The notes under the pieces: model-generated | The model's input: the letters and a program-made list of their open reading frames with translations, nothing else | The model's database searches: none | What the model was told of the DNA's origin: nothing | Shown: in pieces, positions 1-64,000 of the stretch | How the letters are laid out: every line of letters begins with the position of its first letter | How positions within the stretch are numbered: the first letter of the stretch is position 1 | Translations under genes and position numbers: made by a program | Source: an uncultured Rhodoferax sp. | GTDB lineage: Bacteria > Pseudomonadota > Gammaproteobacteria > Burkholderiales > Burkholderiaceae_C | NCBI GenBank assembly: GCA_964538895.1 | Contig: CAZIGL010000002.1 | Location: forward strand, 141,931 to 205,930 | Direction of reading: 5' to 3' | DNA length: 64,000 nt

Positions 1-356
1 AGCAGGGCGCTTTGGGTTTTGGGGCTGGCCCGGTTGATCTCGTCGGCCAGCAGCACCTGGGCAAACAGCGGTCCGGGGTGAAAGATGAATTGTTCCAGTC
101 CCCGGTCATAGACCGAAACCCCCGACAGATCGCTGGGCATCAGATCTGAGGTAAATTGCACACGCGAAAATTGCAGGCCGAAGGTGCGTGCCAGTGCGTG
201 GGCGAGTGTGGTTTTGCCAACACCGGGCACGTCTTCGATCAGCAGGTGGCCACCGGCCAGCAGGCAGGCGACACAATCTTGAGTTTGATCAAATTTACCC
301 ACAATGACCGTGTTAAGCTGATCAACCAGAGATTTAAGTTTGTGTTGTATATCCAT
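1..356 (-). CDS. MoxR-family AAA+ ATPase, N-terminal part (gene runs off left edge)
   Basis: Own reverse translation from ATG (rc of 354-356): [59 protein letters not shown]... The Walker A GVGKT context is typical of MoxR. Confidence 0.8.
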
Positions 357-398
357 GGATTGCACCATATCAAAAATTTAACGAGGAGACAGTTATTT

Positions 399-1352
399 AT
401 GACGATGACCGGATACTTTACTCACCCAAGCTGCCGCAAACACGAAATGGCGCCGGGTCACCCCGAGTGCCCAGAGCGGCTGGATGCCATTGACGACCGC
501 CTGCTCATGTCAGGCCTGGACGTGGCGCTGGACCGGCGCGAAGCCACAGCTGCGGCGGTGTCAGACATCGAGCTGGCGCATGACCGCATGTATGTGGCTG
601 CCATCCGGGGTTTGAACGCCGAACTCAAGGAGCAAATTGAGGCTGGTGGTCATGATCAATTGCAAATTGACCCTGATACCAGCATCAATATTCACACTTG
701 GGAAGCCGCACTCAATGCCGCCGGCGCGGCCATTGACGCCACCGATGCGGTGATGGCAGGCGAGATGAAAACCGCCTTTTGTGCGGTACGTCCGCCGGGC
801 CACCATGCGTGTCGCAGCAAGGCCGGGGGCTTTTGCTTTTTCAACAACGTGGCCATTGCCGCCAAGTACGCGCTGGAGCGCCACAACCTGCACCGGGTCG
901 CCATTGTTGACTTTGATGTGCACCACGGCAACGGCACCGAAGACATCGTGGCGGGTGACGACCGCATTCTGATGGTGAGCTTTTACCAGCACCCGTTTTA
1001 CCCGATGGACTGGGAACACTCCAGTGCCAAGAACCTGGTCAACCTGCCGGTACCGGCCTACACCAAGGGCATGGAAATCCGCGACATGATCGAAGCCGCC
1101 TGGATCCCCCGGCTTGAAGCATTTCAGCCTGAAATGATTTTTATCAGTGCGGGTTTTGATGCGCACCGTGAAGACGACATGGGGCAGCTCGGGTTGGTCG
1201 AGCAAGACTACGCCTGGATCACCAGTCGCCTCATGGATGTGGCACGGCGTCACGCCAAGGGCCGCATTGTGAGTTGCCTGGAAGGCGGGTATGTGATGAG
1301 TGCGCTGTCTCGCAGCGCCGAGGCGCATATCCGGGTCTTGGCGGATGTCTGA
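399..1352 (+). CDS. histone deacetylase-family (HDAC/AcuC-like) amidohydrolase
   Basis: ORF 156..1352. ATG at 399 is preceded by GAGGAG (MTMTGYFTHP...). Motifs RPPGHHA, DFDVHHGNGT, EGGY. Confidence 0.85.
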   Translation: MTMTGYFTHPSCRKHEMAPGHPECPERLDAIDDRLLMSGLDVALDRREATAAAVSDIELAHDRMYVAAIRGLNAELKEQIEAGGHDQLQIDPDTSINIHTWEAALNAAGAAIDATDAVMAGEMKTAFCAVRPPGHHACRSKAGGFCFFNNVAIAAKYALERHNLHRVAIVDFDVHHGNGTEDIVAGDDRILMVSFYQHPFYPMDWEHSSAKNLVNLPVPAYTKGMEIRDMIEAAWIPRLEAFQPEMIFISAGFDAHREDDMGQLGLVEQDYAWITSRLMDVARRHAKGRIVSCLEGGYVMSALSRSAEAHIRVLADV

Positions 1353-2628
1353 ACCGGCGATTGCCGACCTGGAGGATTGGCTGGCCGCCTTGAGCCAGAC
1401 CAGCACGTTGATTGAGTTGAGCGCCTTGCTGGCTGCTGGCCTGCTGGCCTGGCTGCTGGCACGCCTGATTTCCAAGGCTTTTGTTGAGCGCGAGCTCAAT
1501 TCCATCATGTTTGGGCGCCGCATTGTCGATGGCGTGCTGTTTCCTGCCCTGCTGTTGTGTCTGGCTTACGCTGCGCGCAAGCTGCTGGTCGTGAGCTTTC
1601 CGTTGGTTCCGCTGGCACTTTTCAAGCTGGCCATTCCGGTGCTGATCTCCCTGCTGGTGATTCGCATGGGGGTCAAGGTATTGCAGGCGGCATTCAGTGA
1701 CACGCCCCTGGTTCGCCTGCTGGAGCGCAGTATTTCCTGGATCGCCTGGGTTGCCATGGTGCTGTGGGTCAGCGGCTTGTTGCCGCTGGTGATGGAGGAA
1801 CTGGACCAGATCAGCTGGAGCGTGGGCGGCGCCACTTTGTCGGTGCGCAAAATCATTGAAGGCACTTTGACGGCGGGTTTGGTGCTGATCATCAGCTTGT
1901 GGATATCGTCGGCCATCGAGGCCAAGTTGCTGCGCAGTGCCAAAGGCGGCGAGTTGAGTCTGCGCAAGGCCTTCAGCAATGCGGCCCGCGCTTTACTGAT
2001 GTTTGTCGGCTTGTTGCTGGCCTTGTCGGCTGTTGGCATTGACCTGACGGCGCTGTCGGTGCTGGGTGGTGCGATTGGCGTGGGCATTGGTTTTGGCCTG
2101 CAAAAACTGGCCGCCAACTACGTCTCGGGCTTTGTCATTTTGACCGAACGCAGCATGCGCATTGGCGACAGCGTGCAGGTTGACAACTTCAGCGGCGTCA
2201 TCACCGAGATCAATGCGCGCTACACCGTGATCCGTTCGCTGGCCGGGCGCGAATCCATTGTGCCCAACGAGATGCTGATCATCAGCCGGGTCGAGAACCT
2301 GTCTTTGGCCGACCCCAAAGTCTGGCAGTTCACCAATGTATCTGTGGGGTATGACAGCGATGTCGACCTGGTGTCGCGCTTGCTGTTGCAGGCGGCCACG
2401 GGTCAGCAGCGGGTGCTGATCGATCCTGGCCCGTCGGTGGTTTTGATGGCTTTTGGTGCCGATGGCCTGGAGTTCCGGCTGGGCTACTGGATTGGCGACC
2501 CCGAAAACGGCAGCGACAACCTGCGCTCCCTGATCAACCTGGAGATTTTGCAGCTGTTGCGAGCGCATCACATTGAGATTCCTTACCCGCAACGCGTCAT
2601 TCACCAGCGCGTCGTGTCATCTGGCTGA
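1345..2628 (+). CDS. MscS-family mechanosensitive ion channel
   Basis: ORF 1300..2628. ATG 1345 overlaps the HDAC stop (ATGTCTGA). Several TM helices are followed by an MscS beta domain (GDSVQVDNFSGVITEINARYTVIRS). Confidence 0.85.
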   Translation: MSEPAIADLEDWLAALSQTSTLIELSALLAAGLLAWLLARLISKAFVERELNSIMFGRRIVDGVLFPALLLCLAYAARKLLVVSFPLVPLALFKLAIPVLISLLVIRMGVKVLQAAFSDTPLVRLLERSISWIAWVAMVLWVSGLLPLVMEELDQISWSVGGATLSVRKIIEGTLTAGLVLIISLWISSAIEAKLLRSAKGGELSLRKAFSNAARALLMFVGLLLALSAVGIDLTALSVLGGAIGVGIGFGLQKLAANYVSGFVILTERSMRIGDSVQVDNFSGVITEINARYTVIRSLAGRESIVPNEMLIISRVENLSLADPKVWQFTNVSVGYDSDVDLVSRLLLQAATGQQRVLIDPGPSVVLMAFGADGLEFRLGYWIGDPENGSDNLRSLINLEILQLLRAHHIEIPYPQRVIHQRVVSSG

Positions 2629-2643
2629 TGGGGTCCTGCGTAT

Positions 2644-2669
2644 AATAAAAGAACGGTCGTTCTTTTATT
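2644..2669. promoter_or_regulatory. perfect inverted repeat AATAAAAGAACG-gt-CGTTCTTTTATT (operator candidate and/or mscS terminator)
   Basis: 12-bp arms read directly. Located 16 bp after the mscS stop and 140 bp before etfB. Confidence 0.5.
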
Positions 2670-2731
2670 GATTTTGGAAGAATTTCCCTGTTGCGGTCAT
2701 GTCGGTAGTCACCGCCGCATAGAATGTCCGA

Positions 2732-2749
2732 ATTGACGTGCACGTCAAT
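2732..2749. promoter_or_regulatory. 18-bp perfect palindrome ATTGACGTGCACGTCAAT (operator candidate upstream of etfB)
   Basis: Read directly. Located 60 bp upstream of the etfB ATG. Confidence 0.5.
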
Positions 2750-2808
2750 CAAACTGATGTCGGTGCGGCGTGTTTTGCCTATTTTTAACCTTCTGGAGAG
2801 AGACAGTT

Positions 2809-3558
2809 ATGAAAGTCCTGGTCGCAGTCAAGCGTGTGGTGGACTACAACGTGAAGGTCCGGGTCAAGTCGGACAACACGGGTGTGGACACCGCCAACGT
2901 CAAAATGAGCATGAACCCGTTTGACGAAATCGCCATCGAGGAAGCCGTGCGCCTGAAAGAAAAAGGCGTGGCCACCGAGATCATCGCCGTCTCCTGCGGC
3001 GTCACCCAGTGCCAGGAAACCCTGCGCACTGCCATGGCCATCGGCGCCGACCGCGCCATCCTGGTCGAAACTGCTGAAGAACTCCAACCGCTGGCGGTGG
3101 CCAAGCTGCTCAAGGCGCTGGTCGACAAGGAACAACCCGGCCTCATCATCCTGGGCAAACAGGCCATTGACGACGACTGCAACCAGACTGGCCAGATGTT
3201 GGCTGCGCTGGCTGACCTGCCGCAAGTGGCCTTTGCCAGCAAAGTCGAAGTGGCTGACGGCAAAGCCACGGTGTCGCGCGAAATCGACGGCGGCACCGAG
3301 ACCCTGAGCGTCACTCTGCCAGCCGTGCTCACCGCCGACCTGCGCCTGAATGAGCCGCGCTACGTGACGCTGCCCAACATCATGAAGGCCAAGAAAAAGC
3401 CCATGGAAGTGCTCAAGCCCGAAGACCTGGGTGTCGATGTGAGTCCGCGCATCAAGACCCTGAAAGTCAACGAGCCACCCAAGCGCAGCGCCGGTGTCAA
3501 GGTGCCCGACGTGGCCACACTGGTGGCCAAACTCAAGAACGAAGCCAAAGTCATCTGA
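2809..3558 (+). CDS. etfB: electron transfer flavoprotein beta subunit
   Basis: ORF 2770..3558. ATG 2809 follows GGAGAGAGA. Protein [19 protein letters not shown]... is typical EtfB. Confidence 0.93.
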
Positions 3559-3580
3559 CTCACCCAATGAACAGAAACTC

Positions 3581-3652
3581 CGTCACTGCGAGCGCAGCGC
3601 GGCAGTCCATGAAATCCTGGATTGCCACGTCGCTATGCTCCTCGCAATGACG
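3581..3652 (+). repeat. REP-like hairpin element, family A copy 1
   Basis: CGTCACTGCGAGC...GCTCCTCGCAATGACG has terminal inverted repeats. It is about 80 percent identical by eye to 4622..4691. Confidence 0.8.
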
Positions 3653-3684
3653 ACTTTCTCATGAACTGATTAAAGGACCCCCCC

Positions 3685-4614
3685 ATGAGCACCCTCGTCA
3701 TCGCCGAACACGACAACGCCTCCCTCAAGCCCGCCACCCTCAACACCGTCACCGCCGCGCTACAGTGCGGTGGCGATGTGCATGTGCTGGTGGCTGGCCA
3801 CAATGCCGGTCCGGCTGCTGCGGCCGCTGCCCAGATTGCCGGTGTCGCCAAAGTGCTGCACATCGACGCAGAAACACTGGCGCACGGCATCGCAGAAAAC
3901 CTCACGGCGCAAATTGTCGCCCTGGCCGCCAACTACAGCCACCTGCTGTTCCCGGCCACCGCCTCGGGCAAGAACGTGGCACCGCGCGTGGCCGCCAAGC
4001 TCGACGTGGGCCAACTCTCGGACGTTACCAAGGTGTTGAGCCCGGACACATTCGAGCGCCCCATCTATGCCGGCAACGCCATGGCCACGGTGCAAAGCCT
4101 GGACGCCATCAAGGTGCTGACCGTGCGCACCACCGGCTTTGACGCCGCCGCACAGGGTGGCTCGGCCGCCGTTGAGTCTGTCGCAGCGCAAGCCGCGCCG
4201 GGCAACACCACCTACCTCGGCGCCGAGATCGCCAAAAACGACCGCCCCGAGCTCACCGCTGCCAAGGTCATCGTCAGCGGTGGCCGTGCCCTGGGCTCGC
4301 AAGAAAAATTCAACGAGTTGTTGACCCCGCTGGCTGACAAGCTCGGTGCTGCCATTGGCGCCAGTCGTGCCGCAGTGGACGCCGGCTACGCCGCGAACGA
4401 CCTGCAAGTGGGCCAGACCGGCAAAATTGTGGCGCCTCAGCTCTATATTGCCGCAGGCATCAGCGGTGCCATCCAGCATTTGGCCGGCATGAAGGACAGC
4501 AAGGTGATCGTGGCCATCAACAAGGACCCCGAGGCGCCGATCTTCAGCGTGGCCGACTACGGCCTGGAAGCCGACCTGTTTGTGGCCTTGCCCGAGTTGA
4601 CGGCCGCGCTCTAG
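3685..4614 (+). CDS. etfA: electron transfer flavoprotein alpha subunit
   Basis: [20 protein letters not shown]... with a C-terminal FAD-binding region ([19 protein letters not shown]). Confidence 0.93.
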
Positions 4615-4621
4615 TCTGTAT

Positions 4622-4691
4622 CGTCATTGCGAGCGAAGCGTGGCAATCCATGCAGACCTGGATTCCCACGTCGCTGCGCTCCTCGCAATGA
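4622..4691 (+). repeat. REP-like hairpin element, family A copy 2
   Basis: CGTCATTGCGAGCGAAGCGTGGCAATCC...CCCACGTCGCTGCGCTCCTCGCAATGAC, in the same orientation as copy 1. Confidence 0.8.
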
Positions 4692-4748
4692 CAGGTTTTA
4701 AACGACCCGTGTCAGGCGTGCATTTTTTGAAATTTTTGGAGATTACCC

Positions 4749-6539
4749 ATGAGCTACACCGCCCCCGTCAAAGACATGCTGTTCAACATCGAGCATCTGG
4801 CCGGCATTGACCAGATCGCCCTATTGCCCGGCATGGAAGATGCCGGTCTGGAGACCGCGCAGGCCGTGCTCGAAGAAGCGGCCAAGTTTTGCGAGGGTGT
4901 GCTCGCGCCCCTGAATTGGGAAGGCGACAAAAACCCGTCCACCTGGAAAGACGGTGTGGTCACTGCGGCCCCGGGCTTCAAGGAGGCCTACAGGCAAAAC
5001 GCCGAGGCCGGCTGGCAAGGTCTGCAACACCCCACCGACTTTGGTGGTCAGGGCCTGCCCAAAACCATTGGTTCTGCCGTGGGCGAAATGCAAAACGCCG
5101 CCAACCTGAGCTTTGCCCTGTGCCCGCTGCTGACTGACGGTGCCATCGAGGCGCTGCTCACGGCAGGCAGCCCCGAACTTAACGCCATCTACCTGGAAAA
5201 ACTCGTCAGCGGCGAATGGACCGGTACCATGAACCTGACCGAGCCGCAGGCCGGCTCTGACCTGGCCGCCGTGCGCACCCGCGCCGAACCCCAGGCCGAC
5301 GGCAGCTACAAGGTGGCTGGCACCAAGGTCTACATCACCTGGGGTGAGCACGACATGGCCGACAACATCATCCATCTGGTGCTGGCCCGTGTCACCGGCG
5401 CACCCGAAGGCGTGAAGGGCATCAGCCTGTTTGTGGTGCCCAAGTTCATGGTTAACGCCGATGGTTCTGTCGGTGCGCGCAACGACGTGCACTGTGTGTC
5501 GATCGAACACAAGATGGGCATCAAGGCCAGCCCCACGGCTGTCCTGCAGTTCGGTGACCACGGCGGCGCGGTCGGCTACCTGGTGGGCCAGGAAAACCGT
5601 GGCCTGGAGTACATGTTCATCATGATGAACGCCGCCCGTTACGGCGTGGGGGTGCAGGGCATTGCCATTGCTGACAGGGCCTACCAAAAAGCGGTGCAGT
5701 TTGCCAGGGAGCGCATTCAGAGCCGCCCGGTCGATGGCTCGCTGCCGGCGGCTGGCCCCATCATTCACCACCCGGATGTCAAACGCATGCTCATGACCAT
5801 GCGCGCCTACACCGAGGGCTGCCGTGCCCTGTCCAGCGTGGCGGCTGCCGCCTATGACGCGGCACACCACCACGAAGACGCTGACATACGCAAGCAAAAC
5901 CAGGCGTTTTATGAGTTCATGGTGCCGCTGATCAAAGGTTACAGCACCGAGATGAGCCTTGAAGTGACCAGCCTGGGTGTGCAGGTGCATGGCGGCATGG
6001 GCTACATTGAAGAAACCGGTTGCGCCCAGTATTACCGCGATGCCAAGATCCTGACCATTTACGAAGGCACCACCGCCATCCAGGCCAACGACCTGGTGGG
6101 CCGCAAGACCGCGCGTGATGGCGGCCAGACCGCCAAAGGTATTGCCTTTCAGATCGAAGCCACCGAATTCGAGCTGCAGCAAAGCGGCAGCGACGATGCC
6201 GAGGCTGTGGCCAAACGCCTCAAGGCGGCCCGACTGGCCTTCCTGGACGTGGTGGCGTTTGTGGCGGCCAACACCAGGACGGAGCCCAACGACGTGTTTG
6301 CCGGCAGCGTGCCCTACCTGATGCTGGCGGGCAACCTGATGGCGGGCTGGCAACTGGCGCGCGCCTTGCTGGTAGCCCAAGAGCAATTGGCCAAGGGTCA
6401 GGACGCGGCTTTCATGCAGGCCAAAATCATCACCGCACGTTTCTACGCCGACCACTTGCTGACCAAGGCCCCGGGCCTGCGCGACAGCATTGTGGAGGGG
6501 GCCGCCTGCGTGACCGAGTTGGCGCTGGACGCCTTCTGA
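4749..6539 (+). CDS. large acyl-CoA dehydrogenase (about 596 aa, FadE-like with C-terminal extension)
   Basis: MSYTAPVKDMLFN... with NLTEPQAGSDL, YITWGEHD, IYEGTTAIQ motifs. Adjacent to etfBA. Confidence 0.9.
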   Translation: MSYTAPVKDMLFNIEHLAGIDQIALLPGMEDAGLETAQAVLEEAAKFCEGVLAPLNWEGDKNPSTWKDGVVTAAPGFKEAYRQNAEAGWQGLQHPTDFGGQGLPKTIGSAVGEMQNAANLSFALCPLLTDGAIEALLTAGSPELNAIYLEKLVSGEWTGTMNLTEPQAGSDLAAVRTRAEPQADGSYKVAGTKVYITWGEHDMADNIIHLVLARVTGAPEGVKGISLFVVPKFMVNADGSVGARNDVHCVSIEHKMGIKASPTAVLQFGDHGGAVGYLVGQENRGLEYMFIMMNAARYGVGVQGIAIADRAYQKAVQFARERIQSRPVDGSLPAAGPIIHHPDVKRMLMTMRAYTEGCRALSSVAAAAYDAAHHHEDADIRKQNQAFYEFMVPLIKGYSTEMSLEVTSLGVQVHGGMGYIEETGCAQYYRDAKILTIYEGTTAIQANDLVGRKTARDGGQTAKGIAFQIEATEFELQQSGSDDAEAVAKRLKAARLAFLDVVAFVAANTRTEPNDVFAGSVPYLMLAGNLMAGWQLARALLVAQEQLAKGQDAAFMQAKIITARFYADHLLTKAPGLRDSIVEGAACVTELALDAF

Positions 6540-6926
6540 CAGGGGCAATGTAACCGGATGCAGCGCAGCGCAACCCGGCGCGGCGACCGGGTCATGCGCA
6601 TGCGGTTTCGGGGGCAAATCACGCGCGAAACAGAGAGTGCCTGTCGCCGACTGCTGTCTGCACGCGCCTTTGCCCCCAAAGTCCGGTCGCATGGCCCAAT
6701 CCCCGCACCTACGCGCCAGTGTGGCAGATCAGTTTTGACGGACAAGCCTGCAAGAATTCCCATTCTGATCGACTCACCAGCTCATGAAATCAGCCGGGTG
6801 ATGCGCTTTGCGGAGGTCAAGGGGGAGTCCGCGCAGCGGGCCGGGGACACGCAGCAAAGCGCGTCGCCCGGCTGATTGGGCAAGCACCCCGGTGCAGCCT
6901 TTGCCCCGGCATCGCCCCCCTGCGGG

Positions 6927-7631
6927 TCAGCGCGCCGGATCTGTAAAGATCAGCGTTTGAGCTTGTTCGGCTTGCCACGGCGGGTACTTGACCATGACCT
7001 GCTGAAACAACGGCGAGGCCTCGAAGTTGGCCAACCAGGTTTGCAACCGTGGCCATGGCTGGCTGGCAAACCAGGCGCTGTCGGTGTGCGCGAATTGACG
7101 CACAAAGGGCGCCATGGCGGCATCGGTCAAACCCCAATGGGTGCCTGACAGGCAGACTGCTTCGATCAGGCGCTGGTTCAAGTCAGCGAGAAAGACACCC
7201 GCTGCAGCGCGTGACTCGGCAGGTTCAGCATCGTCAAACCGGCTCGGGTACTTGGTGCGGTCCAGCTGCGGCTTGAAGTCGTCGTCACAGCGTTTGATTA
7301 AATGCAGGGCTTCTGCCATGTTGTCTTGCGCAGGGAGCCAATGCAAGGGGTCGTGGCGTTGCAGTGCCCACAGCATGATGTCGAGGCTTTCGTCCAGCAC
7401 GCGGCCATCCGTGTCGAGCAGCACCGGCACCGTGGCCTTGGCCGACGCCTGCCGCAGTTCATCCGGTTTGTGACTCAGCACCACTTCACGCAATTCATAC
7501 GGTTGCCCGCTTGCCGCCAGCGCCAGGCGGGCACGCATGGCGTAGGGGCAGCGGCGAAACGAGTACAGAATTGGATAGCTTATTTGGTTGCTCCCACCCA
7601 GTCCAGCCCGCGCGCCTTGGCCAGACCCCAC
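6927..7631 (-). CDS. glutathione S-transferase-family protein
   Basis: ORF 6927..7631. The N-terminal thioredoxin-like fold reads YSFRRCPYAMRARLAL...VPVL. The only canonical in-frame start before the CPY motif is GTG at 7631, giving a 52-nt overlap with the trhO 3' end. Confidence 0.75.
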   Translation of the reverse strand: MGSGQGARAGLGGSNQISYPILYSFRRCPYAMRARLALAASGQPYELREVVLSHKPDELRQASAKATVPVLLDTDGRVLDESLDIMLWALQRHDPLHWLPAQDNMAEALHLIKRCDDDFKPQLDRTKYPSRFDDAEPAESRAAAGVFLADLNQRLIEAVCLSGTHWGLTDAAMAPFVRQFAHTDSAWFASQPWPRLQTWLANFEASPLFQQVMVKYPPWQAEQAQTLIFTDPAR

Positions 7632-8503
7632 TGGCGCATGCGTTCACGGGCGCCCGATTTTTGCGCTTCGCTGGTGACGGCGTGGCAGCGCGCGCAGCTG
7701 ACGCCGTCCTCGAACAGCGGCGACAACTTGTCGGCCTCGCTGATGGGCATGCGGCAAGCCCGGCACAGGCCGTAGTCACCGACTTCAAGGCCGTGACCGA
7801 CCGACACCCGCTCGTCAAAAACAAAACACGCCCCCTGCCACAGGCTTTGTTCGGGCGGCACGGTCTCCAGATATTTCAGAATGCCGCCTTCCAGGTGGTA
7901 GACCTCGTCGAAGCCCTGGGCGCGCAAGAGCGCCGTGGATTTTTCGCAGCGAATGCCGCCGGTGCAAAACATCGCAACCCTGGGTTTCTTGCCGCTGGCC
8001 GGGTTCAGCGCCGCAGTCTGTTCGACCCACTGCGGCAGTTGGGAAAAGCTGTCAATGTGCGGATTCAGCGCGCCGGCAAAACTGCCGATGTCCACCTCGT
8101 AGTGGTTGCGGGTGTCGACCACCACCACGTCAGGGTCGGAGATCAGCTGGTTCCATTCGGCCGGTTTGACATAGGTGCCCGCCAGTTTGGCCGGGTTGGC
8201 CTCGGGTACGCCGAGCGTCACGATCTCACGTTTCAGGCGTACTTTCATGCGGTAAAACGGCGCCTTGTCCGACCAGGCTTCCTTGTGCTGCAGGTCGGCC
8301 AGGCGCGGGTCTTGGCGCAAATAGGCCAGCACCGCGTGCACGCCATCCGCCGGGCCGGCAATGGTGCTGTTGATACCCTCGGCGGCCAGCAAAATCATGC
8401 CCTTGACGCCCTGCTGCTGGCAGAAGGCCAGCAAGGGTTCTTTCAGCGCGGTGTGGTCAGGCAGGTCGACAAATTTGTAAAAGGCGGCGGTCAGGTAGTG
8501 CAT
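7580..8503 (-). CDS. trhO: rhodanese-domain protein UPF0176 / tRNA U34 hydroxylase TrhO (YceA family)
   Basis: MHYLTAAFYKFVDLPDH... with the rhodanese loop MFCTGGIRCEK and a C-terminal Cys cluster. Confidence 0.85.
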   Translation of the reverse strand: MHYLTAAFYKFVDLPDHTALKEPLLAFCQQQGVKGMILLAAEGINSTIAGPADGVHAVLAYLRQDPRLADLQHKEAWSDKAPFYRMKVRLKREIVTLGVPEANPAKLAGTYVKPAEWNQLISDPDVVVVDTRNHYEVDIGSFAGALNPHIDSFSQLPQWVEQTAALNPASGKKPRVAMFCTGGIRCEKSTALLRAQGFDEVYHLEGGILKYLETVPPEQSLWQGACFVFDERVSVGHGLEVGDYGLCRACRMPISEADKLSPLFEDGVSCARCHAVTSEAQKSGARERMRQWGLAKARGLDWVGATK

Positions 8504-8524
8504 TGGGCCATTTCATTTGAAGCG

Positions 8525-8621
8525 CTTGCGGGTCAGACCACTCGCATAGCGACGTGCTCTGACCCCAGATTGGAATACCTTGCGGGTCAGTCCACTCGCG
8601 CAGCGACGTGCTCTGACCCCA
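8525..8621 (+). repeat. REP-like element family B, two tandem 43-bp units separated by 11 bp
   Basis: CTTGCGGGTCAGACCACTCGCATAGCGACGTGCTCTGACCCCA (8525-8567) and the near-identical 8579-8621. Each unit folds as GGGTCAG...CTGACCC. Confidence 0.85.
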
Positions 8622-8624
8622 ACA

Positions 8625-9989
8625 TTATGTCGGCCAGGTCGAGCCGTGCTCGGGCACAATGGCACGCCAGCCCAGTTCGTGCTTGATGCGGCTGCGCAAC
8701 ATATCGGCAGGGCCGGCATCCCCATGCACCACATAGACCTGATCAGGCGGCTGGGGCATGGTGCGCAGCCAGCCCAGCAACTGGTTGGCATCGGCATGGG
8801 CCGAGGCAGAAACGAGTTGCACCACTTCGGCATTGACCTCCACGTCGCGCCCGTGGATGCGCACCGTCTTGGCGCCACTGGCCAACGTGGCGCCGCGTGT
8901 GCCGGGCGCCTGGTAGCCGGTCAGGATGATCATGTTGCGGTGGTTGCCGGCATAGTGCGCCAGGTGGTGCAGCACGCGCCCGCCGGTGGCCATGCCGCTG
9001 GCCGACAAAATGACCATCGGGCCGTGGCGGCTCGCCAGAGCTTTCGATTCGTCGGTGCTGTTGACCATGGTGGCATTGCGCGTCAGGGCGCGCGTGTCCT
9101 GGTGGCTCAGGCGGTGCTCGCCCGGGTGGTCTTCAAACAAATGGGTGGTGTGCACCGCCATCGGGCTGTCCAGAAAAACCGGCAATGAGGTCGGCAGTTC
9201 ACCCTTCATCTTGAGCAGGTGAATGGCGTGCAACAAAGCCTGGGCCCGGCCCACGGCAAACACCGGCACCACCGCCACCCCGCCGCGTTTGGCGACACGC
9301 TGCAGGGCGGGTGCCAGCTCGGCTGGAATGTCTTCCTTGGGGTGGATGCTGTCGCCATAGGTGGACTCGATCAGCACGGTGTCGGCCTGCGGCGCATCGT
9401 CGGGCGGACTCATGACGAGGTCATCGGGGCGGCCCAGGTCGCCCGAGAACAAAATGCGCCTGCCCGCCACTTCGAGCAGGATGCTGGACGCGCCCAAAAT
9501 ATGCCCGGCGGAACTGTAGCTGGCCTTCCAGCCCGGCATGAGGTTGATGGTTTTGTCAAACTCGACCGCCTTGAGCAAGTGCAGGGCGTTCAGCGCGTCT
9601 TGCCGGGTGTACAGCGGCAGGGCCGGTGCGTGTTTGGAAAAGCCATGCCGGTTGGCAAACGCCGCGTCTTCTTCCTGGATGTGACCACTGTCGGGCCACA
9701 AAATACGGCACAGGTCGCGCGTGCCGCGGCTGGCATACACGTGGCCGGAGAAGCCTTCCTTGGCCAACAGCGGAAGGTAGCCGCTGTGGTCCAGGTGGGC
9801 GTGTGTCAGTAACACCGCATGGATCTGGTCAGGCGGCACCGGTAACGGGTTCCAGTTGCGCAGACGCAATTGCTTGTAGCCCTGAAACAGGCCACAGTCC
9901 ACCAGCAGGCGTTTGCCGTCGTGCTGCACCAGGTACTTGGAGCCGGTCACGGTGCTGGCCCCGCCCAGGAAGGTAATGGTGACACTCAT
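8625..9989 (-). CDS. MBL-fold metallo-hydrolase with beta-CASP / RNA-specificity domain
   Basis: ORF 8625..10040. ATG at 9989 gives MSVTITFLGGASTVTGSKYLV. Also has the HAHLDHSG motif and C-terminal SAHAD. Confidence 0.85.
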   Translation of the reverse strand: MSVTITFLGGASTVTGSKYLVQHDGKRLLVDCGLFQGYKQLRLRNWNPLPVPPDQIHAVLLTHAHLDHSGYLPLLAKEGFSGHVYASRGTRDLCRILWPDSGHIQEEDAAFANRHGFSKHAPALPLYTRQDALNALHLLKAVEFDKTINLMPGWKASYSSAGHILGASSILLEVAGRRILFSGDLGRPDDLVMSPPDDAPQADTVLIESTYGDSIHPKEDIPAELAPALQRVAKRGGVAVVPVFAVGRAQALLHAIHLLKMKGELPTSLPVFLDSPMAVHTTHLFEDHPGEHRLSHQDTRALTRNATMVNSTDESKALASRHGPMVILSASGMATGGRVLHHLAHYAGNHRNMIILTGYQAPGTRGATLASGAKTVRIHGRDVEVNAEVVQLVSASAHADANQLLGWLRTMPQPPDQVYVVHGDAGPADMLRSRIKHELGWRAIVPEHGSTWPT

Positions 9990-10013
9990 GTTGATGTCTC
10001 CTCTAAAGTCCAA

Positions 10014-10050
10014 TAAAAAAGCCACGCCGTTGCAACGCAACAGCGTGGCT
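10014..10050 (-). terminator. rho-independent terminator after dnaJ
   Basis: Stem AGCCACGC/GCGTGGCT with an inner CGTTG/CAACG stem. It is followed by T6 on the minus strand. Confidence 0.65.
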
Positions 10051-10089
10051 TGATTTTGGACTTTTTAAAGTTCAGGCAGGCGACAAATA

Positions 10090-11223
10090 TCAACTAAAAA
10101 AGTTTTTCAAGCGATCGGTCCAGGTGTCGCCGCTGGGAGAGTGCTTGCTGCCGTCCTTTTTGAAGGATTCGTCAAGTTCGCGCATCAGCTTGCGCTGGTG
10201 TTCGGTCAGTTTGACGGGTGTTTCAACCAGAATGTGGCAATACAGGTCGCCAGGGTAATTGGAGCGCACGCCCTTGATGCCTTTGCCGCGCAGGCGGAAC
10301 TGCTTGCCGGTTTGCGTACCTTCCGGGATGTCGATGGCCGCCTTGCCTTCAAGGGTGGGTACATCAATCTCACCACCCAAGGTGGCGGTGATGATGCTGA
10401 TGGGTACCGAGCAGTGCAGGTCGTCGCCGTCGCGCTCGAAAATATCGTGTTTTTTCAGGCGGATTTCAATGTACAGGTCACCCGGTGGCCCGCCGTTGGT
10501 GCCTGGCTCGCCGTTGCCCGCGCTGCGGATGCGCATGCCGCCGTCGATGCCCACGGGAATCTTGACCTCAAGGGTTTTCTGCTTCTTGATCTTGCCCTGG
10601 CCATGGCAAGCGGTGCAAGGTTCGGGAATGATCTTGCCGGCGCCACGGCAGGTGGGGCAGGTTTGCTGCACACTGAAAAAGCCCTGGCGCATTTGCACCG
10701 CGCCAGAGCCACCACAGGTACCGCAGGTTTTGGCCTGGGTGCCGGGCTTGGCACCGCTGCCGTGGCAGGTGTCACAGCTGTCCCAACTGGGGATGCGGAT
10801 CTGTGCGTCCTTGCCCTTGGCGGCTTCCTCCAGCGTGACTTCCATGGCGTAGCTCAGGTCACCGCCGCGGTAAACCTGACGGCCACCGGCACGCCCCCCC
10901 CGTTGCTGGCCGAACATGTCGCCAAAGATGTCGCCAAAGGCCTCGGCAAAACCGCCATAGGCCTCGCCGCCGGCGCCACCGCGCATGTTCGGGTCGACCC
11001 CGGCAAAGCCATGCTGGTCGTAGGCCGCGCGTTTTTGCGGGTCCGACAGCATCTCATAAGCTTCCTTGGATTCCTTGAATTTTTCTTCGGCTGCTTTCGC
11101 CGCATCACCCTGGTTGCGGTCAGGGTGGTGCTTCATCGCGTGCTTGCGATAGGCCTTCTTGATTTCTTCGTCCGAGGCGTTCTTGGGAACACCCAGCACT
11201 TCGTAGTAATCTCTTTTGGACAT
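10090..11223 (-). CDS. dnaJ: molecular chaperone DnaJ
   Basis: J domain with HPD, a G/F region, and four CxxCxGxG zinc motifs. Confidence 0.97.
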
Positions 11224-11322
11224 GGTCTGGTCTTGCCTGATGTCAATGCAAACGCCGCGGTGAACTTTTCAGGTTCAGCGCGGCGCCCACCAACGGTTTA
11301 AAAACAGTGTGAAAACAAGCGC

Positions 11323-13257
11323 TTAAGGCTTCTTGACTTCTTTCACTTCGGCGTCCACCACATTGTCGTCGGCCTGGGCCGCACCGCCTTGACCGGCATC
11401 ACCCGGCTGGGCACCTTCAGCCGCCTGCTTGGCCTGCATGTCAGCGTACATTTTCTCGCCAAGCTTCTGGCTCACCGTCATCAGGGCGGCGCTCTTTTCG
11501 TCGATGGCGGCCTTGTCGTCGGATTTAAGCGCGTCCTCGAGCTGCTTGATGGCGTCTTCGATGCTGGTTTTTTCAGCGGCGTCGATCTTGTCACCGTACT
11601 CGGCCAGGCTCTTCTTGACGCTGTGCAGGCTGGCATCGGCCTGGTTTTTGGCTTGCACCAGTTCCAGTTTTTTCTTGTCGTCGGCCGAGTTGAGTTCAGC
11701 ATCCTTGACCATTTGCTGGATTTCAGCCTCGGTCAGACCAGTGTTGGCCTTGATGGTGATCTTGTTCTCTTTGCCTGTGCCTTTGTCCTTGGCGCCCACG
11801 TGCAAAATGCCGTTGGCGTCGATGTCAAAGGACACTTCAATTTGCGGCGTGCCGCGTGAAGCCGGCGGAATGCCTTCCAGGTTGAACTCGCCGAGCAGCT
11901 TGTTGCCGGCAGCGATTTCGCGCTCGCCCTGGAACACCTTGATGGTCACGGCCGGTTGGTTGTCGTCGGCGGTCGAGAAAGTCTGGGCAAACTTGGTCGG
12001 GATCGTGGTGTTTTTGGTGATCATCTTGGTCATGACGCCACCCAGGGTTTCAATGCCCAGGCTCAACGGCGTCACGTCAAGCAGCAGCACGTCCTTGCGG
12101 TCGCCAGACAACACCTGACCCTGGATGGCCGCACCCACAGCCACGGCTTCGTCCGGGTTGACGTCTTTGCGCGGCTCCTTGCCAAACAGTTCCTTGACCT
12201 TTTCCTGCACCTTGGGCATGCGGGTCATGCCACCGACCAGAATCACGTCGTTGATGTCGGAGGCGCTGACACCGGCGTCCTTCAGGGCGGTGCGGCAGGG
12301 GGCGATGGTGCGCTCGATCAGCTCTTCGACCAGGCTTTCCAGCTTGGCGCGGGTGAGCTTGATGTTCAGGTGTTTCGGGCCCGAGGCATCGGCGGTCACG
12401 TAGGGCAGGTTGATGTCGGTTTGCGAGCTGCTGGAGAGTTCGATCTTGGCTTTTTCAGCGGCTTCTTTCAGGCGCTGCAGGGCCAGCACGTCCTTGGTCA
12501 GGTCAACGCCTTGCTCTTTCTTGAACTCGGCCACGATGTAATCGATGATGCGCTGGTCAAAGTCTTCGCCACCCAGGAAGGTGTCGCCGTTGGTGGACAG
12601 CACTTCGAACTGCTTTTCGCCATCGACATCGGCGATCTCGATGATCGACACGTCAAAGGTGCCGCCACCCAGGTCGTACACCGCAATTTTGCGGTCGCCT
12701 TTTTCGTTCTTGTCCATGCCAAAGGCCAACGCTGCGGCAGTGGGCTCATTGATGATGCGCTTGACATCGAGGCCGGCAATGCGGCCAGCGTCCTTGGTGG
12801 CTTGGCGCTGGGCGTCATTGAAATAGGCGGGCACGGTAATGACCGCATCGGTCACGGTTTCGCCAAGGTAGTCTTCGGCCGTTTTCTTCATCTTGCGCAG
12901 AATGTCGGCGCTGACCTGCTGCGGTGCCATGCGGGTGCCACGCACTTCGACCCAGGCATCGCCGTTGTCGGCAGCGGCAATCTTGTAGGGCATCAGGTCG
13001 ATGTCCTTTTGCACTTCTTTTTCAGCAAACTTTCGGCCGATGAGGCGTTTCACCGCGTACAAGGTGTTTCTGGGGTTGGTGACCGACTGGCGCTTGGCAG
13101 ATGCGCCCACCAGCACTTCGCCGTCTTCCTGATAGGCAATGATGGACGGCGTGGTGCGTGCACCCTCGGCGTTTTCGATGACTTTGGCCGTGTTGCCCTC
13201 CATGACGGCAACGCAGCTGTTGGTGGTGCCCAAGTCAATACCAATGATTCTTCCCAT
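11323..13257 (-). CDS. dnaK: molecular chaperone DnaK (Hsp70)
   Basis: [18 protein letters not shown]... full-length Hsp70. Confidence 0.98.
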
Positions 13258-13344
13258 GATGATTCCTTAAATGTGTTGGGGCAGATGCCAGGCCGTTACG
13301 CAACCTGTACAAGCGCCGGTGAGGGTTTTAAATTCGGATGTGGC

Positions 13345-13374
13345 TAAGGTGTGGCTGCCGGCTGCTATTTCAAG
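13345..13374 (-). promoter_or_regulatory. sigma32-type heat-shock promoter of dnaK
   Basis: Minus strand reads CTTGAAA-13 nt-CCACACCTTA, against the consensus CTTGAAA N13-14 CCCCATNT. Confidence 0.6.
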
Positions 13375-13387
13375 CCGACCAGTCGTT

Positions 13388-13966
13388 TTATTTTCCAGCG
13401 GCCACGGTCACCAGCGCCGGGCGCAGCACGCGCTCGGAGATCAGGTAGCCTTTTTGCAGCACCGAGACCACCGTATTGGCTTCTTGCTCGCAAGGCACCA
13501 CGCTGATGGCCTGGTGCTGGTGCGGGTCGAACTTGTCGCCCGCTGCGGGGTTGATGGCAATGATCTTGTTGCGCTCCAGCGCAGAGACCAGCTGGCGCAG
13601 TGTGGCCTGTGAGCCTTCGCGCAATTGCTCCAGCGTGGCGTCCTTGATGGCCAGACCTGCTTCCAGGCTGTCGACCACCGGCAGCAGGCTGTCGGCAAAT
13701 GATTCGAGCGCGAACCTGCGCGCCTTGGACACATCATCCTCGGCGCGGCGGCGGGCGTTTTCGGTGTCGGCTTTGGCGCGCAAATATTGATCGGCCAGCT
13801 CGTGGTTTTTGGCTTGCAGCGAGACCACTTCGGCCTGGCAACTGGCCAGCGTTTGCACTTCCAGTTCGGGCAGGGCGCAATCGGTGTGGGCAGCGTCAGC
13901 GGGCGCGTTGGCTGGGTCGGCAGCGGTGTACTGCGGGTCGGTCGGGGGGGTGCTGGGATGGGTCAT
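13388..13966 (-). CDS. grpE: nucleotide exchange factor GrpE
   Basis: [17 protein letters not shown]...LLPVVDSLE... GrpE signature region. Located upstream of dnaK. Confidence 0.95.
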
Positions 13967-14000
13967 GCAGTGGAATGGTTGTTAACAACAGAAGTCGCTA

Positions 14001-14027
14001 ACTTGGGGTAAAAGCTGTATTTACAAG
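14001..14027 (-). promoter_or_regulatory. sigma32-type heat-shock promoter of grpE
   Basis: Minus strand reads CTTGTAA-12 nt-CCCCAAGT. Confidence 0.55.
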
Positions 14028-14065
14028 AGCCCAAGGGCTAAAAAATTTGGCGAACCTGTGCAGCA

Positions 14066-14093
14066 GAAAAAAAAGCGGGCTAAAAGGCCCGCT
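14066..14093 (-). terminator. rho-independent terminator after the FKBP gene
   Basis: Minus strand reads AGCGGGC-CTTTTA-GCCCGCT followed by T8. Confidence 0.8.
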
Positions 14094-14131
14094 GGTTCAT
14101 TTTGGCAGCCCGGGCGCCTGATGGCCAGGGT

Positions 14132-14482
14132 TTAAGCCAGGTTGAGCAGCTCAACGTCAAACTTCAGGGTGGCATTGGCCGGAATCACGCCGCCGGCACC
14201 GCGCGCACCATAACCCAGCTCGGGCGGGATGATGAGGGTGCGCGCACCGCCCACTTGCATACCGGCCACGCCTTCGTCCCAGCCCTTGATCACCATGCCA
14301 GCGCCCAGGCGGAACACGAATGGATCGCGTCGGTCTTTGCTGGAGTCAAATTTGGCACCCTGTTGGCCGTCCTGGTAGAGCCAGCCGGTGTAATGCACTG
14401 TGACGTTTTGGCCGGCAGTGGCCACAGCGCCGCTGCCCAAGATGGTGTCTTCGAAAATAAGGCCGGAAGCAGTTGTTGTCAT
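14132..14482 (-). CDS. FKBP-type peptidyl-prolyl cis-trans isomerase
   Basis: ORF 14132..14551. Internal ATG 14482 gives MTTTASGLIFEDT...VHYTGWL..GKFDSS...GWDEG..GM. The 117-aa size is typical. Confidence 0.9.
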   Translation of the reverse strand: MTTTASGLIFEDTILGSGAVATAGQNVTVHYTGWLYQDGQQGAKFDSSKDRRDPFVFRLGAGMVIKGWDEGVAGMQVGGARTLIIPPELGYGARGAGGVIPANATLKFDVELLNLA

Positions 14483-14517
14483 ATGAGAATAGTGGTTGGG
14501 GGGTTGAAAGAAATGTT

Positions 14518-14829
14518 TTACGCCTGCGCTGGCGTCAGGCTGCTGACCCATTTGTTGGCAAATGCGGACAGATCACCCATGCGCTTGAGCAAGTTCAGGC
14601 CCATGGGCGTGATCAGATAGCCATCGCTGCCGTGGTCGATAAAGCCCGCCGCGCGCAATTCCTTGATACGGGTGTTGAGGGTGTTGGGGGTGATGCGTCC
14701 GACGCTGTCTTGCAAAATACGAAAAGTCTGCGGGTGACCGTCTTTGAGCGCCCACAGCACCCGGATGGCGTAGCGTGACTCCAGCAAACTCAGGAGTTGA
14801 CCGATGGCTGCATTGTTTTTTAAGGTCAT
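14518..14829 (-). CDS. winged-helix (HxlR-like) transcriptional regulator
   Basis: MTLKNNAAIGQLLSLLESRYAIRVLWALKDGHPQTFRILQDSVGRITPNTLNTRIKELRAAGFI. Confidence 0.6.
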   Translation of the reverse strand: MTLKNNAAIGQLLSLLESRYAIRVLWALKDGHPQTFRILQDSVGRITPNTLNTRIKELRAAGFIDHGSDGYLITPMGLNLLKRMGDLSAFANKWVSSLTPAQA

Positions 14830-14950
14830 GAAACGCGTCTCCTGGGGCATCTACGTAAGAAAACCTGAACCGGCTGGTGATGCCTGTTTCAGATGCCAAT
14901 CTGGTGAATTTTTAAACAACAGCGCAGCTTGATTGGCTACATGAGAAATA

Positions 14951-15048
14951 GGTGACGAGCCTGACCCCGGCACTGGCTCCACAGTTAGGGCTGCTTGGTT
15001 CCCCACCTGACCCGGTTGGCCGCTTTACCATGCGGGAAGGCCCGTCGA
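14951..15048 (-). ncRNA. ffs: signal recognition particle RNA (4.5S, small bacterial type)
   Basis: Minus strand reads ...CCCGCAUGGUAAAGCGGCCAACCGGGUCAGGUGGGGAACCAAGCAGCCCUAACUGUGGAGCCAGUGCCGGGGUCAGGCUCGUC. This aligns with the E. coli 4.5S domain IV (GGUCAGGUCCGGAAGGAAGCAGCC). The GGAA tetraloop is kept, with a compensatory CC/GG to GG/CC swap. The termini GACGGGCCU and AGGCUCGUC pair. Ends are good to about 5 nt. Confidence 0.85.
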
Positions 15049-15064
15049 GTGGAATTGTAAAGCC

Positions 15065-15403
15065 TTAAGCCTCGGTCAGATCTTTGGTGGGGGCTTGCGG
15101 CGCGTTGCTCTTGACGGACGCAATGCCGTTGTCGCGGGCTGCTTCAGTGGTGTACATCTCGCTGCGGCCAATCACCTGGCCGTTGCCGGCCTTCAGGCTG
15201 AAATAAGGCTGGCCCGACGTGGACTCGGCACGCACGAAACGCTCGTCCATGACGGCGTTGGTTTTGCATGATTCAATGCCCTGGGTGGCGGCGGCTTTGG
15301 CTTCGTACATCTGGCTGGTCAGAATCACCTGGCCATTGCCCGCTTTCAGGTTGAACATGAATTTTCCGTTTGTTGATTTGCTGAGTTCAAATTTACCAGC
15401 CAT
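15065..15403 (-). CDS. YegP-family (DUF1508 tandem) protein
   Basis: ORF 15065..15520. ATG 15403 gives MAGKFELSKSTNGKFMFNLKAGNGQVILTSQMY... with a second repeat FSLKAGNGQVIGRSEMY. Confidence 0.8.
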   Translation of the reverse strand: MAGKFELSKSTNGKFMFNLKAGNGQVILTSQMYEAKAAATQGIESCKTNAVMDERFVRAESTSGQPYFSLKAGNGQVIGRSEMYTTEAARDNGIASVKSNAPQAPTKDLTEA

Positions 15404-15513
15404 GATTTTTTCCTTCAGGGGTGTCAAATGGGTTGAAAGCGCCGGGCGGGTATTTGACAAAACCTCCCGGCAAAATAACTTTACCGTTTTTTTTGGGCAT
15501 TTAGAATCAGGAA

Positions 15514-17391
15514 ATGTCATATCTAGTGCTCGCCCGTAAATACCGCCCCCGAAATTTTACTGAAATGGTGGGCCAGGACCACGTGGTGCAAGCCCTGACC
15601 AATGCGCTCACCACCCAGCGCCTGCACCATGCCTATCTGTTTACCGGCACGCGCGGCGTCGGCAAGACCACGGTGTCGCGTATTTTGGCCAAGTCGCTCA
15701 ACTGTCAGGGCGCCGACGGGCAGGGCGGCATCACTGCCACGCCTTGTGGGGTTTGCCAGGCCTGCGCAGACATCGACAGCGGCCGTTTTGTTGACTACAC
15801 CGAGCTTGATGCCGCCTCCAATCGTGGCGTGGACGAGGTCCAGGCGCTGCTGGAGCAGGCGGTGTACAAGCCGGTGCAGGGCCGCTTCAAGGTGTTCATG
15901 ATCGACGAGGTTCACATGCTCACCAACACGGCGTTCAACGCCATGCTCAAAACGCTGGAAGAGCCGCCGGAGTATTTGAAGTTTGTGCTTGCCACCACCG
16001 ACCCGCAGAAAGTGCCGGTCACGGTGTTGTCGCGCTGCCTGCAGTTCAATTTGCGGCCCATGGCGCCGGACACCATCCGCGAGCATCTGCAAAAAGTGCT
16101 GCTGACCGAGCAGGTGCAGGCCGACCTGCCGTCCCTGCGCTTGCTGGCGCGCGCCGCGCGCGGCTCCATGCGTGATGCTTTGAGCCTGACCGACCAGGCC
16201 ATTGCCTTTGGCTCAGGTGCTTTGCAGGAAGCCACGGTGCGCCAGATGCTGGGCAGTGTGGATCGCTCCTACGTGTTCCAACTGCTGCAGGCGCTGGCCC
16301 AGGGCGACGGCAAAACGGTGGTCGAGACCTCAGAAGTGTTGCGCACGCATGGCCTGAGCGCGGCCTCCACGCTGGAAGAAATGAGCGGCGTGTTGCAACG
16401 CATGGCGGTGTTGCAGGCCGTGCCCGACAGCGCCCAGGACGACAACGACCCCGAGTTTGCCGAGATCGCGCAACTGGCCGCGCTGATGCCGGCCGATGAA
16501 ACCCAGTTGCTCTACAGCATCTGTCTACACGGCCGGGGTGAACTGGGGTTGGCGCCTGATGAATACGCCGCGCTCACCATGGTGCTGCTGCGCCTGCTGG
16601 CGTTCAAGCCTGCGGCGGCCGATACGGCCACTGGGGAAAAAAAAACACTGAAAATTCCCCCGCGCCCCAGCGCTGAGCCATCGGCTCACGCGCCGAAAAT
16701 TTCGCCAGCGCCAGCGCCAGCACCTGTGAATGCTCCGCTTGTCGCGCCCGTGCCGGCGATAACGCCGGTCACCAACGCGGTGCCCCAGGGGCAGCGACTG
16801 CCGGTACGCGACATGCCGCGCCCGCAAACCCCAAGCCCCGCGCCCGAGCCGACAACTGCACCGGCTGCGGTCCAGGTCTTGCCAGACAGGCCGCCGCAGG
16901 CAGCAAAAATTGAAGCCGTTCAGGTGCACGAGCAGCCAGACCCCCGGCGCGATGTGCCGCTGGAGCGCGCGGCAGCTGCGGTGCCTGGCAGCCCAGACGG
17001 TGATTTCTGGTATGCCACGGTGCAGACTCTGGTTGCCTCGGAGGCCATCACAGCCATGGTGCGCGAGCTGGCCTTGCAGGCACAACTGGTGGCGCGTGAC
17101 AGCGACCAATGGTTGCTGCGTGTTGAGCGCGAGTCGCTCAACCAGCCGGGCAGCCGGGAACGCCTGGCGGCGGCCCTTGCCACGGCGGGTTATCCGGTCA
17201 GCCTGGTGGCAGAGGTAGGGCGTGTGACCGACAGTCCGGCCAAGCGCAATGCGGCAGCTGCAGCACAAGCCCAGCTGGCGGCTGAAAAAATCGTGTTTGA
17301 TGATCCGCTGGTGCAATCGCTGATGCGTGATTTTGGGGCGAAAATCGTGCCTGGCAGTATCAAGCCGGGTGAAGTCCGTTCACCTCCCTGA
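15514..17391 (+). CDS. dnaX: DNA polymerase III subunit tau (and possibly gamma)
   Basis: MSYLVLARKYRPRNF...GTRGVGKTT with a Zn module CGVCQAC, a Pro/Ala linker and a tau C-terminal domain. Confidence 0.97.
   Translation: MSYLVLARKYRPRNFTEMVGQDHVVQALTNALTTQRLHHAYLFTGTRGVGKTTVSRILAKSLNCQGADGQGGITATPCGVCQACADIDSGRFVDYTELDAASNRGVDEVQALLEQAVYKPVQGRFKVFMIDEVHMLTNTAFNAMLKTLEEPPEYLKFVLATTDPQKVPVTVLSRCLQFNLRPMAPDTIREHLQKVLLTEQVQADLPSLRLLARAARGSMRDALSLTDQAIAFGSGALQEATVRQMLGSVDRSYVFQLLQALAQGDGKTVVETSEVLRTHGLSAASTLEEMSGVLQRMAVLQAVPDSAQDDNDPEFAEIAQLAALMPADETQLLYSICLHGRGELGLAPDEYAALTMVLLRLLAFKPAAADTATGEKKTLKIPPRPSAEPSAHAPKISPAPAPAPVNAPLVAPVPAITPVTNAVPQGQRLPVRDMPRPQTPSPAPEPTTAPAAVQVLPDRPPQAAKIEAVQVHEQPDPRRDVPLERAAAAVPGSPDGDFWYATVQTLVASEAITAMVRELALQAQLVARDSDQWLLRVERESLNQPGSRERLAAALATAGYPVSLVAEVGRVTDSPAKRNAAAAAQAQLAAEKIVFDDPLVQSLMRDFGAKIVPGSIKPGEVRSPP
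16637..16645 (+). other. A9 homopolymer inside dnaX (candidate slippage/recoding site)
   Basis: GGG GAA AAA AAA ACA in frame 0. The -1 frame stops at 16674-16676 and the +1 frame stops at 16649-16651. Confidence 0.45.
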
Positions 17392-17471
17392 TCCCTTTTT
17401 TGTGCCGGGCGGGCATGGCCTGATACCCGGCATTCTTTCTACTGACGATTTATATTAAACAAGGAAATCCC

Positions 17472-17804
17472 ATGTTCAACAAAGGACAACTCGCCGGTCT
17501 CATGAAGCAGGCGCAAGCCATGCAGGACAACATGAAAAAAGCCCAGGACGAGCTCGGCAGCATCGAAGTCACGGGCGAGTCGGGTGCCGGCCTGGTCAAG
17601 GTCAGCATGACCTGCAAGCACGAGGTGCGCCGTGTCACCATTGACCCCAGCCTGCTGGCCGACGACAAGGACATGCTCGAAGATCTGGTGGCCGCAGCCT
17701 TCAACGCCGCAGTGCGCAAGGCCGAGGAAACCTCGACCGAGAAAATGGGCAAGATCACCGCAAGTATGCCTGGCTTGCCGGGTGGGATGAAGTTCCCGTT
17801 CTAA
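17472..17804 (+). CDS. ybaB: nucleoid-associated protein YbaB/EbfC
   Basis: [28 protein letters not shown]... Conserved dnaX-ybaB-recR synteny. Confidence 0.93.
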
Positions 17805-18395
17805 ATGGCCGACACCAACGCGCTTGAAACCCTGATCCAGTCGCTAAGGCGGCTACCGGGTGTGGGCGTCAAGTCGGCGCAGCGCATGGCGTTTCATTTG
17901 CTGCAGCACGACCGCGCCGGGGCGCAAACGCTCTCGCTGGCGCTGGCCCATGCAGCACAAGCGGTGCAGCATTGCGAACGCTGCCACACTTTTACCGAAG
18001 CGCAGGTGTGCAGCACTTGTCTGGACACGCGCCGCGATGCCAGCAAACTCTGCGTGGTGGAAACGCCCGCCGATCAGTCGGCGGTGGAGCGCACCGGGGC
18101 TTACAAGGGCCTTTACTTTGTGCTGATGGGCAAACTCAGCCCGCTTGACGGCATTGGTCCGCACGACATCGGTCTGAAAAAACTGTTCGATCGGGCCCAG
18201 GACGGCACCGTGCAAGAGGTCATTTTGGCGACCAACTTCACCGCAGAGGGCGAAGCCACGGCCCATGCCATCAGCGCGGGGCTCAAGGCCCGCGGCTTGC
18301 ACTTGACCCGGCTGGCGCGCGGTGTGCCGGTAGGCAGTGAGCTGGAGTATGTGGATTTGGGCACCATCGCCCACGCCCTGGTTGACCGCCGCTAA
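17805..18395 (+). CDS. recR: recombination protein RecR
   Basis: [24 protein letters not shown], a C4 zinc finger CERCHTF..CSTC, and a Toprim domain. Confidence 0.96.
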
Positions 18396-18396
18396 T

Positions 18397-18494
18397 TCCA
18401 TTTCCAAATCGTCCGTGTCGTCGTTGCTTCGCCTTGTCGTGCTACAGCACTGCCTGCGGCTTCGCGCCTAGACACAAACGATTTGGAAACGGAA
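18397..18494. repeat. about 100-bp hairpin element (family C) between convergent recR and mltD; probable bidirectional terminator
   Basis: Arms TTCCATTTCCAAATCGTCCGTGTC and GACACAAACGATTTGGAAACGGAA match 20 of 24 as an inverted repeat. There is an inner GTGCTACAGCAC palindrome. Confidence 0.7.
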
Positions 18495-18502
18495 TGGGAG
18501 GT

Positions 18503-20050
18503 TTACGGGCGCGCCGGCTTGGCGGGTTTTTTCTTGGCAGCTGGTTTGGCTGGCGCACGCTTGACCGACTTGGCGCTCGTTGTTTTGCCACGCGCTTTGA
18601 CGCTGCCTTTGGCCTTGGCCGGCAAGTAAAGCACCACCGTTTGCCCGCGCTTGAAGGAGGCTGAGGTGCTGACCTTGTTCCAATCGGCGAGCACTTGGGC
18701 GCTCACGCTGAAGCGCCTTGCCATGCTGGCCACATTGTCTTTTTTGCCGGCTTTCACCACAGTCCGCCGGAGCACCACATCGGGTGCCAGGGACAGGTAG
18801 CCGTTGTTGGCGACATGCGCCGTGACGTCGTTGTCCAGGCCGGCCGAGCGGCGCACCAGCAGGGCTGACCCCGCCTTGATCCGCATGCGTGGCGGGATCT
18901 TGTTGACACTGCGTAATTCGGTCTCGGACATGCCAACGCGTTTGGCCGCCTCTGCCGGGCTGAGGGTGGTGGGCGCCACCCAGGCGGTCCAGTTGGCCAG
19001 ACGCTCGCCCGGGTACGTGCTCAGCTTGTGTTGAAAGCGTTCCGCGTTGTCCCAGGGCAGCAGAATCTGGGAGTTGCTGGCCGCCAGCAAAACCGGTTTG
19101 TTGGCGGAGGGGTTGAGCGCCCGAAAGTCGGCCTGTGACACCTCGGCCAGTTCGGCAGCCAGCGCCACGTCGATGTCGCGATCAATCTCGACGCTTTGAA
19201 AATACGGGTGATTTCCGATGTCCGGCAGCACCGTCCGGAATGACTCCGGGTTGGCCACAATGTTTTTGACAGCTTGCAACTTGGGCACGTACATGCGGGT
19301 TTCCATGGGCATGGTCAGATCGGTGTAGCCGGTGCCGGTACCGGCTATCCTGGCTTTCTTGATGGCCCGCTGCACACTGCCTTCGCCCCAGTTGTAGGCG
19401 GCCAGCGCCAGATGCCAGTCGCCAAACATGCGGTGAAGCTTTTGCAGGTAGTCGAGCGCGGCACGGGTTGATTCAATCACGTCGCGGCGGTCGTCGCGAA
19501 ACATGTTCTGCTTGAGGTCAAAGTACTTGCCGGTGGCGGGCATGAACTGCCACATGCCGGCCGCCTTGGCGCTGGACACCGCCTGCGGGTTGAAGGCGCT
19601 CTCGATGAACGGCAGCAGCGCCAGCTCGCTGGGCATGTCGCGGCGCTCCAGTTCCTCAACAATGTAGAACAGGTACTTGCTGCCGCGCTCGGTCATGCGC
19701 GCGATGTAGTCGGGGCGGCTGCTGTACCAGAGCTCTCGCTCGCTCACCAGATCGGTGTCGAGGTCGGGCATGGCAAAGCCCTGGCGCACCCGCGCCCACA
19801 GGTCAACCGGTGGCAGCAGCGCCTGCACGCTGCGCGAACGCAACGAAGGCTCGCTCGCCAGGGGTTTGAGACCGCCACCCGGATAGACCGAGGCCCTGCT
19901 CTCGGCCGGGCCGGACAGGCTGATGTCCGAACCGGCGGCTGCCGAGGACGTGCTCGTCGACGCATTTCCGGCCGGAACTGCCAGGGGTGAGGCGCAACCG
20001 GCCAGCCAGAGGACAGGCAGCAAGGCCAGTGCGTAGCAAATTCGTTTCAA
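18503..20050 (-). CDS. mltD: membrane-bound lytic murein transglycosylase D-like lipoprotein (SLT domain plus LysM repeats)
   Basis: Lipobox LWLAGC and SLT motif ESAFNPQAVSSAKAAGMWQFMP, followed by LysM-like repeats. The TTG start overlaps the gloB stop (TTGA). The C-terminus has a Lys/Ala/Pro-rich tail. Confidence 0.88.
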   Translation of the reverse strand: MKRICYALALLPVLWLAGCASPLAVPAGNASTSTSSAAAGSDISLSGPAESRASVYPGGGLKPLASEPSLRSRSVQALLPPVDLWARVRQGFAMPDLDTDLVSERELWYSSRPDYIARMTERGSKYLFYIVEELERRDMPSELALLPFIESAFNPQAVSSAKAAGMWQFMPATGKYFDLKQNMFRDDRRDVIESTRAALDYLQKLHRMFGDWHLALAAYNWGEGSVQRAIKKARIAGTGTGYTDLTMPMETRMYVPKLQAVKNIVANPESFRTVLPDIGNHPYFQSVEIDRDIDVALAAELAEVSQADFRALNPSANKPVLLAASNSQILLPWDNAERFQHKLSTYPGERLANWTAWVAPTTLSPAEAAKRVGMSETELRSVNKIPPRMRIKAGSALLVRRSAGLDNDVTAHVANNGYLSLAPDVVLRRTVVKAGKKDNVASMARRFSVSAQVLADWNKVSTSASFKRGQTVVLYLPAKAKGSVKARGKTTSAKSVKRAPAKPAAKKKPAKPARP

Positions 20051-20814
20051 AATTTATCTTTCCAGGTTCGCAGGGCGGCAAAGACAGCGACGGGGTCGCG
20101 TGCCTTGGGGGCGATCTGCTGCACCGCATGTGCCACGGCAGGCAAATGGGTGCGTAAAAAAGGATTCACGGCTTTTTCAAGACCGATCGAAGAGGGCAGC
20201 GTGGGGTGCTGCTGCTGACGCAGCACCTGGGCGTGCGTCTGGTAAGCCTGCAGGTCGGCATTGCCGGGCTCAACCGCCAGTGCAAAGCGCAAACTGCCCA
20301 AAGTATATTCATGTGCACAGCATACCCGGGTGGCCTCGGGCAGCGCGGCCAGCCGCGTCAGGGACATCAGCATCTGTGCCGGCGTGCCTTCAAACAGCCG
20401 CCCGCAACCGGCGCTGAACAGGGTGTCGCCACAAAACAGCACCGGGTCGGCACCCGGCACCTGGCCCCAGTAGGCAATGTGACCAGCGGTGTGGCCCGGC
20501 ACCAGCAGCACCTGCAGGCGCAACCCGAGCACGGTGACGACGTCGCCGTCGCCCAGCCGTTGCAGCGGTTCGGGCATGTCTTCGGTGGCAGGGCCGTAAA
20601 CCTGCGCGCCGGTTTTTTGGCGCAGCACATCAACCCCACCGGTGTGATCGCCATGGTGGTGCGTGACTAAAATCGAATCAAGCGTCAGCCCGAGTTGGGC
20701 CAGGGCAGCCAGCACGGGGTGTGCATCGCCAGGGTCCACTACCAGCGCGCGATGGTCGTCGTGCAGCATCCAGATGTAGTTGTCGTTGAAAGCAGGTATT
20801 GGAATTAACTTCAT
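20047..20814 (-). CDS. gloB: hydroxyacylglutathione hydrolase (glyoxalase II)
   Basis: MKLIPIPAFNDNYIWML...THHHGDHTGG. Confidence 0.93.
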   Translation of the reverse strand: MKLIPIPAFNDNYIWMLHDDHRALVVDPGDAHPVLAALAQLGLTLDSILVTHHHGDHTGGVDVLRQKTGAQVYGPATEDMPEPLQRLGDGDVVTVLGLRLQVLLVPGHTAGHIAYWGQVPGADPVLFCGDTLFSAGCGRLFEGTPAQMLMSLTRLAALPEATRVCCAHEYTLGSLRFALAVEPGNADLQAYQTHAQVLRQQQHPTLPSSIGLEKAVNPFLRTHLPAVAHAVQQIAPKARDPVAVFAALRTWKDKF

Positions 20815-21574
20815 GGCTGATCAAATTATAGGTTTGCACGAATGGATCACCACGCCACCAGGGACTTACCTGCTGGCATGGGAGCGCGCGCAAATGGCGG
20901 CGGCGGTGGCCGATGTGTTTGGTTTTCATGCTTTGCAGCTGGGTTTGCCTGAGCTTGAGGCGCTGGCTGCCAACCGCATGCCGCACCGTTGGCTGGCCAC
21001 CGAAACCCCCCACAAAAATGCCGCTTTTGTCACTGACTTTTCGGCCTTGCCCTTTCCCGCCAATAGCCTTGATCTGGTGGTGCTGCCCCATGCACTTGAG
21101 CTCACCGCAGACCCGCACGCAGCCTTGAGTGAGGTGGCCCGGGTATTGGTGCCCGAGGGTCGGGTGGTGATTTGCGGCTTTAACCCCATGAGCTTGTGGG
21201 GCTTTCGGCAACAACGGGCGCACCTGTACCGTCGCCTCGGTGTGAACCGGCTGTTTTTGCCCCAGGCGGGCGAATTTATTGGCTACCTGCGCTGCCGTGA
21301 CTGGCTGCGGCTGTTGAATTTCGAGATTGAGTCCGGACACTTTGGTTGCTATCGACCGGCTTTTGCCAGCGCGCCCTGGTTGCAGCGGTTTGCCTGGATG
21401 GACCAGGCTGGCGCACGCTGGTGGCCTTTTTTTGGCGCGGTTTACTTTTTGGTGGCGGTCAAGCGGGTGCGTGGCATGACGCTGCTCAATCCGCCCTGGA
21501 AATCCGCCCGCATTTTGGCCAATGCGCCGGTGTCGGTGGTCAACAGCTCGGGCTCCAGCAAGTCAGGCATCTGA
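20813..21574 (+). CDS. class I SAM-dependent methyltransferase (YafS-like)
   Basis: ORF 20780..21574. ATG 20813 gives MADQIIGLHEWITTPPG... The gloB / methyltransferase / rnhA neighbourhood matches E. coli yafS. Confidence 0.75.
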   Translation: MADQIIGLHEWITTPPGTYLLAWERAQMAAAVADVFGFHALQLGLPELEALAANRMPHRWLATETPHKNAAFVTDFSALPFPANSLDLVVLPHALELTADPHAALSEVARVLVPEGRVVICGFNPMSLWGFRQQRAHLYRRLGVNRLFLPQAGEFIGYLRCRDWLRLLNFEIESGHFGCYRPAFASAPWLQRFAWMDQAGARWWPFFGAVYFLVAVKRVRGMTLLNPPWKSARILANAPVSVVNSSGSSKSGI

Positions 21575-21607
21575 CTTTTTTAACAACTGAAAAATGAGAA
21601 CACGCCT

Positions 21608-22057
21608 TTGAACTCTATTGAAATTTACACCGACGGCGCCTGCAAAGGCAACCCGGGTCCGGGTGGCTGGGGTGCGCTGCTGAAATCTGCCGACGCCCAA
21701 AAAGAACTCTTTGGCGGCGAGATGGGCACCACCAACAACCGCATGGAAATGATGGCCGTGATCGAGGCGCTGTCGGCCTTGAAGCGCCCCTGCAAGGTCA
21801 CGCTGCATGTGGACAGCCAGTATGTGCTCAAGGGCATGACCGAATGGTTGCCGGGCTGGAAAGCGCGTGGCTGGAAGACTGCCGCCAAGGCGCCGGTCAA
21901 AAATGTTGATTTGTGGCAGCGCCTGGACGTGCTGGTCAACAGCGGCACGCACCAGATTGATTGGCGCTGGGTGCGTGGCCACAATGGCGACCCCGGCAAT
22001 GAGCGCGCTGACGAATTGGCCAACCGGGGTGTGGCCATGGCACTGCGCCAGCCTTGA
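21608..22057 (+). CDS. rnhA: ribonuclease HI
   Basis: [19 protein letters not shown]...[10 protein letters not shown]...[18 protein letters not shown]. Apparent TTG start. Confidence 0.95.
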
Positions 22058-22179
22058 CCATGCGCCAGCGGCTGCGCAGTGGTCTAGGGGTGAATCTGAC
22101 CCAGATTTTGCAGGCCGCACGTCGTGCCGCTACAGTTGCCCGCTGCAGGTTTCTTTTGTTTTGACTGGGTAATGACGCG

Positions 22180-23400
22180 ATGGCTTCCAAATTTTCTTAT
22201 CTGACAGTGGCTGTGGTTGGTATCGCTTTGGCTGGCGGGGCCGCCTGGTGGTTGCAGTCGCGCCCTTCTGCGCCCACTGCCCTCAATGCGGTGGACAAAA
22301 GCACCGCCAGGGCGGCAGGCGGTGCACCAGGTGCGCCGCGGGCGGTTGGTGTGGAGGTGGCCCAGGTGGCGGTGCAGGTGCTGCGTGACGATGCCCAGGC
22401 GGTGGGCAGCCTGCGCGCGCGCCACAGCGTGATGTTGCGCCCGGAGCTGGTGGGGCGCATCACCGCCCTTCACTTCAAGGACGGCGGCCCGGTGCGCAAG
22501 GGCCAGGTGCTGGTGCAGTTTGACGACCAGTTGCAGCAGGCCGAACTGCAGCAAATGCAGGCCCAGCTGGCCATTGCGCAGGCCAACCACAAGCGCACCC
22601 AGGAACTGGTGGCCGAGAAATTTTTGGCGCAACAAACGCTTGACACCAGCGCGGCCAACCTCAAGGTCGCGCAAGCCCAGCTGGCTCTGGCCCAGGCCCG
22701 GCTGAACCGTTTGGCGGTGCGCGCGCCATTTGACGGCACGGCCGGCATCCGGCTGGTGAACGTGGGCGACTATGTGAAAGACGGCACCGATCTGGTGGCC
22801 CTGGAAGACGCGCGCCAGATGCTGGTGGACTACCGGCTGCCCGAGCGCCATGGCGGCCAGGTCAAGCCGGGCCAAAGCGTTGAGCTGACCCTGGACGCCT
22901 TGCCCGGGCGCAGCTTCAGGGCGGCGGTTGAAGCCATTGATCCGCTGCTTGATGCCGATGGCCGCTCGGTGGGTGTGCGTGCGCTGTTGTCAACGCCTGA
23001 ACCTGCGCCGCTGCGCACCGGCATGTCGGCGCGTGTCACCACGGTGTTTTCAGTCAACCCGGCGGCTCTGGTGGTGCCCGAGGAAGCGATCGTGCCGCAG
23101 GGCAATCGGCAGTTGGTGATCCGGCTGGTGGCGCCTGACGCAGCGGCCCAATTGCCCGAAGGTGTGCAATGGGTGTCGCAGCGGCAAGAGGTCAAACTGG
23201 GGGTGCGCCGCGACGGTCGGGTTGAAATTGTTGAGGGGCTCAACGCCGGCGACACCGTGGTGGTGGCAGGCCAGCAGCGGCTGCAAAAAGACGGCTCACC
23301 AGTGCGCATTGTTGAGCTCGGCCAGCCCGCCGGCAAGGCGTCAGCGGCCACGCCGCCTGCGGCCCAGGCCAGCCCGCCTGCGCTTCAAGCCAGCCGCTGA
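22180..23400 (+). CDS. efflux RND transporter periplasmic adaptor (MFP)
   Basis: Signal/TM region, a coiled-coil hairpin (QLQQAELQQMQAQLAIAQAN), and beta-barrel domains. Located upstream of the RND pump. Confidence 0.9.
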   Translation: MASKFSYLTVAVVGIALAGGAAWWLQSRPSAPTALNAVDKSTARAAGGAPGAPRAVGVEVAQVAVQVLRDDAQAVGSLRARHSVMLRPELVGRITALHFKDGGPVRKGQVLVQFDDQLQQAELQQMQAQLAIAQANHKRTQELVAEKFLAQQTLDTSAANLKVAQAQLALAQARLNRLAVRAPFDGTAGIRLVNVGDYVKDGTDLVALEDARQMLVDYRLPERHGGQVKPGQSVELTLDALPGRSFRAAVEAIDPLLDADGRSVGVRALLSTPEPAPLRTGMSARVTTVFSVNPAALVVPEEAIVPQGNRQLVIRLVAPDAAAQLPEGVQWVSQRQEVKLGVRRDGRVEIVEGLNAGDTVVVAGQQRLQKDGSPVRIVELGQPAGKASAATPPAAQASPPALQASR

Positions 23401-23418
23401 TTCGCACGGACACCCACC

Positions 23419-26400
23419 ATGCAACTGGCTGAAACCTCCATTCGCCGCCCGGTCTTTGCCACCGTGCTGTCCTTGCTGATCGTGCTGATTGGCGCGGTCT
23501 CCTTCAACAGCCTGACGGTGCGCGAGTACCCCAAGATCGATGAACCCGTGGTGTCGGTCAGCACCACTTTTGCCGGCGCCTCCAGCGAGGTCATGGAAGC
23601 CCAGGTCACCAAGGTGCTGGAAGACTCACTCTCGGGCATTGAAGGCGTCGATGTGATCACCTCCACCAGCCGTCAGGAGCGCAGCCAGATCTCGGTGCGG
23701 TTTGCCCTCACGCGTGATGCCGACGCCGCTGCCGCCGACGTGCGCGACAAGGTCACCCGGGTGCGCCAGCGCCTGCCGCAAGGCATTGACGAGCCGGTCA
23801 TCGCCAAGGTCGAGGCCGAGTCGTTTCCGGTGATTTTTCTGGCCTTGAGCTCCGACACCCACACCGCGCTGCAACTCTCCGAGATGGCCAACACCCTGGT
23901 CAAGCCGGTGCTGCAAACGGCGCCGGGGGCCGCTGAAGTGAATATTTATGGCGAGCGCAAATTTGCCATGCGCATCTGGGTTGACCCCGACAAACTGGCG
24001 GCCTACAAGTTCGCCGTGCAGGACCTTGAAGACGCCTTGCGCCGCGCCAACCTGGAGGTGCCCGCCGGGCGCATCGAAAGCGCCCAGCGTGAGTTCAACG
24101 TCACCGCCGCCACCGACCTGGCGCAAGCCAGTGAATTCGCCCAGGTGGTGATTCGCACCGTTAACGGCCAGCCCATTCGCATTGGTGACGTGGCCCGGGT
24201 GGAAGAAGCGCCGGTGGACGAGCGCTCTTTTGTGCGCCTGAATGGGCGCGACGCCGTCGGTGTGGGGGTGGTGCGCCAAAGCACGGCCAACCCGCTCGAC
24301 CTGTCCCGGGGCGTGTACAGCCTGCTCGACAAATTGCGCCAAGACCTGCCGCCGGGCGTGCAGATCGAGGTGGCCAATGACAACTCGGTGTTCATCGACG
24401 AATCCATCAAGGCCGTCTTCATCACCATTGTCGAAGCGGCGGTGCTGGTGGCGCTGGTGATCTTTGTCTTTTTGCGCACCTTGCGCGCCTCCCTGATTCC
24501 GCTCATCACCATTCCGGTGTCGCTGATCGGCACCTTTGCCATGATGGCGCTGGCGGGCTTCAGCATCAACACGCTCACGCTGCTGGCGCTGGTGCTGGCG
24601 ATTGGCCTGGTGGTCGATGACGCCATCGTCATGCTGGAGAACATTTACCGCCACATCGAAGAAGGCATGGCGCCGTTTCAGGCGGCCATCAAAGGCGCAC
24701 GCGAGGTCGGCTTTGCCATTGTCGCCATGACCATGACACTGGTGGCGGTGTACGCGCCGCTGGCGTTTTCGCCGGGGCGCACCGGGCGCCTGTTCACCGA
24801 ATTTGCGCTGGCGCTGGCGGGTGCAGTGGTGATTTCGGGCATTGTTGCGCTCACCTTGTCGCCCATGCTGTCGTCTTTGCTGCTCAAACACAACCCGCGC
24901 CCGACCTGGTTTGATTCGCACATGGAAAACCTGCTGCAATGGGTCACAAAGGTCTATGCCAGCATGTTGGCCTGGTCGTTGGGCAGGCGCTATCTGGTGC
25001 TGGCGGTGATGGTGGCCAGCGGTGCGGTGTCCTGGTGGGTGCTGGGTGACATCAAGCGCGAGCTGGCGCCACTCGAAGACCGCGGTGTGGTGCTGGCGCG
25101 CGTCAACGCACCCGACGGCGCCACCCTGGCCTACACCGACCGCTATGTGCGCGGCGTTGAGCGCATTGCCGAAGACTACCCCGAATTCGACCGCATTTTT
25201 TCCACGGTGGGCAACCCCACGGTGTCGCAGGCCAACGTGTTTTTCAGGGCCAAACCCTGGGATGAGCGCGAGCGCACCACGCTGGAGATGGCGCGCGCCA
25301 TGAATCCACGTTTTTCGGGGCTGTCGGGCGTCAACGCCACACCGATCACACCACCGTCGCTGGGGCAGGGCTTTCGCAGCCAGCCGATTGAATTCGTCAT
25401 CATCACCTCCGAGAGTTACCAGGCGCTGGCGCAAACCGTGCAGGTTTTCCAGGACGAACTGGCCAAAAACCCCGGCTTTGTCCAGGTGGACTCGGATTTG
25501 CGGCTGAACAAACCCGAAATCAGGCTTGAAGTGAACCGTGAGCGTGCCGCTGATCTGGGCGTCAACGTCGATGCCATCGCACGTTCCGTCGAGACCCTGC
25601 TGGGCGGGCGCAAGGTGACCCGCTACAAGCGTGGTGGCGAACAGTACGACGTGATCGTGCAAACCAACCCCAGTGGCCGCGACACGCCCGACGACATCGA
25701 GAACATATTTGTCCGTGGCAAGGGCGCCGAGCTGATTCCGCTGTCCAGCCTGGTCACCATCCGCGAGGTGGTGGTGCCGCGCGAGCTGATCCACTTTGGC
25801 CAGCGCCGCGCCGCCACCATCACGGCCAACTTGACAGCCAATTATTCGGTGGGCGAGGCGCTCGACTTCATGGACGCCACCGCCAGGAAAGTGCTCACAC
25901 CCGGCTATGCCACCGACCTCAACGGCATCAGTCGCGAGTTCAAGAAATCATCGGATTCACTGACGCTGGTGTTCGCGTTGGCGCTGCTGTTCATTTTTTT
26001 GGTGCTGGCGGCGCAGTTCGAAAGCTTTGTTGATCCGTTTGTGATTTTGTTCAGCGTGCCCCTGTCGATGGCGGGGGCGCTGCTGGCGCTCAAATGGTCA
26101 GGCGGCACGCTCAATGTGTTCAGCCAGATCGGCCTCATCACGCTGGTCGGCTTGATCACCAAGCACGGGATTTTGATCGTGGAGTTTGCCAACAAGCTGC
26201 GTGAGCAGGGCCTGGACACCATGGCCGCCATCCAGCAGTCGGCGGCCCAGCGCCTGCGCCCCATCATGATGACCACCGGTGCCATGGTGCTGGGCGCGGT
26301 GCCGCTGGCCATATCGACGGGTGCCGGGGCCGAGAGCCGACAGCAAATTGGCTGGGTGATTGTGGGCGGCATGAGCCTGGGCACTTTGCTCACGGTCTTT

Positions 26401-26493
26401 GTGGTGCCCACCATGTACACCTTGCTGGCGCGCAAAAGGGTGCCGGGACCCAAGACGGAGCTGGCTTTAAGCCCGGCGGTCAAACCCGGTTAA
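23419..26493 (+). CDS. RND efflux permease (AcrB/MdtB-like, 1024 aa)
   Basis: MQLAETSIRRPVFATVLSLLIVLIGAVSF... with a 12-TM architecture and two large periplasmic loops. Confidence 0.95.
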   Translation: MQLAETSIRRPVFATVLSLLIVLIGAVSFNSLTVREYPKIDEPVVSVSTTFAGASSEVMEAQVTKVLEDSLSGIEGVDVITSTSRQERSQISVRFALTRDADAAAADVRDKVTRVRQRLPQGIDEPVIAKVEAESFPVIFLALSSDTHTALQLSEMANTLVKPVLQTAPGAAEVNIYGERKFAMRIWVDPDKLAAYKFAVQDLEDALRRANLEVPAGRIESAQREFNVTAATDLAQASEFAQVVIRTVNGQPIRIGDVARVEEAPVDERSFVRLNGRDAVGVGVVRQSTANPLDLSRGVYSLLDKLRQDLPPGVQIEVANDNSVFIDESIKAVFITIVEAAVLVALVIFVFLRTLRASLIPLITIPVSLIGTFAMMALAGFSINTLTLLALVLAIGLVVDDAIVMLENIYRHIEEGMAPFQAAIKGAREVGFAIVAMTMTLVAVYAPLAFSPGRTGRLFTEFALALAGAVVISGIVALTLSPMLSSLLLKHNPRPTWFDSHMENLLQWVTKVYASMLAWSLGRRYLVLAVMVASGAVSWWVLGDIKRELAPLEDRGVVLARVNAPDGATLAYTDRYVRGVERIAEDYPEFDRIFSTVGNPTVSQANVFFRAKPWDERERTTLEMARAMNPRFSGLSGVNATPITPPSLGQGFRSQPIEFVIITSESYQALAQTVQVFQDELAKNPGFVQVDSDLRLNKPEIRLEVNRERAADLGVNVDAIARSVETLLGGRKVTRYKRGGEQYDVIVQTNPSGRDTPDDIENIFVRGKGAELIPLSSLVTIREVVVPRELIHFGQRRAATITANLTANYSVGEALDFMDATARKVLTPGYATDLNGISREFKKSSDSLTLVFALALLFIFLVLAAQFESFVDPFVILFSVPLSMAGALLALKWSGGTLNVFSQIGLITLVGLITKHGILIVEFANKLREQGLDTMAAIQQSAAQRLRPIMMTTGAMVLGAVPLAISTGAGAESRQQIGWVIVGGMSLGTLLTVFVVPTMYTLLARKRVPGPKTELALSPAVKPG

Positions 26494-26517
26494 CGCTTCC
26501 CTCCTGGGTGATCAGCT

Positions 26518-26587
26518 TGTCTGGGCGCTCTGCTTCGTGTCCCCCGGCCTTCGGCCTCCTCCTTGACCTACGCAGAGCACCCAGACA
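26518..26587. repeat. 70-bp hairpin element (family D) after the RND gene
   Basis: Arms TGTCTGGGCGCTCTGC and GCAGAGCACCCAGACA match 15 of 16. There is an inner GGCCTTCGGCC hairpin. Confidence 0.7.
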
Positions 26588-26721
26588 ACCTGCTTCATCG
26601 CGCGGCCGTCAAAGCTTTCCCGCGCTGTGTCTGCCAGCGAACAGACTTGTCCAGATGTGTCACCTATAACGTTGGTTGTCCAAAGCGATTCTGCTTTCGG
26701 AGAACCGTTACAGGAGATTCC

Positions 26722-27099
26722 ATGATCAAAATACGTACCCGAGGCGGTCTTGCCTTGATGTCTGCCGCCGCTCTTGCGCTCACGGTGGGCTGTACCAGCC
26801 TGAAGACCCCGGCAACCGCTGATGTGGCGGTGTCGAGTGCGGCCGTGACCAACGCAGCGGGTGCCGGTGGTGCCCAGTACGCGCCACTGGAAATGACGGC
26901 GGCCCGGGAGAAACTGGCACTGGCCAACAAAGCCATGCTGGCCAGAGACTACGCGCTGGCGATCGAGCTGGCCAATCAGGCGCAGGCCGACGCCAAGCTG
27001 GCACAAAGCAAAGCCAGTTCGGTCAAGGCACAAGCTGTTGCTGATGTCTTGCAGGACGACATTCGCGTGTTGCGCGAAGAACTCAATCGCCCGCGTTAA
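26722..27099 (+). CDS. DUF4398-family lipoprotein
   Basis: ORF 26563..27099. ATG 26722 follows AGGAGA. Lipobox LTVGC and motif YAPLEMTAAREKLALANKAM. Confidence 0.8.
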   Translation: MIKIRTRGGLALMSAAALALTVGCTSLKTPATADVAVSSAAVTNAAGAGGAQYAPLEMTAAREKLALANKAMLARDYALAIELANQAQADAKLAQSKASSVKAQAVADVLQDDIRVLREELNRPR

Positions 27100-27126
27100 C
27101 CCCTTTTTATTCTGACAGGAAACACC

Positions 27127-28017
27127 ATGACCAAAACCAAACTGGCCCCGATCGTGCTGGCGGTTGCCGCCTTCATGGCGGGCTGCAGCGCGACCCCCAA
27201 AACCACCTCCATGCTGGAACAAGCCCGAAGCGACTACCTGGTGGCGCAAGGCAACCCCGACGTTGCCACCCACGCACCGCTTGAAATGAAGCAGGCCACC
27301 GAGGCCATGGCGCAAGCCAATGTGCTAGCCAACGAGCGCGGCAGCGACGACACCATCAACAACCTGGCTTATCTGGCCAAGCAAAAAATTGCCCTGACGC
27401 AAGAAGTGAGCAAGCGCAAAGTGGCCGAGGCCGACATTGCCAACGCCGGCAAAGAGCGCGACCAACTGCGCCTGGACTCGCGCACCAACGAAGCCAACGC
27501 CGCCAAGCTGGATGCCGAAAAGGCCACCCTGGCCGCGCAACAGGCACAAGGTGATGCGGCCCGGGCCCAGCGCCAGATGCAAGACGCTCAGGCCCGCGCG
27601 GCCCAGCTCGAAGCCCAGTTGGCCGAGCTGGCTACCAAAAAGACCGCTCGCGGCACCGTTATCACGCTGGGAGATGTGTTGTTTGGCACCGACCTGTCGC
27701 GCCTGACGGCCGACGGCATGCGCAGCGCCCAGAAGCTGGCCGATGTGTTGCAGCAAAACCCGCAGCGCAATGTGCTGATTGAAGGCTTTACCGACAGCAC
27801 GGGTGCCGCCGACCACAACCAGGGCTTGTCCGAGCGCCGCGCCGGCGCGGTGCGCACCGCCCTGCTGGAGCTGGGCGTGGCGCGTGAGCGCATTGACATG
27901 CGCGGCTACGGGGAATCTTTTCCGGTGGCCGGCAATGACAGCGCCGCCAGTCGCCAGCTCAATCGCCGTGTCGAAATCGTTCTCTCGGACGACAGCGGCA
28001 AAGTGATCCCACGTTAA
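27127..28017 (+). CDS. OmpA-family lipoprotein with DUF4398-like N-domain and coiled coil
   Basis: Lipobox FMAGC and HAPLEMKQATEAM, then a Q/A-rich coiled coil. C-terminal OmpA_C region: GFTDSTGAADHNQGLSERRA...NRRVEIV. Confidence 0.88.
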   Translation: MTKTKLAPIVLAVAAFMAGCSATPKTTSMLEQARSDYLVAQGNPDVATHAPLEMKQATEAMAQANVLANERGSDDTINNLAYLAKQKIALTQEVSKRKVAEADIANAGKERDQLRLDSRTNEANAAKLDAEKATLAAQQAQGDAARAQRQMQDAQARAAQLEAQLAELATKKTARGTVITLGDVLFGTDLSRLTADGMRSAQKLADVLQQNPQRNVLIEGFTDSTGAADHNQGLSERRAGAVRTALLELGVARERIDMRGYGESFPVAGNDSAASRQLNRRVEIVLSDDSGKVIPR

Positions 28018-28047
28018 TTCTCAACGCCATCAACCCAAGGAAAAATC

Positions 28048-28332
28048 ATGACCACCAAAAATGTGTACATCGAAAGAATGAAGTCGCAGCTGGATGAACT
28101 CAACGCCAGCATGAACACGCTCGAAGCCAAGGCCACCGACGCCCGCGCCGACGCCCGCGCCGCCTACCTGGAAGAAATGCGCAAGCTGCGCCACCAGTCC
28201 AAGCTGGCCAGCGCCAAGCTCGACGAGCTCAAGGCGGCTGGCGAAGACAACTGGAACGCCATGACAGCCGAGATGGAAAAAGTTCGCGAAGCCTTTGTGC
28301 ATTCGTTCAACTACTTCAAATCTCAGGTTTAA
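28048..28332 (+). CDS. small coiled-coil protein of unknown function
   Basis: 94-aa ORF with AAGGAAAAA as RBS. Charged helical sequence ERMKSQLDELNASMNTLEAKA... Confidence 0.6.
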   Translation: MTTKNVYIERMKSQLDELNASMNTLEAKATDARADARAAYLEEMRKLRHQSKLASAKLDELKAAGEDNWNAMTAEMEKVREAFVHSFNYFKSQV

Positions 28333-29227
28333 GCGGCTTTCTGGAGCCAAACAGGTTGGCATAAACCCAGGTGAACTCGGCCCCGATCAGAAAGATCTGG
28401 GCCGAGTAATACACCCACAACAGCACCACCACCAGCGAGCCGGCGGCACCAAAGCCCGACACGATGCCGCTGTGGCCAATGTAGATACCTATCAGGGCCT
28501 TGCCCAGGCTGAACAGCAGGGCGGTGAACAGCGCGCCGGTCCACACATCGCGCCATTGCACCCGGGCCCGTGGCATCACTTTGTAAATCAGCGCAAACAT
28601 GGCCGTGACCAGCGCAAACCCGGCGGCGGCGTTGCTGGCGCTGGCTATTGCGATCCAGCCGCCAAACAGCGGGCTCCACAAGCGCTCCATGGTGGCCAGT
28701 GCGGCACTCAGCACCAGCGACACCATCAGCAAGAAGCCGATCACCAGAATCATGCCAAACGACAGCAGTCGGGCGCGCAGCAAGTGCAGCCAGCCGCTCA
28801 GCGGCGCGGTGGCAGGCACGCGCCAGATACGGTCCAGCGCTCTTTGCAACTCGCCAAACACGGTGGTGGCGCCAATCAACAGCAGCAACATGCCCAGCAG
28901 CGTGGCCCAGCTGCCCTCGGCGGGTTTGCCCACACTGGCCAGCAGCGCCTGCACTGCGTTGGCACCAGGCTCACCCATCAGGGCGCGCAACTGCAGCGCG
29001 ATCTCGCCGCGCGCCGCCTCCTGGCCAAACACCAGCCCGGCCACGCTGATCACAATCAGCAGCAGCGGCGCCAGAGAAAACAGCGTGTAGTAGGCCAGGG
29101 CGGCGCCCATGCTCGGCACATCGTCGTCGAGCCAGGCATTGAAAACCTGTTTCAGCAGAACCCAGTAAAGCGGCAGCACTACCGGGGCGGTCAGCGCCAG
29201 GGCAATCAAATGGTGGATCAGCTTCAT
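28316..29227 (-). CDS. YihY/BrkB-family inner membrane protein
   Basis: ORF 28316..29299. ATG 29227 gives MKLIHHLIALALTAPV...GAALAYYTLFSLAPLLL, multi-TM. The 3' end overlaps the convergent 28048..28332 gene by 17 nt. Confidence 0.85.
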   Translation of the reverse strand: MKLIHHLIALALTAPVVLPLYWVLLKQVFNAWLDDDVPSMGAALAYYTLFSLAPLLLIVISVAGLVFGQEAARGEIALQLRALMGEPGANAVQALLASVGKPAEGSWATLLGMLLLLIGATTVFGELQRALDRIWRVPATAPLSGWLHLLRARLLSFGMILVIGFLLMVSLVLSAALATMERLWSPLFGGWIAIASASNAAAGFALVTAMFALIYKVMPRARVQWRDVWTGALFTALLFSLGKALIGIYIGHSGIVSGFGAAGSLVVVLLWVYYSAQIFLIGAEFTWVYANLFGSRKPLKPEI

Positions 29228-29312
29228 GGGGGGGCGGGCGGTCCGGGAATCAGAAAAACATGCGTTACGCTGCAGGCCTTGACCCGCGCTGCAGCGCAAC
29301 GCCCCACCCGCG

Positions 29313-29522
29313 TTATTTGGTCACTTCGTGGCCAATCACGCCACCCACGGCGGCGCCGGCGGCTGTGCCCAACAGGCCGCCACCCAAGACGTTGCCGGCA
29401 ACACCGCCAATGGCAGCACCGGTGGCCGTGCCCTTTTCCTGGTATGTCATGCCGGCGCAGCCGCCCAGACCCAGGGCGGTCAACAAAAGTACGGCGGCAG
29501 AAATGCGTTGGGTAAAGTTCAT
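29313..29522 (-). CDS. glycine-zipper small lipoprotein (OsmB-like)
   Basis: MNFTQRISAAVLLLTALGLGGC... followed by GAAIGGVAGNVLGGGLLGTAAGAAVGGVIG. Confidence 0.8.
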   Translation of the reverse strand: MNFTQRISAAVLLLTALGLGGCAGMTYQEKGTATGAAIGGVAGNVLGGGLLGTAAGAAVGGVIGHEVTK

Positions 29523-29745
29523 GAGAATTCTCCATTCGGTTAAAGATCAAGCCGTGCAACGCAGCGCTTGCTGGCACGGAGGAGCTTGCATTGTTGAATC
29601 CCAGCGGCGCCCGGTCTGTGCGCTTGCGTACACACGCCGGCGCGACTTCGTGCTTGAATCGCCGGCATGGGTCGACCAACGCGTGTATAAGGACAGTTCA
29701 CCCCTATGGCATCTGGTCAGTTCTGCATCACAAGTCCCCCCCATT

Positions 29746-32700
29746 TTGAAAATTATTCCCAAGACATTGACCTGGCTCGCCGTTGCGTTGCTTTTGGTAA
29801 CGGGGGGCATCGCGTTCATGTTCTGGTCTTACCAGCAAATCTCGGACGCCGCCCTGCAGCGCCAGAACACCCGCATCGTTTTCGGCATGGCCAACGACCT
29901 GCTGTCTGGCTTGAAAGACGCCGACACCGGGCAGCGGGGCTACGCCCTGACGGGCAACGAGACCTACCTGAAGCCGTACCTGGCGGCGCGTGACCAAGTC
30001 ATTCCCGCTCTGTTGGCCTTGCGCAAAGAAGTTGGTAACGCCGATGCCCGGGCCATCCTGGACACCCTGGCGCCCCTGATCGAAGCCAAAATGGTCGACC
30101 TCGCCGCTGGCGTTGCCCTGACCCGTGCCGGTGACCAGAACGCCGTCCGATTGCCGATGGAAGGCGGCAGGGGCGAGCAGCTGATGGGCAATATCCGCAA
30201 CGGGATGGACAGCTTCATCCTGGCGCAGGCCACTGACCGCTTGCGCAACGAGGCCAGTTTTGACGCCGCCATGCGTCGCTTGCTGCTCATCTTGTTCGTG
30301 GTGGCCGCGCTGGCACTGCTGATTGCCTTGAATTTTGCCTATTTGATCTATCAAAAGTCACAGCAGCAGGTGAAGAGCCTGGTGCACCTGGAGACCCTGC
30401 ATTTGCTGCAGGCGCAGGAAACCAGCAACACCCTGCTGGCACAAGCCAACCACCGCTTGCAGGAAGGCGAGCAGCGGCTCTGGGTGACACTCAATTCGAT
30501 TGGCGATGGCGTCATCACCACCGATGCCGCCGCGTGTATCACGCTGCTGAATCCGGTGGCTGAAGCGCTGACCGGCTGGACGCAGGCGCAGGCGCTTGGC
30601 AAACCTATTGATGAAATATTTCATATCCTTACCAAGGACACCCGCACCCTGGCCCAGATTCCCGTGGCAGCGGCACTGGCCCACGGCACGGTGCAGGACC
30701 TGGCCAACCACACGGTGCTGATCTCCCGCGACGGGCGCGAGTTTGACATTGCCGACAGCTGCGCCCCGATTCGTGCCTTTGACGGCCTGGTGGTGGGGGC
30801 GGTGCTGGTGTTTCGCAATATTTCCGACGAATACGCGGCACAACAGGCCTTGCGCGACAGTGCTGCGCTGTTGCAAACCATTCTCAACACGGTGGCCGAT
30901 GGCCTGGTCACCATCCATGCCCAAGGCGGCATCATCGAGACCGTGAATCCGGCCATCGCGCACATGTTTGGCTACAGCGCGGCCGACCTCGGTGGCAAGC
31001 ATCTGAGTCTGCTGATTCCTGAACTGGACCGCGACCACCACAGCGGCTCGCTGGCCTATTACGGCGTCAGCGACGAGGACAGTGCCAACGGTGTAGGTCG
31101 CGAAGTGATTGGCCGGCGCATGAATGGCAGCACCTTTCCGCTGGAAATCGCCGTGCGCGAGATGACGCTGCGCGGCCAGCGCTACTTCACCGGTATTTTT
31201 CGCGACATCAGCGCGCGCAAACAGGCTGAAGAAGTGCGGCGCAAGGACGGCGCCCTGCAAAAAGCGATTTTTGACAGCGCGGTGTTCGCCAGTGTCGCCA
31301 CGGACGCCAAGGGCGTGATCCAGATTTTCAATGTGGGCGCCGAGCGCATGCTGGGCTACACCGCCGCAGAAGTGATGAACAAGATCACCCCGGCTGACAT
31401 TTCAGATCCACAAGAGATCATCGTGCGGGCCAAGTCCCTGAGCATCGAGCTCGAGACCAGCATCAGACCCGGGTTCGATGCCCTGGTGTTCAAGGCCTCG
31501 CGCGGTATTGAAGACATTTACGAGCTCACCTACATCCGCAAGGACGGCAGCCGTTTTCCGGCGGTGGTGTCTGTGACCGCGCTGCGCGATGCCCAGGAAC
31601 GCATCATTGGTTACTTGCTGATTGGCACCGACAACACGGTGCGCAAGCAGGTCGAGGCCGAGCGGGCACGGCTCGACCTGGTGCTGCAAAACAAGAACGT
31701 TGAACTGGAGCGCGCGCGCCGTCTGGCCGACCATGCGAATCAGGCCAAGTCAGACTTTTTGTCGAGCATGAGCCACGAACTGCGCTCGCCGCTGAACGCC
31801 ATTTTGGGCTTTGCCCAGTTGCTGCAGTCGGGCACGCCGCCACCGTCTGATACGCAAGCTGCCAGCATTGGTCAAATTCTCACGGCCGGTTGGTACCTGC
31901 TGGATCTGATCAACGAAATACTTGACCTGGCCCTGATCGAGTCCGGGCGCTTGTCGCTGTCGCTGGAGCCCACCTCGCTGCAGGACGTGCTGCAGGATTG
32001 CCAGGCCATGATTGCACCGCAAGCCGAGCAAAAGGGCATCCAGACCCAATTTCCACTCGTGGATGGCGACTGTTTTGTCAACGCCGACCGGACCCGACTC
32101 AAGCAGGTGCTGGTCAATTTGCTGTCGAACGCCATCAAATACAACCACCCCGGCGGTTTGGCCGAGGTGAGCTTTGCTCAGCACGCGGGGGGCCTTTTGC
32201 GTATCAGTGTGCGCGACAGTGGCGAAGGGCTGTCGGCCCAGAAGATTTCGCAATTGTTCCAGCCCTTCAACCGCCTGGGCCAGGAGTCGGGGGCCGAGGA
32301 GGGCACCGGCATCGGTCTGGTGGTGAGTCGCCGCCTGGTGGAGTTGATGGGGGGCCAAATCGGTGTCTCCAGCACGGTGGGTGTGGGCAGTGTCTTTTGG
32401 TTTGAGCTCAAGACCTCGCAACTACCCCGGCTGGTGCTTGATGAACTGCAGCCACTGGCCGGGCCGGTCACCCTGGCGCCAACAGGTGTGGCGGTGCGCA
32501 CCCTGCTCTATGTGGAAGACGATCAGGCCAACATGGCGCTGGTAGAGCAGCTCATTGCGCGCCGCCCGGACATGCGCCTGCTGGGCGCGCAAGATGCCAT
32601 GCGCGGAATTGCCTTGGCGCGGGCACACCATCCCGATGTGATTTTGATGGACATCAACCTGCCCGGCATCAGTGGCATGCAGGCGCTGGCCATCTTGCGT

Positions 32701-32889
32701 GAAGACACCGCGACCCGGCATATTCCGGTGTTGGCACTGAGCGCCAACGCCATGGCGCTTGACGTAGACAAAGGCCTGGCAGCCGGCTTTTTTTGCTACC
32801 TCACCAAGCCGATCCGGGTGCCGGAGTTCATGGCCGCGCTCGACAAAGGTCTTGCGCTGGCCGAAGTCCAGAGGCAACAGCCTTGTTAG
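29746..32889 (+). CDS. hybrid sensor histidine kinase: TM-CHASE3-TM, PAS x3, HisKA, HATPase_c, receiver
   Basis: ORF 29260..32889. Start is uncertain: in-frame TTG at 29746 lies just before the first TM helix (KIIPKTLTWLAVALLLV). CHASE3 motif GQRGYALTGNETYLKPY, H-box SHELRSPLN, G-box GTGIGL, REC DINLPGISG. Confidence 0.85.
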   Translation: MKIIPKTLTWLAVALLLVTGGIAFMFWSYQQISDAALQRQNTRIVFGMANDLLSGLKDADTGQRGYALTGNETYLKPYLAARDQVIPALLALRKEVGNADARAILDTLAPLIEAKMVDLAAGVALTRAGDQNAVRLPMEGGRGEQLMGNIRNGMDSFILAQATDRLRNEASFDAAMRRLLLILFVVAALALLIALNFAYLIYQKSQQQVKSLVHLETLHLLQAQETSNTLLAQANHRLQEGEQRLWVTLNSIGDGVITTDAAACITLLNPVAEALTGWTQAQALGKPIDEIFHILTKDTRTLAQIPVAAALAHGTVQDLANHTVLISRDGREFDIADSCAPIRAFDGLVVGAVLVFRNISDEYAAQQALRDSAALLQTILNTVADGLVTIHAQGGIIETVNPAIAHMFGYSAADLGGKHLSLLIPELDRDHHSGSLAYYGVSDEDSANGVGREVIGRRMNGSTFPLEIAVREMTLRGQRYFTGIFRDISARKQAEEVRRKDGALQKAIFDSAVFASVATDAKGVIQIFNVGAERMLGYTAAEVMNKITPADISDPQEIIVRAKSLSIELETSIRPGFDALVFKASRGIEDIYELTYIRKDGSRFPAVVSVTALRDAQERIIGYLLIGTDNTVRKQVEAERARLDLVLQNKNVELERARRLADHANQAKSDFLSSMSHELRSPLNAILGFAQLLQSGTPPPSDTQAASIGQILTAGWYLLDLINEILDLALIESGRLSLSLEPTSLQDVLQDCQAMIAPQAEQKGIQTQFPLVDGDCFVNADRTRLKQVLVNLLSNAIKYNHPGGLAEVSFAQHAGGLLRISVRDSGEGLSAQKISQLFQPFNRLGQESGAEEGTGIGLVVSRRLVELMGGQIGVSSTVGVGSVFWFELKTSQLPRLVLDELQPLAGPVTLAPTGVAVRTLLYVEDDQANMALVEQLIARRPDMRLLGAQDAMRGIALARAHHPDVILMDINLPGISGMQALAILREDTATRHIPVLALSANAMALDVDKGLAAGFFCYLTKPIRVPEFMAALDKGLALAEVQRQQPC

Positions 32890-32962
32890 CCGGGCAGAGC
32901 GTCGGTATGACACTGCTTTCTATTGATCTACCAGGCCGCAGGGCCTGACACAGGAGAACCTC

Positions 32963-35900
32963 ATGGCCACGCGCCCAAAAATCAAAGCCAAAGAGACCCT
33001 CAATGCTGTCAGCGCAGAGCCAGTGGTGGGGGTCCCACGTTTTCCGGTCATCGGCATCGGCGCGTCGGCGGGTGGCCTGGCCGCCATTGAGGCGTTTTTC
33101 TCGGGCATGCCAAACGATGTTGATCCCGCCATGGCCTTTGTGCTGGTACAACACCTGGACCCCGACCACAAAAGCCTGCTCGCCGAGTTGATCCAGCGGC
33201 GCACCCGCATGCAGGTGTTTGAAGTGGTTGATGGCATGGTGGTGCAGGCCAACTGCGTCTACATCATTCCACCCAACCGGGACATGGCTTTTCTCAGTGG
33301 CACGCTGCAGTTGCTGGAGCCCGCCGCACCGCGCGGGCACCGTTTGCCGATTGATTTTTTGTTTGCGTCGCTGGCCGCTGACCAGCAGGAGCGCGCCATT
33401 GGGGTGGTGCTGTCGGGCACCGGCAGCGACGGCACCCAGGGAGTGCGCACCATCAAGGCCGAGGGTGGCATGGTGATGGTGCAAAGCCCGACTTCGGCTG
33501 AATTTGACGGCATGCCGCGAAGCGCACTGGCCACCGGCCTGGTGGACTTTGAGCTGCCGCCAGCCGAAATGGCGGCGCAGCTGATGGCTTATGTGGCCCA
33601 CGCCCTGGGCCGACCACCGCACCCTGCCAGTGCGCTGACGGCGCTGGGCGGGAATGTTTTGAAAAAAATATTTGTCTTGCTGCGCGCCCAGACCGGACAC
33701 GACTTTTCGCAGTACAAGCCCAGCACCATTCACCGCCGCATCGAGCGGCGCATGGCGGTGCACCAGATTGACTCGATGGTGGGCTATGTCAAATACTTGC
33801 AGCAAACCCCGGTGGAAGTGCAAGCCTTGTTCAATGACCTGTTGATTGGTGTCACCAACTTTTTCCGCGACCCCGACGCCTTTGCTGCGCTGGAGGAAAA
33901 GGTCATCCCCAAGCTGTTCGAGGGCAAAGCCGTGGGTGGCGCCGTGCGCATCTGGTGCACCGGTTGCTCAACCGGTGAAGAAGCTTATTCGATGGCCATC
34001 CTGCTGCAGGAGCGGCTTGAATTGCTCAAGGCCAGCTACAAGGTGCAGGTGTTTGCCACCGACATCGACAGCCGCGCCATTGCCGTGGCCCGCGCAGGTG
34101 TTTATCCGGCCAGCATTGCCGAGCACGTGTCGCCAGAGCGCCTGGCAAGATTTTTTACGCTTGAGCCCGACGGCAGCGCCTACCGGATCCACAAAGGCAT
34201 TCGTGACCTGCTGGTGTTTTCGGTACAAGACGTCATCAAGGACCCGCCGTTCTCCAGGCTCGACCTGGTCAGTTGCCGCAACCTGCTGATTTACCTTGGC
34301 GCAGAGTTGCAAAAAAAATTGATCACGCTGTTTCACTACGCCCTGCAGCCCGGTGGCATGCTGTTTCTGGGCTCCTCCGAGTCTGCCGGCGAGCAAGGCG
34401 ACCTGTTTGCCGTGCTGGAGCGCAAATCCAAAATTTACCAGCGCAAGGAAGACTTTCAGGGCGCCCAGCGCGCCGCCCTGGGCCGATTTTTGCCACCTTT
34501 GATGGACCGAGCCATGTCACCCTCACCCGCCACCGAAAAAGAACCCCACCTGGCCAAAATTTCCTTGCGTGAGCTCACCGAGCAAGCCCTGTTGCAGCAA
34601 CTCGCGCTGGTCGCGGCGCTGGTCAACAGCCAGGGCGAGATTCTTTACCTGCATGGGCGCGCCGGCATGTACCTGGAACCCACGCCGGGTGAAGCCAGCA
34701 TCAACAATATTTTGAAAATGGCGCGTGAAGGCCTGCGCCGTGATCTCACGGTGAGCTTGCACAAAGCCGCCGCCAGCCACGAGATCGTGCGCACGCCGGG
34801 TTTGCGTGTCAAGACCAACGGCCACTTCACGCAGGTTGATTTGAGCGTTTGCCCGGTGTTGGGCGGCCCGACGGCAGCGCTGGCGTCGCCCTTGTTTTTG
34901 GTGACGCTGACACAAGCGCCCGAGAGCGACAGCGCCACCGTGTCGGCGCCGTCGCTCCTGCCGGTTATCAGCGCCGCTGCCGGCAGCGACCAACTGCACT
35001 CGGACGCGCGTGCCCATATTGCCGAACTTCAGGACGAACTTTTGGCCAAGGAAGAGTACCTGCGCGCCATCAACGAAGAGCTTGAAACCACCAACGACGA
35101 ACTCAAATCAAGCAACGAAGAAATGCAGTCGGTCAACGAAGAGCTGCAAAGCACCAATGAGGAGCTGGAAACCTCCAAGGAAGAAATGCAGTCGATCAAC
35201 GAGGAGCTCAGCACCGTCAACACCGAGTTGCAAACCAAGGTGGGCGATTTGTCACGTGCCAACAACGATATGAACAACCTGCTGGCGGGCACCGGCATTG
35301 CCACCATTTTTGTCGACTACAGCTTGCGCATCCTGCGCTTTACCCCGTCTGCCAGCCAGATCATCAACCTGATTGCCAGCGACGTGGGCCGCCCGGTGGC
35401 CCACATTGTGAGCAACCTGGTGGGCTACACCAGCCTGTTGGCAGACGTGCAGGAGGTGCTCAAGACCCTGATTCCGAGAGAGGCCGAGGTGCAAACCGTC
35501 GATGGCAAGAGCTACACCCTGCGTATCCTGCCCTATCGCACGCTGGACAACGTGATTGAGGGCGCCGTGGTGACCTTTGTCGATGTGACCGAGGTCCGGC
35601 GAACCCGTGAGGCGCTGCAAAAGGTCAACGCGCTGTTGCGCCTTGCGGTGGTGGTGCGCGACGCGCACGATGCCATCACCGTGCAGGCGCTGGACGGCCG
35701 CACCATTGCCTGGAACCCGGGTGCCGAACAGCTGTACGGCTGGTCTGAGGCCGAGGCCTTGCAACTCAATGTGAGCGACCGTATTCCCAAGGTGCTGCAG
35801 CCTATCGCGTTGAATCAGGTGCGCCAACTCAGCCAGGCGCAGACGCTGGCCCCCTTCAAGACCCAGCGCCTGACCAAGGACGGTCGCTGTCTCGATGTGT

Positions 35901-36010
35901 TGATGACCGCGACAGCTTTGCTCGATGAGACTGGCAAGGTGGACGCCGTTGCCACCACCGAGCGTGCCAGCGACGCCGAGACGGCACCAGATGGAGCGCC
36001 ACCACCATGA
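32963..36010 (+). CDS. CheB-CheR fusion protein with heptad coiled coil and C-terminal PAS domains
   Basis: AGGAGA RBS. CheB-like esterase motifs are GIGASAGG, LVQHLDPDH and SGTGSDG. CheR-like SAM methyltransferase motifs are FFRDP, IWCTGCSTGEEAYS and VSCRNLLIY. These are followed by eight heptads and two PAS-like domains. Confidence 0.9.
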   Translation: MATRPKIKAKETLNAVSAEPVVGVPRFPVIGIGASAGGLAAIEAFFSGMPNDVDPAMAFVLVQHLDPDHKSLLAELIQRRTRMQVFEVVDGMVVQANCVYIIPPNRDMAFLSGTLQLLEPAAPRGHRLPIDFLFASLAADQQERAIGVVLSGTGSDGTQGVRTIKAEGGMVMVQSPTSAEFDGMPRSALATGLVDFELPPAEMAAQLMAYVAHALGRPPHPASALTALGGNVLKKIFVLLRAQTGHDFSQYKPSTIHRRIERRMAVHQIDSMVGYVKYLQQTPVEVQALFNDLLIGVTNFFRDPDAFAALEEKVIPKLFEGKAVGGAVRIWCTGCSTGEEAYSMAILLQERLELLKASYKVQVFATDIDSRAIAVARAGVYPASIAEHVSPERLARFFTLEPDGSAYRIHKGIRDLLVFSVQDVIKDPPFSRLDLVSCRNLLIYLGAELQKKLITLFHYALQPGGMLFLGSSESAGEQGDLFAVLERKSKIYQRKEDFQGAQRAALGRFLPPLMDRAMSPSPATEKEPHLAKISLRELTEQALLQQLALVAALVNSQGEILYLHGRAGMYLEPTPGEASINNILKMAREGLRRDLTVSLHKAAASHEIVRTPGLRVKTNGHFTQVDLSVCPVLGGPTAALASPLFLVTLTQAPESDSATVSAPSLLPVISAAAGSDQLHSDARAHIAELQDELLAKEEYLRAINEELETTNDELKSSNEEMQSVNEELQSTNEELETSKEEMQSINEELSTVNTELQTKVGDLSRANNDMNNLLAGTGIATIFVDYSLRILRFTPSASQIINLIASDVGRPVAHIVSNLVGYTSLLADVQEVLKTLIPREAEVQTVDGKSYTLRILPYRTLDNVIEGAVVTFVDVTEVRRTREALQKVNALLRLAVVVRDAHDAITVQALDGRTIAWNPGAEQLYGWSEAEALQLNVSDRIPKVLQPIALNQVRQLSQAQTLAPFKTQRLTKDGRCLDVLMTATALLDETGKVDAVATTERASDAETAPDGAPPP
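35072..35239 (+). repeat. eight consecutive 21-bp (heptad) coding repeats inside the CheB-CheR fusion gene
   Basis: NEELETT NDELKSS NEEMQSV NEELQST NEELETS KEEMQSI NEELSTV NTELQTK, read directly. Confidence 0.9.
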
Positions 36011-37689
36011 GCCAGGAGCCTTTGACCACCGAGCAGCTGATGCACGACCTGCAGGTGCATCAGGTGGAGCTGCAACTGCAAAACGAGGAGTTGCGACGCG
36101 CGCAGTTGGCACTCGAGGTGTCGCACGCGCGCTATTTTGACCTCTATGACCTGGCGCCCGTGGGTTACCTCACGGTGGCGCCCAGTGGCCTGATTGTGGA
36201 AGCCAACCTGAGTGCCGCCACGCTGCTGGGTATTGCCCGCAGTGCCTTGGTCAAGCGGACCCTGAGCCGTTTCATTGTCAAGGACCATCAGGATACCTAC
36301 TACCAATGCCGTCGGCTATTGCTGGAAACCGGGCAATCGCAAAATTGCGAGCTGCAGGTCTTGCAAGGCGATGGTCTCATGCGGTGGGTCAGGGTGATTG
36401 TGAGTGCGGTTCAGGGGGATTCTGAGAAGCCCGCGCTGCGCGTCATCCTGACCGATATCTCCGAGCGCAAGCACCTGGATGAGGCTTTGCGGGAGACCAA
36501 TAAAAACCTGGAACTGGCCCGTACGCAGGCTGACCGTGCCAACCTGGCCAAATCCGAGTTTTTGTCGAGCATGAGTCACGAACTGCGCTCGCCCTTGAAT
36601 GCCGTTCTGGGTTTTGCGCAACTCATGGAGTCGGGCGCGCCGCCGCCCACCCCGAGCCAGCAGGCCAGCCTGGATCAGATTCTGAAAGGTGGCTGGTATT
36701 TGCTGACCCTGATCAATGACATTCTGGACCTGGCCTCGATTGAGTCCGGCCATGCGACCCTGACCATGGAAGCCGTGACGTTGAGCACCGTGCTGCAAGA
36801 TTGCCAGACCCTGATCGAGCCCTTGACGATAAGCCGCTCAGTGCAGGTCAGTTTTCCGGAATTGCCTGCCACCTGCCGTGTGCAGGCTGACCCGACCCGG
36901 CTCAAGCAGGTGCTCATCAACCTGTTGTCCAACGCCATCAAGTACAACCGGCCGCAGGGGACGGTAGAGGTGAGTTGTGAGAGCCCGGCAGCGGGTCGTT
37001 TGCGCATCTGCGTGCGCGACACTGGCCTGGGTTTGTCCGCGCAAAAACTCGCCAAACTGTTTCAGCCATTCAACCGGCTGGGTCAGGAAATGGGGGGTAC
37101 CAAAGGCACTGGCATCGGCCTGGTGGTGAGTCAGCGGCTGGTGCAGTCCATGGGCGGTGAGATGGGGGTGGACAGCAGGGAAGGCGAGGGCAGCCTGTTC
37201 TGGTTCGAGTTGGCGCTTGCTGACGCTGAATCGGTTTGCGCGAGTTGCGTCCTTGCGACCACGCAGCCTGTGCCCGTGCCGACGCTTGCGCCGCTCGATC
37301 CGGTGCGGCGCACGGTGCTTTACGTGGAAGACAATCCGGACAACATCGCGCTGGTGGCACAGTTGCTGGCCGAGCGCCCGGGCCTGCGCCTGGTGGGCGC
37401 ACCAGACGCCATGCGTGGCATGGCCATGGCGCGCGACCTGGCGCCAGACGTCATGGTGCTGGACATCAACCTGCCCGACATCAACGGCTATGAGGTGCTC
37501 CAGCTTTTGCAGTCCGACCCGGTCACCCGGCACATCCCGGTGCTGGCGCTGAGCGCCAATGCCATGCCGCGCGACGTTGACAAGGGTCTGGCCGCCGGCT
37601 TTTACCGCTACGTTACCAAGCCGATCAAGGTCGACGAATTTTTACAGGCGCTCGACGAGGGCCTGGCCCTGGCTGGAAAACGGGTCTGA
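36007..37689 (+). CDS. hybrid sensor histidine kinase: coiled coil, PAS, HisKA, HATPase_c, receiver
   Basis: The ATG overlaps the cheBR-fusion stop (ATGA). The kinase core and REC are about two-thirds identical by eye to those of the 29746..32889 kinase. Confidence 0.9.
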   Translation: MSQEPLTTEQLMHDLQVHQVELQLQNEELRRAQLALEVSHARYFDLYDLAPVGYLTVAPSGLIVEANLSAATLLGIARSALVKRTLSRFIVKDHQDTYYQCRRLLLETGQSQNCELQVLQGDGLMRWVRVIVSAVQGDSEKPALRVILTDISERKHLDEALRETNKNLELARTQADRANLAKSEFLSSMSHELRSPLNAVLGFAQLMESGAPPPTPSQQASLDQILKGGWYLLTLINDILDLASIESGHATLTMEAVTLSTVLQDCQTLIEPLTISRSVQVSFPELPATCRVQADPTRLKQVLINLLSNAIKYNRPQGTVEVSCESPAAGRLRICVRDTGLGLSAQKLAKLFQPFNRLGQEMGGTKGTGIGLVVSQRLVQSMGGEMGVDSREGEGSLFWFELALADAESVCASCVLATTQPVPVPTLAPLDPVRRTVLYVEDNPDNIALVAQLLAERPGLRLVGAPDAMRGMAMARDLAPDVMVLDINLPDINGYEVLQLLQSDPVTRHIPVLALSANAMPRDVDKGLAAGFYRYVTKPIKVDEFLQALDEGLALAGKRV

Positions 37690-37690
37690 G

Positions 37691-38050
37691 TTATTTCGTC
37701 TCGTCAATCATCTGCGACATCTTTTCTTCGACCTCTTGCGCCACTGACGCCAACGAGGTGTCTTGAGACAAAGCGGACAGCATCGGCACCGGCCTGATCA
37801 TGCCGATCCGGGTAACACCTTTTTCGGTGAACACCGAAATGCGACACGGCAAGGCCATGTTCAGCAGCATGTCGAGGGACAAAACCTTCGCCGCCTGTGC
37901 CGGATTGCAGACCTCGAACACCTTGCACTCCTCCTCGAACGCAATGTCCTTGCTGACGTCCAGGGTAAAGCGGTTGTTCGCGGTGTCGAGCGTCAGTGCT
38001 GTCCATGGCACCGCAAAAAGCTTTCGCAAGGTGAATCTGGCAAGCGGCAA
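37691..38050 (-). CDS. DUF302-domain protein, N-terminus uncertain or truncated
   Basis: The C-terminal 90 aa (FEEECKVFEVCNPAQAAKVLSLDMLLNMALPCRISVFTEKGVTRIGMIRP...) look like DUF302. There is no ATG; a TTG at 38050 is possible. Upstream the frame is antisense to the EAL fragment. Confidence 0.5.
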   Translation of the reverse strand: MPLARFTLRKLFAVPWTALTLDTANNRFTLDVSKDIAFEEECKVFEVCNPAQAAKVLSLDMLLNMALPCRISVFTEKGVTRIGMIRPVPMLSALSQDTSLASVAQEVEEKMSQMIDETK

Positions 38051-38051
38051 A

Positions 38052-38324
38052 ATGACCAGCGCCGAGGCGCTGCTTCGATGGAACGATCCGCGCACCGGGC
38101 TGGTGCCGCCGGGCCGCTTCATCCCGATCCTGGAACAAACCGGCCTGATCCACGAGGTGGGCCGTTGGGCGCTGCGCCAGGCCGTCATGGACTACCTGGG
38201 CTGGCGTGCGGCGGGCCTGCCGGTGGTGCGCATTGCCGTCAATGTGTCGCCACTGCAATTGCGCGACCGTGGATTTATTGAGGAGGTGAGAAACGCCATC
38301 AGCCTGGACGCGCCGGTTTCTTAA
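38052..38324 (+). pseudogene. EAL-domain (c-di-GMP phosphodiesterase) fragment, about 90 aa of roughly 250
   Basis: MTSAEALLRWNDPRTGLVPPGRFIPILEQTGLIHEVGRWALRQA...RIAVNVSPLQL carries the EAL motif and the conserved N. It stops before the ExxE, DDFGTG and EGVE motifs, and there is no upstream sensor or GGDEF part. Confidence 0.75.
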
Positions 38325-38501
38325 TTCGTCCGTGCCTGGTTCTGCTTGAACTGAGCCTTGGCGGCTGCCTCGCAGGCATCTTCTGCGGCATCGGGCAGGT
38401 CGTCACATTTTTCCTTGGCAACCTCGTAGGCAGATTCAGCCCTGGTTTCCTGCAGCTTGGTCAGGTCAGAGGCTTTGCCGGTAAAGCTGACCTTAGGCAA
38501 G
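38321..38501 (-). pseudogene. possible C-terminal stub of a small periplasmic Cys-pair protein
   Basis: Own translation gives ...KASDLTKLQETRAESAYEVAKEKCDDLPDAAEDACEAAAKAQFKQNQARTN*. There is no ATG and no signal peptide. The upstream frame closes at a TAG near 38553. Confidence 0.3.
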
Positions 38502-38580
38502 CTCCGCCGGGAGGTCTGTGCGCCAACGAACCCAAGCCCTTCGGCACTCGCCCTACACTGGTTTCTACCGAGGTTTACCC

Positions 38581-39219
38581 ATGAAACACAAAGATGGCAC
38601 TGGAAATTTCCCGATCGTTTGCGTCGGTGGTTCGGCAGGCGGGCTTGACGCCTACATCCGCTTGCTGAAATGCCTGCCCGCCGACATGGGGGTGGCGATT
38701 GTGATCGTCAACCACATCACGCTCTTTCCCACGCAGCTGCACGAGGTGCTGCCACCCTTTACCCCCATGCCGGTCGAACTGATTACTGAAAACCTGGTGA
38801 TCGAGCCCAACCACGTGTTCATCATCCCAGCCAACCGGGATTTGCATGTGGAGGACGGCGTGTTTCATCTGAAGCCGATCTCCAAACCGCGCGGTTGGCC
38901 CGATGTGATCACGGTCTTTTTGAAGTCGCTCACCATGTACTGGGACGGCAAGCTGATTGCCGTGATTGTGTCGGGGTATGACGGCGACGGCGCGGCTGCG
39001 CTGTGCGGCATCAAGGAGGCGGGAGGCATCACGCTGGCGCAAAAGCTCAGCACCGCCATCCAGCCCGACATGCCCGAGAGTGCCATTGACACCGGTTGCA
39101 TCGACTTTGTGCTGTCACCCGAAGACATTGCCCAGGAAATTGTGCGCATTGCACAGCGCGAAGACATGGCGGTGACCCATGCCAGCATGGTCCAGCGACC
39201 CCATCCCCAAAGAAAGTAA
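38581..39219 (+). CDS. stand-alone CheB-type methylesterase/deamidase catalytic domain (no receiver)
   Basis: ORF 38518..39219, ATG 38581. Triad contexts are VGGSAGG (Ser), IVNHITLF (His) and SGYDGDGAAAL (Asp). It resembles the N-terminal domain of the 32963 fusion protein. Confidence 0.85.
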   Translation: MKHKDGTGNFPIVCVGGSAGGLDAYIRLLKCLPADMGVAIVIVNHITLFPTQLHEVLPPFTPMPVELITENLVIEPNHVFIIPANRDLHVEDGVFHLKPISKPRGWPDVITVFLKSLTMYWDGKLIAVIVSGYDGDGAAALCGIKEAGGITLAQKLSTAIQPDMPESAIDTGCIDFVLSPEDIAQEIVRIAQREDMAVTHASMVQRPHPQRK

Positions 39220-39225
39220 AACCTG

Positions 39226-39351
39226 ATGAACCCAACCATCGACCCTGCGCAATTGCCGCCCCCGCCGCCAGCACCCTTGCCACCTTTGCCCGTGCCACCG
39301 TCACCCGCGCCGGGTCCCATGCCGATCCCGGTGCCGGTGAGCAGGCTTTGA
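39226..39351 (+). CDS. 41-aa proline-rich small ORF (speculative)
   Basis: The ATG is 4 nt after the CheB-like stop. MNPTIDPAQLPPPPPAPLPPLPVPPSPAPGPMPIPVPVSRL. No clear RBS. Confidence 0.2.
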   Translation: MNPTIDPAQLPPPPPAPLPPLPVPPSPAPGPMPIPVPVSRL

Positions 39352-39381
39352 CGCGCGCCGCCCGGGCTGTTTCGGTGTGAC

Positions 39382-41814
39382 TCAACGCCCGCGCTTGCGC
39401 CTTGGCTTGGGGTGGTCCGCCAGATGGCAGGCGCGGCGGTAGGTTTGCAGGGTTTTCTGGGCGCGACCCAGCACCGTATCTGGCGCGTAGCCGCTGGCGG
39501 TGCCAGGCAAGCCGCTGGCAATGCCGGTCAGCAATTCAATGCCTTCGCTCACATGCTCGGCCGTGTACACGTGAAACCGGCCTTGTGCCACGGCTTGCGT
39601 CACCTGCTGGCTCAGCATCAGGTGGCGCCGGTTGCGCTGCGGGATCAACACACCTTGCTCACCATTGAGCCCGGCCTGTTCGCAGATGCGGTAAAAACCC
39701 TCTATTTTTTCGTTGAGGCCGCCCACCGGCAGCACCTCGCCGTGCTGGTTCACCGCGCCGGTCACCGCAATGCCCTGCTTGAGCGGCAGCCCCGACAGGC
39801 ACGACAGCAGCGCATACAACTCGGCACACGAGGCCGAGTCGCCCTCGATGCCGTGGTATTCCTGCTCAAACACCAGTGTGGCGTCCAGCGCCAGGGGTGC
39901 CTGGGCGGCAAAGAGCGTGGACAAATAGCTGTGCAAAATGAGCACGCCCTTGTCGTGGATCGGGCCTGACAGCGCCACTTCGCGCTCCACGTTCACCAGG
40001 CCGTCTTCGCCAGCCGAGGTGCGCGCCGTGACCCGCACCGGGAACCCAAAACGGTAGTCGCCCAGGTCGATCTGGGTCAGGCCGTTGATCTGGCCGGCTT
40101 TCTCGCCTTGCAGGCTGATCAGGCGCTCACCGTCGGTAATGGTTTCCTGCAGCCGCTGGTCGGGGTAGTTGTGGCGCAGCCGGCGCGCCTCCAGCGCGTT
40201 GCCCACATCATCGGCGTCCACTTTTGCGCCGCTGCGGGCATGGCACACCGCTGCTGCTTCCATCACCAGCGCCTCCATGCGGGCAAAGGCGGCGCTTTGG
40301 CGCGTCTGGTCGTCGACCTCGCGGTGCGCGTCTTCCAGCAAGCGCGCCACCGCTGCGGCCGTGAAATGCGGCAGGCCCAGGCGCTGGCAGGCGTGCGCCA
40401 CAAACACGGCGGACGCCGCATAGGTCTGCGCACTGGCGGCAAAGCTTTCGGCAAAGTCCACCTTGACGCGAAAGCGCCGGGCAAACTCGGGGTCGGCGTC
40501 TTGCAGCAGGTAATACTCTTCGGTGGCGCCAATCAGCACGATCTTGACGCTGATGTCAAGCGCCTCGGGGGTCAGCGACACCGTGGCCATGGGGGCAAAC
40601 ATCTGCATCGGCTCTTCAATTTGCAGGCGCCCGGTGCGCGAAAAGCGGCGCAACTTTTCCCACACCAGCTCGTCGGTCAGCAGCTCGCGCACGTGCAGCA
40701 TCAAATAACCGCCATGCGCCTTGAGCAGGCTGCCCGCCCGGATGCGCGAGAAATCGGTGAGCAGCACGTCTTCTTCGGCCTGGTACTCGACGCTGCCAAA
40801 CAGGCTGTGGTACGAGGGGTTGTCTTCAATCACCACGGGCGCGCCGTTCAAGGCCTCGTTGTCCACCACCAGGTTCACCCGGTAGCGCGCCAGCATGGTG
40901 GCCAGTTCCTCCTGGCGCAACTCTTCGTCCAGCCCGGCGCTGGCATCGGCTGTGCGGAAGGCCTCCAGGTTGTCCAGCACGTCTGTGGTCACCTGGTCAA
41001 AGTACTTGCCCAGCTTGACCGAGTCCTTGATTTGTTTCTTCAGGTCCATCCGGATTTCCTGCAATTCGTGTTCCAGCAGCGGCTTGATGGTCTGGCGCCG
41101 CAGCGCGGCCAGCCCCTCGTTTTTGAGGCGCTCGATGGGCCGCACCTTGTCCAGGTAGCGCGCAATCTCAGAACGCAGCTCCTGCTCGGCCACCTCCACC
41201 TGGGCGCGTTGCTCCTTGGGCAGCGAGCGCGCTTCGGTTTCGGTCAGGGCGTTGCCCGTGGCGCCCAGCAGGGTAAAGATCAGGTGGCCGTCTTCGCGGT
41301 ACAGGGCAAAGTTGCGCGCCTCGGCAAACGCGTCAAGCTCGGCATAGGCGCCAGCTTCTTCCAGCTTGCAGGTTTTTTCCAGGTGGGCGCATTCGGCCTT
41401 GAAGTCGGGCCCGTCAAGGCGTTGCGGAATCTCTTTTTGCAGCGTTTTGCACAGCTGTGCCATGTGCTGGCGCAGCTGCCGACCCTGCCCAGGCGGCATG
41501 CGCAGCGCGCGTGGCCGCTCTGGTGTGTCAAAGTTGTGCAGGTAGCACAGGTCGGGCGGTACCGCCCTGGTGGCAGCCACTTCGCGCATCAGCTGCGCCA
41601 GCAGCGACGAGCGGCCACTGCCGACCTCGCCCAGCACAAACAGGTTGTAGTCGGGCTGCGCCATGGCCAGCCCAAAACGTGCCGCCGTCTCGGCCCGCGC
41701 CTGGCCGATCCAGGGCAGCGGCTGCTGCAGCAGTTCGGAAGTGTCGCCAAAGTCCAGCGTGTCTGGGGCAATGCGCAGGGCAAGCGCGCCGGGGTCCAGG
41801 TGGCAAAGGGTCAT
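39382..41814 (-). CDS. Lon-like ATP-dependent protease (COG1067 type: AAA+ with insertion domain plus Lon S16 C-terminal domain)
   Basis: ORF 39382..42018. ATG 41814 gives MTLCHLDPGAL... Walker A GEVGSGRSS and protease motif IEGDSASCAELYALLS. Confidence 0.85.
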   Translation of the reverse strand: MTLCHLDPGALALRIAPDTLDFGDTSELLQQPLPWIGQARAETAARFGLAMAQPDYNLFVLGEVGSGRSSLLAQLMREVAATRAVPPDLCYLHNFDTPERPRALRMPPGQGRQLRQHMAQLCKTLQKEIPQRLDGPDFKAECAHLEKTCKLEEAGAYAELDAFAEARNFALYREDGHLIFTLLGATGNALTETEARSLPKEQRAQVEVAEQELRSEIARYLDKVRPIERLKNEGLAALRRQTIKPLLEHELQEIRMDLKKQIKDSVKLGKYFDQVTTDVLDNLEAFRTADASAGLDEELRQEELATMLARYRVNLVVDNEALNGAPVVIEDNPSYHSLFGSVEYQAEEDVLLTDFSRIRAGSLLKAHGGYLMLHVRELLTDELVWEKLRRFSRTGRLQIEEPMQMFAPMATVSLTPEALDISVKIVLIGATEEYYLLQDADPEFARRFRVKVDFAESFAASAQTYAASAVFVAHACQRLGLPHFTAAAVARLLEDAHREVDDQTRQSAAFARMEALVMEAAAVCHARSGAKVDADDVGNALEARRLRHNYPDQRLQETITDGERLISLQGEKAGQINGLTQIDLGDYRFGFPVRVTARTSAGEDGLVNVEREVALSGPIHDKGVLILHSYLSTLFAAQAPLALDATLVFEQEYHGIEGDSASCAELYALLSCLSGLPLKQGIAVTGAVNQHGEVLPVGGLNEKIEGFYRICEQAGLNGEQGVLIPQRNRRHLMLSQQVTQAVAQGRFHVYTAEHVSEGIELLTGIASGLPGTASGYAPDTVLGRAQKTLQTYRRACHLADHPKPRRKRGR

Positions 41815-42010
41815 GGTCTTGCTCCGGGTGGTGTGACGGCCAGTTTTTACTTGATTTACAAACCATGCCTTGACATCGCGCATGCTTGTATCAAGTTGTT
41901 GATCGCGTTGCTTATGTGTGGTGGCGCACTGACCAGCGCGGGCCGCTTGGCGCACCATGGCCACTTCGAAAATACTGTTCCAATCGCAGTCAGACAACCA
42001 GGAATAGACC

Positions 42011-42835
42011 ATGCCCATGACGCTCGAAATTCATCAGGCCAGCATTCTGATCGTTGACGATCAGCCGGCCAACGTGCAGTTGCTGGAGCAGTTGCTGGCC
42101 GATGCCGGTTACACGCAGGTGACATCCACCATGAAACCCGAAGAGGTGTGCGCGCTGCACCGCAAAAACAGTTACGACCTGATCCTGCTCGACCTGCAAA
42201 TGCCGGTCATGGACGGGTTTCAGGTGATGGAAGGGCTCAAGACCAACGTTGCCGACGATTACCTGCCGGTGATCGTGCTGACGGCCCAACCGGGCCACAA
42301 GCTGCGCGCGTTGGCGGTCGGGGCCAAAGACTTCATCAGCAAGCCGTTTGACCTGGTCGAGGTCAAGACACGCATCCACAACATGCTCGAAGTGCGCTTG
42401 CTGTACCGCAAGCTGGCCGACTACAACAAAGAGCTGGAAGCCGCAGTGGCCGAGCGCACGGCCGAACTGCGCGAAAGCGAGGCGCGCTACCGCAGCCTGA
42501 CCGAATTGGCCTCGGACTGGTACTGGGAGCAGGATGAAAGCGGCCAGTTCAGCAAGGTGTCCGGGCCGGTGCTGGAAATGCTGGGCATTCAGGTGGCGCC
42601 GCTCAGTGGCGAACCAGGCAAGGCCCAGGTCAGCGGCTGGAACGAGGATGAGCGCACCAAGCTGCGCGGCATCATTGCCAACCGCCAGCCCTTTCTTGAC
42701 TTTGTGTTTCATCGTGCCAATGCCGATGGCAGCAAACAAAGCTTTCAGGTCAGCGGCGAGCCCATGTTCAACAGCAACAGCCGTTTCATCGGCTACCGAG
42801 GCATCGGGGTGGAGCTGACCTCGAAATTCAACTAA
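42011..42835 (+). CDS. response regulator: receiver plus coiled coil plus PAS, no recognisable output domain
   Basis: ILIVDDQPANVQLL...DLILLDLQMPVMDG...SKPF, then ERTAELRESEARYRSLTELASDWYWEQD. Confidence 0.88.
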   Translation: MPMTLEIHQASILIVDDQPANVQLLEQLLADAGYTQVTSTMKPEEVCALHRKNSYDLILLDLQMPVMDGFQVMEGLKTNVADDYLPVIVLTAQPGHKLRALAVGAKDFISKPFDLVEVKTRIHNMLEVRLLYRKLADYNKELEAAVAERTAELRESEARYRSLTELASDWYWEQDESGQFSKVSGPVLEMLGIQVAPLSGEPGKAQVSGWNEDERTKLRGIIANRQPFLDFVFHRANADGSKQSFQVSGEPMFNSNSRFIGYRGIGVELTSKFN

Positions 42836-42867
42836 AAAATAAAAAAATAAAACAGGCAGGGCTACTC

Positions 42868-43584
42868 ATGTCATTCCCTCAGAACCCCAATCAGAACCAT
42901 CTTCTGGCGGCTTTGCCGAGCAAAGATTTCGAAGCCCTGGCAGCGGACCTGGAACTGGTGCCGCTGGCACTGGGCCAGATGCTCTATGACCCCGGCACGC
43001 AAATGCGCCATGCCTACTTTCCCACCACCGCCATCGTGTCGCTGCACTATGTGACCGAATCCGGCGCGTCGGCCGAGACCGCCGGCGTGGGCAACGAGGG
43101 TGTGGTGGGTATTTCGTTGTTCATGGGCGGCGACACCACGTCAAGCTCGGCGGTGGTGCAAACCGCAGGCCAAGCCTACCGGCTCGAGCGTCACCTGTTG
43201 AAACAGGCGTTTGACGAGGCCGGGCCCCTGCAGCGCCTGCTGCTGCGCTACACCCAGGCTCTGATGACGCAAATGGCGCAAACCGCCGCCTGCAACCGCC
43301 ACCATGCGGTTGAGCAGCAATTGTGCCGCTGGCTGCTGCTGACGCTGGACCGCCTGCCCGACCGCGAGCTGGTGATGACCCAGGAGCTGGTGGCCAGCAT
43401 GTTGGGCGTGCGCCGTGAAAGCGTGACCGACGCGGCCGGCCACCTGCAAACCCTGGGCTACATCCGCTACCGGCGTGGCCACATTGGTGTGCTCGACCGC
43501 GCCGGGCTTGAATCAAAAGCCTGTGAGTGCTACGGCGTGGTCAAGAAAGAGCTCAACCGCTTGCTCAACGACGTACGCCTCTGA
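42868..43584 (+). CDS. Crp/Fnr-family transcriptional regulator
   Basis: A cNMP-binding beta-roll followed by a C-terminal HTH (TQELVASMLGVRRESVTDAAGHLQTLGYI). Confidence 0.85.
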   Translation: MSFPQNPNQNHLLAALPSKDFEALAADLELVPLALGQMLYDPGTQMRHAYFPTTAIVSLHYVTESGASAETAGVGNEGVVGISLFMGGDTTSSSAVVQTAGQAYRLERHLLKQAFDEAGPLQRLLLRYTQALMTQMAQTAACNRHHAVEQQLCRWLLLTLDRLPDRELVMTQELVASMLGVRRESVTDAAGHLQTLGYIRYRRGHIGVLDRAGLESKACECYGVVKKELNRLLNDVRL

Positions 43585-43595
43585 CATTCATCTGA

Positions 43596-44249
<654 letters not shown>

Positions 44250-44297
44250 AACATTAACGTTGACAGCTATCATGGCAGTTCCGATAAGGGAGATTGC

Positions 44298-45143
44298 ATG
44301 AAGAACCGCATCATCAACGTCAAAGGCGCCGCTGTCACTATCGCGACCCACCACGAGCAAGACTACATTTCTTTGACCGACATGGTGAAAAGTTTTGAGG
44401 GTGGCAGTGCGCTAATTGAACAATGGTTGAAAAACAAGGATACGGTTCTTTTTCTTGGGGTGTGGGAACAGCTTAACAATTTGGGTTTCAATTCCCCCGA
44501 ATTCGAGGGAATTAGAAATGAGGCTGGGCGCAACAGCTTCTTCCTTTCGGCGAAGAAGTGGATAAATGCAACCAACGCCATCGGCCTGCATGCCAAGGCT
44601 GGCCGCTACGGTGGCACCTTCGCGCACAAAGACATTGCCTTTGAATTCGGCTCTTGGCTGAGCCCGGAGTTCAAGCTGTATCTCATCAAGGAATTCCAGC
44701 GCCTCAAGGATGAAGAATCACGCACTACTGCTCTGGAATGGAACTTCCAGCGCACTTTGTCCAAGGTCAATTACAAAATCCATACCGATGCCATCAAAGA
44801 GCGACTTGTCCCGCCGCGCCTGACATCCGCACAAACAAGCATCATCTACGCCAGTGAAGCAGATTTGCTCAACGTTGCCCTGTTTGGCTTGACCGCCGCT
44901 CATTGGCGGCAAGACAATCCGGATCAGAGCGGCAACATGCGCGATGCAGCCACCCTCGAACAATTGGTGGTGCTGTCCAACCTGGAAAGCATTAACGCGG
45001 TATTCATCCACCAGGGGCTTGGTTCAAAAGACCGCCTCGCGCAACTCAACGCCGTTGCCATTACGCAGATGCGTTCGCTGATTGGCTTGAACGCAATGCA
45101 ACAACTTTCAAAAGCTGGCACCATGAAAAAGATCGCCAAGTGA
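44298..45143 (+). CDS. KilA-N domain-containing protein
   Basis: GGGAGA RBS. YISLTDMVK...GTFAHKDIAFEFGSWLSPEFKLYLIKEFQRL fits KilA-N. GC content and codon usage are visibly lower than in the flanks. Confidence 0.8.
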   Translation: MKNRIINVKGAAVTIATHHEQDYISLTDMVKSFEGGSALIEQWLKNKDTVLFLGVWEQLNNLGFNSPEFEGIRNEAGRNSFFLSAKKWINATNAIGLHAKAGRYGGTFAHKDIAFEFGSWLSPEFKLYLIKEFQRLKDEESRTTALEWNFQRTLSKVNYKIHTDAIKERLVPPRLTSAQTSIIYASEADLLNVALFGLTAAHWRQDNPDQSGNMRDAATLEQLVVLSNLESINAVFIHQGLGSKDRLAQLNAVAITQMRSLIGLNAMQQLSKAGTMKKIAK

Positions 45144-45225
45144 CCGAAGCCACCATCATCTGCTCCAACGGCAGAACATGAGGCTGACAGACTACTTTGC
45201 GTCTGCGCAAGGCTGACTTGCCGCG

Positions 45226-46614
45226 CTAAAGCAAGCGTCCCCAGCGCTGCGCGATCCACTCCTTGAGCTTGAAATGCAGTGGCCGCTTGGCCCAGGCTTG
45301 CGGGGTGATGCGCTGTGAGGCGTCCAGGTCTTGCTGGTGCATGGCCTGCATCTGGGCGGCAAATTCTCGCCCCAGCACCACGGCGTTGACTTCGTCGTTG
45401 TCCAGAAAGCTGCGCCAGTCCAGGTTGGTGGAACCCACGGTGGACCAGACGCCGTCAATCACCGCCGTCTTGGCGTGCAGTAGCGCGCCCTGGCGCTCGT
45501 AAACTTGCACGCCGCCGTCCAGCAGTTCGGCGTAATGCGCGCGCCCGGCATGAAACACCAGCTCCGAGTCGGAGTGGCTGGGCAATATGAGCTGCACCTG
45601 CACCCCGCGCGCGGCGGCACCGGTGAGCGCGTTCAACAACTGCGGGTCGGGCACAAAGTAGGCGTTGGTCAGGTGGACCGTTTTTTCGGCATTGCCAATG
45701 GCCGAGATCAGCGTCAGGTAGATCAGGCTGTAGGGGTCGTCGGGCGTGCTGCCAATGGCACGCACGATGTCTTTGCCCTGCGGCGTGAGTTTGGGGAAAT
45801 AGGCTTTGGCCGCCAGCTTGGGCGCTTTTTGTTTTTCCCAGGTCTGCAGGAACAATTTCTGGAATTCGGCCACCACCGGGCCTTCAATTTTCAGGTCGGT
45901 GTCGCGCCACACCACGCCCTCAGGCTGGGGTTTGGGCGCGCGCTTGAGAATCGACCCCGAGGCATAGACATTGCTGATGTTGATGCCGCCCAGTATGACC
46001 GAGCGGCCGTCGACGATGAGCAGTTTGCGGTGGTCCCGGTTGTTGATTTTCCACGGCCCCCTGGCGGTCAGGGGGTTGATGGGGTTGAACTCCAGCACGG
46101 CGATGCCAGCCTTGGCAAGGCGATCGAAAAACGCCTTGGGGGTGTTGATGCCGCCCACGCTGTCGTAGATCAGGTTGACCTGCACGCCACGCGCTTGGGC
46201 GGCCAGCAGCAGGGTGGAAAAATCTTCGCCGGTGGCGTCGTCCTCAATGATGTAAGTTTCCAGATTGATGTGGTCTTTGGCCTGGCGGATGGCGCCGAAC
46301 ATGGCGGCGAAGGTGGCGGCGCCGTCCTGCAGCAGGCTGACCTTGTTGCCCAATACCAGGGGGCTGTCGCTGATGGCTTGCTCCAGCGCCATTTGTTTTT
46401 CCAGAATGTCGAGGTCGCCCGACTTGCGCTGCAGGCTGGCAAGAATGGCGGCGTTTTGCCTGGCCGAGACCGGGCCACGCGCGGTCTCGAAGTTGGCCTG
46501 TTGTGCGCTGTGGCGTGCAATCAGGGCGTCGGTGTCAGGCAAAGTGTCGCAGCCCGCCAGCGCCAAACTGGTCAGCAAGCCCGCCAAAAGCGGGCCAATT
46601 CGATTTTTTGACAT
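45226..46614 (-). CDS. phospholipase D / cardiolipin synthase-family lipoprotein (two HKD motifs)
   Basis: ORF 45226..46635. ATG 46614 gives MSKNRIGPLLAGLLTSLALAGC (lipobox). HKD motifs HRKLLIVDG and HAKTAVIDG. The start overlaps the asmA-family stop (TAATG). Confidence 0.88.
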   Translation of the reverse strand: MSKNRIGPLLAGLLTSLALAGCDTLPDTDALIARHSAQQANFETARGPVSARQNAAILASLQRKSGDLDILEKQMALEQAISDSPLVLGNKVSLLQDGAATFAAMFGAIRQAKDHINLETYIIEDDATGEDFSTLLLAAQARGVQVNLIYDSVGGINTPKAFFDRLAKAGIAVLEFNPINPLTARGPWKINNRDHRKLLIVDGRSVILGGINISNVYASGSILKRAPKPQPEGVVWRDTDLKIEGPVVAEFQKLFLQTWEKQKAPKLAAKAYFPKLTPQGKDIVRAIGSTPDDPYSLIYLTLISAIGNAEKTVHLTNAYFVPDPQLLNALTGAAARGVQVQLILPSHSDSELVFHAGRAHYAELLDGGVQVYERQGALLHAKTAVIDGVWSTVGSTNLDWRSFLDNDEVNAVVLGREFAAQMQAMHQQDLDASQRITPQAWAKRPLHFKLKEWIAQRWGRLL

Positions 46615-48569
46615 TATTTTTTCCCTTGCAGCCATTGCGCACAGTCGCTGTCCTGGCCCGGTCCGGGATCGATCAGGGGGATCAAGGCCAGCAGCGGGTT
46701 GATGGCGCCCAGCGCAAGCGCGCCCAAGGCGCGCGCTGCCACTCGGCCCCGGTCAACCGCAATGACAGGTTTGGCAAAGTTGCCGCTGATGCGGATCGGG
46801 CTGGGCAAGGCCAGCGGGCTGGTGTTCTTGGTTTTTTGGGTCAGGGTCAAGTTCAACTTTTCCTGTGCCAGATCGATGTTGCCGCTGAAGAACAGCGTGG
46901 TGACTTCGGTGTCGAGCAGCAAGGTGTCGACCCGCATGTCGCCGGCCTTGACATCAAGATGGGCCACCCCGCAGCGCAGTTTGATTTGCTTGTCGCCGGT
47001 AAGCGTCAGCCGAAAGATTTCCCAAAGGTGCAGCCCGGCTTTTTCCATGGTGAGCTGGCTGATCTCACCACCCGACAACAGCACGGCGACGTTGCCGTTG
47101 GCGTTGGCCAGCATGGTGCCCACCGAGTTGCCACTGCCAGTCAGATTGATCTGGCCGCCGAGCAGGCTTCTGCTGGCATTGCCTTGTTGATCGGCTGGCA
47201 GCAACTTGGCCAGCGCCAGGCGCTTGAGTTGCAACTGGGTCGTGGCCTGGATCGGGTTCTGGCGCCCATCCAGCACGAGCTTGGCATTGATCTGCCCGCC
47301 TGCCACGGCAAACTGGAGCGGCTCCAAAGTGAGCACCGAATCTTTCAGGCTCAAATGGGTGCTGATGGCTTCGAGCGGCATGTAGCTGGCCTGGCGCATG
47401 GATTTGGCGCTGAACTTGACCTCGGCATCCAGCGTATCCCAGTTCGCAATCTTGAAGGGCAGGTCAGGAATCACGCGCTTGGCCTTGGGTGTGATGCCCC
47501 CGGCGCTGCCGGTCTGTTCGACCGCCTTGATGGCGGCATCGAGATGGCCGAGGCGCGCGCCAATCACCGGGCCCAGGTCTTCCAGAGTGAGTTGGTTCGA
47601 AACCAGATCAGCGGTGAGCAAGGGCCGCTTGCCGCCTGTTTTGACCTGCCACCAGCCTACCAGGTCGCTGGTGCCCACCCGCCCCGAGAACGCGTTGTAG
47701 CGCAGTGTGTTGCCCTTGCGTACCAAGTGCCCCTGGGCGACATAGTCACCCGTGACGGGCAGGGCAATACCGGTCAGGGTGAGCAACTGGTTCAGGTTGT
47801 CGCCGCTGAGCGCCAGTTGCATGTCGATCGCGCTGAACTTGATCAGGCTGGTGACGTGGCCCTCAGCCTGAATTCGGGTTTGGCCCACCGTGGTGTCAAT
47901 GGTCAGGCCGTAGGGCGTGCTCTCATCGCGCAGGGCCAGCACCGAATCCCCCATGCCTTTGGCGACAAGGGGCAGACCCTTGTATTTGCCTTTGGCGCTG
48001 AAGGAGACGCCGGGTGTTGCTTCACCCTTGGCTGCTTTGGCCAGACTGGAGAGCTCGGCGCGGATGCTGGTCTGGCTGGCCACGTCGTCAAAGCCGATCA
48101 CACCCTGGTCGAGGGTGAGGCGGTCGATGTCGATTCTGGCTTTCTCGTCTTTCTGGTTGAGGTCGAGTAGCCAGGACTTGCGGTCATCGGCGTGGCGCTC
48201 CAGAAAAACAAGGGGCTTGACCAGGTGCAGGTCGGACACCACCAGGCGCTGCGCCAGCAATTGCGGCAAGTGGACGGACAGAGCCACTTCGTCGGCCTTA
48301 AGCATATTGGCCTGGGCAGCCCAGGCCGGGTTGGCAAAAGTGACTTGGGCGGCATGCAAGCGCGGCCAGGGCCAGCCCAGCGCCACATCGAGGTCGCCTT
48401 TGATCTGCAGTGCCCGCCCGGTTTGCTCCAGCACCTTTTTTTCAATCGGCGCGCGCAACCAGTTCCAGCCAAACAGGGCGGCAAACAAGGCAGCCGCGAT
48501 GACGACGGCCAGTACCAAACTGGCCGTCCATTTGAGCGTACGCAACAGGATCGAAGCAGGGGATTGCAA
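46614..48569 (-). CDS. AsmA-family protein
   Basis: N-terminal TM anchor (WTASLVLAVVIAAALFAALFGW) followed by a long beta-rich periplasmic region, 651 aa. Confidence 0.8.
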   Translation of the reverse strand: MQSPASILLRTLKWTASLVLAVVIAAALFAALFGWNWLRAPIEKKVLEQTGRALQIKGDLDVALGWPWPRLHAAQVTFANPAWAAQANMLKADEVALSVHLPQLLAQRLVVSDLHLVKPLVFLERHADDRKSWLLDLNQKDEKARIDIDRLTLDQGVIGFDDVASQTSIRAELSSLAKAAKGEATPGVSFSAKGKYKGLPLVAKGMGDSVLALRDESTPYGLTIDTTVGQTRIQAEGHVTSLIKFSAIDMQLALSGDNLNQLLTLTGIALPVTGDYVAQGHLVRKGNTLRYNAFSGRVGTSDLVGWWQVKTGGKRPLLTADLVSNQLTLEDLGPVIGARLGHLDAAIKAVEQTGSAGGITPKAKRVIPDLPFKIANWDTLDAEVKFSAKSMRQASYMPLEAISTHLSLKDSVLTLEPLQFAVAGGQINAKLVLDGRQNPIQATTQLQLKRLALAKLLPADQQGNASRSLLGGQINLTGSGNSVGTMLANANGNVAVLLSGGEISQLTMEKAGLHLWEIFRLTLTGDKQIKLRCGVAHLDVKAGDMRVDTLLLDTEVTTLFFSGNIDLAQEKLNLTLTQKTKNTSPLALPSPIRISGNFAKPVIAVDRGRVAARALGALALGAINPLLALIPLIDPGPGQDSDCAQWLQGKK

Positions 48570-48630
48570 TGGAAAACCCTATGAATTGAGGAAGTGACAG
48601 CGCAATTCAAGTTTACTTGGTCGTATGGAC

Positions 48631-48658
48631 CTGGTCAGTGCGTTGACGCACTGACCAG
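48631..48658. promoter_or_regulatory. 28-bp palindrome CTGGTCAGTGCG-ttga-CGCACTGACCAG in a divergent promoter region
   Basis: 12-bp perfect arms read directly. Lies between the asmA-family start (48569) and the 48709 gene. Confidence 0.45.
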
Positions 48659-48708
48659 ACACACCCATTGCGCGAGCATGTCTTTTTTAAACTTTTGAGA
48701 AAATCCAT

Positions 48709-49104
48709 TTGAAACATACAAAGATAGCGCGTTCGTTGCTGCTTTCCCTGGCCCTGGTCGCGGGCTCCACGGCCTTTGCCCAGATCAGTTTCAACATCGT
48801 GGTGGCGCCACCCGCACCGCTGAATGAGGTGGTGCCCATCACGCAGCCTGGTTACGCCTGGGCCCCAGGCTATTGGGCCTGGAACAATGACCGCCACATC
48901 TGGGTGCGCGGCCGTACCATCGTTCAACGTGACGGCTATCTCTGGGTGCCTGACCGCTGGTTGCAGCAGGGCGATACCTATGTGCGCCAGCCGGGCCGTT
49001 GGGAGCGCAGCCTGGAGGCCAAGCCACCCAAGTACAAAAAAGTGAAAAAACCCAAACACGACAACGGCCGTCGCAACAGCGGCAAGAACGGTAAAGGCAA
49101 CTAA
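48709..49104 (+). CDS. secreted YXWGXW-repeat protein with Lys-rich tail
   Basis: Signal peptide, then YAWAPGYWAW, HIWVRGR and YLWVPDRW repeats. Apparent TTG start. Confidence 0.7.
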   Translation: MKHTKIARSLLLSLALVAGSTAFAQISFNIVVAPPAPLNEVVPITQPGYAWAPGYWAWNNDRHIWVRGRTIVQRDGYLWVPDRWLQQGDTYVRQPGRWERSLEAKPPKYKKVKKPKHDNGRRNSGKNGKGN

Positions 49105-49268
49105 GCCCCAAAAGAAGTAGCCCCGTGATCCGATAGGCGAATCATGGGGCTGCAAGCTCTTTGGCCAGGCTCAGGCGCAGGTCAATTTCACCGCTATGTC
49201 TTGCGGTGCCACGCGGTGGTGGTCTGTGCATTGTTGTGGATAAAAATCAGGTTCATGATGGCTCATGC

Positions 49269-49583
49269 TCAAGGACGAATGGCGATTTCGTTTTTCACAG
49301 CCTTGACGTTATTGACGCCGCGGGCAATGTTTTCAGCGGCGGATTTTTCTGTGAGGCTTTTGGCAAAGCCCGACAGCATCACGGTGCCGTTGAGGGTTTC
49401 AACGCTGATGGACGTGGCACTCACCAGCTTGCTCTCGGCCATGCGGGTCTTGATCAGGGTGGTGATGCCGGTGTCATCCACATAGGCGCCAACGGTTTCC
49501 TGGCCACGCGTGACGGCGCAGCCGGCAGTGGTCAGCAGGGCGGCGGCCATCATGGCGGCGACGAGGGTGGTTCGAATTTGCAT
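49269..49583 (-). CDS. BON-domain lipoprotein (OsmY-like)
   Basis: MQIRTTLVAAMMAAALLTTAGC followed by ISVETLNGTVMLSGFA...GVNNVKAVKNEI. Confidence 0.85.
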   Translation of the reverse strand: MQIRTTLVAAMMAAALLTTAGCAVTRGQETVGAYVDDTGITTLIKTRMAESKLVSATSISVETLNGTVMLSGFAKSLTEKSAAENIARGVNNVKAVKNEIAIRP

Positions 49584-49705
49584 ATAAATCTCCATGGGGT
49601 ATTGATGGTGTAAGCCCCACCACCTCTGGGCGAAACGCCGGGTCGCTCCCGGTCGATGGTTTGACTTTAAGATTTGTCCGCCCGGGTGTCAGTGCGCTGG
49701 CACAC

Positions 49706-52351
49706 TTAAGAAATCGAACCCGTCTGATCGACGCTTTTTTGATGCGTTTGTGTTGTGTTTTGAGGCAACGGAACCACAAAACAATGCGCGCCTGTCAGCT
49801 CGGGCCAGTGCAGCAGCTCACCCACCTGCAGCAGTTGTGCGCCCGGCACGGCAGCCACCTGCAGCGCGTCAGCACTGCTGGCGCGGATCAAAATAAAGCG
49901 CAGGCTGCACTGCCCACGCACCAGCGTCAGCTCGGCTTGGGGCCAGTGCGAGGGCAGGCAAGGGGTGAAGCTGAGGGTCCGGGCGCCTTGCGTCAGGCCA
50001 AACATCGACGCAATCGCTGCGCGGTGCAGCCAGGCGGCGGCACCCGTGTACCAGCTCCAGCCGCCGCGCCCCTTGTGTGGTGGCTGGCTGTAGATGTCGC
50101 CCGCCATCACATAAGGCTCAATGCCATACGCGGGACCCCGGGTGGGGTGGTTGGCGCGGTACGCCGGGCTCAGGTAAGTGAAGTAGCGGTAAACCGTGTC
50201 ACCGGCGCGCTCGGCTGCCGCTGGCGTGTACGCCACACCCTGGTCGGCCATTTGGTGGGCCAGTTCGGCCTGCGCCATCAGCGCCCACACCCCCGCATGA
50301 GAATACTGGCCGCCGTTTTCACGGATGCCTGGCGGGTAGGCCTGGATGTAACCCGCGCTGGGCTCGGCATGCACCAGCGGCGGGTCCAGCAGCTTGATCA
50401 GGCCTGCATCCGCGTCAACCAGATGCGCCTCCACGGCGGTCATGGCCATTTGCTGCTGCGCCAGCGGCGCGCCGTGCGACAACACAGACCAGGCCTGCGC
50501 GATCAGGTCTATCCTGGCTTCCGGATTGCGCCGTGAGCCCAGCGCCTGGCCGTCGTCAAAATAGGCGCGTTTGAACCATTGGCCGTCCCAGGCTTCGCCG
50601 TTCAAGGCGGCCTGCCAGCCGGTGGCGGCGTGTTGCCAGCGTGCGGCGCGCTCAAGCTCGCCGCGCTGTTGGGCCAGCGGCGCAAAGTCAGCCACCAGTC
50701 GGCATAAAAACCAGCCCAGCCAGACCGACTCGCCCCGGCCTTCAATGGCGACCCGGTTCATGCCGTCGTTCCAGTCGCCACTGCCCATCAGCGGCAGGCC
50801 ATGCGCGCCCACGCTCAAGCTGCGGTCAATGGCCCGGGCCGCGTGTTCAAACACTGAGGCCTGCTGCGCACTGATGCTGGGGGTGTAGTAGGCATCTTCG
50901 GCACCATCGGGGATCTCGGGGCCTTCCAAAAACGCCACTTGCTCATCGAGCAAGCTGGTGTCGCCGGTGGCCTTGAGGTAGTGCACACAAGCGTGCGCCA
51001 GCCACAGCAGGTCGTCAGAAAAATGGGTGCGCACGCCGTTGCCCAGCGGCGCGTGCCACCAGTGTTGTACGTCGCCGGGCTCAAACTGGCGCGATGCGCA
51101 CAGCACAATTTGCGTGCGCAATATGGCAGGTGCCGCCCAGGCCAAGGCCATGGCATCTTGCAATTGGTCACGAAAACCCGTGGCGCCGCCGGCCTGGTAA
51201 AACCCGGCCTTGGCCCACAGGCGGCAGGCCACGGTTTGGTACAGCAGCCAGTGGTTGACCATGGCGTCAAACAGCGCGTCAGGGGTTTTGACCGTGGTGG
51301 CACCCAGCAGGGTTTGCCAGTGCTGGCGCACCTGTTCCAGTCGCTGCGGGGCTGGCGTTTGCGTGGCCAGCGTGGCCAATTGGCGGGCGGCCTCGGCGCT
51401 GTCGGCGTAGCCCAGAAAAAAACTGTGTGTCAGCGCCTGGCCACTGACCAGGGTGAACTGGGTGGACAAGGCGGCGCAGGGGTCCAGGCCTTCGCCGCTG
51501 TGCTGGCCAAAGTGGTCTGGCATGACCAGGCGCCCGCGCGCGTCGAAGCATTCACGGCGGTCGCAGGTCCAGTCTTCAGGGTCATCTGCGGCATGGGTCA
51601 TGGCAAAAAAGGCGGTGCCGCCACCAAAACCGGCCATGGCCTCACGCTGGGTGCTCAGCAAAGCGGTCAGTTTTTGTTGTTGCGCAGGCAGGCGTTGGTG
51701 AAAGGCGGCGGTGCGCACCGTGGCGCGGTCGCTGCGGTTGGCGCCCATCAGCCATTCCACCATGCCGATGGCGCGCAGGTGCCGGGTTTTTGGCCCGTGG
51801 TTGACCAGCGTGAGCGTGATTTGCTTGACCCGGGTGTGGGCGTCCACACACCAGCTGACGCTGATGGCAAGGGCGTCACGCTGATGGCTGATGGTGGTAA
51901 CCCCCTGGCCGTGCGTGACCTGAAAGCGCAGCCCCGCGTCGCTGCTGGCTGACGGGGTGAGTGGCCACAGCGCCAGGGTTTTGCGGTCTTGCAGCAAAAA
52001 CCATTCCGATGCGGGGTCGCCCACCGGGTCGTTGGACCAGGCGGTGAGCTGGTTCAGGCGGCTGTTGAGCGCCCAGGTGTAGCCGCCGCCGGCCTCGGAA
52101 ATATGGGCGCCAAAGTCGGGGTTGGCCAGCACATTGATCCAGGGCCGCGCCGGGCGCACGCTGGCACTGACGACAAAGCTGAAGTCGCCGCTGTTGGCGG
52201 CAAATTGGCCCTGAGAGGGCGTGTCGGTGGCGCTCTGCCGCTGGCTTTGCTTGCGCGGCACAAGCAGTGCTGCGCTTGAGGTCTCATGCCGTGCCAGCAG
52301 GTCTTGTTCGTGCTGGCGGTTGGTGATGGGCCAGCGCAGTGATGGCGCCAA
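49706..52351 (-). CDS. GH94-type glycoside phosphorylase (cellobiose/chitobiose phosphorylase-like; resembles the C-terminal domain of cyclic beta-1,2-glucan synthase)
   Basis: PWINVLANPDFGAHISEAGGGYTWALNSRLNQLTAWSNDPV..., FRDQLQD, GSGDWNDGMN. Start is uncertain (TTG at 52351). Confidence 0.8.
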   Translation of the reverse strand: MAPSLRWPITNRQHEQDLLARHETSSAALLVPRKQSQRQSATDTPSQGQFAANSGDFSFVVSASVRPARPWINVLANPDFGAHISEAGGGYTWALNSRLNQLTAWSNDPVGDPASEWFLLQDRKTLALWPLTPSASSDAGLRFQVTHGQGVTTISHQRDALAISVSWCVDAHTRVKQITLTLVNHGPKTRHLRAIGMVEWLMGANRSDRATVRTAAFHQRLPAQQQKLTALLSTQREAMAGFGGGTAFFAMTHAADDPEDWTCDRRECFDARGRLVMPDHFGQHSGEGLDPCAALSTQFTLVSGQALTHSFFLGYADSAEAARQLATLATQTPAPQRLEQVRQHWQTLLGATTVKTPDALFDAMVNHWLLYQTVACRLWAKAGFYQAGGATGFRDQLQDAMALAWAAPAILRTQIVLCASRQFEPGDVQHWWHAPLGNGVRTHFSDDLLWLAHACVHYLKATGDTSLLDEQVAFLEGPEIPDGAEDAYYTPSISAQQASVFEHAARAIDRSLSVGAHGLPLMGSGDWNDGMNRVAIEGRGESVWLGWFLCRLVADFAPLAQQRGELERAARWQHAATGWQAALNGEAWDGQWFKRAYFDDGQALGSRRNPEARIDLIAQAWSVLSHGAPLAQQQMAMTAVEAHLVDADAGLIKLLDPPLVHAEPSAGYIQAYPPGIRENGGQYSHAGVWALMAQAELAHQMADQGVAYTPAAAERAGDTVYRYFTYLSPAYRANHPTRGPAYGIEPYVMAGDIYSQPPHKGRGGWSWYTGAAAWLHRAAIASMFGLTQGARTLSFTPCLPSHWPQAELTLVRGQCSLRFILIRASSADALQVAAVPGAQLLQVGELLHWPELTGAHCFVVPLPQNTTQTHQKSVDQTGSIS

Positions 52352-52398
52352 CCGGCGTCGGTGCGTTGGCGCACGCAGCCAGACCAGAACGAACGGTT

Positions 52399-55098
52399 TC
52401 AGGCTGCGTCAGCCACCCTGGCCGGGCTTGGGCTGCTGCGCCGACGCCAGGTTTTTTCAAGCTCCACTGCGACCCCGACAACAGCGGCTGCAGCCAGGCA
52501 AATGCCCAGTTCTCCAAGGCTCAGGGGTTGGGTCTTGAAGATGGGGTTGAGCACCGGCACGTAAATGGTGGCCATCTGCAGCACAAAGGTGAGCAGCACG
52601 GCACCGAGCAAAGGCTTGTTGCTGCCCAGGCCAAGCTGCCACAGCGACTCGCCCTCGGAGCGCACCACCATGACATGGGCCATTTGTGACAGCGTCAGCA
52701 CGGTAAATACCATGGTCTGCCAATGCGCATGGCCGTTCGCCAGCGCCCAGGCCTGCACGCCCAGACACAGGCCGGCAATCAACAGGCCAATGCCCAGAAT
52801 GTGCTGCCACATGCCGTTGGCAAATAGGCTCTCGGTGTGCGCGCGAGGCGGGCGCTGCATGATGCCGCGCTCGGCGGGCTCGGCTGCCAGCGCCAGGCCG
52901 GGCAGGCCGTCGGTGACCAGGTTGATCCACAGGATGTGAATGGGCAAGAGCGGGATCGGCAGAAACAGCAGCGGGGCCAAAAACAGCGTCAAGATCTCGC
53001 CTGAGTTGCTGGTCATGGTGTAGCGCACAAATTTTCGGATGTTGTCGTAAATGCGCCGGCCTTCGCGCACCGCCTTCACGATGCTTGCAAAGTTGTCATC
53101 GAGCAGCACCATGCTGGCAGCCTCGCGGGCCACGTCGGTGCCGCCCTGGCCCATGGCGACACCAATGTCGGCGCGTTTCAGGGCTGGGGCATCATTGACG
53201 CCATCGCCGGTCATGGCCACGATCTCGCCCTGCGCCTGCAAGGCTTCGACAATGCGGATTTTTTGTGCCGGGTCGACCCGGGCATACACCTGCACCTGCG
53301 ACACGCGCAGCGACAACGCGGCATCGTCAAGGGTGGCGAGGTCCTGCCCGGTCAGCACTTTGGCTTGTGGGTTGCTCACAATACCCAGGCGCAGGGCAAT
53401 GGCGCGTGCCGTGGCGGGGTGGTCGCCGGTGATCATGACCGGCATGATGCCGGCGGTGATGCAGTCGCGCACGGCGGCGGCGGCCTCGGGGCGCGGCGGG
53501 TCAATGAGCGCGATCAGGCCCAGAAACTGCAGTTGCTGCTCGGTGCTGTCGGGCGTCAGCGGGTCGGGCCGGGTGGCATGGTCACGTCGCGCCAGGGCCA
53601 GCACCCGCAGCCCCTGGGCCGCCAACGCGTCGGCCTGGTCGATCACTGCCTGGGTGTTCAGCGGCAGGGCGCCCTCAGGTGTCCATTGCGCGTCGCAACA
53701 CAGCAGCACCGATTCGGGGGCGCCTTTGGTGTAGCCGGTAAAGCCTTGCGCGCTGGCGTGCAGCGTGGTCATGCGCTTGCGCTCGGAGTCAAAGGGCAGT
53801 TCCTTCAAGCGGGGCCACCGGGCATCTTCCGCATTTTTGTCAATGCCACCGATTTGCGCGGCCACCACCAGTGCGGTTTCGGTGGGGTCGCCCTGCCAGT
53901 CGGGTGTGGGGCTGGTGCCTTGGCTGACCTGATTGCGGTGCGCGTCGTTGCACAGGGCGCCGGCGCGCAGGGCCTCCAGCAGCACCGGCCCGGGGGCTGG
54001 GTCGCCTGGTGCCCAGGACTGGTCTTGCGTCCAGACCAGTTCGGCATGCATTTTGTTTTGCGTCAGGGTGCCGGTTTTGTCCGAGCAAATGGTGGTGACC
54101 GAGCCCAGCGTTTCTACCGAGGGCAGGCGCCGCACCAGTGCGTTGACCGCCACCATGCGCCGCGCGCCCAGTGCCAACAGCACCGTCACCACCGCCGGCA
54201 GGGCCTCGGGGATGGCGGCCACGGCCAGGCTGATGGCGGTGAGCGCCATCAGCAGCGCCGGTTCGCCGCGCCAGACGCCAGCCACAAAAATCACCACGCA
54301 AATGCCAATGACCACCAGTGCCAGCCGTTTGCCAAAGGTGGCAAGGCGTCGCTGCAGTGGCGTGGTGCGGTCTTCGGGGTCGAGCAATTGCGCCACTTTG
54401 CCAAGTTCGGTGTTGGTGCCGGTGGCAACCACCAGGCCGCGCGCACGGCCGTGGGTGGCGGTGGTGCCTTTGTAGGCCATGTTGAGGCGGTCGCCCAGCG
54501 CGCCCTCAAAGCCGTCCGGCAAAGCCGCCGTATGTTTTGCCACCGTGACCGATTCACCGGTCAGCGCCGACTCGTCTACCCGCAGTTGCGCGCTGTGGAT
54601 CAGCCGCAGGTCGGCAGGCACCTTGTTGCCAGCCTCCAGCAGCACGATGTCGCCCGGCACCAGTTTGCTGGCGGCCACCTCCTGGGTTTGCTGGCTGCGC
54701 ACCACGGTGGCGCGGGCGGCGGCCAGCTGTTTGAGTGCCGCCATGGCGCGGTCGGCGCGCCAGCTTTGCGTGAAGCCGATCACGGCGTTGAGCACCACAA
54801 TGACCAGAATGGCCGCGGTGTCGATCAGGTCGCCAATCAGGCCCGACACCACGGCGGCGGCCAGCAGCACCAGCACCATGAAGTCGGTGAACTGCGCCGC
54901 CAGTATGGCCAGCGGGCCGCGTTGCGCCACACTGGGCAACTCGTTGGGGCCATGAATGGCCATGCGCCGCGCCACCTCGGCGGGTTGCAGTCCGTGCTCG
55001 GGGTCAACGGCGTGCTCGGTGGCCAACTCGTGCGCGTCGCGCTGGTGCCAGGGGCGTGGGTCGGGCGTGGCCTGGGGTGGCGTTTGCGGTGTGTTCAT
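52399..55098 (-). CDS. cation-transporting P-type ATPase (P2, Ca2+/Mg2+-like)
   Basis: ICSDKTGTLTQN, MITGDHP, TGDGVNDAPALKRADIGVAMG; 10 TM helices. Confidence 0.93.
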   Translation of the reverse strand: MNTPQTPPQATPDPRPWHQRDAHELATEHAVDPEHGLQPAEVARRMAIHGPNELPSVAQRGPLAILAAQFTDFMVLVLLAAAVVSGLIGDLIDTAAILVIVVLNAVIGFTQSWRADRAMAALKQLAAARATVVRSQQTQEVAASKLVPGDIVLLEAGNKVPADLRLIHSAQLRVDESALTGESVTVAKHTAALPDGFEGALGDRLNMAYKGTTATHGRARGLVVATGTNTELGKVAQLLDPEDRTTPLQRRLATFGKRLALVVIGICVVIFVAGVWRGEPALLMALTAISLAVAAIPEALPAVVTVLLALGARRMVAVNALVRRLPSVETLGSVTTICSDKTGTLTQNKMHAELVWTQDQSWAPGDPAPGPVLLEALRAGALCNDAHRNQVSQGTSPTPDWQGDPTETALVVAAQIGGIDKNAEDARWPRLKELPFDSERKRMTTLHASAQGFTGYTKGAPESVLLCCDAQWTPEGALPLNTQAVIDQADALAAQGLRVLALARRDHATRPDPLTPDSTEQQLQFLGLIALIDPPRPEAAAAVRDCITAGIMPVMITGDHPATARAIALRLGIVSNPQAKVLTGQDLATLDDAALSLRVSQVQVYARVDPAQKIRIVEALQAQGEIVAMTGDGVNDAPALKRADIGVAMGQGGTDVAREAASMVLLDDNFASIVKAVREGRRIYDNIRKFVRYTMTSNSGEILTLFLAPLLFLPIPLLPIHILWINLVTDGLPGLALAAEPAERGIMQRPPRAHTESLFANGMWQHILGIGLLIAGLCLGVQAWALANGHAHWQTMVFTVLTLSQMAHVMVVRSEGESLWQLGLGSNKPLLGAVLLTFVLQMATIYVPVLNPIFKTQPLSLGELGICLAAAAVVGVAVELEKTWRRRSSPSPARVADAA

Positions 55099-55149
55099 TG
55101 GCCTTGTGTGATGCTGAGCGCACCGGTGGTGGTGGCGATCAGCGGCGCG

Positions 55150-55482
55150 TCAGCTTTGCTGCAGGTGCGCGGGCAAGCGTGCCTGCAAGGACATCAGCTG
55201 GCGCTGCAGCAGCTCGATCTGCACCAGTTGGCCCAGCAAAATGGCCACCGTGAACAAGTCCAGATCAAAGTCAAGCCGCAATTTGGACGCCGAGCGCAAG
55301 GGCGCCACCCAATGGGCGCTGAAGGCGCGCTCAGGCGCGGCATTGGGCAGCGGCACCAAGGCGTTGTAGTCCACCAGCTCGTCGAGCTCGGCCAAGCTCA
55401 TGCCGCAACACTGGGCCAGCTCGGGCAGAGTGATGGTCTCGGTGGCGTCAAGAATGAAGCATTCAATGGCTTCTTGTTTCAT
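55150..55482 (-). CDS. cbpM: chaperone modulatory protein CbpM
   Basis: ORF 55150..55602. ATG 55482 gives [37 protein letters not shown]. Located downstream of cbpA with a 20-nt overlap. Confidence 0.8.
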
Positions 55483-56395
55483 GCGGGTTCTCCTTGGGCG
55501 TGGCAGTGCGGGGTTGAAAGCCTGAGACTTTGGCCAGTTCCTGGAACAGCTCGCGTTCACGCGCCGACAGCGTGGCGGGCACGTCAATGTGCACTTGGGC
55601 AAACAGGTCGCTGTGATCCGCCTTCAGGCCGCGTCCGCGCAGGCGCAACTTGCGCCCGCTGCGGGTGCCTGGCGGGATGGTCAGCAGCACGGGCTGGTCC
55701 AGCGTGGGCACTTCGACTTCGGCGCCCAGCGCGGCTTCCCAGGGGGTGAGCGCCAGGTCAAAGTACAGGTCGTGGTGGTCGGGTCGAAACACCGCATGGG
55801 GTGCGAGCTTGATGTGCAGATAAATGTCGCCGTTTGGCCCTCCGTTGTGGCCCTTGCCACCCTGGCCGCGCAGGCGCAGTTTCTGGCCCTGCCAGGCGCC
55901 TGGCGGAATGGTGACCTGCAGCGTGCGCTCAGCCGCACCATCGGCCAGGCTCAGCTTGATGGTGCTGCCGCGTCGGGCGTCTTCCAGGGGGATGGAGACC
56001 GAGGTCTCGTAATCGTTGCCCTTGCCAGGCATGGCGTGCTGTGGCCCGGCGCCGGGTCGGCGGCCCATGGCGGCCAGCAAATCGGCCAAATCCAGATCGT
56101 CAAACGACGTGCTGCCCGGCGCAAAACCCGGCGCAAAATCTTGTTGCCATTGCGGTGGCGGCTTGAACTCGGCACCGGTTGGCGGGTGGCCCAGCTCGTC
56201 GTAAGCGGCACGCTTGGCGCTGTCCTTGAGGGTGGCATAGGCTTCGGCGGCCTCCTTGAAGCGGGCCTCGGCATCTGGCGCCTTGGACACGTCCGGGTGG
56301 TAGCGGTGGGCCAGCTTGCGGTAGGCTTTTTTGATGTCATCCAGGCTGGCTGTGCGCGCCACCCCCAGTGTGTCGTAATAGTCTTTGTATTTCAT
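55463..56395 (-). CDS. cbpA: curved-DNA-binding DnaJ-class protein CbpA
   Basis: [12 protein letters not shown]...HPD J domain. There is no zinc finger; DnaJ C-terminal domains are present. Confidence 0.9.
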
Positions 56396-56419
56396 GGTGC
56401 GGCCAGTTTGCAGGCGGTG

Positions 56420-57526
56420 TCAGGGGGCTGCGTTGCGATTGCTCAAGAGAGTTTGCCGTGTATCCCCAAAAATTTGCCAGGCCGCCATGAACATGGCCGC
56501 AATCAACGGCCCGAGCACAAAGCCGTTGATGCCAAAAACAGCCATGCCGCCCAAGGTGGAGATCAACACCACGTAGTCGGGCAGGCGGGTGTCTTTGCCC
56601 ACCAGAATGGGTCGCAACAGGTTGTCTGCCAGGCCGATCACCAGCACGCCGTAGGCCGTGAGTGCCAGGCCTTGCCAAAGTGCGCCGGTCACCAAAAAAT
56701 ACAGCGCCACCGGCCCCCAGACGAGCGCTGCACCAATGGCCGGCAAAAGCGACAAAGCCGCCATCAGGACCGCCCACAACAAGGCACCGCTGACGCCCAG
56801 GGCCCAGAACGCCAGGCCACCCAGGGCGCCCTGGATCAGCGCCACCAGCAAATTGCCCTTGACCGTGGCACGCACCACGGTGGCAAACTTGTGCCATAGT
56901 TTTTGCCGGTGCACCGGGGCCAGCGGAATCATGCGCCCGATGGCGCGCACGGTGCTGTCGCCGTCGCGGATCAAAAAGAAGGCGAGGTAGAGCGAAATGC
57001 CCAGGCTGATGACAAATTCGAAGGTGTTTTGCCCGATGTTGAACACCTGGGTGGCGGCAAACTGCGAACCTTGCGCCAGCGAAGCCGTCAACCGGCGTTG
57101 CAGGGTTGCAAAATTGATCAGGCCAAAGCGGTCCAGAATGGCGCCCACCCAATCGGGCAAGCGGTTGAAGGCGCGATTGAAGTACAGGGCCAGGTTGATC
57201 TCGCCTGATTGCAGCCCTTGGTACAACCAGGCAGCCTCCTGGGCCAGCAGCAGCATCACCAGGGTCAGGGGCAAAATAACCATCAGCAGCACCACGGTGA
57301 GCGTGCACAGCGCGGCCAACGTGCGCCGATGTCCGACGCGCGGCAACAGCCAGCGGTGCAAGGGTGTGAACAACAACGACAAGATCAGCCCCCACATGAT
57401 GGCCGCGTAAAACGGCACCAGGATGCTGCTCAGCGCGAGCGACACCGCTGCCAGCAACACCAGCAGCGCACCGTTTTCATGGGGTGCTGGCGGGGGGTGG
57501 ATTGACGCGGTTTCAGGTGTGGGCAT
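56420..57526 (-). CDS. AI-2E family transporter (PerM/YhhT-like)
   Basis: Polytopic membrane protein of 368 aa with ...TVKGNLLVALIQGALGGLAFW... Confidence 0.8.
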   Translation of the reverse strand: MPTPETASIHPPPAPHENGALLVLLAAVSLALSSILVPFYAAIMWGLILSLLFTPLHRWLLPRVGHRRTLAALCTLTVVLLMVILPLTLVMLLLAQEAAWLYQGLQSGEINLALYFNRAFNRLPDWVGAILDRFGLINFATLQRRLTASLAQGSQFAATQVFNIGQNTFEFVISLGISLYLAFFLIRDGDSTVRAIGRMIPLAPVHRQKLWHKFATVVRATVKGNLLVALIQGALGGLAFWALGVSGALLWAVLMAALSLLPAIGAALVWGPVALYFLVTGALWQGLALTAYGVLVIGLADNLLRPILVGKDTRLPDYVVLISTLGGMAVFGINGFVLGPLIAAMFMAAWQIFGDTRQTLLSNRNAAP

Positions 57527-57645
57527 ATCAGGTTTTCGCTTGGGTGCCCAGCGCCTTGATCACTTGAGGCATGGGCCCGGTGAAGACGGCAGACACCGAC
57601 AGCCAGCGCCAGGCGCGGGTGCATGGTTGCCAACCGTGTGCCATG

Positions 57646-57927
57646 TTAGTGGTGGCTGCGTGTGCGGCTGATCAGGCTGACCAGCGCCATCAGGGTGGCA
57701 CCGGTGGCAGCGGCGATCAACATCGCCTTGACCGGCTCGTGCCGGACGTAATGCGCCATGTCGTCAGACGCGCGCGCGGCCTTGACGCGCAATTCGTGCG
57801 AGGTTTCGCGCACGCCGTCCACAACCCCGTGGGCCAGCTGTTGGCTTGATTTCACCACTTGATCAGCGGCATGGGTGGCCTGGTCTGCCAGGGTGGTGGA
57901 GATGTTGTTTGAGGTGTGTGTGAACAT
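57646..57927 (-). CDS. DUF883 (ElaB/YqjD-family) tail-anchored stress protein
   Basis: A 93-aa helical N-part, then HEPVKAMLIAAATGATLMALVSL as a C-terminal TM anchor. Confidence 0.75.
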   Translation of the reverse strand: MFTHTSNNISTTLADQATHAADQVVKSSQQLAHGVVDGVRETSHELRVKAARASDDMAHYVRHEPVKAMLIAAATGATLMALVSLISRTRSHH

Positions 57928-58003
57928 GGAGCTTCCTTCGATCGTGGATCGTGTTAAAAAAAGTGGACAGGGGAGGGGACAGGTTTTGGGTTGGTCTGAT
58001 CGG

Positions 58004-58168
58004 TCAGCGTTTTTTGATCAGGCCAAAGAGAAAACTGGCAATGGCCAGCACCAAAAATATAAAAAATAGCGTTTTGGCGATGCTGACAGCACCAGCCGCA
58101 ATGCCGCCGAAGCCGAACAGGGCGGCGATCAGCGCAACAACAAAAAAAACAAGGGCGTAGTGCAACAT
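58004..58168 (-). CDS. DUF1328 (UPF0391/YtjA) small membrane protein
   Basis: ORF 58004..58291. ATG 58168 gives [49 protein letters not shown]. Confidence 0.8.
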
Positions 58169-58414
58169 CAAAAAGGTCCTGGTAAACAAGCCTTGAGGCC
58201 TGGAGACCCTTAATTTAAGTGAACGCTGGGTGGCCGTCTGTTCGCTGCCGAACACAATCAGCTGCAAGCAGGCCTGGTCTGGAAGATTCACGCTTTAAAA
58301 GTTGATATTTGTGATTTCAGCCTGCTCGCAGGTGTGAAAATCAGTTCAAAATTTAAGTGAGCGTCACGACTTTGACTTTTGTCTAAAGCACGACGTTTAT
58401 CCAAGAAGGAAAAA

Positions 58415-59566
58415 ATGACCCAAGCGATTTGGACTTTGATGGAAAGCTCTGGCTCCCTGACCGAGCGTTTGTCGGCGTTGCACGATCGTTTGCTTGAATC
58501 GGTTCCTGGTGTGGACCGGATTGCCTGCGCGCTCTATGACGCTGACCGGGATCGGCTCAAGACGTTCATCAACAGCACCCGTGTCGGGCAAGCCATTTCA
58601 GGTTATGAGTACTGCTTGTCGGACAGCCGGTCGCTGAGTCAGTTGGCCGAAAGTGGCCAGTTTCGTGTGCTCGACAATATTGCGGCAGTGCTGGAGTCGA
58701 ATTCGGCGCATGCCAACTGGCTCAAGGAGCAGGGTTACCGCTCCTCTTTCACGGTGCCAATTTATGACCACGGAAAGCTGCTGGGATTCATCTTTTTTGA
58801 CGCCATGCAGCCTGGCGCCTTCAAGCCCGAAGTGCAGCGCGATCTGGTGCTCTACACCGCCTTGATCACCATGGCGATCACCGATGAGATGTCGGCCGTG
58901 CGCATGGTCATCGAGTCGGCGTGGGTGGCGCGCGAAATGACCGAAATGCGCGACTTCGAAACCGGCATGCACCTGGTGCGCATGGGCCGCTACTCGCGCA
59001 TCATTGCCCGCGATATCGCCCCGCTGTATGGTCTTGACGATGAATTTGTCGAGAGCGTTCACCTCTTTGCGCCCTTGCACGACATCGGCAAGATCGCTAT
59101 TCCGGACCGGATTTTGCTCAAGCCCGGCAAGCTCGACGCCGAGGAACGCGCCATCATGGAGACCCATGTGAAAAAGGGCATGGAGATCATCGAACGCATC
59201 ATTGGGCGCAATGGCCTCAACCATTTTCCTGACTCGCGTGCCCTGAAAAACATCGTCTTGTGCCATCACGAGCGCATGGATGGATCCGGTTATCCGCAGG
59301 GGCTCAGTGGCGATCAGGTGCCGCTGGAAGCGCGCATTGTGGCGGTGGCCGACATCTTTGACGCACTCACAGCCCAGCGACCCTACAAGGAGCAATGGTC
59401 GCTCGAAGATGCCTTTGTTGAGCTGGACCAGCTGGTGAGCTCGGGCAAACTGGACGCCAATTGTGTGGCGGCGCTGCTCAACAATGCCCGCGAGGTGTTT
59501 GAAATACAGAGCCGTTACGTCGACCCGGATGCTGGTTGCAACGAGCGCGTGCCCGGCGCCTTGTGA
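58415..59566 (+). CDS. HD-GYP domain c-di-GMP phosphodiesterase with N-terminal GAF-like domain
   Basis: ORF 58379..59566. ATG 58415 follows AAGGAAAAA. Motifs HLFAPLHDIGK and HHERMDGSGYPQGL. Confidence 0.85.
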   Translation: MTQAIWTLMESSGSLTERLSALHDRLLESVPGVDRIACALYDADRDRLKTFINSTRVGQAISGYEYCLSDSRSLSQLAESGQFRVLDNIAAVLESNSAHANWLKEQGYRSSFTVPIYDHGKLLGFIFFDAMQPGAFKPEVQRDLVLYTALITMAITDEMSAVRMVIESAWVAREMTEMRDFETGMHLVRMGRYSRIIARDIAPLYGLDDEFVESVHLFAPLHDIGKIAIPDRILLKPGKLDAEERAIMETHVKKGMEIIERIIGRNGLNHFPDSRALKNIVLCHHERMDGSGYPQGLSGDQVPLEARIVAVADIFDALTAQRPYKEQWSLEDAFVELDQLVSSGKLDANCVAALLNNAREVFEIQSRYVDPDAGCNERVPGAL

Positions 59567-59576
59567 TCACACTTGG

Positions 59577-60851
59577 CTAAATCGCTCCGTCAAACATCAT
59601 CACGCTGACGTCATCACCCAGGGCCACGTTGCCCTGCGCGTGGTGCAGCACGATCAGGCCGTTGGCACGCACCATGGAACTCAGCACGCCCGAGCCCTGG
59701 TTGCCGGTGGTGGCCACTTGCAGGCTGCCGTCGGGCGCCGTGCTGACGATGCCGCGCTGGTACTCGGTGCGGCCGGGCTTTTTGCGAATGGCTTCCAGAC
59801 TTCTGGCCCGCAGCAGCGGGAGCGCGCTGTGGCTGCAACCCATCATTTGCAGCAGGGCAGGGCGCACAAAGGCCAAAAATGTCACCATCACGGCGACCGG
59901 GTTGCCGGGCAGGCCAAACAGCACGGTGGGTTTGGGATTCAGGATCCGGCCCACGGCCATGGGCCGCCCCGGGCGCATGGCAATTTTCCAGAAGGCCACA
60001 TCACCAAGTTGCTTCATCATGGCCTTGGTGTAATCGGCCTCGCCCACACTCACACCGCCGCTGGTGATGATGGCGTCGGCTTGCGCGGCCGCCTGCACAA
60101 AAGCGGCTTCGAGTGCTGCGGGCTGGTCGCGCACCACACCCATGTCAATCACCTCGCAACCCAGGCGGGTCAGCAGGCCAAACACGGTGTAGCGGTTGCT
60201 GTCGTACACAGCGCCCTCGCGCGGCGGCTCGCCCAGGCTCAGAATTTCGTCGCCAGTCGAAAAATAGGCCACTTTGAGGCGGCGCAGCACCGGCACCCTG
60301 CTGATGCCCAGGCTGGCTACCAAGCCCAGCGCAGCCGGGGTGAGCAGTTCGCCTTTTTGCAGCGCGGGTTGGCCTTGCATCAGGTCTTCGCCCTGATGGC
60401 GACGGTTGTCGCCGGCCTGCAGCAGCTTGGCAGGAATGGAGACCAAGTCGCCGACCACGCTGGTGAACTCTTGCGGTACCACGGTGTCCAGACCGGCGGG
60501 CATGATGGCCCCGGTCATGATCTTCACGCACTCGCCCAACTGCACCGAGCCGCGCCAGGCTTTGCCCGCCAGCGCGGTGCCGATGACTTTCAGGCTCAGC
60601 GGCGCGTCTGCGCTGAGCTGGGCACCGTCAAAGGCGAAACCGTCCATGGCCGAGTTGTCGTGCGGTGGCACGCTGATCGGGCTGATGAGGTCGGCCGCCA
60701 GCACGCGTCCAAGCGCGTTGAAAATGTCCAAGGCCTCCACTTCGGTCACCGGCTCGACCAGCTGGGCCAGAAAGCTGTTGACCATGTCGGCGCTCAGCGC
60801 CTGCGGGTCGTAGCCCGCGAGTTCGCAGGCAATTTGGTCCAGCGTTTTCAT
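59577..60851 (-). CDS. moeA: molybdopterin molybdotransferase
   Basis: MoeA N-terminal, MoCF-binding ([12 protein letters not shown]) and C-terminal domains. The ATG overlaps the mobA stop (ATGA). Confidence 0.92.
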
Positions 60852-61483
60852 GTGGCGCGGTTTTCCAGTTGTTGCAATTCGGCCAGGGTGTTGGCGTTGA
60901 AAAAAGCCTGCGGGTCGTCACCAGGCGCATCAAACGCCACCACGGCGGTGGGGTGCAGCGCGGTCCAGGCGTCAATCTTGCGGCCACCGCCCTGGGTAAA
61001 GCGCACCAGGCTTTCCAGCAGCTCGGTGCGCAGCAGGCAAAACACCGGCTGGGTGCGCACCTGCATCTGGCCGTCTTGGCCCGCCTCGGGGGCGGCCGCC
61101 ATGGCGATGTCGGCGTCTTCGGCCTCCAAAGCGGCAGCCAGGCGCTGTGCCAGGTCCAGCGGCAACAGCGGGGTGTCGCAGGGCACGGTCAGCAAATAAG
61201 GGGTTTCGCAGCGCTCCAGCCCGGTCAAAAAACCGGCCAGGGGGCCGGCGTAGTCGGCCAGCACATCGGGCCAGACCGGCACACCAAACGATTCGTAGGC
61301 GGCCAGGTTGCGGTTGGCGTTGATCATGATCTCGCCCACGCCACCGCTGATCTGCAAGCGCGTCAGGGTGTGCAGCGCCAGCGGCAGCCCCTTGAAGTTT
61401 TGCAGGCCCTTGTCCACCCCGCCCATGCGTGAGCCGCGCCCGCCCGCCAGGATCAAGGCGGTGATGTTGTTTGCAGTGATCAA
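60848..61483 (-). CDS. mobA: molybdenum cofactor guanylyltransferase
   Basis: [20 protein letters not shown]. Apparent TTG start 1 nt after the moaA stop. Confidence 0.88.
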
Positions 61484-61484
61484 G

Positions 61485-62645
61485 TCATCCTCCGATGTAG
61501 CTCATTTCCACCCGCTTCACCGGGGCGCCCGAATCAACAGGCATCTTGCTGCGCTGCTCAGAATAATTGTCATCACGGGCCCGCCAAATGTGGCCAATGG
61601 CGCTGGCCAGGTCGGCGTCGGAGGCCGAGCCGCGCACCAGGCTACGCAGGTCGTAGCCTTGAGAGGCAAACAGGCACAGGTACAACTGGCCTTCGGTCGA
61701 CAGGCGGGCGCGGTTGCATTCGCCACAAAAGGCCTGGGTGACGCTGCTGATCACGCCAATTTCACCCGCCGCCGGGTCATGGCGGCCCTGTGCGTCGGCA
61801 TAACCCCAGCGTGAGGCGGTCTCGCCCGGGTTGGAAGGCTCCAGTTGCACCAGCGGCAACTCGGACTGGATCAGCCGCACCACCTCAGCCGAGGGCATGA
61901 CCTCGTTCATGCGCCAGCCGTTGGTGGCGCCCACGTCCATGTACTCAATGAAGCGCAGCACCATGCCGCTGCCCCTGAAGTAACGCGCCATCGGCAAAAT
62001 TTCCTGCGCGTTGGTGCCGCGTTTGACCACCATGTTGATCTTGATCGGCCCCAGGCCCACCGCGCGCGCCGCCTCGATGCCGTCAAGCACGTCGGCCACC
62101 GGAAAATCAACATCGTTCATGCTGCGAAAGACCGCGTCGTCGAGCCCGTCCAGGCTCACCGTGACGCGTTGCAGCCCGGCATCTTTCAAGGCCCTGGCCT
62201 TGCGCGCCAGCAGCGAGCCGTTGGTGGTCAGCGTCAGGTCGAGCGGTTGCCCCTCGGGCGTGCGCAGGCTGGCGAGTTGCTCAACCAGATGTTCCAGGTT
62301 TTTGCGCAGCAGCGGCTCGCCGCCAGTGAGCCGGATTTTTTGCACGCCATGCGCCACGAAGATCCGTGCCATGCGGGTGATTTCTTCAAAACTCAGCAGG
62401 TCGGCGTGTTTGAGATAGGGGTAATCGGTGCCAAAAATTTCTTTGGGCATGCAGTAGTTGCAGCGAAAGTTGCAGCGGTCGGTGACGCTGATGCGCAGGT
62501 CGCGCAAAGACCGGCCGCGGGTGTCGGCCAGCAGGCCGTCGGCCATTGCGCGCGTGCGGGCATCGAAGGCAGCCGGGGGCACAGCCAGGCCATGAGGCCG
62601 CACATCCATCAGCGGGATGACGCGGTGAGTGTCTCGATCATTCAT
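61485..62645 (-). CDS. moaA: GTP 3',8-cyclase (radical SAM)
   Basis: [15 protein letters not shown] radical-SAM cluster and a C-terminal [10 protein letters not shown] cluster. Confidence 0.95.
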
Positions 62646-62962
62646 TATGTGTATGCAGGCAAGGGCCTTTAGTGGAGCCGAATTTTGGCATGATTTGAGC
62701 TGACCCCAACCGCCCCAGCGTGGTGTCCCTCCTTGCCGTGCGTCTGGACTGGCCGGGTCGAAACGCCTGACTGAGACAGCTTTGCGCCAGCCATGTTGTG
62801 AGCGTCACCGCGCTGCTGGCCCAAACTTGGTTGGCGCTTTCACAGGCATTTGACCTTTCCCTAAATTCGTCGCGATGGCTGGAAACTTGGTCAAATTGCA
62901 AGCGGCGTCCAGCATAATCGCTGATATTTGACACGCCAAGGGACCATGACGAGGGGTGCAGA

Positions 62963-63946
62963 ATGGGCGAAACCGTGCGGTACAAACTTACAGCTTTTCT
63001 TGCAGCCACCGCGCTGGCTTGGCCGTTTTCACTTCAGGCAGCGGAACAGGTTTACAAACTCGGGCACATGTTCGCCAGGGAAAGTCTGCCGGATCGGGCG
63101 GCAAGGAAGTTTGCAGAAACTTTGTCGACGCGCAGCAAGGGCAACCTCAAGATCCAGGTCTATCCAGAAGGTTTGCTGGGTGACGAACGTGAGAATCTTG
63201 CCCAATTACGCAAGGGGGCACTGAATTTTTCCGTCACGGGCGATGTTGTCGTCAGCAACATCGGCGACAAATACCGCGTGGTCAACATGCCCTTCATGTA
63301 CCGCAGTGTGCAGCATGCCTTGCAAACCTATGAAAGCGATCTGGGCCTGGCGATTCGCAGCAATATCCGCACGGAAGGGGTGGATGTGCTGTCCTGGCAT
63401 TACGTTGGCACGCGCATGCTCACGGCGAACAAGCCGATTCGAAGCATGGCTGACATCAAAGGACTGCAATTGCGCCTGCCGCATGACAGTGCCTGGATTG
63501 CGACTTGGCAAGCGCTGGGTGCCAACCCGCGCCAGGTGCAATTCACCGAATTGGCGACGGCACTGAAAGTCGGTCGTGTCGACGCGCAGGAAAATCCCCC
63601 CGGTTTCATTCGCGCCAATCGGCTTTTCGAGAACCAGAAGTACCTGATGACGACAAACCACATGCCGCAGCGACAAATGATCCTGGTTGCCGGTGAGTTC
63701 TGGCGCAAGCTGCCCGCCAGCGAGCGGACGATGATCAGTGCCGCGGCGCGAGAAGCGTCGGAATGGGCCACCAATCAGGCCGAGTTGGAGCAGAAGATTG
63801 AGCAGGCGTGGCTGACGAAAGAAGGTGGCATGACCCTGGTCGAGTTCGATTTTCAGGGGGTCGCCGAAGCGGTTGCCGGTGTGCCGGCTGCGCTGGCCGG
63901 CAAGGAAGGTGAAGCGATCTTCAAACAGATCAGGGCGATGCGCTGA
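62963..63946 (+). CDS. TRAP transporter substrate-binding protein (DctP family)
   Basis: Signal peptide, then ...YPEGLLGDERENLAQLRKGALNFSVTG...NMPFMY... Confidence 0.85.
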   Translation: MGETVRYKLTAFLAATALAWPFSLQAAEQVYKLGHMFARESLPDRAARKFAETLSTRSKGNLKIQVYPEGLLGDERENLAQLRKGALNFSVTGDVVVSNIGDKYRVVNMPFMYRSVQHALQTYESDLGLAIRSNIRTEGVDVLSWHYVGTRMLTANKPIRSMADIKGLQLRLPHDSAWIATWQALGANPRQVQFTELATALKVGRVDAQENPPGFIRANRLFENQKYLMTTNHMPQRQMILVAGEFWRKLPASERTMISAAAREASEWATNQAELEQKIEQAWLTKEGGMTLVEFDFQGVAEAVAGVPAALAGKEGEAIFKQIRAMR

Positions 63947-64000
63947 TGTCTTTGCCGGGTGTTTCCCGCTTTGGTGCCGTCAAGGCCACGCCCATCCGGG
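63946..64000 (+). CDS. start of probable TRAP small permease (DctQ-like), truncated by window end
   Basis: The ATG overlaps the dctP-like stop (TGATG). Only 18 codons are visible, so the call rests on position. Confidence 0.35.
   Translation, partial: MSLPGVSRFGAVKATPIR

Follow-up and report, generated by a model that had tools for sequence, protein, structure and literature searches.

The CheB-CheR fusion protein encoded in the 64-kb stretch of Rhodoferax DNA analyzed here (the window) has a constant partner in related genomes, the product of the gene directly downstream. We put at about even the chances that the locus represents, in a Rhodoferax version, a widespread methylation module that is independent of chemotaxis arrays and acts via helices on PAS sensors. 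This reading builds on what was observed: gene order, domain composition, catalytic residues that are retained, conserved motifs, and the statistics of the pairing. Chemoreceptors are, to our knowledge, the one known substrate class of the textbook enzymes CheR and CheB, and a receiver-less fusion of the two is encoded by thousands of genomes. The pairing provides this family with a testable candidate partner, the downstream helix-PAS module, and two short invariant acidic helices emerge as candidate methyl-accepting or docking sites. The parts list also grows by three genes, for a second esterase and for regulators of the REC-PAS and Crp-like types.

Organization of the locus

Three co-directional genes, g1 to g3, occupy positions 29746-37689; these and all other features discussed lie on the + strand. 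The first encodes a hybrid kinase with CHASE3 and PAS domains, the second a CheB-CheR-coil-PAS fusion, and the third a hybrid kinase with PAS. The preliminary description had presented them as a tight unit, and ORFs and Pfam agree with it on both packing and domain make-up (a CHASE3/PAS kinase; CheB-CheR-coil-two PAS, 1015 aa; a PAS kinase). The 73-nt gap between g1 and g2 and the ATGA overlap of the g2 stop with the g3 start, which it had also reported, are both seen in the sequence. g1 (29746-32889) has the order TM-CHASE3-TM, three PAS, HisKA, HATPase_c, and receiver; its open frame extends from 29260 to 32889, and the in-frame TTG at 29746 yields an N-terminal transmembrane segment ahead of CHASE3. 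g3 (36007-37689, 560 aa) has the order helix-PAS-HisKA-HATPase_c-REC. The H-box His (His677 in g1, His191 in g3) lies within SHELRSP in each, Pfam detects HATPase_c and a C-terminal receiver in both, and the receiver Asp, as read from the sequence, has the context DINLP. That the two kinases are paralogous was correctly recognized: they are 51% identical over 558 aa (E 1e-165), an alignment covering PAS, transmitter, and REC.

The domain content of the window was searched with Pfam in g1-g3 and about 50 further ORFs, covering ORFs of about 90 aa and longer. CheA, CheW, and MCPsignal domains were found in none of these, a single-domain CheY in none of the about 50 further ORFs, and an Hpt domain in none of the scanned ORFs, in accord with the earlier statements that the 64 kb hold no cheA, cheW, cheY, or MCP genes and no local Hpt protein.

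The fusion protein

g2 (32963-36010) encodes a CheB-CheR fusion of 1015 aa without a receiver domain, with AGGAGA 5 nt ahead of its ATG. The CheB-type methylesterase domain spans aa 28-212 (33044-33598; Pfam aa 30-207, E 2e-57). As it begins at residue ∼28, there is no REC ahead of it, and Pfam finds no Response_reg match in g2. The catalytic residues Ser35 (GASAGG), His64 (VQHL), and Asp156 (GTGSDG) are present. Among 151 diverse fusion representatives, the Ser and His are conserved at 90% or more and the Asp at 60% or more; all three are invariant in set A1. The SAM-dependent methyltransferase portion, CheR_N plus CheR, spans aa 231-489 (33653-34429; Pfam 233-488, E 1e-50, with CheR_N at aa 233-281 and CheR at aa 297-488) and displays the conserved motifs CSTGEEAYS, FATDID, and CRNLLIY together with the basic RR..RR helix. 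The best PDB matches of g2 are chemotaxis CheR and CheB, those to CheR reaching E 7e-31.

The remainder of the protein is less familiar. A "mid" domain at aa 535-651 (34565-34915) has no Pfam match and is weakly conserved; AF2 secondary structure predicts a PAS-like α/β fold. The C-terminal part comprises a PAS_10 domain (aa 770-876, Pfam E 6e-30) and a final PAS domain (aa 894-998), together spanning 35270-35956 according to Pfam and AF2. The full-length AF2 model is poor, its pTM of 0.27 being too low for contacts between domains to be deduced.

CheB/CheR fusions form a large family, annotated in many genomes as had been noted and listed in KEGG as K13924. At least 8000 homologues of g2 carry the name "two-component system CheB/CheR fusion protein," and 16791 clusters (50% identity, E<=1e-30) match g2, plain CheB and CheR being counted among them. 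Nothing sets g2 apart within the family: the receiver-less N-terminal CheB with its triad, CheR_N plus CheR, and the heptad helix followed by PAS_10 are all present, its domain order (CheB_methylest-CheR_N-CheR-PAS_10-PAS) is identical, and it is 63-89% identical to many annotated members, with the heptad helix and catalytic motifs common down to 38-44%. In 29 of 150 representatives, a kinase is fused directly behind the coil-PAS_10(-PAS) segment. A literature search for a function of the family returned only notes of its existence.

Between the mid domain and PAS_10, AF2 predicts a continuous helix of 96 residues (aa 680-775, 35000-35287), a candidate methyl-accepting or docking segment on grounds of structure and conservation; Pfam matches of coiled-coil type span 676-790. 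The helix carries about seven [S/T]-x-N-E-E-L heptads (AINEELE/TTNDELK/SSNEEMQ/SVNEELQ/STNEELE/TSKEEMQ/SINEELS/TVNTELQ), placing acidic pairs at 705/6, 712/3 (Asp-Glu in g2), 719/20, 726/7, 733/4, 740/1, and 747/8. No other segment of the fusion protein is as conserved: columns conserved at 90% or more make up 36% of residues 702-757, compared with 23% of CheR and 13.5% of CheB. The Glu-Glu pairs are conserved in 109-147 of the 151 representatives (40-72% identity to g2), and the heptads are retained in plasmid homologues with 38-44% identity. The methylation consensus of the E. coli type is EE-x-x-A/S-S/T, and many MCP methylation sites carry Gln at Glu positions. Only one g2 heptad fits the strict form of this consensus (EELQST, aa 726-731), the others fitting a relaxed form, and Gln is nearly absent from the Glu positions of the helix across the 151 representatives.

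The downstream partner

Neighborhoods of the fusion gene were compared in 84 related loci, in 77 of which the downstream gene could be tested. A helix-PAS gene lies directly downstream in 74 of these 77, whatever its output, and in 20 loci the two genes share an exact 4-nt start/stop overlap. The outputs attached to the module are HK-REC (26), HK (13), PAS-only (14), and GGDEF(-EAL) (8). Because GGDEF/EAL and PAS-only proteins carry the module too, being a kinase would not be what defines the target. The pairing is documented for the clade at least 63% identical to g2; no helix-PAS partner was found with the plasmid homologues at 38-44% identity. Searching in the opposite direction, from three short helix-PAS proteins encoded on long contigs, located the fusion gene adjacent in one case and 5 kb away in another, with none within 7 kb in the third. 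High identity across phyla and a GC content that differs from the host flanks suggest that the cassette spreads as a unit.

In g3, the module occupies aa 11-57 (36037-36177; LMHDLQVHQVELQLQNEELRRAQLALEVSHARYFDLYDLAPVGYLTV), as defined by motif, column statistics, and AF2, and is a single long helix continuing into the first PAS strand. Across the downstream gene products, the near-invariant helix reads LHELxVHQIELEMQNEELRR...RYFDLYDLAPVGY and is followed by the PAS domain; AF2 places the g3 helix at aa 8-48 (pLDDT 86.9). All 192 sequences have the Q and N of QNEEL, the E, L, and R that flank them exceed 94%, and of the 19 invariant columns of the 165-aa module, 7 sit inside 10 helix residues. 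The register L-x-x-x-N-E-E-L is common to partner and fusion helices, and EELRR[A/T] of the partner does not fit EE-x-x-A/S-S/T. The model of g3 aa 1-165 superposes on dimeric PAS sensors (Foldseek E about 6e-9, TM 0.65-0.69). It resembles the short LOV proteins PpSB1/W619_1 and the PAS domains of FixL and DosP in its layout, a PAS core flanked by an N-terminal and a C-terminal helix, the latter leading toward the kinase in g3; however, identity to these is 12-24%, the N-terminal helix of g3 greatly exceeds theirs in length (41 residues), and its conservation is far above that of the PAS core.

The upstream position is another matter. At the 55 related loci with at least 3 kb upstream of the fusion gene, a CHASE3 kinase precedes it in 7, another hybrid kinase in 3, a REC-GGDEF gene in 5, and an MCP gene in 4, and in 34 no signaling gene lies beside it. 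The g1-g2-g3 triad is kept in close Rhodoferax relatives (L001-L003, L005, and L011), and g1 is a lineage-specific upstream member. The idea that the triad is a conserved unit does not survive this comparison, the upstream kinase being variable or missing across the 84 loci. The further idea that both kinases are methylation targets is without comparative support because g1 lacks the conserved helix-PAS module; neither the N-terminal helix motif nor an EExx[S/A][S/T/A] site was found on checking its sequence. The conserved partner is the downstream gene only, via its N-terminal helix-PAS module.

Relation to known systems

Classical CheB is controlled by CheA through a receiver domain. Neither g2 nor the stand-alone esterase of the window, CheB′ (see below), has such a domain, and CheA, CheW, and MCP are absent from the surroundings; these two features together argue that there is no dependence on CheA. 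The setting of the fusion outside a chemotaxis cluster, as first described, stands, and of the interpretation in the preliminary description it is this non-chemotactic setting that is retained, whereas the triad as a unit and the two kinases as joint targets are not. In Rhodospirillum centenum too, a CheB/CheR hybrid lies outside the che clusters. Compared with classical CheR and REC-CheB acting on MCPs, the enzymes are homologous and share their catalytic residues with g2, and the candidate sites are likewise Glu-Glu pairs recurring at heptad intervals along a long helix, with one match to EE-x-x-S-T. The differences are that g2 joins the two enzymes and PAS domains in one polypeptide, that Gln does not occur at the acidic positions, and that the helix has no homology to MCPsignal by Pfam.

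CheB/CheR genes have been linked to hybrid kinases instead of chemotaxis before: cfcABCDE of Pseudomonas putida is a published split analogue. That cluster, with the hybrid kinase CfcA and the CheB/CheR pair CfcB/CfcC, controls the REC-GGDEF regulator CfcR, and a chemotaxis role of CfcB and CfcC was ruled out (PMC4951495). In both systems, CheB/CheR functions stand beside a multisensor hybrid kinase (here g1 and g3 flank g2), but the enzymes are separate in P. putida and fused in g2, and the likeness is drawn from the published description (PMC4951495). No REC-GGDEF regulator was detected by Pfam in the 64-kb window, where the local regulator is REC-PAS. REC-GGDEF genes do adjoin the fusion in relatives L004, L010, L022, L033, and L075, with the same REC type as that REC-PAS regulator. 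The constant neighbors of the fusion are two-component and c-di-GMP signaling proteins. What is new for the family lies in its surroundings, in the helix-PAS gene that constantly accompanies it and in the accessory genes for CheB′, REC-PAS, and Crp-like proteins.

Proposed mechanism and alternatives

The core of the module would be a gene pair, g2 and the translationally coupled sensor g3, in which the near-invariant helix and PAS domain of g3 would act as an adaptor for any output, be it a kinase, a diguanylate cyclase/phosphodiesterase, or none. The CheR and CheB domains would add methyl groups to, and remove them from, the invariant Glu-Glu pairs of N-E-E-L heptads, most likely those of the long helix in the fusion itself, acting in trans between the subunits of a dimer; the one heptad that matches in the N-terminal helix of the partner is a further possible site. 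The charge state of the fusion helix would then alter the conformation of the PAS_10-PAS end, and helix and PAS contacts would bias the g3 kinase, creating a slow adaptation or memory atop the PAS signal. The REC-PAS regulator may receive the signal from g3, as may REC-GGDEF proteins in relatives; CheB′ would contribute a second esterase and g1 a paralogous input kinase to the same phosphorelay. Both enzymes have probably been kept functional, to judge from the conservation of their catalytic Ser/His/Asp and SAM motifs. Methyl transfer, its substrate, and a physical contact between fusion and partner are what we infer; we know of no experiment or structure for methylation by this family of anything except MCPs. 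Were helix methylation to occur, adaptation by reversible glutamate methylation would extend beyond chemotaxis arrays into two-component and c-di-GMP signaling. A bolder version, which we hold tentatively and with the balance somewhat against it, is that fusion and helix-PAS partner together make up a cassette for methylation memory, self-contained and horizontally mobile, in which the fusion methylates Glu-Glu pairs of its own N-E-E-L helix, possibly also the partner heptad, and through this helix tunes whatever output is attached to the partner. CheR/CheB enzymes would then have a first defined class of substrates other than MCPs, and cytoplasmic PAS sensors of at least eight phyla would share a general layer of adaptation.

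A rather unlikely alternative is that the fusion is the adaptation enzyme of classical MCPs encoded elsewhere, its PAS domains replacing the receiver as regulator and the neighboring kinases being merely co-regulated. Rhodoferax species are generally motile, the basic CheR_N helix, SAM motifs, and CheB triad are canonical, and the closest structures, as noted, are chemotaxis enzymes. True MCP genes (4HB-HAMP-MCPsignal) are found directly upstream of, and co-directional with, the fusion in 4-5 Rhodoferax loci (L006, L065, L036, L031, and L029), and an MCP-CheW-CheR set lies downstream in L023. Yet of the 84 loci only about 7 have an MCP beside the fusion, most of them from one Rhodoferax lineage, against the near-constant helix-PAS gene, and the window itself offers no CheA, CheW, or MCP. 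Homologues also occur in Spirosoma, Prosthecobacter, and Victivallis, lineages described as non-flagellated; the CheB/CheR chimera of Phaeobacter is not co-regulated with che genes; and the analogous P. putida pair is reported to act without chemotaxis involvement (PMC4951495).

We also think it unlikely that, as originally proposed, the fusion reversibly methylates both g1 and g3, with the substrate on the kinases only and not on the fusion. Such a scheme would suit the tight packing, the paralogy of g1 and g3, the retention of the triad in close relatives, and the NEEL unit borne by the g3 helix, but g1 has neither the helix nor a matching site, the upstream kinase is missing or swapped in most loci, non-kinase proteins carry the same module, and the fusion helix, the most conserved part, is left unexplained. 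The invariance of both helices could come from binding alone, and at its extreme this thought makes methyl transfer irrelevant: the fusion would be mainly a PAS/coiled-coil scaffold or co-sensor binding the partner helix, with the enzyme domains as evolutionary baggage or binders. Conservation for heteromeric coiled-coil or bundle formation and the lack of Gln/Glu alternation at the acidic pairs accord with this, but we consider it quite improbable given that the catalytic Ser/His/Asp and SAM-binding motifs persist in the 151 representatives down to 40% identity and that a second intact esterase, CheB′, has been recruited recurrently.

Accessory genes

Three further genes of the window, displaced from the triad and left out of the preliminary description, belong by comparison with relatives to the same conserved system. 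CheB′ (38518-39219, Pfam CheB_methylest E 2e-42; the true start is probably the ATG at 38581) is a stand-alone CheB-type methylesterase with no Response_reg match in Pfam. It possesses the Ser/His/Asp motifs GGSAGG, VNH, and GDGA, is 32% identical to the CheB domain of g2, and occurs in 14 of 50 loci. Its counterpart in L014 (12908-13492, 86% identical) lies immediately behind the g3 orthologue. Next after it in L014 comes a gene (13504-14331) whose product is 70% identical to the REC-PAS response regulator of the window (42011-42835, 274 aa), orthologues of which are found in 13-15 loci. The gene following the REC-PAS regulator (42868-43584) encodes a Crp/FNR-family protein (cNMP_binding plus HTH_Crp_2 by Pfam) with homologues in 22 related loci, directly behind the REC-PAS regulator in about 12 of them, and window positions 42026-43565 align with L014 13525-15074 at 71%.

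The three-gene locus and its surroundings

The three open reading frames named in the preliminary description are all present. The first, g1, is an open frame at 29260-32889 with an in-frame TTG at 29746, the start previously adopted, from which Pfam profiles recognize CHASE3, three PAS domains, HisKA, HATPase_c, and a receiver behind an N-terminal membrane segment. The CheB-CheR fusion gene, g2 (32963-36010), begins 73 nt farther on behind a good Shine-Dalgarno sequence and encodes 1015 residues comprising CheB_methylest, CheR_N and CheR, a coiled-coil region, PAS_10, and a further PAS domain. Its stop codon overlaps the ATG of g3 (36007-37689; PAS-HisKA-HATPase_c-receiver) as ATGA, and g1 and g3 are paralogues with 51% identity over 558 amino acids. 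The absence of CheA, CheW, MCP, and Hpt from the window, part of the same description, is upheld by a Pfam scan of ~50 other ORFs throughout the 64 kb, among which no single-domain CheY was found either. The window also encodes housekeeping proteins (dnaK/dnaJ/grpE, dnaX, recR), an RND efflux pump, a P-type ATPase, and molybdenum-cofactor genes. A search for promoters and terminators over 29.3-43.7 kb was uninformative, with fewer hits than in shuffled sequences.

A gene for a 69-aa glycine-zipper lipoprotein (29311-29522, minus strand) is divergent from g1 and occupies the same position in the related loci L001-L004. Just upstream of dnaX lies a bacterial small SRP RNA (14951-15046, minus strand; Rfam RF00169, 62 bits). 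A 281-aa ORF (44298-45143, plus strand) in a patch of lower GC content (0.574 for 44-46 kb) may be foreign DNA, and a GAF plus HD/HD_5 protein (58379-59566, plus strand) is possibly a further cyclic-nucleotide signalling component.

The fusion family and its occurrence across phyla

The fusion is an ordinary, routine member of a very large and already annotated family. At least 8000 homologues exist, the best matches being Rhodoferax proteins named "two-component system CheB/CheR fusion protein," and clustering at 50% identity (E ≤ 1e-30) gives 16791 clusters, a count that takes in plain CheB and CheR. A core of CheB, CheR, a PAS-like domain, a long helix, and PAS_10 is common to all of the best 150 representatives (40-72% identity), in 29 of which a histidine kinase is fused behind it. 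Throughout the representatives, the catalytic Ser/His/Asp of CheB is conserved, as are, in CheR, the SAM motifs and the basic helix at the N terminus. We found neither a solved structure of a CheB-CheR fusion nor an NCBIfam model for one. At one locus (L058, 7977-10985), the gene is split into two ORFs, one CheB-CheR and the other CheR, PAS-like domain, coil, and PAS, through a frameshift or an assembly error.

Over a length of 1000 residues, homologues of 63-72% identity are encoded in metagenome-assembled genomes (MAGs) that carry the labels Acidobacteriota, Verrucomicrobiota, Lentisphaerota, Planctomycetota, Chloroflexota, Desulfobacterota, and even Methanothrix. Individual labels, such as the last, are doubtful; mis-binning of Rhodoferax contigs was rejected as a general explanation, the GC content of the flanking DNA ranging from 0.43 to 0.77. 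In low-GC hosts (L060, L026, L063, L079, and L023), the fusion gene lies 5-13 GC points above its flanks (0.561 against 0.426 in L060) while its product is 66-70% identical to that of the window, which suggests recent transfer of the cassette across phyla.

A hyper-conserved heptad helix

Residues 680-775 of the fusion are predicted to form one continuous helix; the full-length AF2 model is poor (pTM 0.27) and was used for secondary structure only, not for the reach of the helix to the active sites. The heptads of which the helix is built follow [S/T]-x-N-E-E-L-[Q/E/K]; their acidic pairs are conserved in 109-147 of 151 representatives, and Gln almost never takes the place of Glu in them. Within columns 702-757, 36% are at least 90% conserved, compared with 23% in CheR, 13.5% in CheB, 11% in PAS_10, and none in the C-terminal PAS domain. 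The heptads are retained even in plasmid-borne homologues of only 38-44% identity from Sinorhizobium, Spirosoma, and Beijerinckia.

The methylation sites of MCPs follow the pattern Glu-Glu-X-X-Ala-Ser/Thr at heptad spacing. One of seven heptads in the fusion, EELQST (aa 726), fits this consensus strictly, with Ser in place of Ala, whereas the others fit a relaxed version only and the partner helix described below does not fit at all; the likeness is for this reason suggestive, not strong.

A constant downstream partner and a variable upstream gene

A scan of species-representative genomes yielded 80 loci with full-length homologues of the fusion (63-87% identity), which were annotated by local profile searches together with four found earlier and the window itself. 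The preliminary description treated the two kinases and the fusion between them as a unit. The comparison does not bear this out on the upstream side: in the 55 loci that reach 3 kb or more upstream of the fusion, the neighbour is no signalling gene in 34, a CHASE3 kinase in seven, a REC-GGDEF gene (itself preceded by a hybrid kinase) in five, an MCP in four, another hybrid kinase in three, and another GGDEF-type protein in two. The sandwich of the window is found only in close Comamonadaceae relatives.

The downstream gene is a different matter. In 74 of the 77 loci that continue for 400 nt or more beyond the fusion, the next co-directional gene starts with the same module as g3, overlapping the fusion stop by 4 nt in 20 cases. 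This module consists of a long helix, L-H-E-L-x-V-H-Q-I-E-L-E-M-Q-N-E-E-L-R-R-x-Q, that runs into R-A-R-Y-F-D-L-Y-D-L-A-P-V-G-Y and then a PAS core. The outputs behind it are interchangeable: hybrid kinase (26), kinase (13), PAS only (14), or GGDEF with or without EAL (8). Across 192 distinct sequences the motif QNEEL never varies in its Q and N, and the E, L, and R next to these are conserved in more than 94%; in a 40-sequence alignment ten helix residues hold seven of the 19 invariant columns. The helix shares its register, L-x-x-x-N-E-E-L, with that of the fusion; none of the 150 representatives has the CheB-CheR core fused to the helix-PAS motif. An AF2 model of residues 1-165 of g3 (pLDDT 86.9) comprises a helix at 8-48, the PAS core, and a C-terminal helix, and resembles the dimeric short-LOV, FixL, and DosP PAS domains. 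Conservation in the PAS core (alignment A2), where Gln112, Glu115, and Trp127 are invariant and Cys114 nearly so (g3 residues 112-127, window ~36340-36390), may reflect a specific ligand or cofactor.

Two or three helix-PAS genes stand in tandem in L004, L026, L039, L057, L060, and L067. For three short helix-PAS proteins encoded on long contigs, a reverse look-up placed the fusion next to one and 5 kb from another; none was present within 7 kb of the third. In the close Rhodoferax relatives L001 and L003, a second helix-PAS gene with GGDEF output (18047-20229), ~5 kb from the fusion, lies between genes for a KaiC-like ATPase and a KaiB homologue, a possible link of the sensor module to a Kai-type timer.

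Further members of the system

Three more genes of the same system, missed in the preliminary description, sit 3' of g3: CheB' (38518/38581-39219, plus strand), a stand-alone CheB-type esterase with catalytic motifs and no receiver domain (Pfam E 2e-42); a REC-PAS response regulator (42011-42835); and a Crp-family regulator (42868-43584). In Polaromonas (L014), the order fusion, g3 orthologue, CheB', REC-PAS, Crp-like is uninterrupted, the CheB' counterpart coming directly after the g3 orthologue; CheB' is 86% and REC-PAS 70% identical between the two. Distant fusions, too, come with a separate CheB-like gene, at 4771-5823 in Spirosoma (L088) and at 4736-5725 in Beijerinckia (L089).

The window series is interrupted twice. 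The first interruption, which separates g3 from CheB', consists of a minus-strand DUF302 gene and a remnant, 290 nt long, of a GGDEF-EAL gene (38027-38316, plus strand). The remnant shares 89% identity with a stretch of a PAS-GAF-GGDEF-EAL gene that is intact in L001 (20226-22619); the EAL match at 37800-38324 was rejected as a gene and reflects this remnant. Relative to L001, ~6.9 kb is absent, including the KaiC-like ATPase, helix-PAS-GGDEF, and KaiB genes. Between CheB' and the REC-PAS regulator lies a gene for an 878-aa Lon-like protease (39382-42018, minus strand; LonB-type AAA, LonC helical domain, Lon_C). Because none of the 84 related loci has a homologue, this gene seems to have been inserted into the operon.

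A model for the fusion and its partner

The most economical reading is that the fusion and its partner form a methylation-based adaptation module for PAS sensors. This would explain two intact enzymes that lack a CheA-dependent receiver, an exposed acidic helix that outdoes the enzymes in conservation, and a partner, translationally coupled to the fusion, in which a near-invariant helix matching that of the fusion is combined with interchangeable outputs, as well as the kinases fused to a fifth of the representatives and the recurrent recruitment of a second esterase. The NEEL heptads would act as methyl-accepting and/or docking elements in the adaptation of the PAS sensors. Beyond gene order, domains, and conservation, every step of this mechanism is one that we infer. 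A non-catalytic scaffold would also account for a conserved helix, but conservation of the active sites speaks against it. Methylation of both kinases by the fusion, as originally envisaged, fits the paralogy of g1 and g3, but the conserved helix motif is absent from g1.

Alternatively, the fusion may act on MCPs encoded elsewhere in the genome. The main evidence is that MCP genes accompany it in a few loci: genuine 4HB-HAMP-MCPsignal genes stand directly upstream in one Rhodoferax lineage, at L006 (6252-7928), L065 (6015-7694), L036 (6643-7857), L031 (2-847), and L029 (7334-7765), and an MCP-CheW-CheR set is located downstream in a Lentisphaerae MAG (L023, 12932-16840). The preliminary interpretation has partial support: independence of the fusion module from chemotaxis, as first proposed, is plausible. 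Taken together, the constancy of the helix-PAS partner, the extreme conservation of the heptad helix, and the longer parts list provide a specific, testable model for the fusion family.

In the searchable literature, outside of which much subscription literature lies, we found passing mentions of CheB-CheR fusions, no functional study, and no paper assigning a substrate or describing the partner motif. A CheB/CheR chimera of Phaeobacter is not co-regulated with che genes, and the R. centenum hybrid is situated outside the che clusters. The closest experimentally touched analogue is cfcABCDE of P. putida, whose CheB/CheR pair has no chemotaxis role and neighbours the hybrid kinase CfcA, an activator of a REC-GGDEF regulator (PMC4951495); similarly, several relatives of the window encode REC-GGDEF next to the fusion.

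Follow-up and report, generated by a model that had tools for sequence, protein, structure and literature searches.

Bacterial chemotaxis has its textbook memory device in the reversible methylation of glutamate residues, and to our knowledge a memory of this kind has been shown only for receptors of the MCP type. The stretch of DNA analysed here (64,000 nucleotides, referred to as the window) contains a gene for a 1015-aa protein in which a CheB methylesterase and a CheR methyltransferase share one chain with a helix carrying regularly spaced Glu-Glu pairs, and the question raised by this locus is whether the helix is a substrate of the two enzymes to which it is joined. An earlier note on this DNA had proposed that it is, viz. 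that the protein contains a built-in methyl-accepting helix resembling those of the MCPs. The protein is identical (100%) to the database protein P0001; relatives are of Rhodoferax origin and bear the name 'two-component system CheB/CheR fusion protein'. The positions of the features discussed below are collected in Table 1.

Table 1. Features of the fusion gene and its neighbours (positions in the window; residue numbers are those of the 1015-aa protein)
Feature	Position	Strand	Basis
CHASE3-PAS(x3)-HisKA-HATPase-REC hybrid kinase, 73 nt upstream of the fusion gene	29260..32889	+	ORF, Pfam
Gene for 1015-aa CheB-CheR fusion sensor, MAC1-type, without own kinase	32963..36010	+	ORF, translation, Pfam
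CheB methylesterase catalytic domain without receiver, residues 30-207	33050..33583	+	PF01339, E 2e-57
CheR methyltransferase: CheR_N residues 233-281, SAM-binding domain 297-488	33659..34426	+	PF03705, PF01739
PAS-like domain, residues about 535-651	34565..34915	+	AlphaFold2 topology, fold search, homolog presence
Single continuous helix, residues 682-777, predicted coiled coil joining PAS-like domain to PAS_10	35006..35293	+	AlphaFold2
Eight-heptad candidate methyl-accepting segment, residues 704-759	35072..35239	+	Sequence, logo, entropy, length, shuffles, charge
PAS_10 domain, residues 770-876	35270..35590	+	PF13596, E 6e-30
C-terminal PAS domain, residues 894-998	35642..35956	+	PF08448, PF00989, PF13426
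PAS-HisKA-HATPase-REC hybrid kinase, translationally coupled partner (ATGA overlap)	36007..37689	+	ORF, Pfam
N-terminal helix of partner kinase, with a 20-letter sequence (not shown) bearing a single NEEL heptad	36031..36135	+	Sequence
Stand-alone second CheB-like catalytic domain, 233 aa, without receiver	38518..39219	+	PF01339, E 2e-42

Both enzyme domains of the fusion look active, as predicted from the conserved residues of the putative CheB triad, the SAM motifs of CheR and the basic helix of CheR_N. The CheB domain matches the structures 1CHD, 1A2O and 6YMZ in sequence as well as in fold, and the residues S35, H64 and D156, which by motif, as known for 1CHD, we take to be the Ser-His-Asp triad, are 96-99% conserved among 72 homologs. 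Canonical CheB has a receiver domain; since Pfam shows none here, the CheB of the fusion is of the catalytic-domain-only kind. The CheR part scores 57 bits with PF03705 and 172 bits with PF01739, aligns to 1AF7, 1BC5 and 5XLY with CSTGEE and CRNLLIY among the motifs retained, and in its CheR_N helix the basic residues R258, R259, R262 and R263 vary little or not at all among 37 diverse homologs. In the earlier note the coil was placed directly after CheR, but this placement has to be corrected: CheR ends at residue 488 and is followed by a PAS-like domain, a variable linker (residues 652-681) and only then by the long helix. The PAS-like domain gives no match in the Pfam scan; it has a helix plus five-strand alpha/beta topology in the AlphaFold2 model, is found in every full-length homolog, and in the fold search is matched by tandem-PAS sensors. 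The Pfam scan of the 1015-aa protein reveals neither a HisKA nor a HATPase domain.

The repeat within the long helix consists of eight heptads (NEELETT, NDELKSS, NEEMQSV, NEELQST, NEELETS, KEEMQSI, NEELSTV and NTELQTK), identical in sequence and location to what the earlier note had described, and all eight follow the pattern [N/K]-x-E-[L/M]-x-x-x. The Glu-Glu pair, which had been claimed for six of the eight, is indeed present at the same place in heptads 1, 3, 4, 5, 6 and 7; as heptads 2 and 8 read DE and TE, the second Glu is kept in all eight heptads, and these residues (706, 713, 720, 727, 734, 741, 748 and 755) are the candidate methylation sites. In the heptad register Asn/Lys occupies position a, the two Glu residues b and c, and Leu/Met d; in the alternative register, which has Leu at a and Ser/Thr/Val at d, the pairs fall at f/g, so that in neither case do they lie in the a/d core, whose occupation by the glutamates would have spoken against the proposal. 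The net charge over the 56 residues of the repeat is -14. At the DNA level the 21-bp period noted earlier is recovered by Tandem Repeats Finder together with a stronger period of 63 (79% matches), the self-identity being 0.59 at lag 21 and 0.70 at lag 63 versus 0.22-0.36 at other multiples of 3. None of 5000 shuffles of the whole protein attains six in-phase Glu-Glu pairs in eight heptads (maximum 3), and when only the Glu-rich helix is shuffled, 20,000 times, the maximum is 5.

In the AlphaFold2 model, which is of a monomer of the fusion protein (mean pLDDT 62, pTM 0.30), the helix runs unbroken for 96 residues without a hairpin, with pLDDT of about 79-85 at residues 690-750, and it matches only generic coiled-coil families of Pfam. 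Coiled-coil linkers of the S-helix type, which connect a sensor to an output domain, have about 40-50 residues and a central ERT-type signature; the assignment of the present helix to such generic linkers was rejected in view of its 96 residues and the lack of an ERT motif, and far weaker conservation of the surface positions would suffice for a linker of this type. In structure, the non-enzymatic part of the model is matched best by tandem-PAS sensors, viz. Brucella LOV-HK (6PPS/6PH4), FixL (8JS5), PpsR (4HH2) and DosP, which share with the fusion protein the order PAS-helix-PAS. However, the linkers of these sensors are much shorter or lack Asn-Glu-Glu-Leu heptads, and none of them is fused to CheB/CheR. 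The CheR-TPR fusions (FrzF-like, PMC3447774) resemble the present protein in that CheR is joined to a protein-interaction module and serves non-flagellar pathways, but they target separate MCP-like receptors in CheA-based systems and contain no CheB, no PAS domain and no candidate acceptor helix of their own.

The likeness to MCP methylation helices that the earlier note pointed out is one of motif and register only. Like the coil, the Tar and Tsr helices are acidic, and in both a Glu-Glu pair recurs every seven residues, with small or hydroxyl residues after it and with its second Glu invariant; the length shifts in whole heptads, and CheR and CheB are the presumed writers and erasers. With +1/+5 as the core, the Glu pairs also have the register of the Tar/Tsr sites. 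The E. coli methylation consensus, however, has Ala at +3 (PMC1079850), and in this strict form it fits none of the eight heptads; when Ala is relaxed to Ala/Ser/Thr/Gly it fits three of eight here (heptads 1, 4 and 5, which match EE-x-x-[AST]-[ST] as had been stated) and four of eight in the family consensus. The coil differs further from Tar/Tsr in having Asn at nearly every a position, Ser/Thr in place of the consensus Ala and almost no Gln-encoded sites. Substitution of Glu by Gln at the Glu positions occurs in at most 3% of sequences, because of which Gln was dropped as an uninformative signature of deamidation by CheB. MCPs have an antiparallel hairpin or a bundle of four helices whose tip binds CheA/CheW, whereas here a single unbroken helix lies between PAS domains, and their enzymes are recruited via a C-terminal pentapeptide while those of the fusion are tethered covalently. 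MCPsignal (PF00015) is absent from the Pfam scan of the whole protein, and with the coil alone it reaches 16.2 bits (E 0.0099; cut-off 34.6), ranking 18th among generic coiled-coil families; as such families give equally good scores by noise, a specific relationship to the signalling domain of the MCPs was rejected. The hairpin tip motif of MCPs is absent from all frames of the window, the 50 best fold matches of the model include no MCP, and a sequence search of the PDB returned no MCP and no solved coil-PAS_10 structure.

The coil belongs to a family of 17,724 representative clusters distributed over more than 10 phyla, inclusive of archaea (Methanosarcina/Methanolobus), and no other part of the protein is as well conserved. 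In a logo of distant homologs, where the pairs might have proved to be lacking, Glu-Glu is conserved at 96-100% in heptads 3-7 and positions e and f at about 95-98%, and among the 72 homologs (37-70% identical overall) the mean column entropy is 0.44-0.69 bits in the coil versus 1.33 in CheB, 1.39 in CheR and 1.46 in PAS_10, with these conservation figures being somewhat inflated because the queries or patterns used to collect the homologs contained the coil. Between two anchor residues the coil measures 67 residues in 189 of 202 sequences (94%) and 53, 60 or 74 in the rest, i.e. its length varies only in steps of seven residues. Wherever the contig permits checking (80 loci from many bacterial phyla and from Methanosarcina/Methanolobus), coil and CheB-CheR share one ORF. 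Five coil-PAS_10 proteins seemingly lack CheB-CheR; one of them is cut by a contig end, three are frameshift splits falling within the PAS-like domain, and one (protein P0213 of locus L081) is genuine and keeps all its Glu-Glu pairs. In a sample gathered with a profile of CheB-CheR only, whose best matches are mostly contig-end or frameshifted fragments, every sequence extending to the coil region has the coil, these sequences being fairly close relatives.

An architecture of this kind has already been named. [quoted passage not shown] The Glu-Glu heptad repeat is probably the MAC coil of these very widespread CheB-CheR fusion sensors, a match made from two secondary descriptions. As in MAC1, CheB and CheR (identified by Pfam) are built into the same polypeptide as a receptor-like coil with heptad-spaced Glu pairs, in a cytoplasmic sensor with PAS domains that is tied to histidine-kinase signalling and not to CheA/CheW. 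The description of MAC proteins includes a kinase function within the same protein (bioRxiv 10.1101/2022.05.07.491037), whereas here the kinase is encoded by the next gene, which is separate and translationally coupled. The idea of a built-in methyl-accepting helix is thus known, and what the earlier note arrived at is a hypothesis of 2010 rediscovered from sequence. This hypothesis has been in print since that year. According to the same 2022 preprint, no MAC protein has ever been characterised experimentally, and some organisms have MAC components yet apparently no other chemotaxis system. Our literature searches on CheB-CheR fusions, on MAC1/MAC2 and with peptide strings turned up neither experimental work nor a paper in which the motif is quoted.

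In this window, as in about half of the related loci, the fusion gene is followed by a translationally coupled gene whose product bears a conserved motif in its N-terminal helix. Of 80 related loci, 27 have a kinase gene immediately 3' of the fusion gene, and in some relatives (e.g. L013 and L048) the kinase is fused to the CheB-CheR protein itself. The N-terminal helix of the partner kinase has a polar a, Leu d pattern like that of the coil, and a motif of 12 residues from it (letters not shown) is present in the gene directly 3' of the fusion gene in 36 of 73 related loci. This motif occurs in 20 of the 27 immediately downstream kinases versus 4 of 22 other kinases of the same loci (Fisher p = 1.5e-4); neither the motif nor the conserved gene pair was found in any paper of the searchable literature. 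Because of the Arg at +3, the partner helix fits the MCP consensus even less well than the coil. The hybrid kinase upstream probably starts downstream of position 29260. The stand-alone CheB-like protein is 32% identical to the CheB domain of the fusion and retains GGSAGG, NH and DGDG motifs; similar ORFs are found near the fusion gene in L015, L029, L045, L063, L064, L067 and L072.

On balance we consider it probable, with modest confidence, that the segment is the coil of a MAC1-type cytoplasmic sensor whose own CheR and CheB methylate and demethylate it and thereby tune the partner kinase. Methylation of the coil remains plausible only, since MAC1, although named in 2010, has according to the preprint never been characterised experimentally. 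In the mechanism that we propose, the helices of two chains would pair in parallel, in the manner of other tandem-PAS sensors, and the resulting coiled coil would be only marginally stable due to its Asn layers and charge repulsion. The tethered CheR would methylate the second Glu of the pairs with SAM and the tethered CheB would strip the methyl groups, in cis or across the dimer. The resulting neutralisation of charge may tighten or re-register the coil, changing the output of PAS_10/PAS and with it the activity of the partner kinase. In this way a two-component pathway that has no MCP, CheA or CheW would acquire a memory based on methylation (adaptation). A more specific form of this proposal, viz. 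that the substrate is a parallel, Asn-zippered, two-stranded coil distinct from the MCP bundle, and that the NEEL heptad of the partner is perhaps methylated as well, giving two-component kinases a methylation memory, is speculative and in itself rather unlikely.

The same observations can be read differently. The helix could be a plain dimerising and signal-transmitting linker, with CheB and CheR acting on ordinary MCPs or on the NEEL helix of the partner, a reading that is possible but that we doubt. It agrees with the pairing of the PAS-helix-PAS part with LOV-HK, FixL, PpsR and DosP in the fold search, with the lack of MCPsignal homology, hairpin and Glu/Gln alternation and the weak fit to the consensus, with the frequent presence of the partner motif directly downstream, and with the full set of Glu-Glu pairs in P0213, where no CheB-CheR is present. 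However, the 95-100% identity at positions b, c, e and f across phyla, above that of the catalytic domains, exceeds what a plain linker requires, and the coil is almost always in the same chain as CheB-CheR. The lineages with family members include Bacteroidota, Verrucomicrobiota and Acidobacteriota, many of which are not known to have flagellar chemotaxis, and this too argues against the linker reading, as do the published proteomes with MAC components and no other chemotaxis system and the poorer consensus fit of the partner helix.

It is also conceivable, albeit improbable, that the acidic coil is an unmodified docking or pseudo-substrate surface, either for the basic helix of its own CheR or for a hetero-coil with the partner kinase. 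The invariant or nearly invariant basic residues of CheR_N, the negative charge of the coil and the shared polar-a, Leu-d pattern of the partner helix (Gln/Asn at a) would suit such a role, but both enzymes of the fusion retain their catalytic residues, by which a real substrate is implied, and a pseudo-substrate has no need of eight near-identical sites or of a length quantised in heptads. As regards a chance low-complexity sequence or a recently expanded tandem repeat without specific function, the 63-bp super-period of the DNA is of the kind expected from it; nevertheless the pattern was never reached in the shuffle tests, the peptide hardly changes between Proteobacteria and Methanosarcina, and the copy number gives the same length in nearly all sequences, so that a functionless repeat is already ruled out by conservation and its likelihood is negligible.

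For a reconstituted assay, the present analysis supplies candidate sites, a defined register and a defined partner kinase. Methylation of the coil, if real, would bring methylation-based adaptation to ordinary two-component signalling as well, and to organisms without chemotaxis machinery; and if the more specific proposal holds, two-component kinases in many bacterial and archaeal lineages, inclusive of non-motile ones, would gain a methylation memory.

Translation of the ORF encoding the CheB-CheR fusion sensor gives the eight successive heptads NEELETT, NDELKSS, NEEMQSV, NEELQST, NEELETS, KEEMQSI, NEELSTV and NTELQTK, in all of which the second Glu of the pair is present, while Glu-Glu is found in six (heptads 2 and 8 contain Asp-Glu and Thr-Glu, respectively). 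Neither 5000 shuffles of the protein sequence nor 20,000 shuffles confined to the Glu-rich helix gave as many as six in-phase pairs. The Glu-Glu heptad repeat is real and well beyond chance, and the peptide, with its eight heptads and six pairs, is as the earlier note had read it. The 21-bp period described there is likewise seen, both by Tandem Repeats Finder and as a DNA self-identity of 0.59 at lag 21, alongside a stronger 63-bp period spanning three heptads (self-identity 0.70 at lag 63; 0.22-0.36 at other in-frame lags), which shows 79% matches over 35069-35236 (+). This super-period suggests an ancestral unit of 21 residues with the pattern NEEL-x-T/S-T, NEEL-K/E-S-S, N/K-EEMQS-V/I.

The AlphaFold2 model of the fusion protein is a monomer built from a 38-sequence alignment (mean pLDDT 62, pTM 0.30), of which the local features alone are usable. 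In the Pfam scan, residues 489-769 gave no specific family match. The coil had been placed directly between the CheR and PAS domains, and this holds on the PAS_10 side; however, on the CheR side a PAS-like domain intervenes in the AlphaFold2 model, and the placement is therefore corrected to a coil joining the PAS-like domain to PAS_10. In fold comparison, parts of the fusion protein matched CheB (1CHD, 3SFT, 6YMZ) and CheR (1AF7, 5XLY) structures, as well as tandem-PAS sensors whose linkers are helical (Brucella LOV-HK, FixL, PpsR and DosP), and no MCP was found within the top 50 matches to the model. The nearest relatives of the protein are from Rhodoferax.

Features of the fusion protein and of the genes surrounding it
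Feature	Location	Strand	Remarks
CHASE3-PAS-HisKA-HATPase-REC kinase	29260..32889	+	upstream of fusion gene
CheB catalytic domain, without receiver	residues 30-207		Pfam
CheR_N + CheR	residues 233-488		Pfam
PAS-like alpha/beta unit	residues ~535-651		AlphaFold2 monomer model
Single unbroken helix	residues 682-777		AlphaFold2 monomer model, pLDDT ~79-85 at centre
Eight-heptad coil segment	35072-35239	+	residues 704-759 of 1015-aa ORF 32963..36010
PAS_10	residues 770-876		Pfam
PAS	residues 894-998		Pfam
PAS-HisKA-HATPase-REC kinase (partner)	36007..37689	+	downstream, ATGA overlap with fusion gene
Partner N-terminal helix	36031-36135	+	one NEEL heptad, PAS domain next
Stand-alone CheB paralogue, without receiver	38518..39219	+	233 aa

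When the coil plus PAS_10 was used as the query of an exhaustive HMMER search, 17,724 representative clusters were retrieved, 6661 of them at E <= 1e-30. Scanning a single genome for each species gave no fewer than 586 loci, of which the best 80 were used here; they represent Beta-, Gamma-, Delta-, Epsilon- and Alphaproteobacteria, Acidobacteriota, Verrucomicrobiota, Bacteroidota, Chloroflexi, Firmicutes, Planctomycetes and Methanosarcina/Methanolobus. Conservation of the Glu pairs across homologs, a point which the earlier note had raised, is upheld: in 130 diverse coil segments Glu-Glu is kept in 96-100% in heptads 3-7 and in 83-93% in the first two heptads, positions e (Gln/Glu) and f (Ser/Thr) are kept in ~95-98% with variation at g only, and Gln replaces Glu in at most 3% of the sequences, while in 72 full-length homologs (37-70% identity to the query) the mean column entropy is 0.69 bits for the eight heptads, 0.44 for heptads 3-7, 1.33 for CheB, 1.39 for CheR, 1.46 for PAS_10 and 2.41 for the PAS-like domain, all of these figures being somewhat inflated because both homolog sets were collected via coil-containing queries or patterns. 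Of 202 sequences, 189 have an anchor-to-anchor length of 67 and the rest one of 53, 60 or 74, and therefore the length of the coil shifts in whole heptads only. The coil is real, functional and strongly constrained. In four database proteins (P0153, P0193, P0196 and P0221), a weaker second coil match ~230-290 residues past the first hints at possible repeated coil-PAS units.

Profiles for MAC1 (methyl-accepting coiled-coil protein with built-in CheB and CheR) and MAC2 were added in MiST 3.0 (PMC6943060), and certain proteome clusters have MAC components seemingly without any other chemotaxis system (2022 preprint 10.1101/2022.05.07.491037). The protein described here is very likely a member of the family of MAC1-type CheB-CheR fusions. 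The coil-PAS_10 segment, CheB, CheR and the PAS-like domain are encoded by a single ORF in all checkable loci among the best 80 of at least 586, of which two are frameshift-split and two have an additional fused kinase. A search with a CheB-CheR-only profile retrieved mostly truncated or frameshifted entries, and every entry reaching the coil region has the coil. Many database entries of the family (P0271-P0390, and those of related loci L082, L083 and L084) are frameshifted fragments, in which tails like TRNWPPSTPNCKPR represent the coil in the wrong frame, some splits lying inside the PAS-like domain; such entries therefore mimic "CheB-CheR only" or "coil-PAS only" proteins. Of five apparent coil-PAS_10 proteins without CheB-CheR that were looked up, one was cut by a contig end and three were frameshift splits. 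P0213 (locus L081, 1042-2388) is a genuine protein of this kind, which follows a kinase-receiver gene, has all Glu pairs intact and may be MAC2-like; its C-terminal half resembles out-of-frame translation.

The main rival to the coil being a substrate of the enzymes fused to it is that it is a specialised signalling coil whose enzymes work on another substrate. In the 72 homologs, the candidate CheB triad (S35, H64, D156) is 96-99% kept. In 37 diverse homologs, the basic residues R258, R259, R262 and R263 in the N-terminal helix of CheR show little or no variation; their aligned counterparts in Salmonella CheR, R53, R56 and R57, are reported to lie on the face recognising the acidic methylation helix. 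Hydrophobic positions in the coil are limited to Leu/Met and, partly, the residue three further on, and the Glu pairs, for which burial in the core had been a concern, are off the core in both possible registers (a = Asn, d = Leu, b,c = Glu-Glu; or a = Leu, d = Ser/Thr/Val, f,g = Glu-Glu). With 17 acidic and 3 basic residues in 56 (net -14), the polar a-layer and the high charge density suggest a marginally stable coil, the packing of which would be strongly altered by charge neutralisation. The strict MCP methylation-site consensus fits none of the eight heptads, and the fit claimed earlier for heptads 1, 4 and 5 stands if Ala is relaxed to a small/hydroxyl residue. Further, the MCP signalling domain profile (MCPsignal, PF00015) scores 16.2 bits against the coil alone (cut-off 34.6), ranking 18 amid generic coiled-coil families, the MCP hairpin is missing from the coil in the AlphaFold2 model, and the MCP tip motif is absent throughout the 64-kb window. 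The coil is outside the MCP family, although it may well act like an MCP methylation helix. Its methylation by its own CheR/CheB is plausible, at roughly even or slightly better odds.

Among long ORFs of the window, the pattern N-[EDQ]-[EQ]-[LM] is confined to the coil (six times), the partner helix (once) and one unrelated site. The partner helix has the polar-a, Leu-d pattern of the coil, and the same helix begins the gene that immediately follows that of the fusion in 36 of 73 loci with enough downstream sequence (L001, L004-L006, L009, L011, L014, L015, L017 and ~27 more). Its motif is present in 20/27 immediately downstream kinases versus 4/22 other kinases of the same loci (Fisher p = 1.5e-4); candidate roles are pairing with the coil, a second substrate, or a mark of the cognate PAS partner. 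The stand-alone CheB has 32% identity to that of the fusion with triad motifs kept, and at least 7 other loci have similar genes close to the fusion gene (L015, 13247-13942; L029, L045, L063, L064, L067 and L072). The initial ~140 residues of the upstream kinase ORF (29260-29700, +) are Pro/Ala/Arg-rich and not coding-like, and its true start is probably further downstream, ahead of the CHASE3 domain. The opposite-strand ORFs 37691-38188 (-) and 37800-38324 (+) overlap and both have Pfam matches, to DUF302 (E 1e-12) and partial EAL (E 2e-21, positions 21-109 of the 236-position profile); either one of the two ORFs is spurious or the EAL match marks the remnant of a gene. Close to the cluster is a gene for a Lon-like AAA protease (39382-42018, -), and one related locus has a receiver-AAA-Lon gene close to that of the fusion (L083, 14940-16955, -); this proximity may be coincidental.

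As MAC proteins are described in the 2022 preprint and in MiST 3.0, the methyl-accepting coil proposed in the earlier note is the MAC1 hypothesis already in print, and the idea was therefore already known. In the preprint's description the kinase is part of the same protein, whereas here it is encoded by a separate, translationally coupled gene. The literature searched yielded neither a later experimental paper on MAC1-type proteins nor one quoting the coil or partner-helix peptide motifs. As a discovery the coil is known already; as an experimental question it is still worthwhile.
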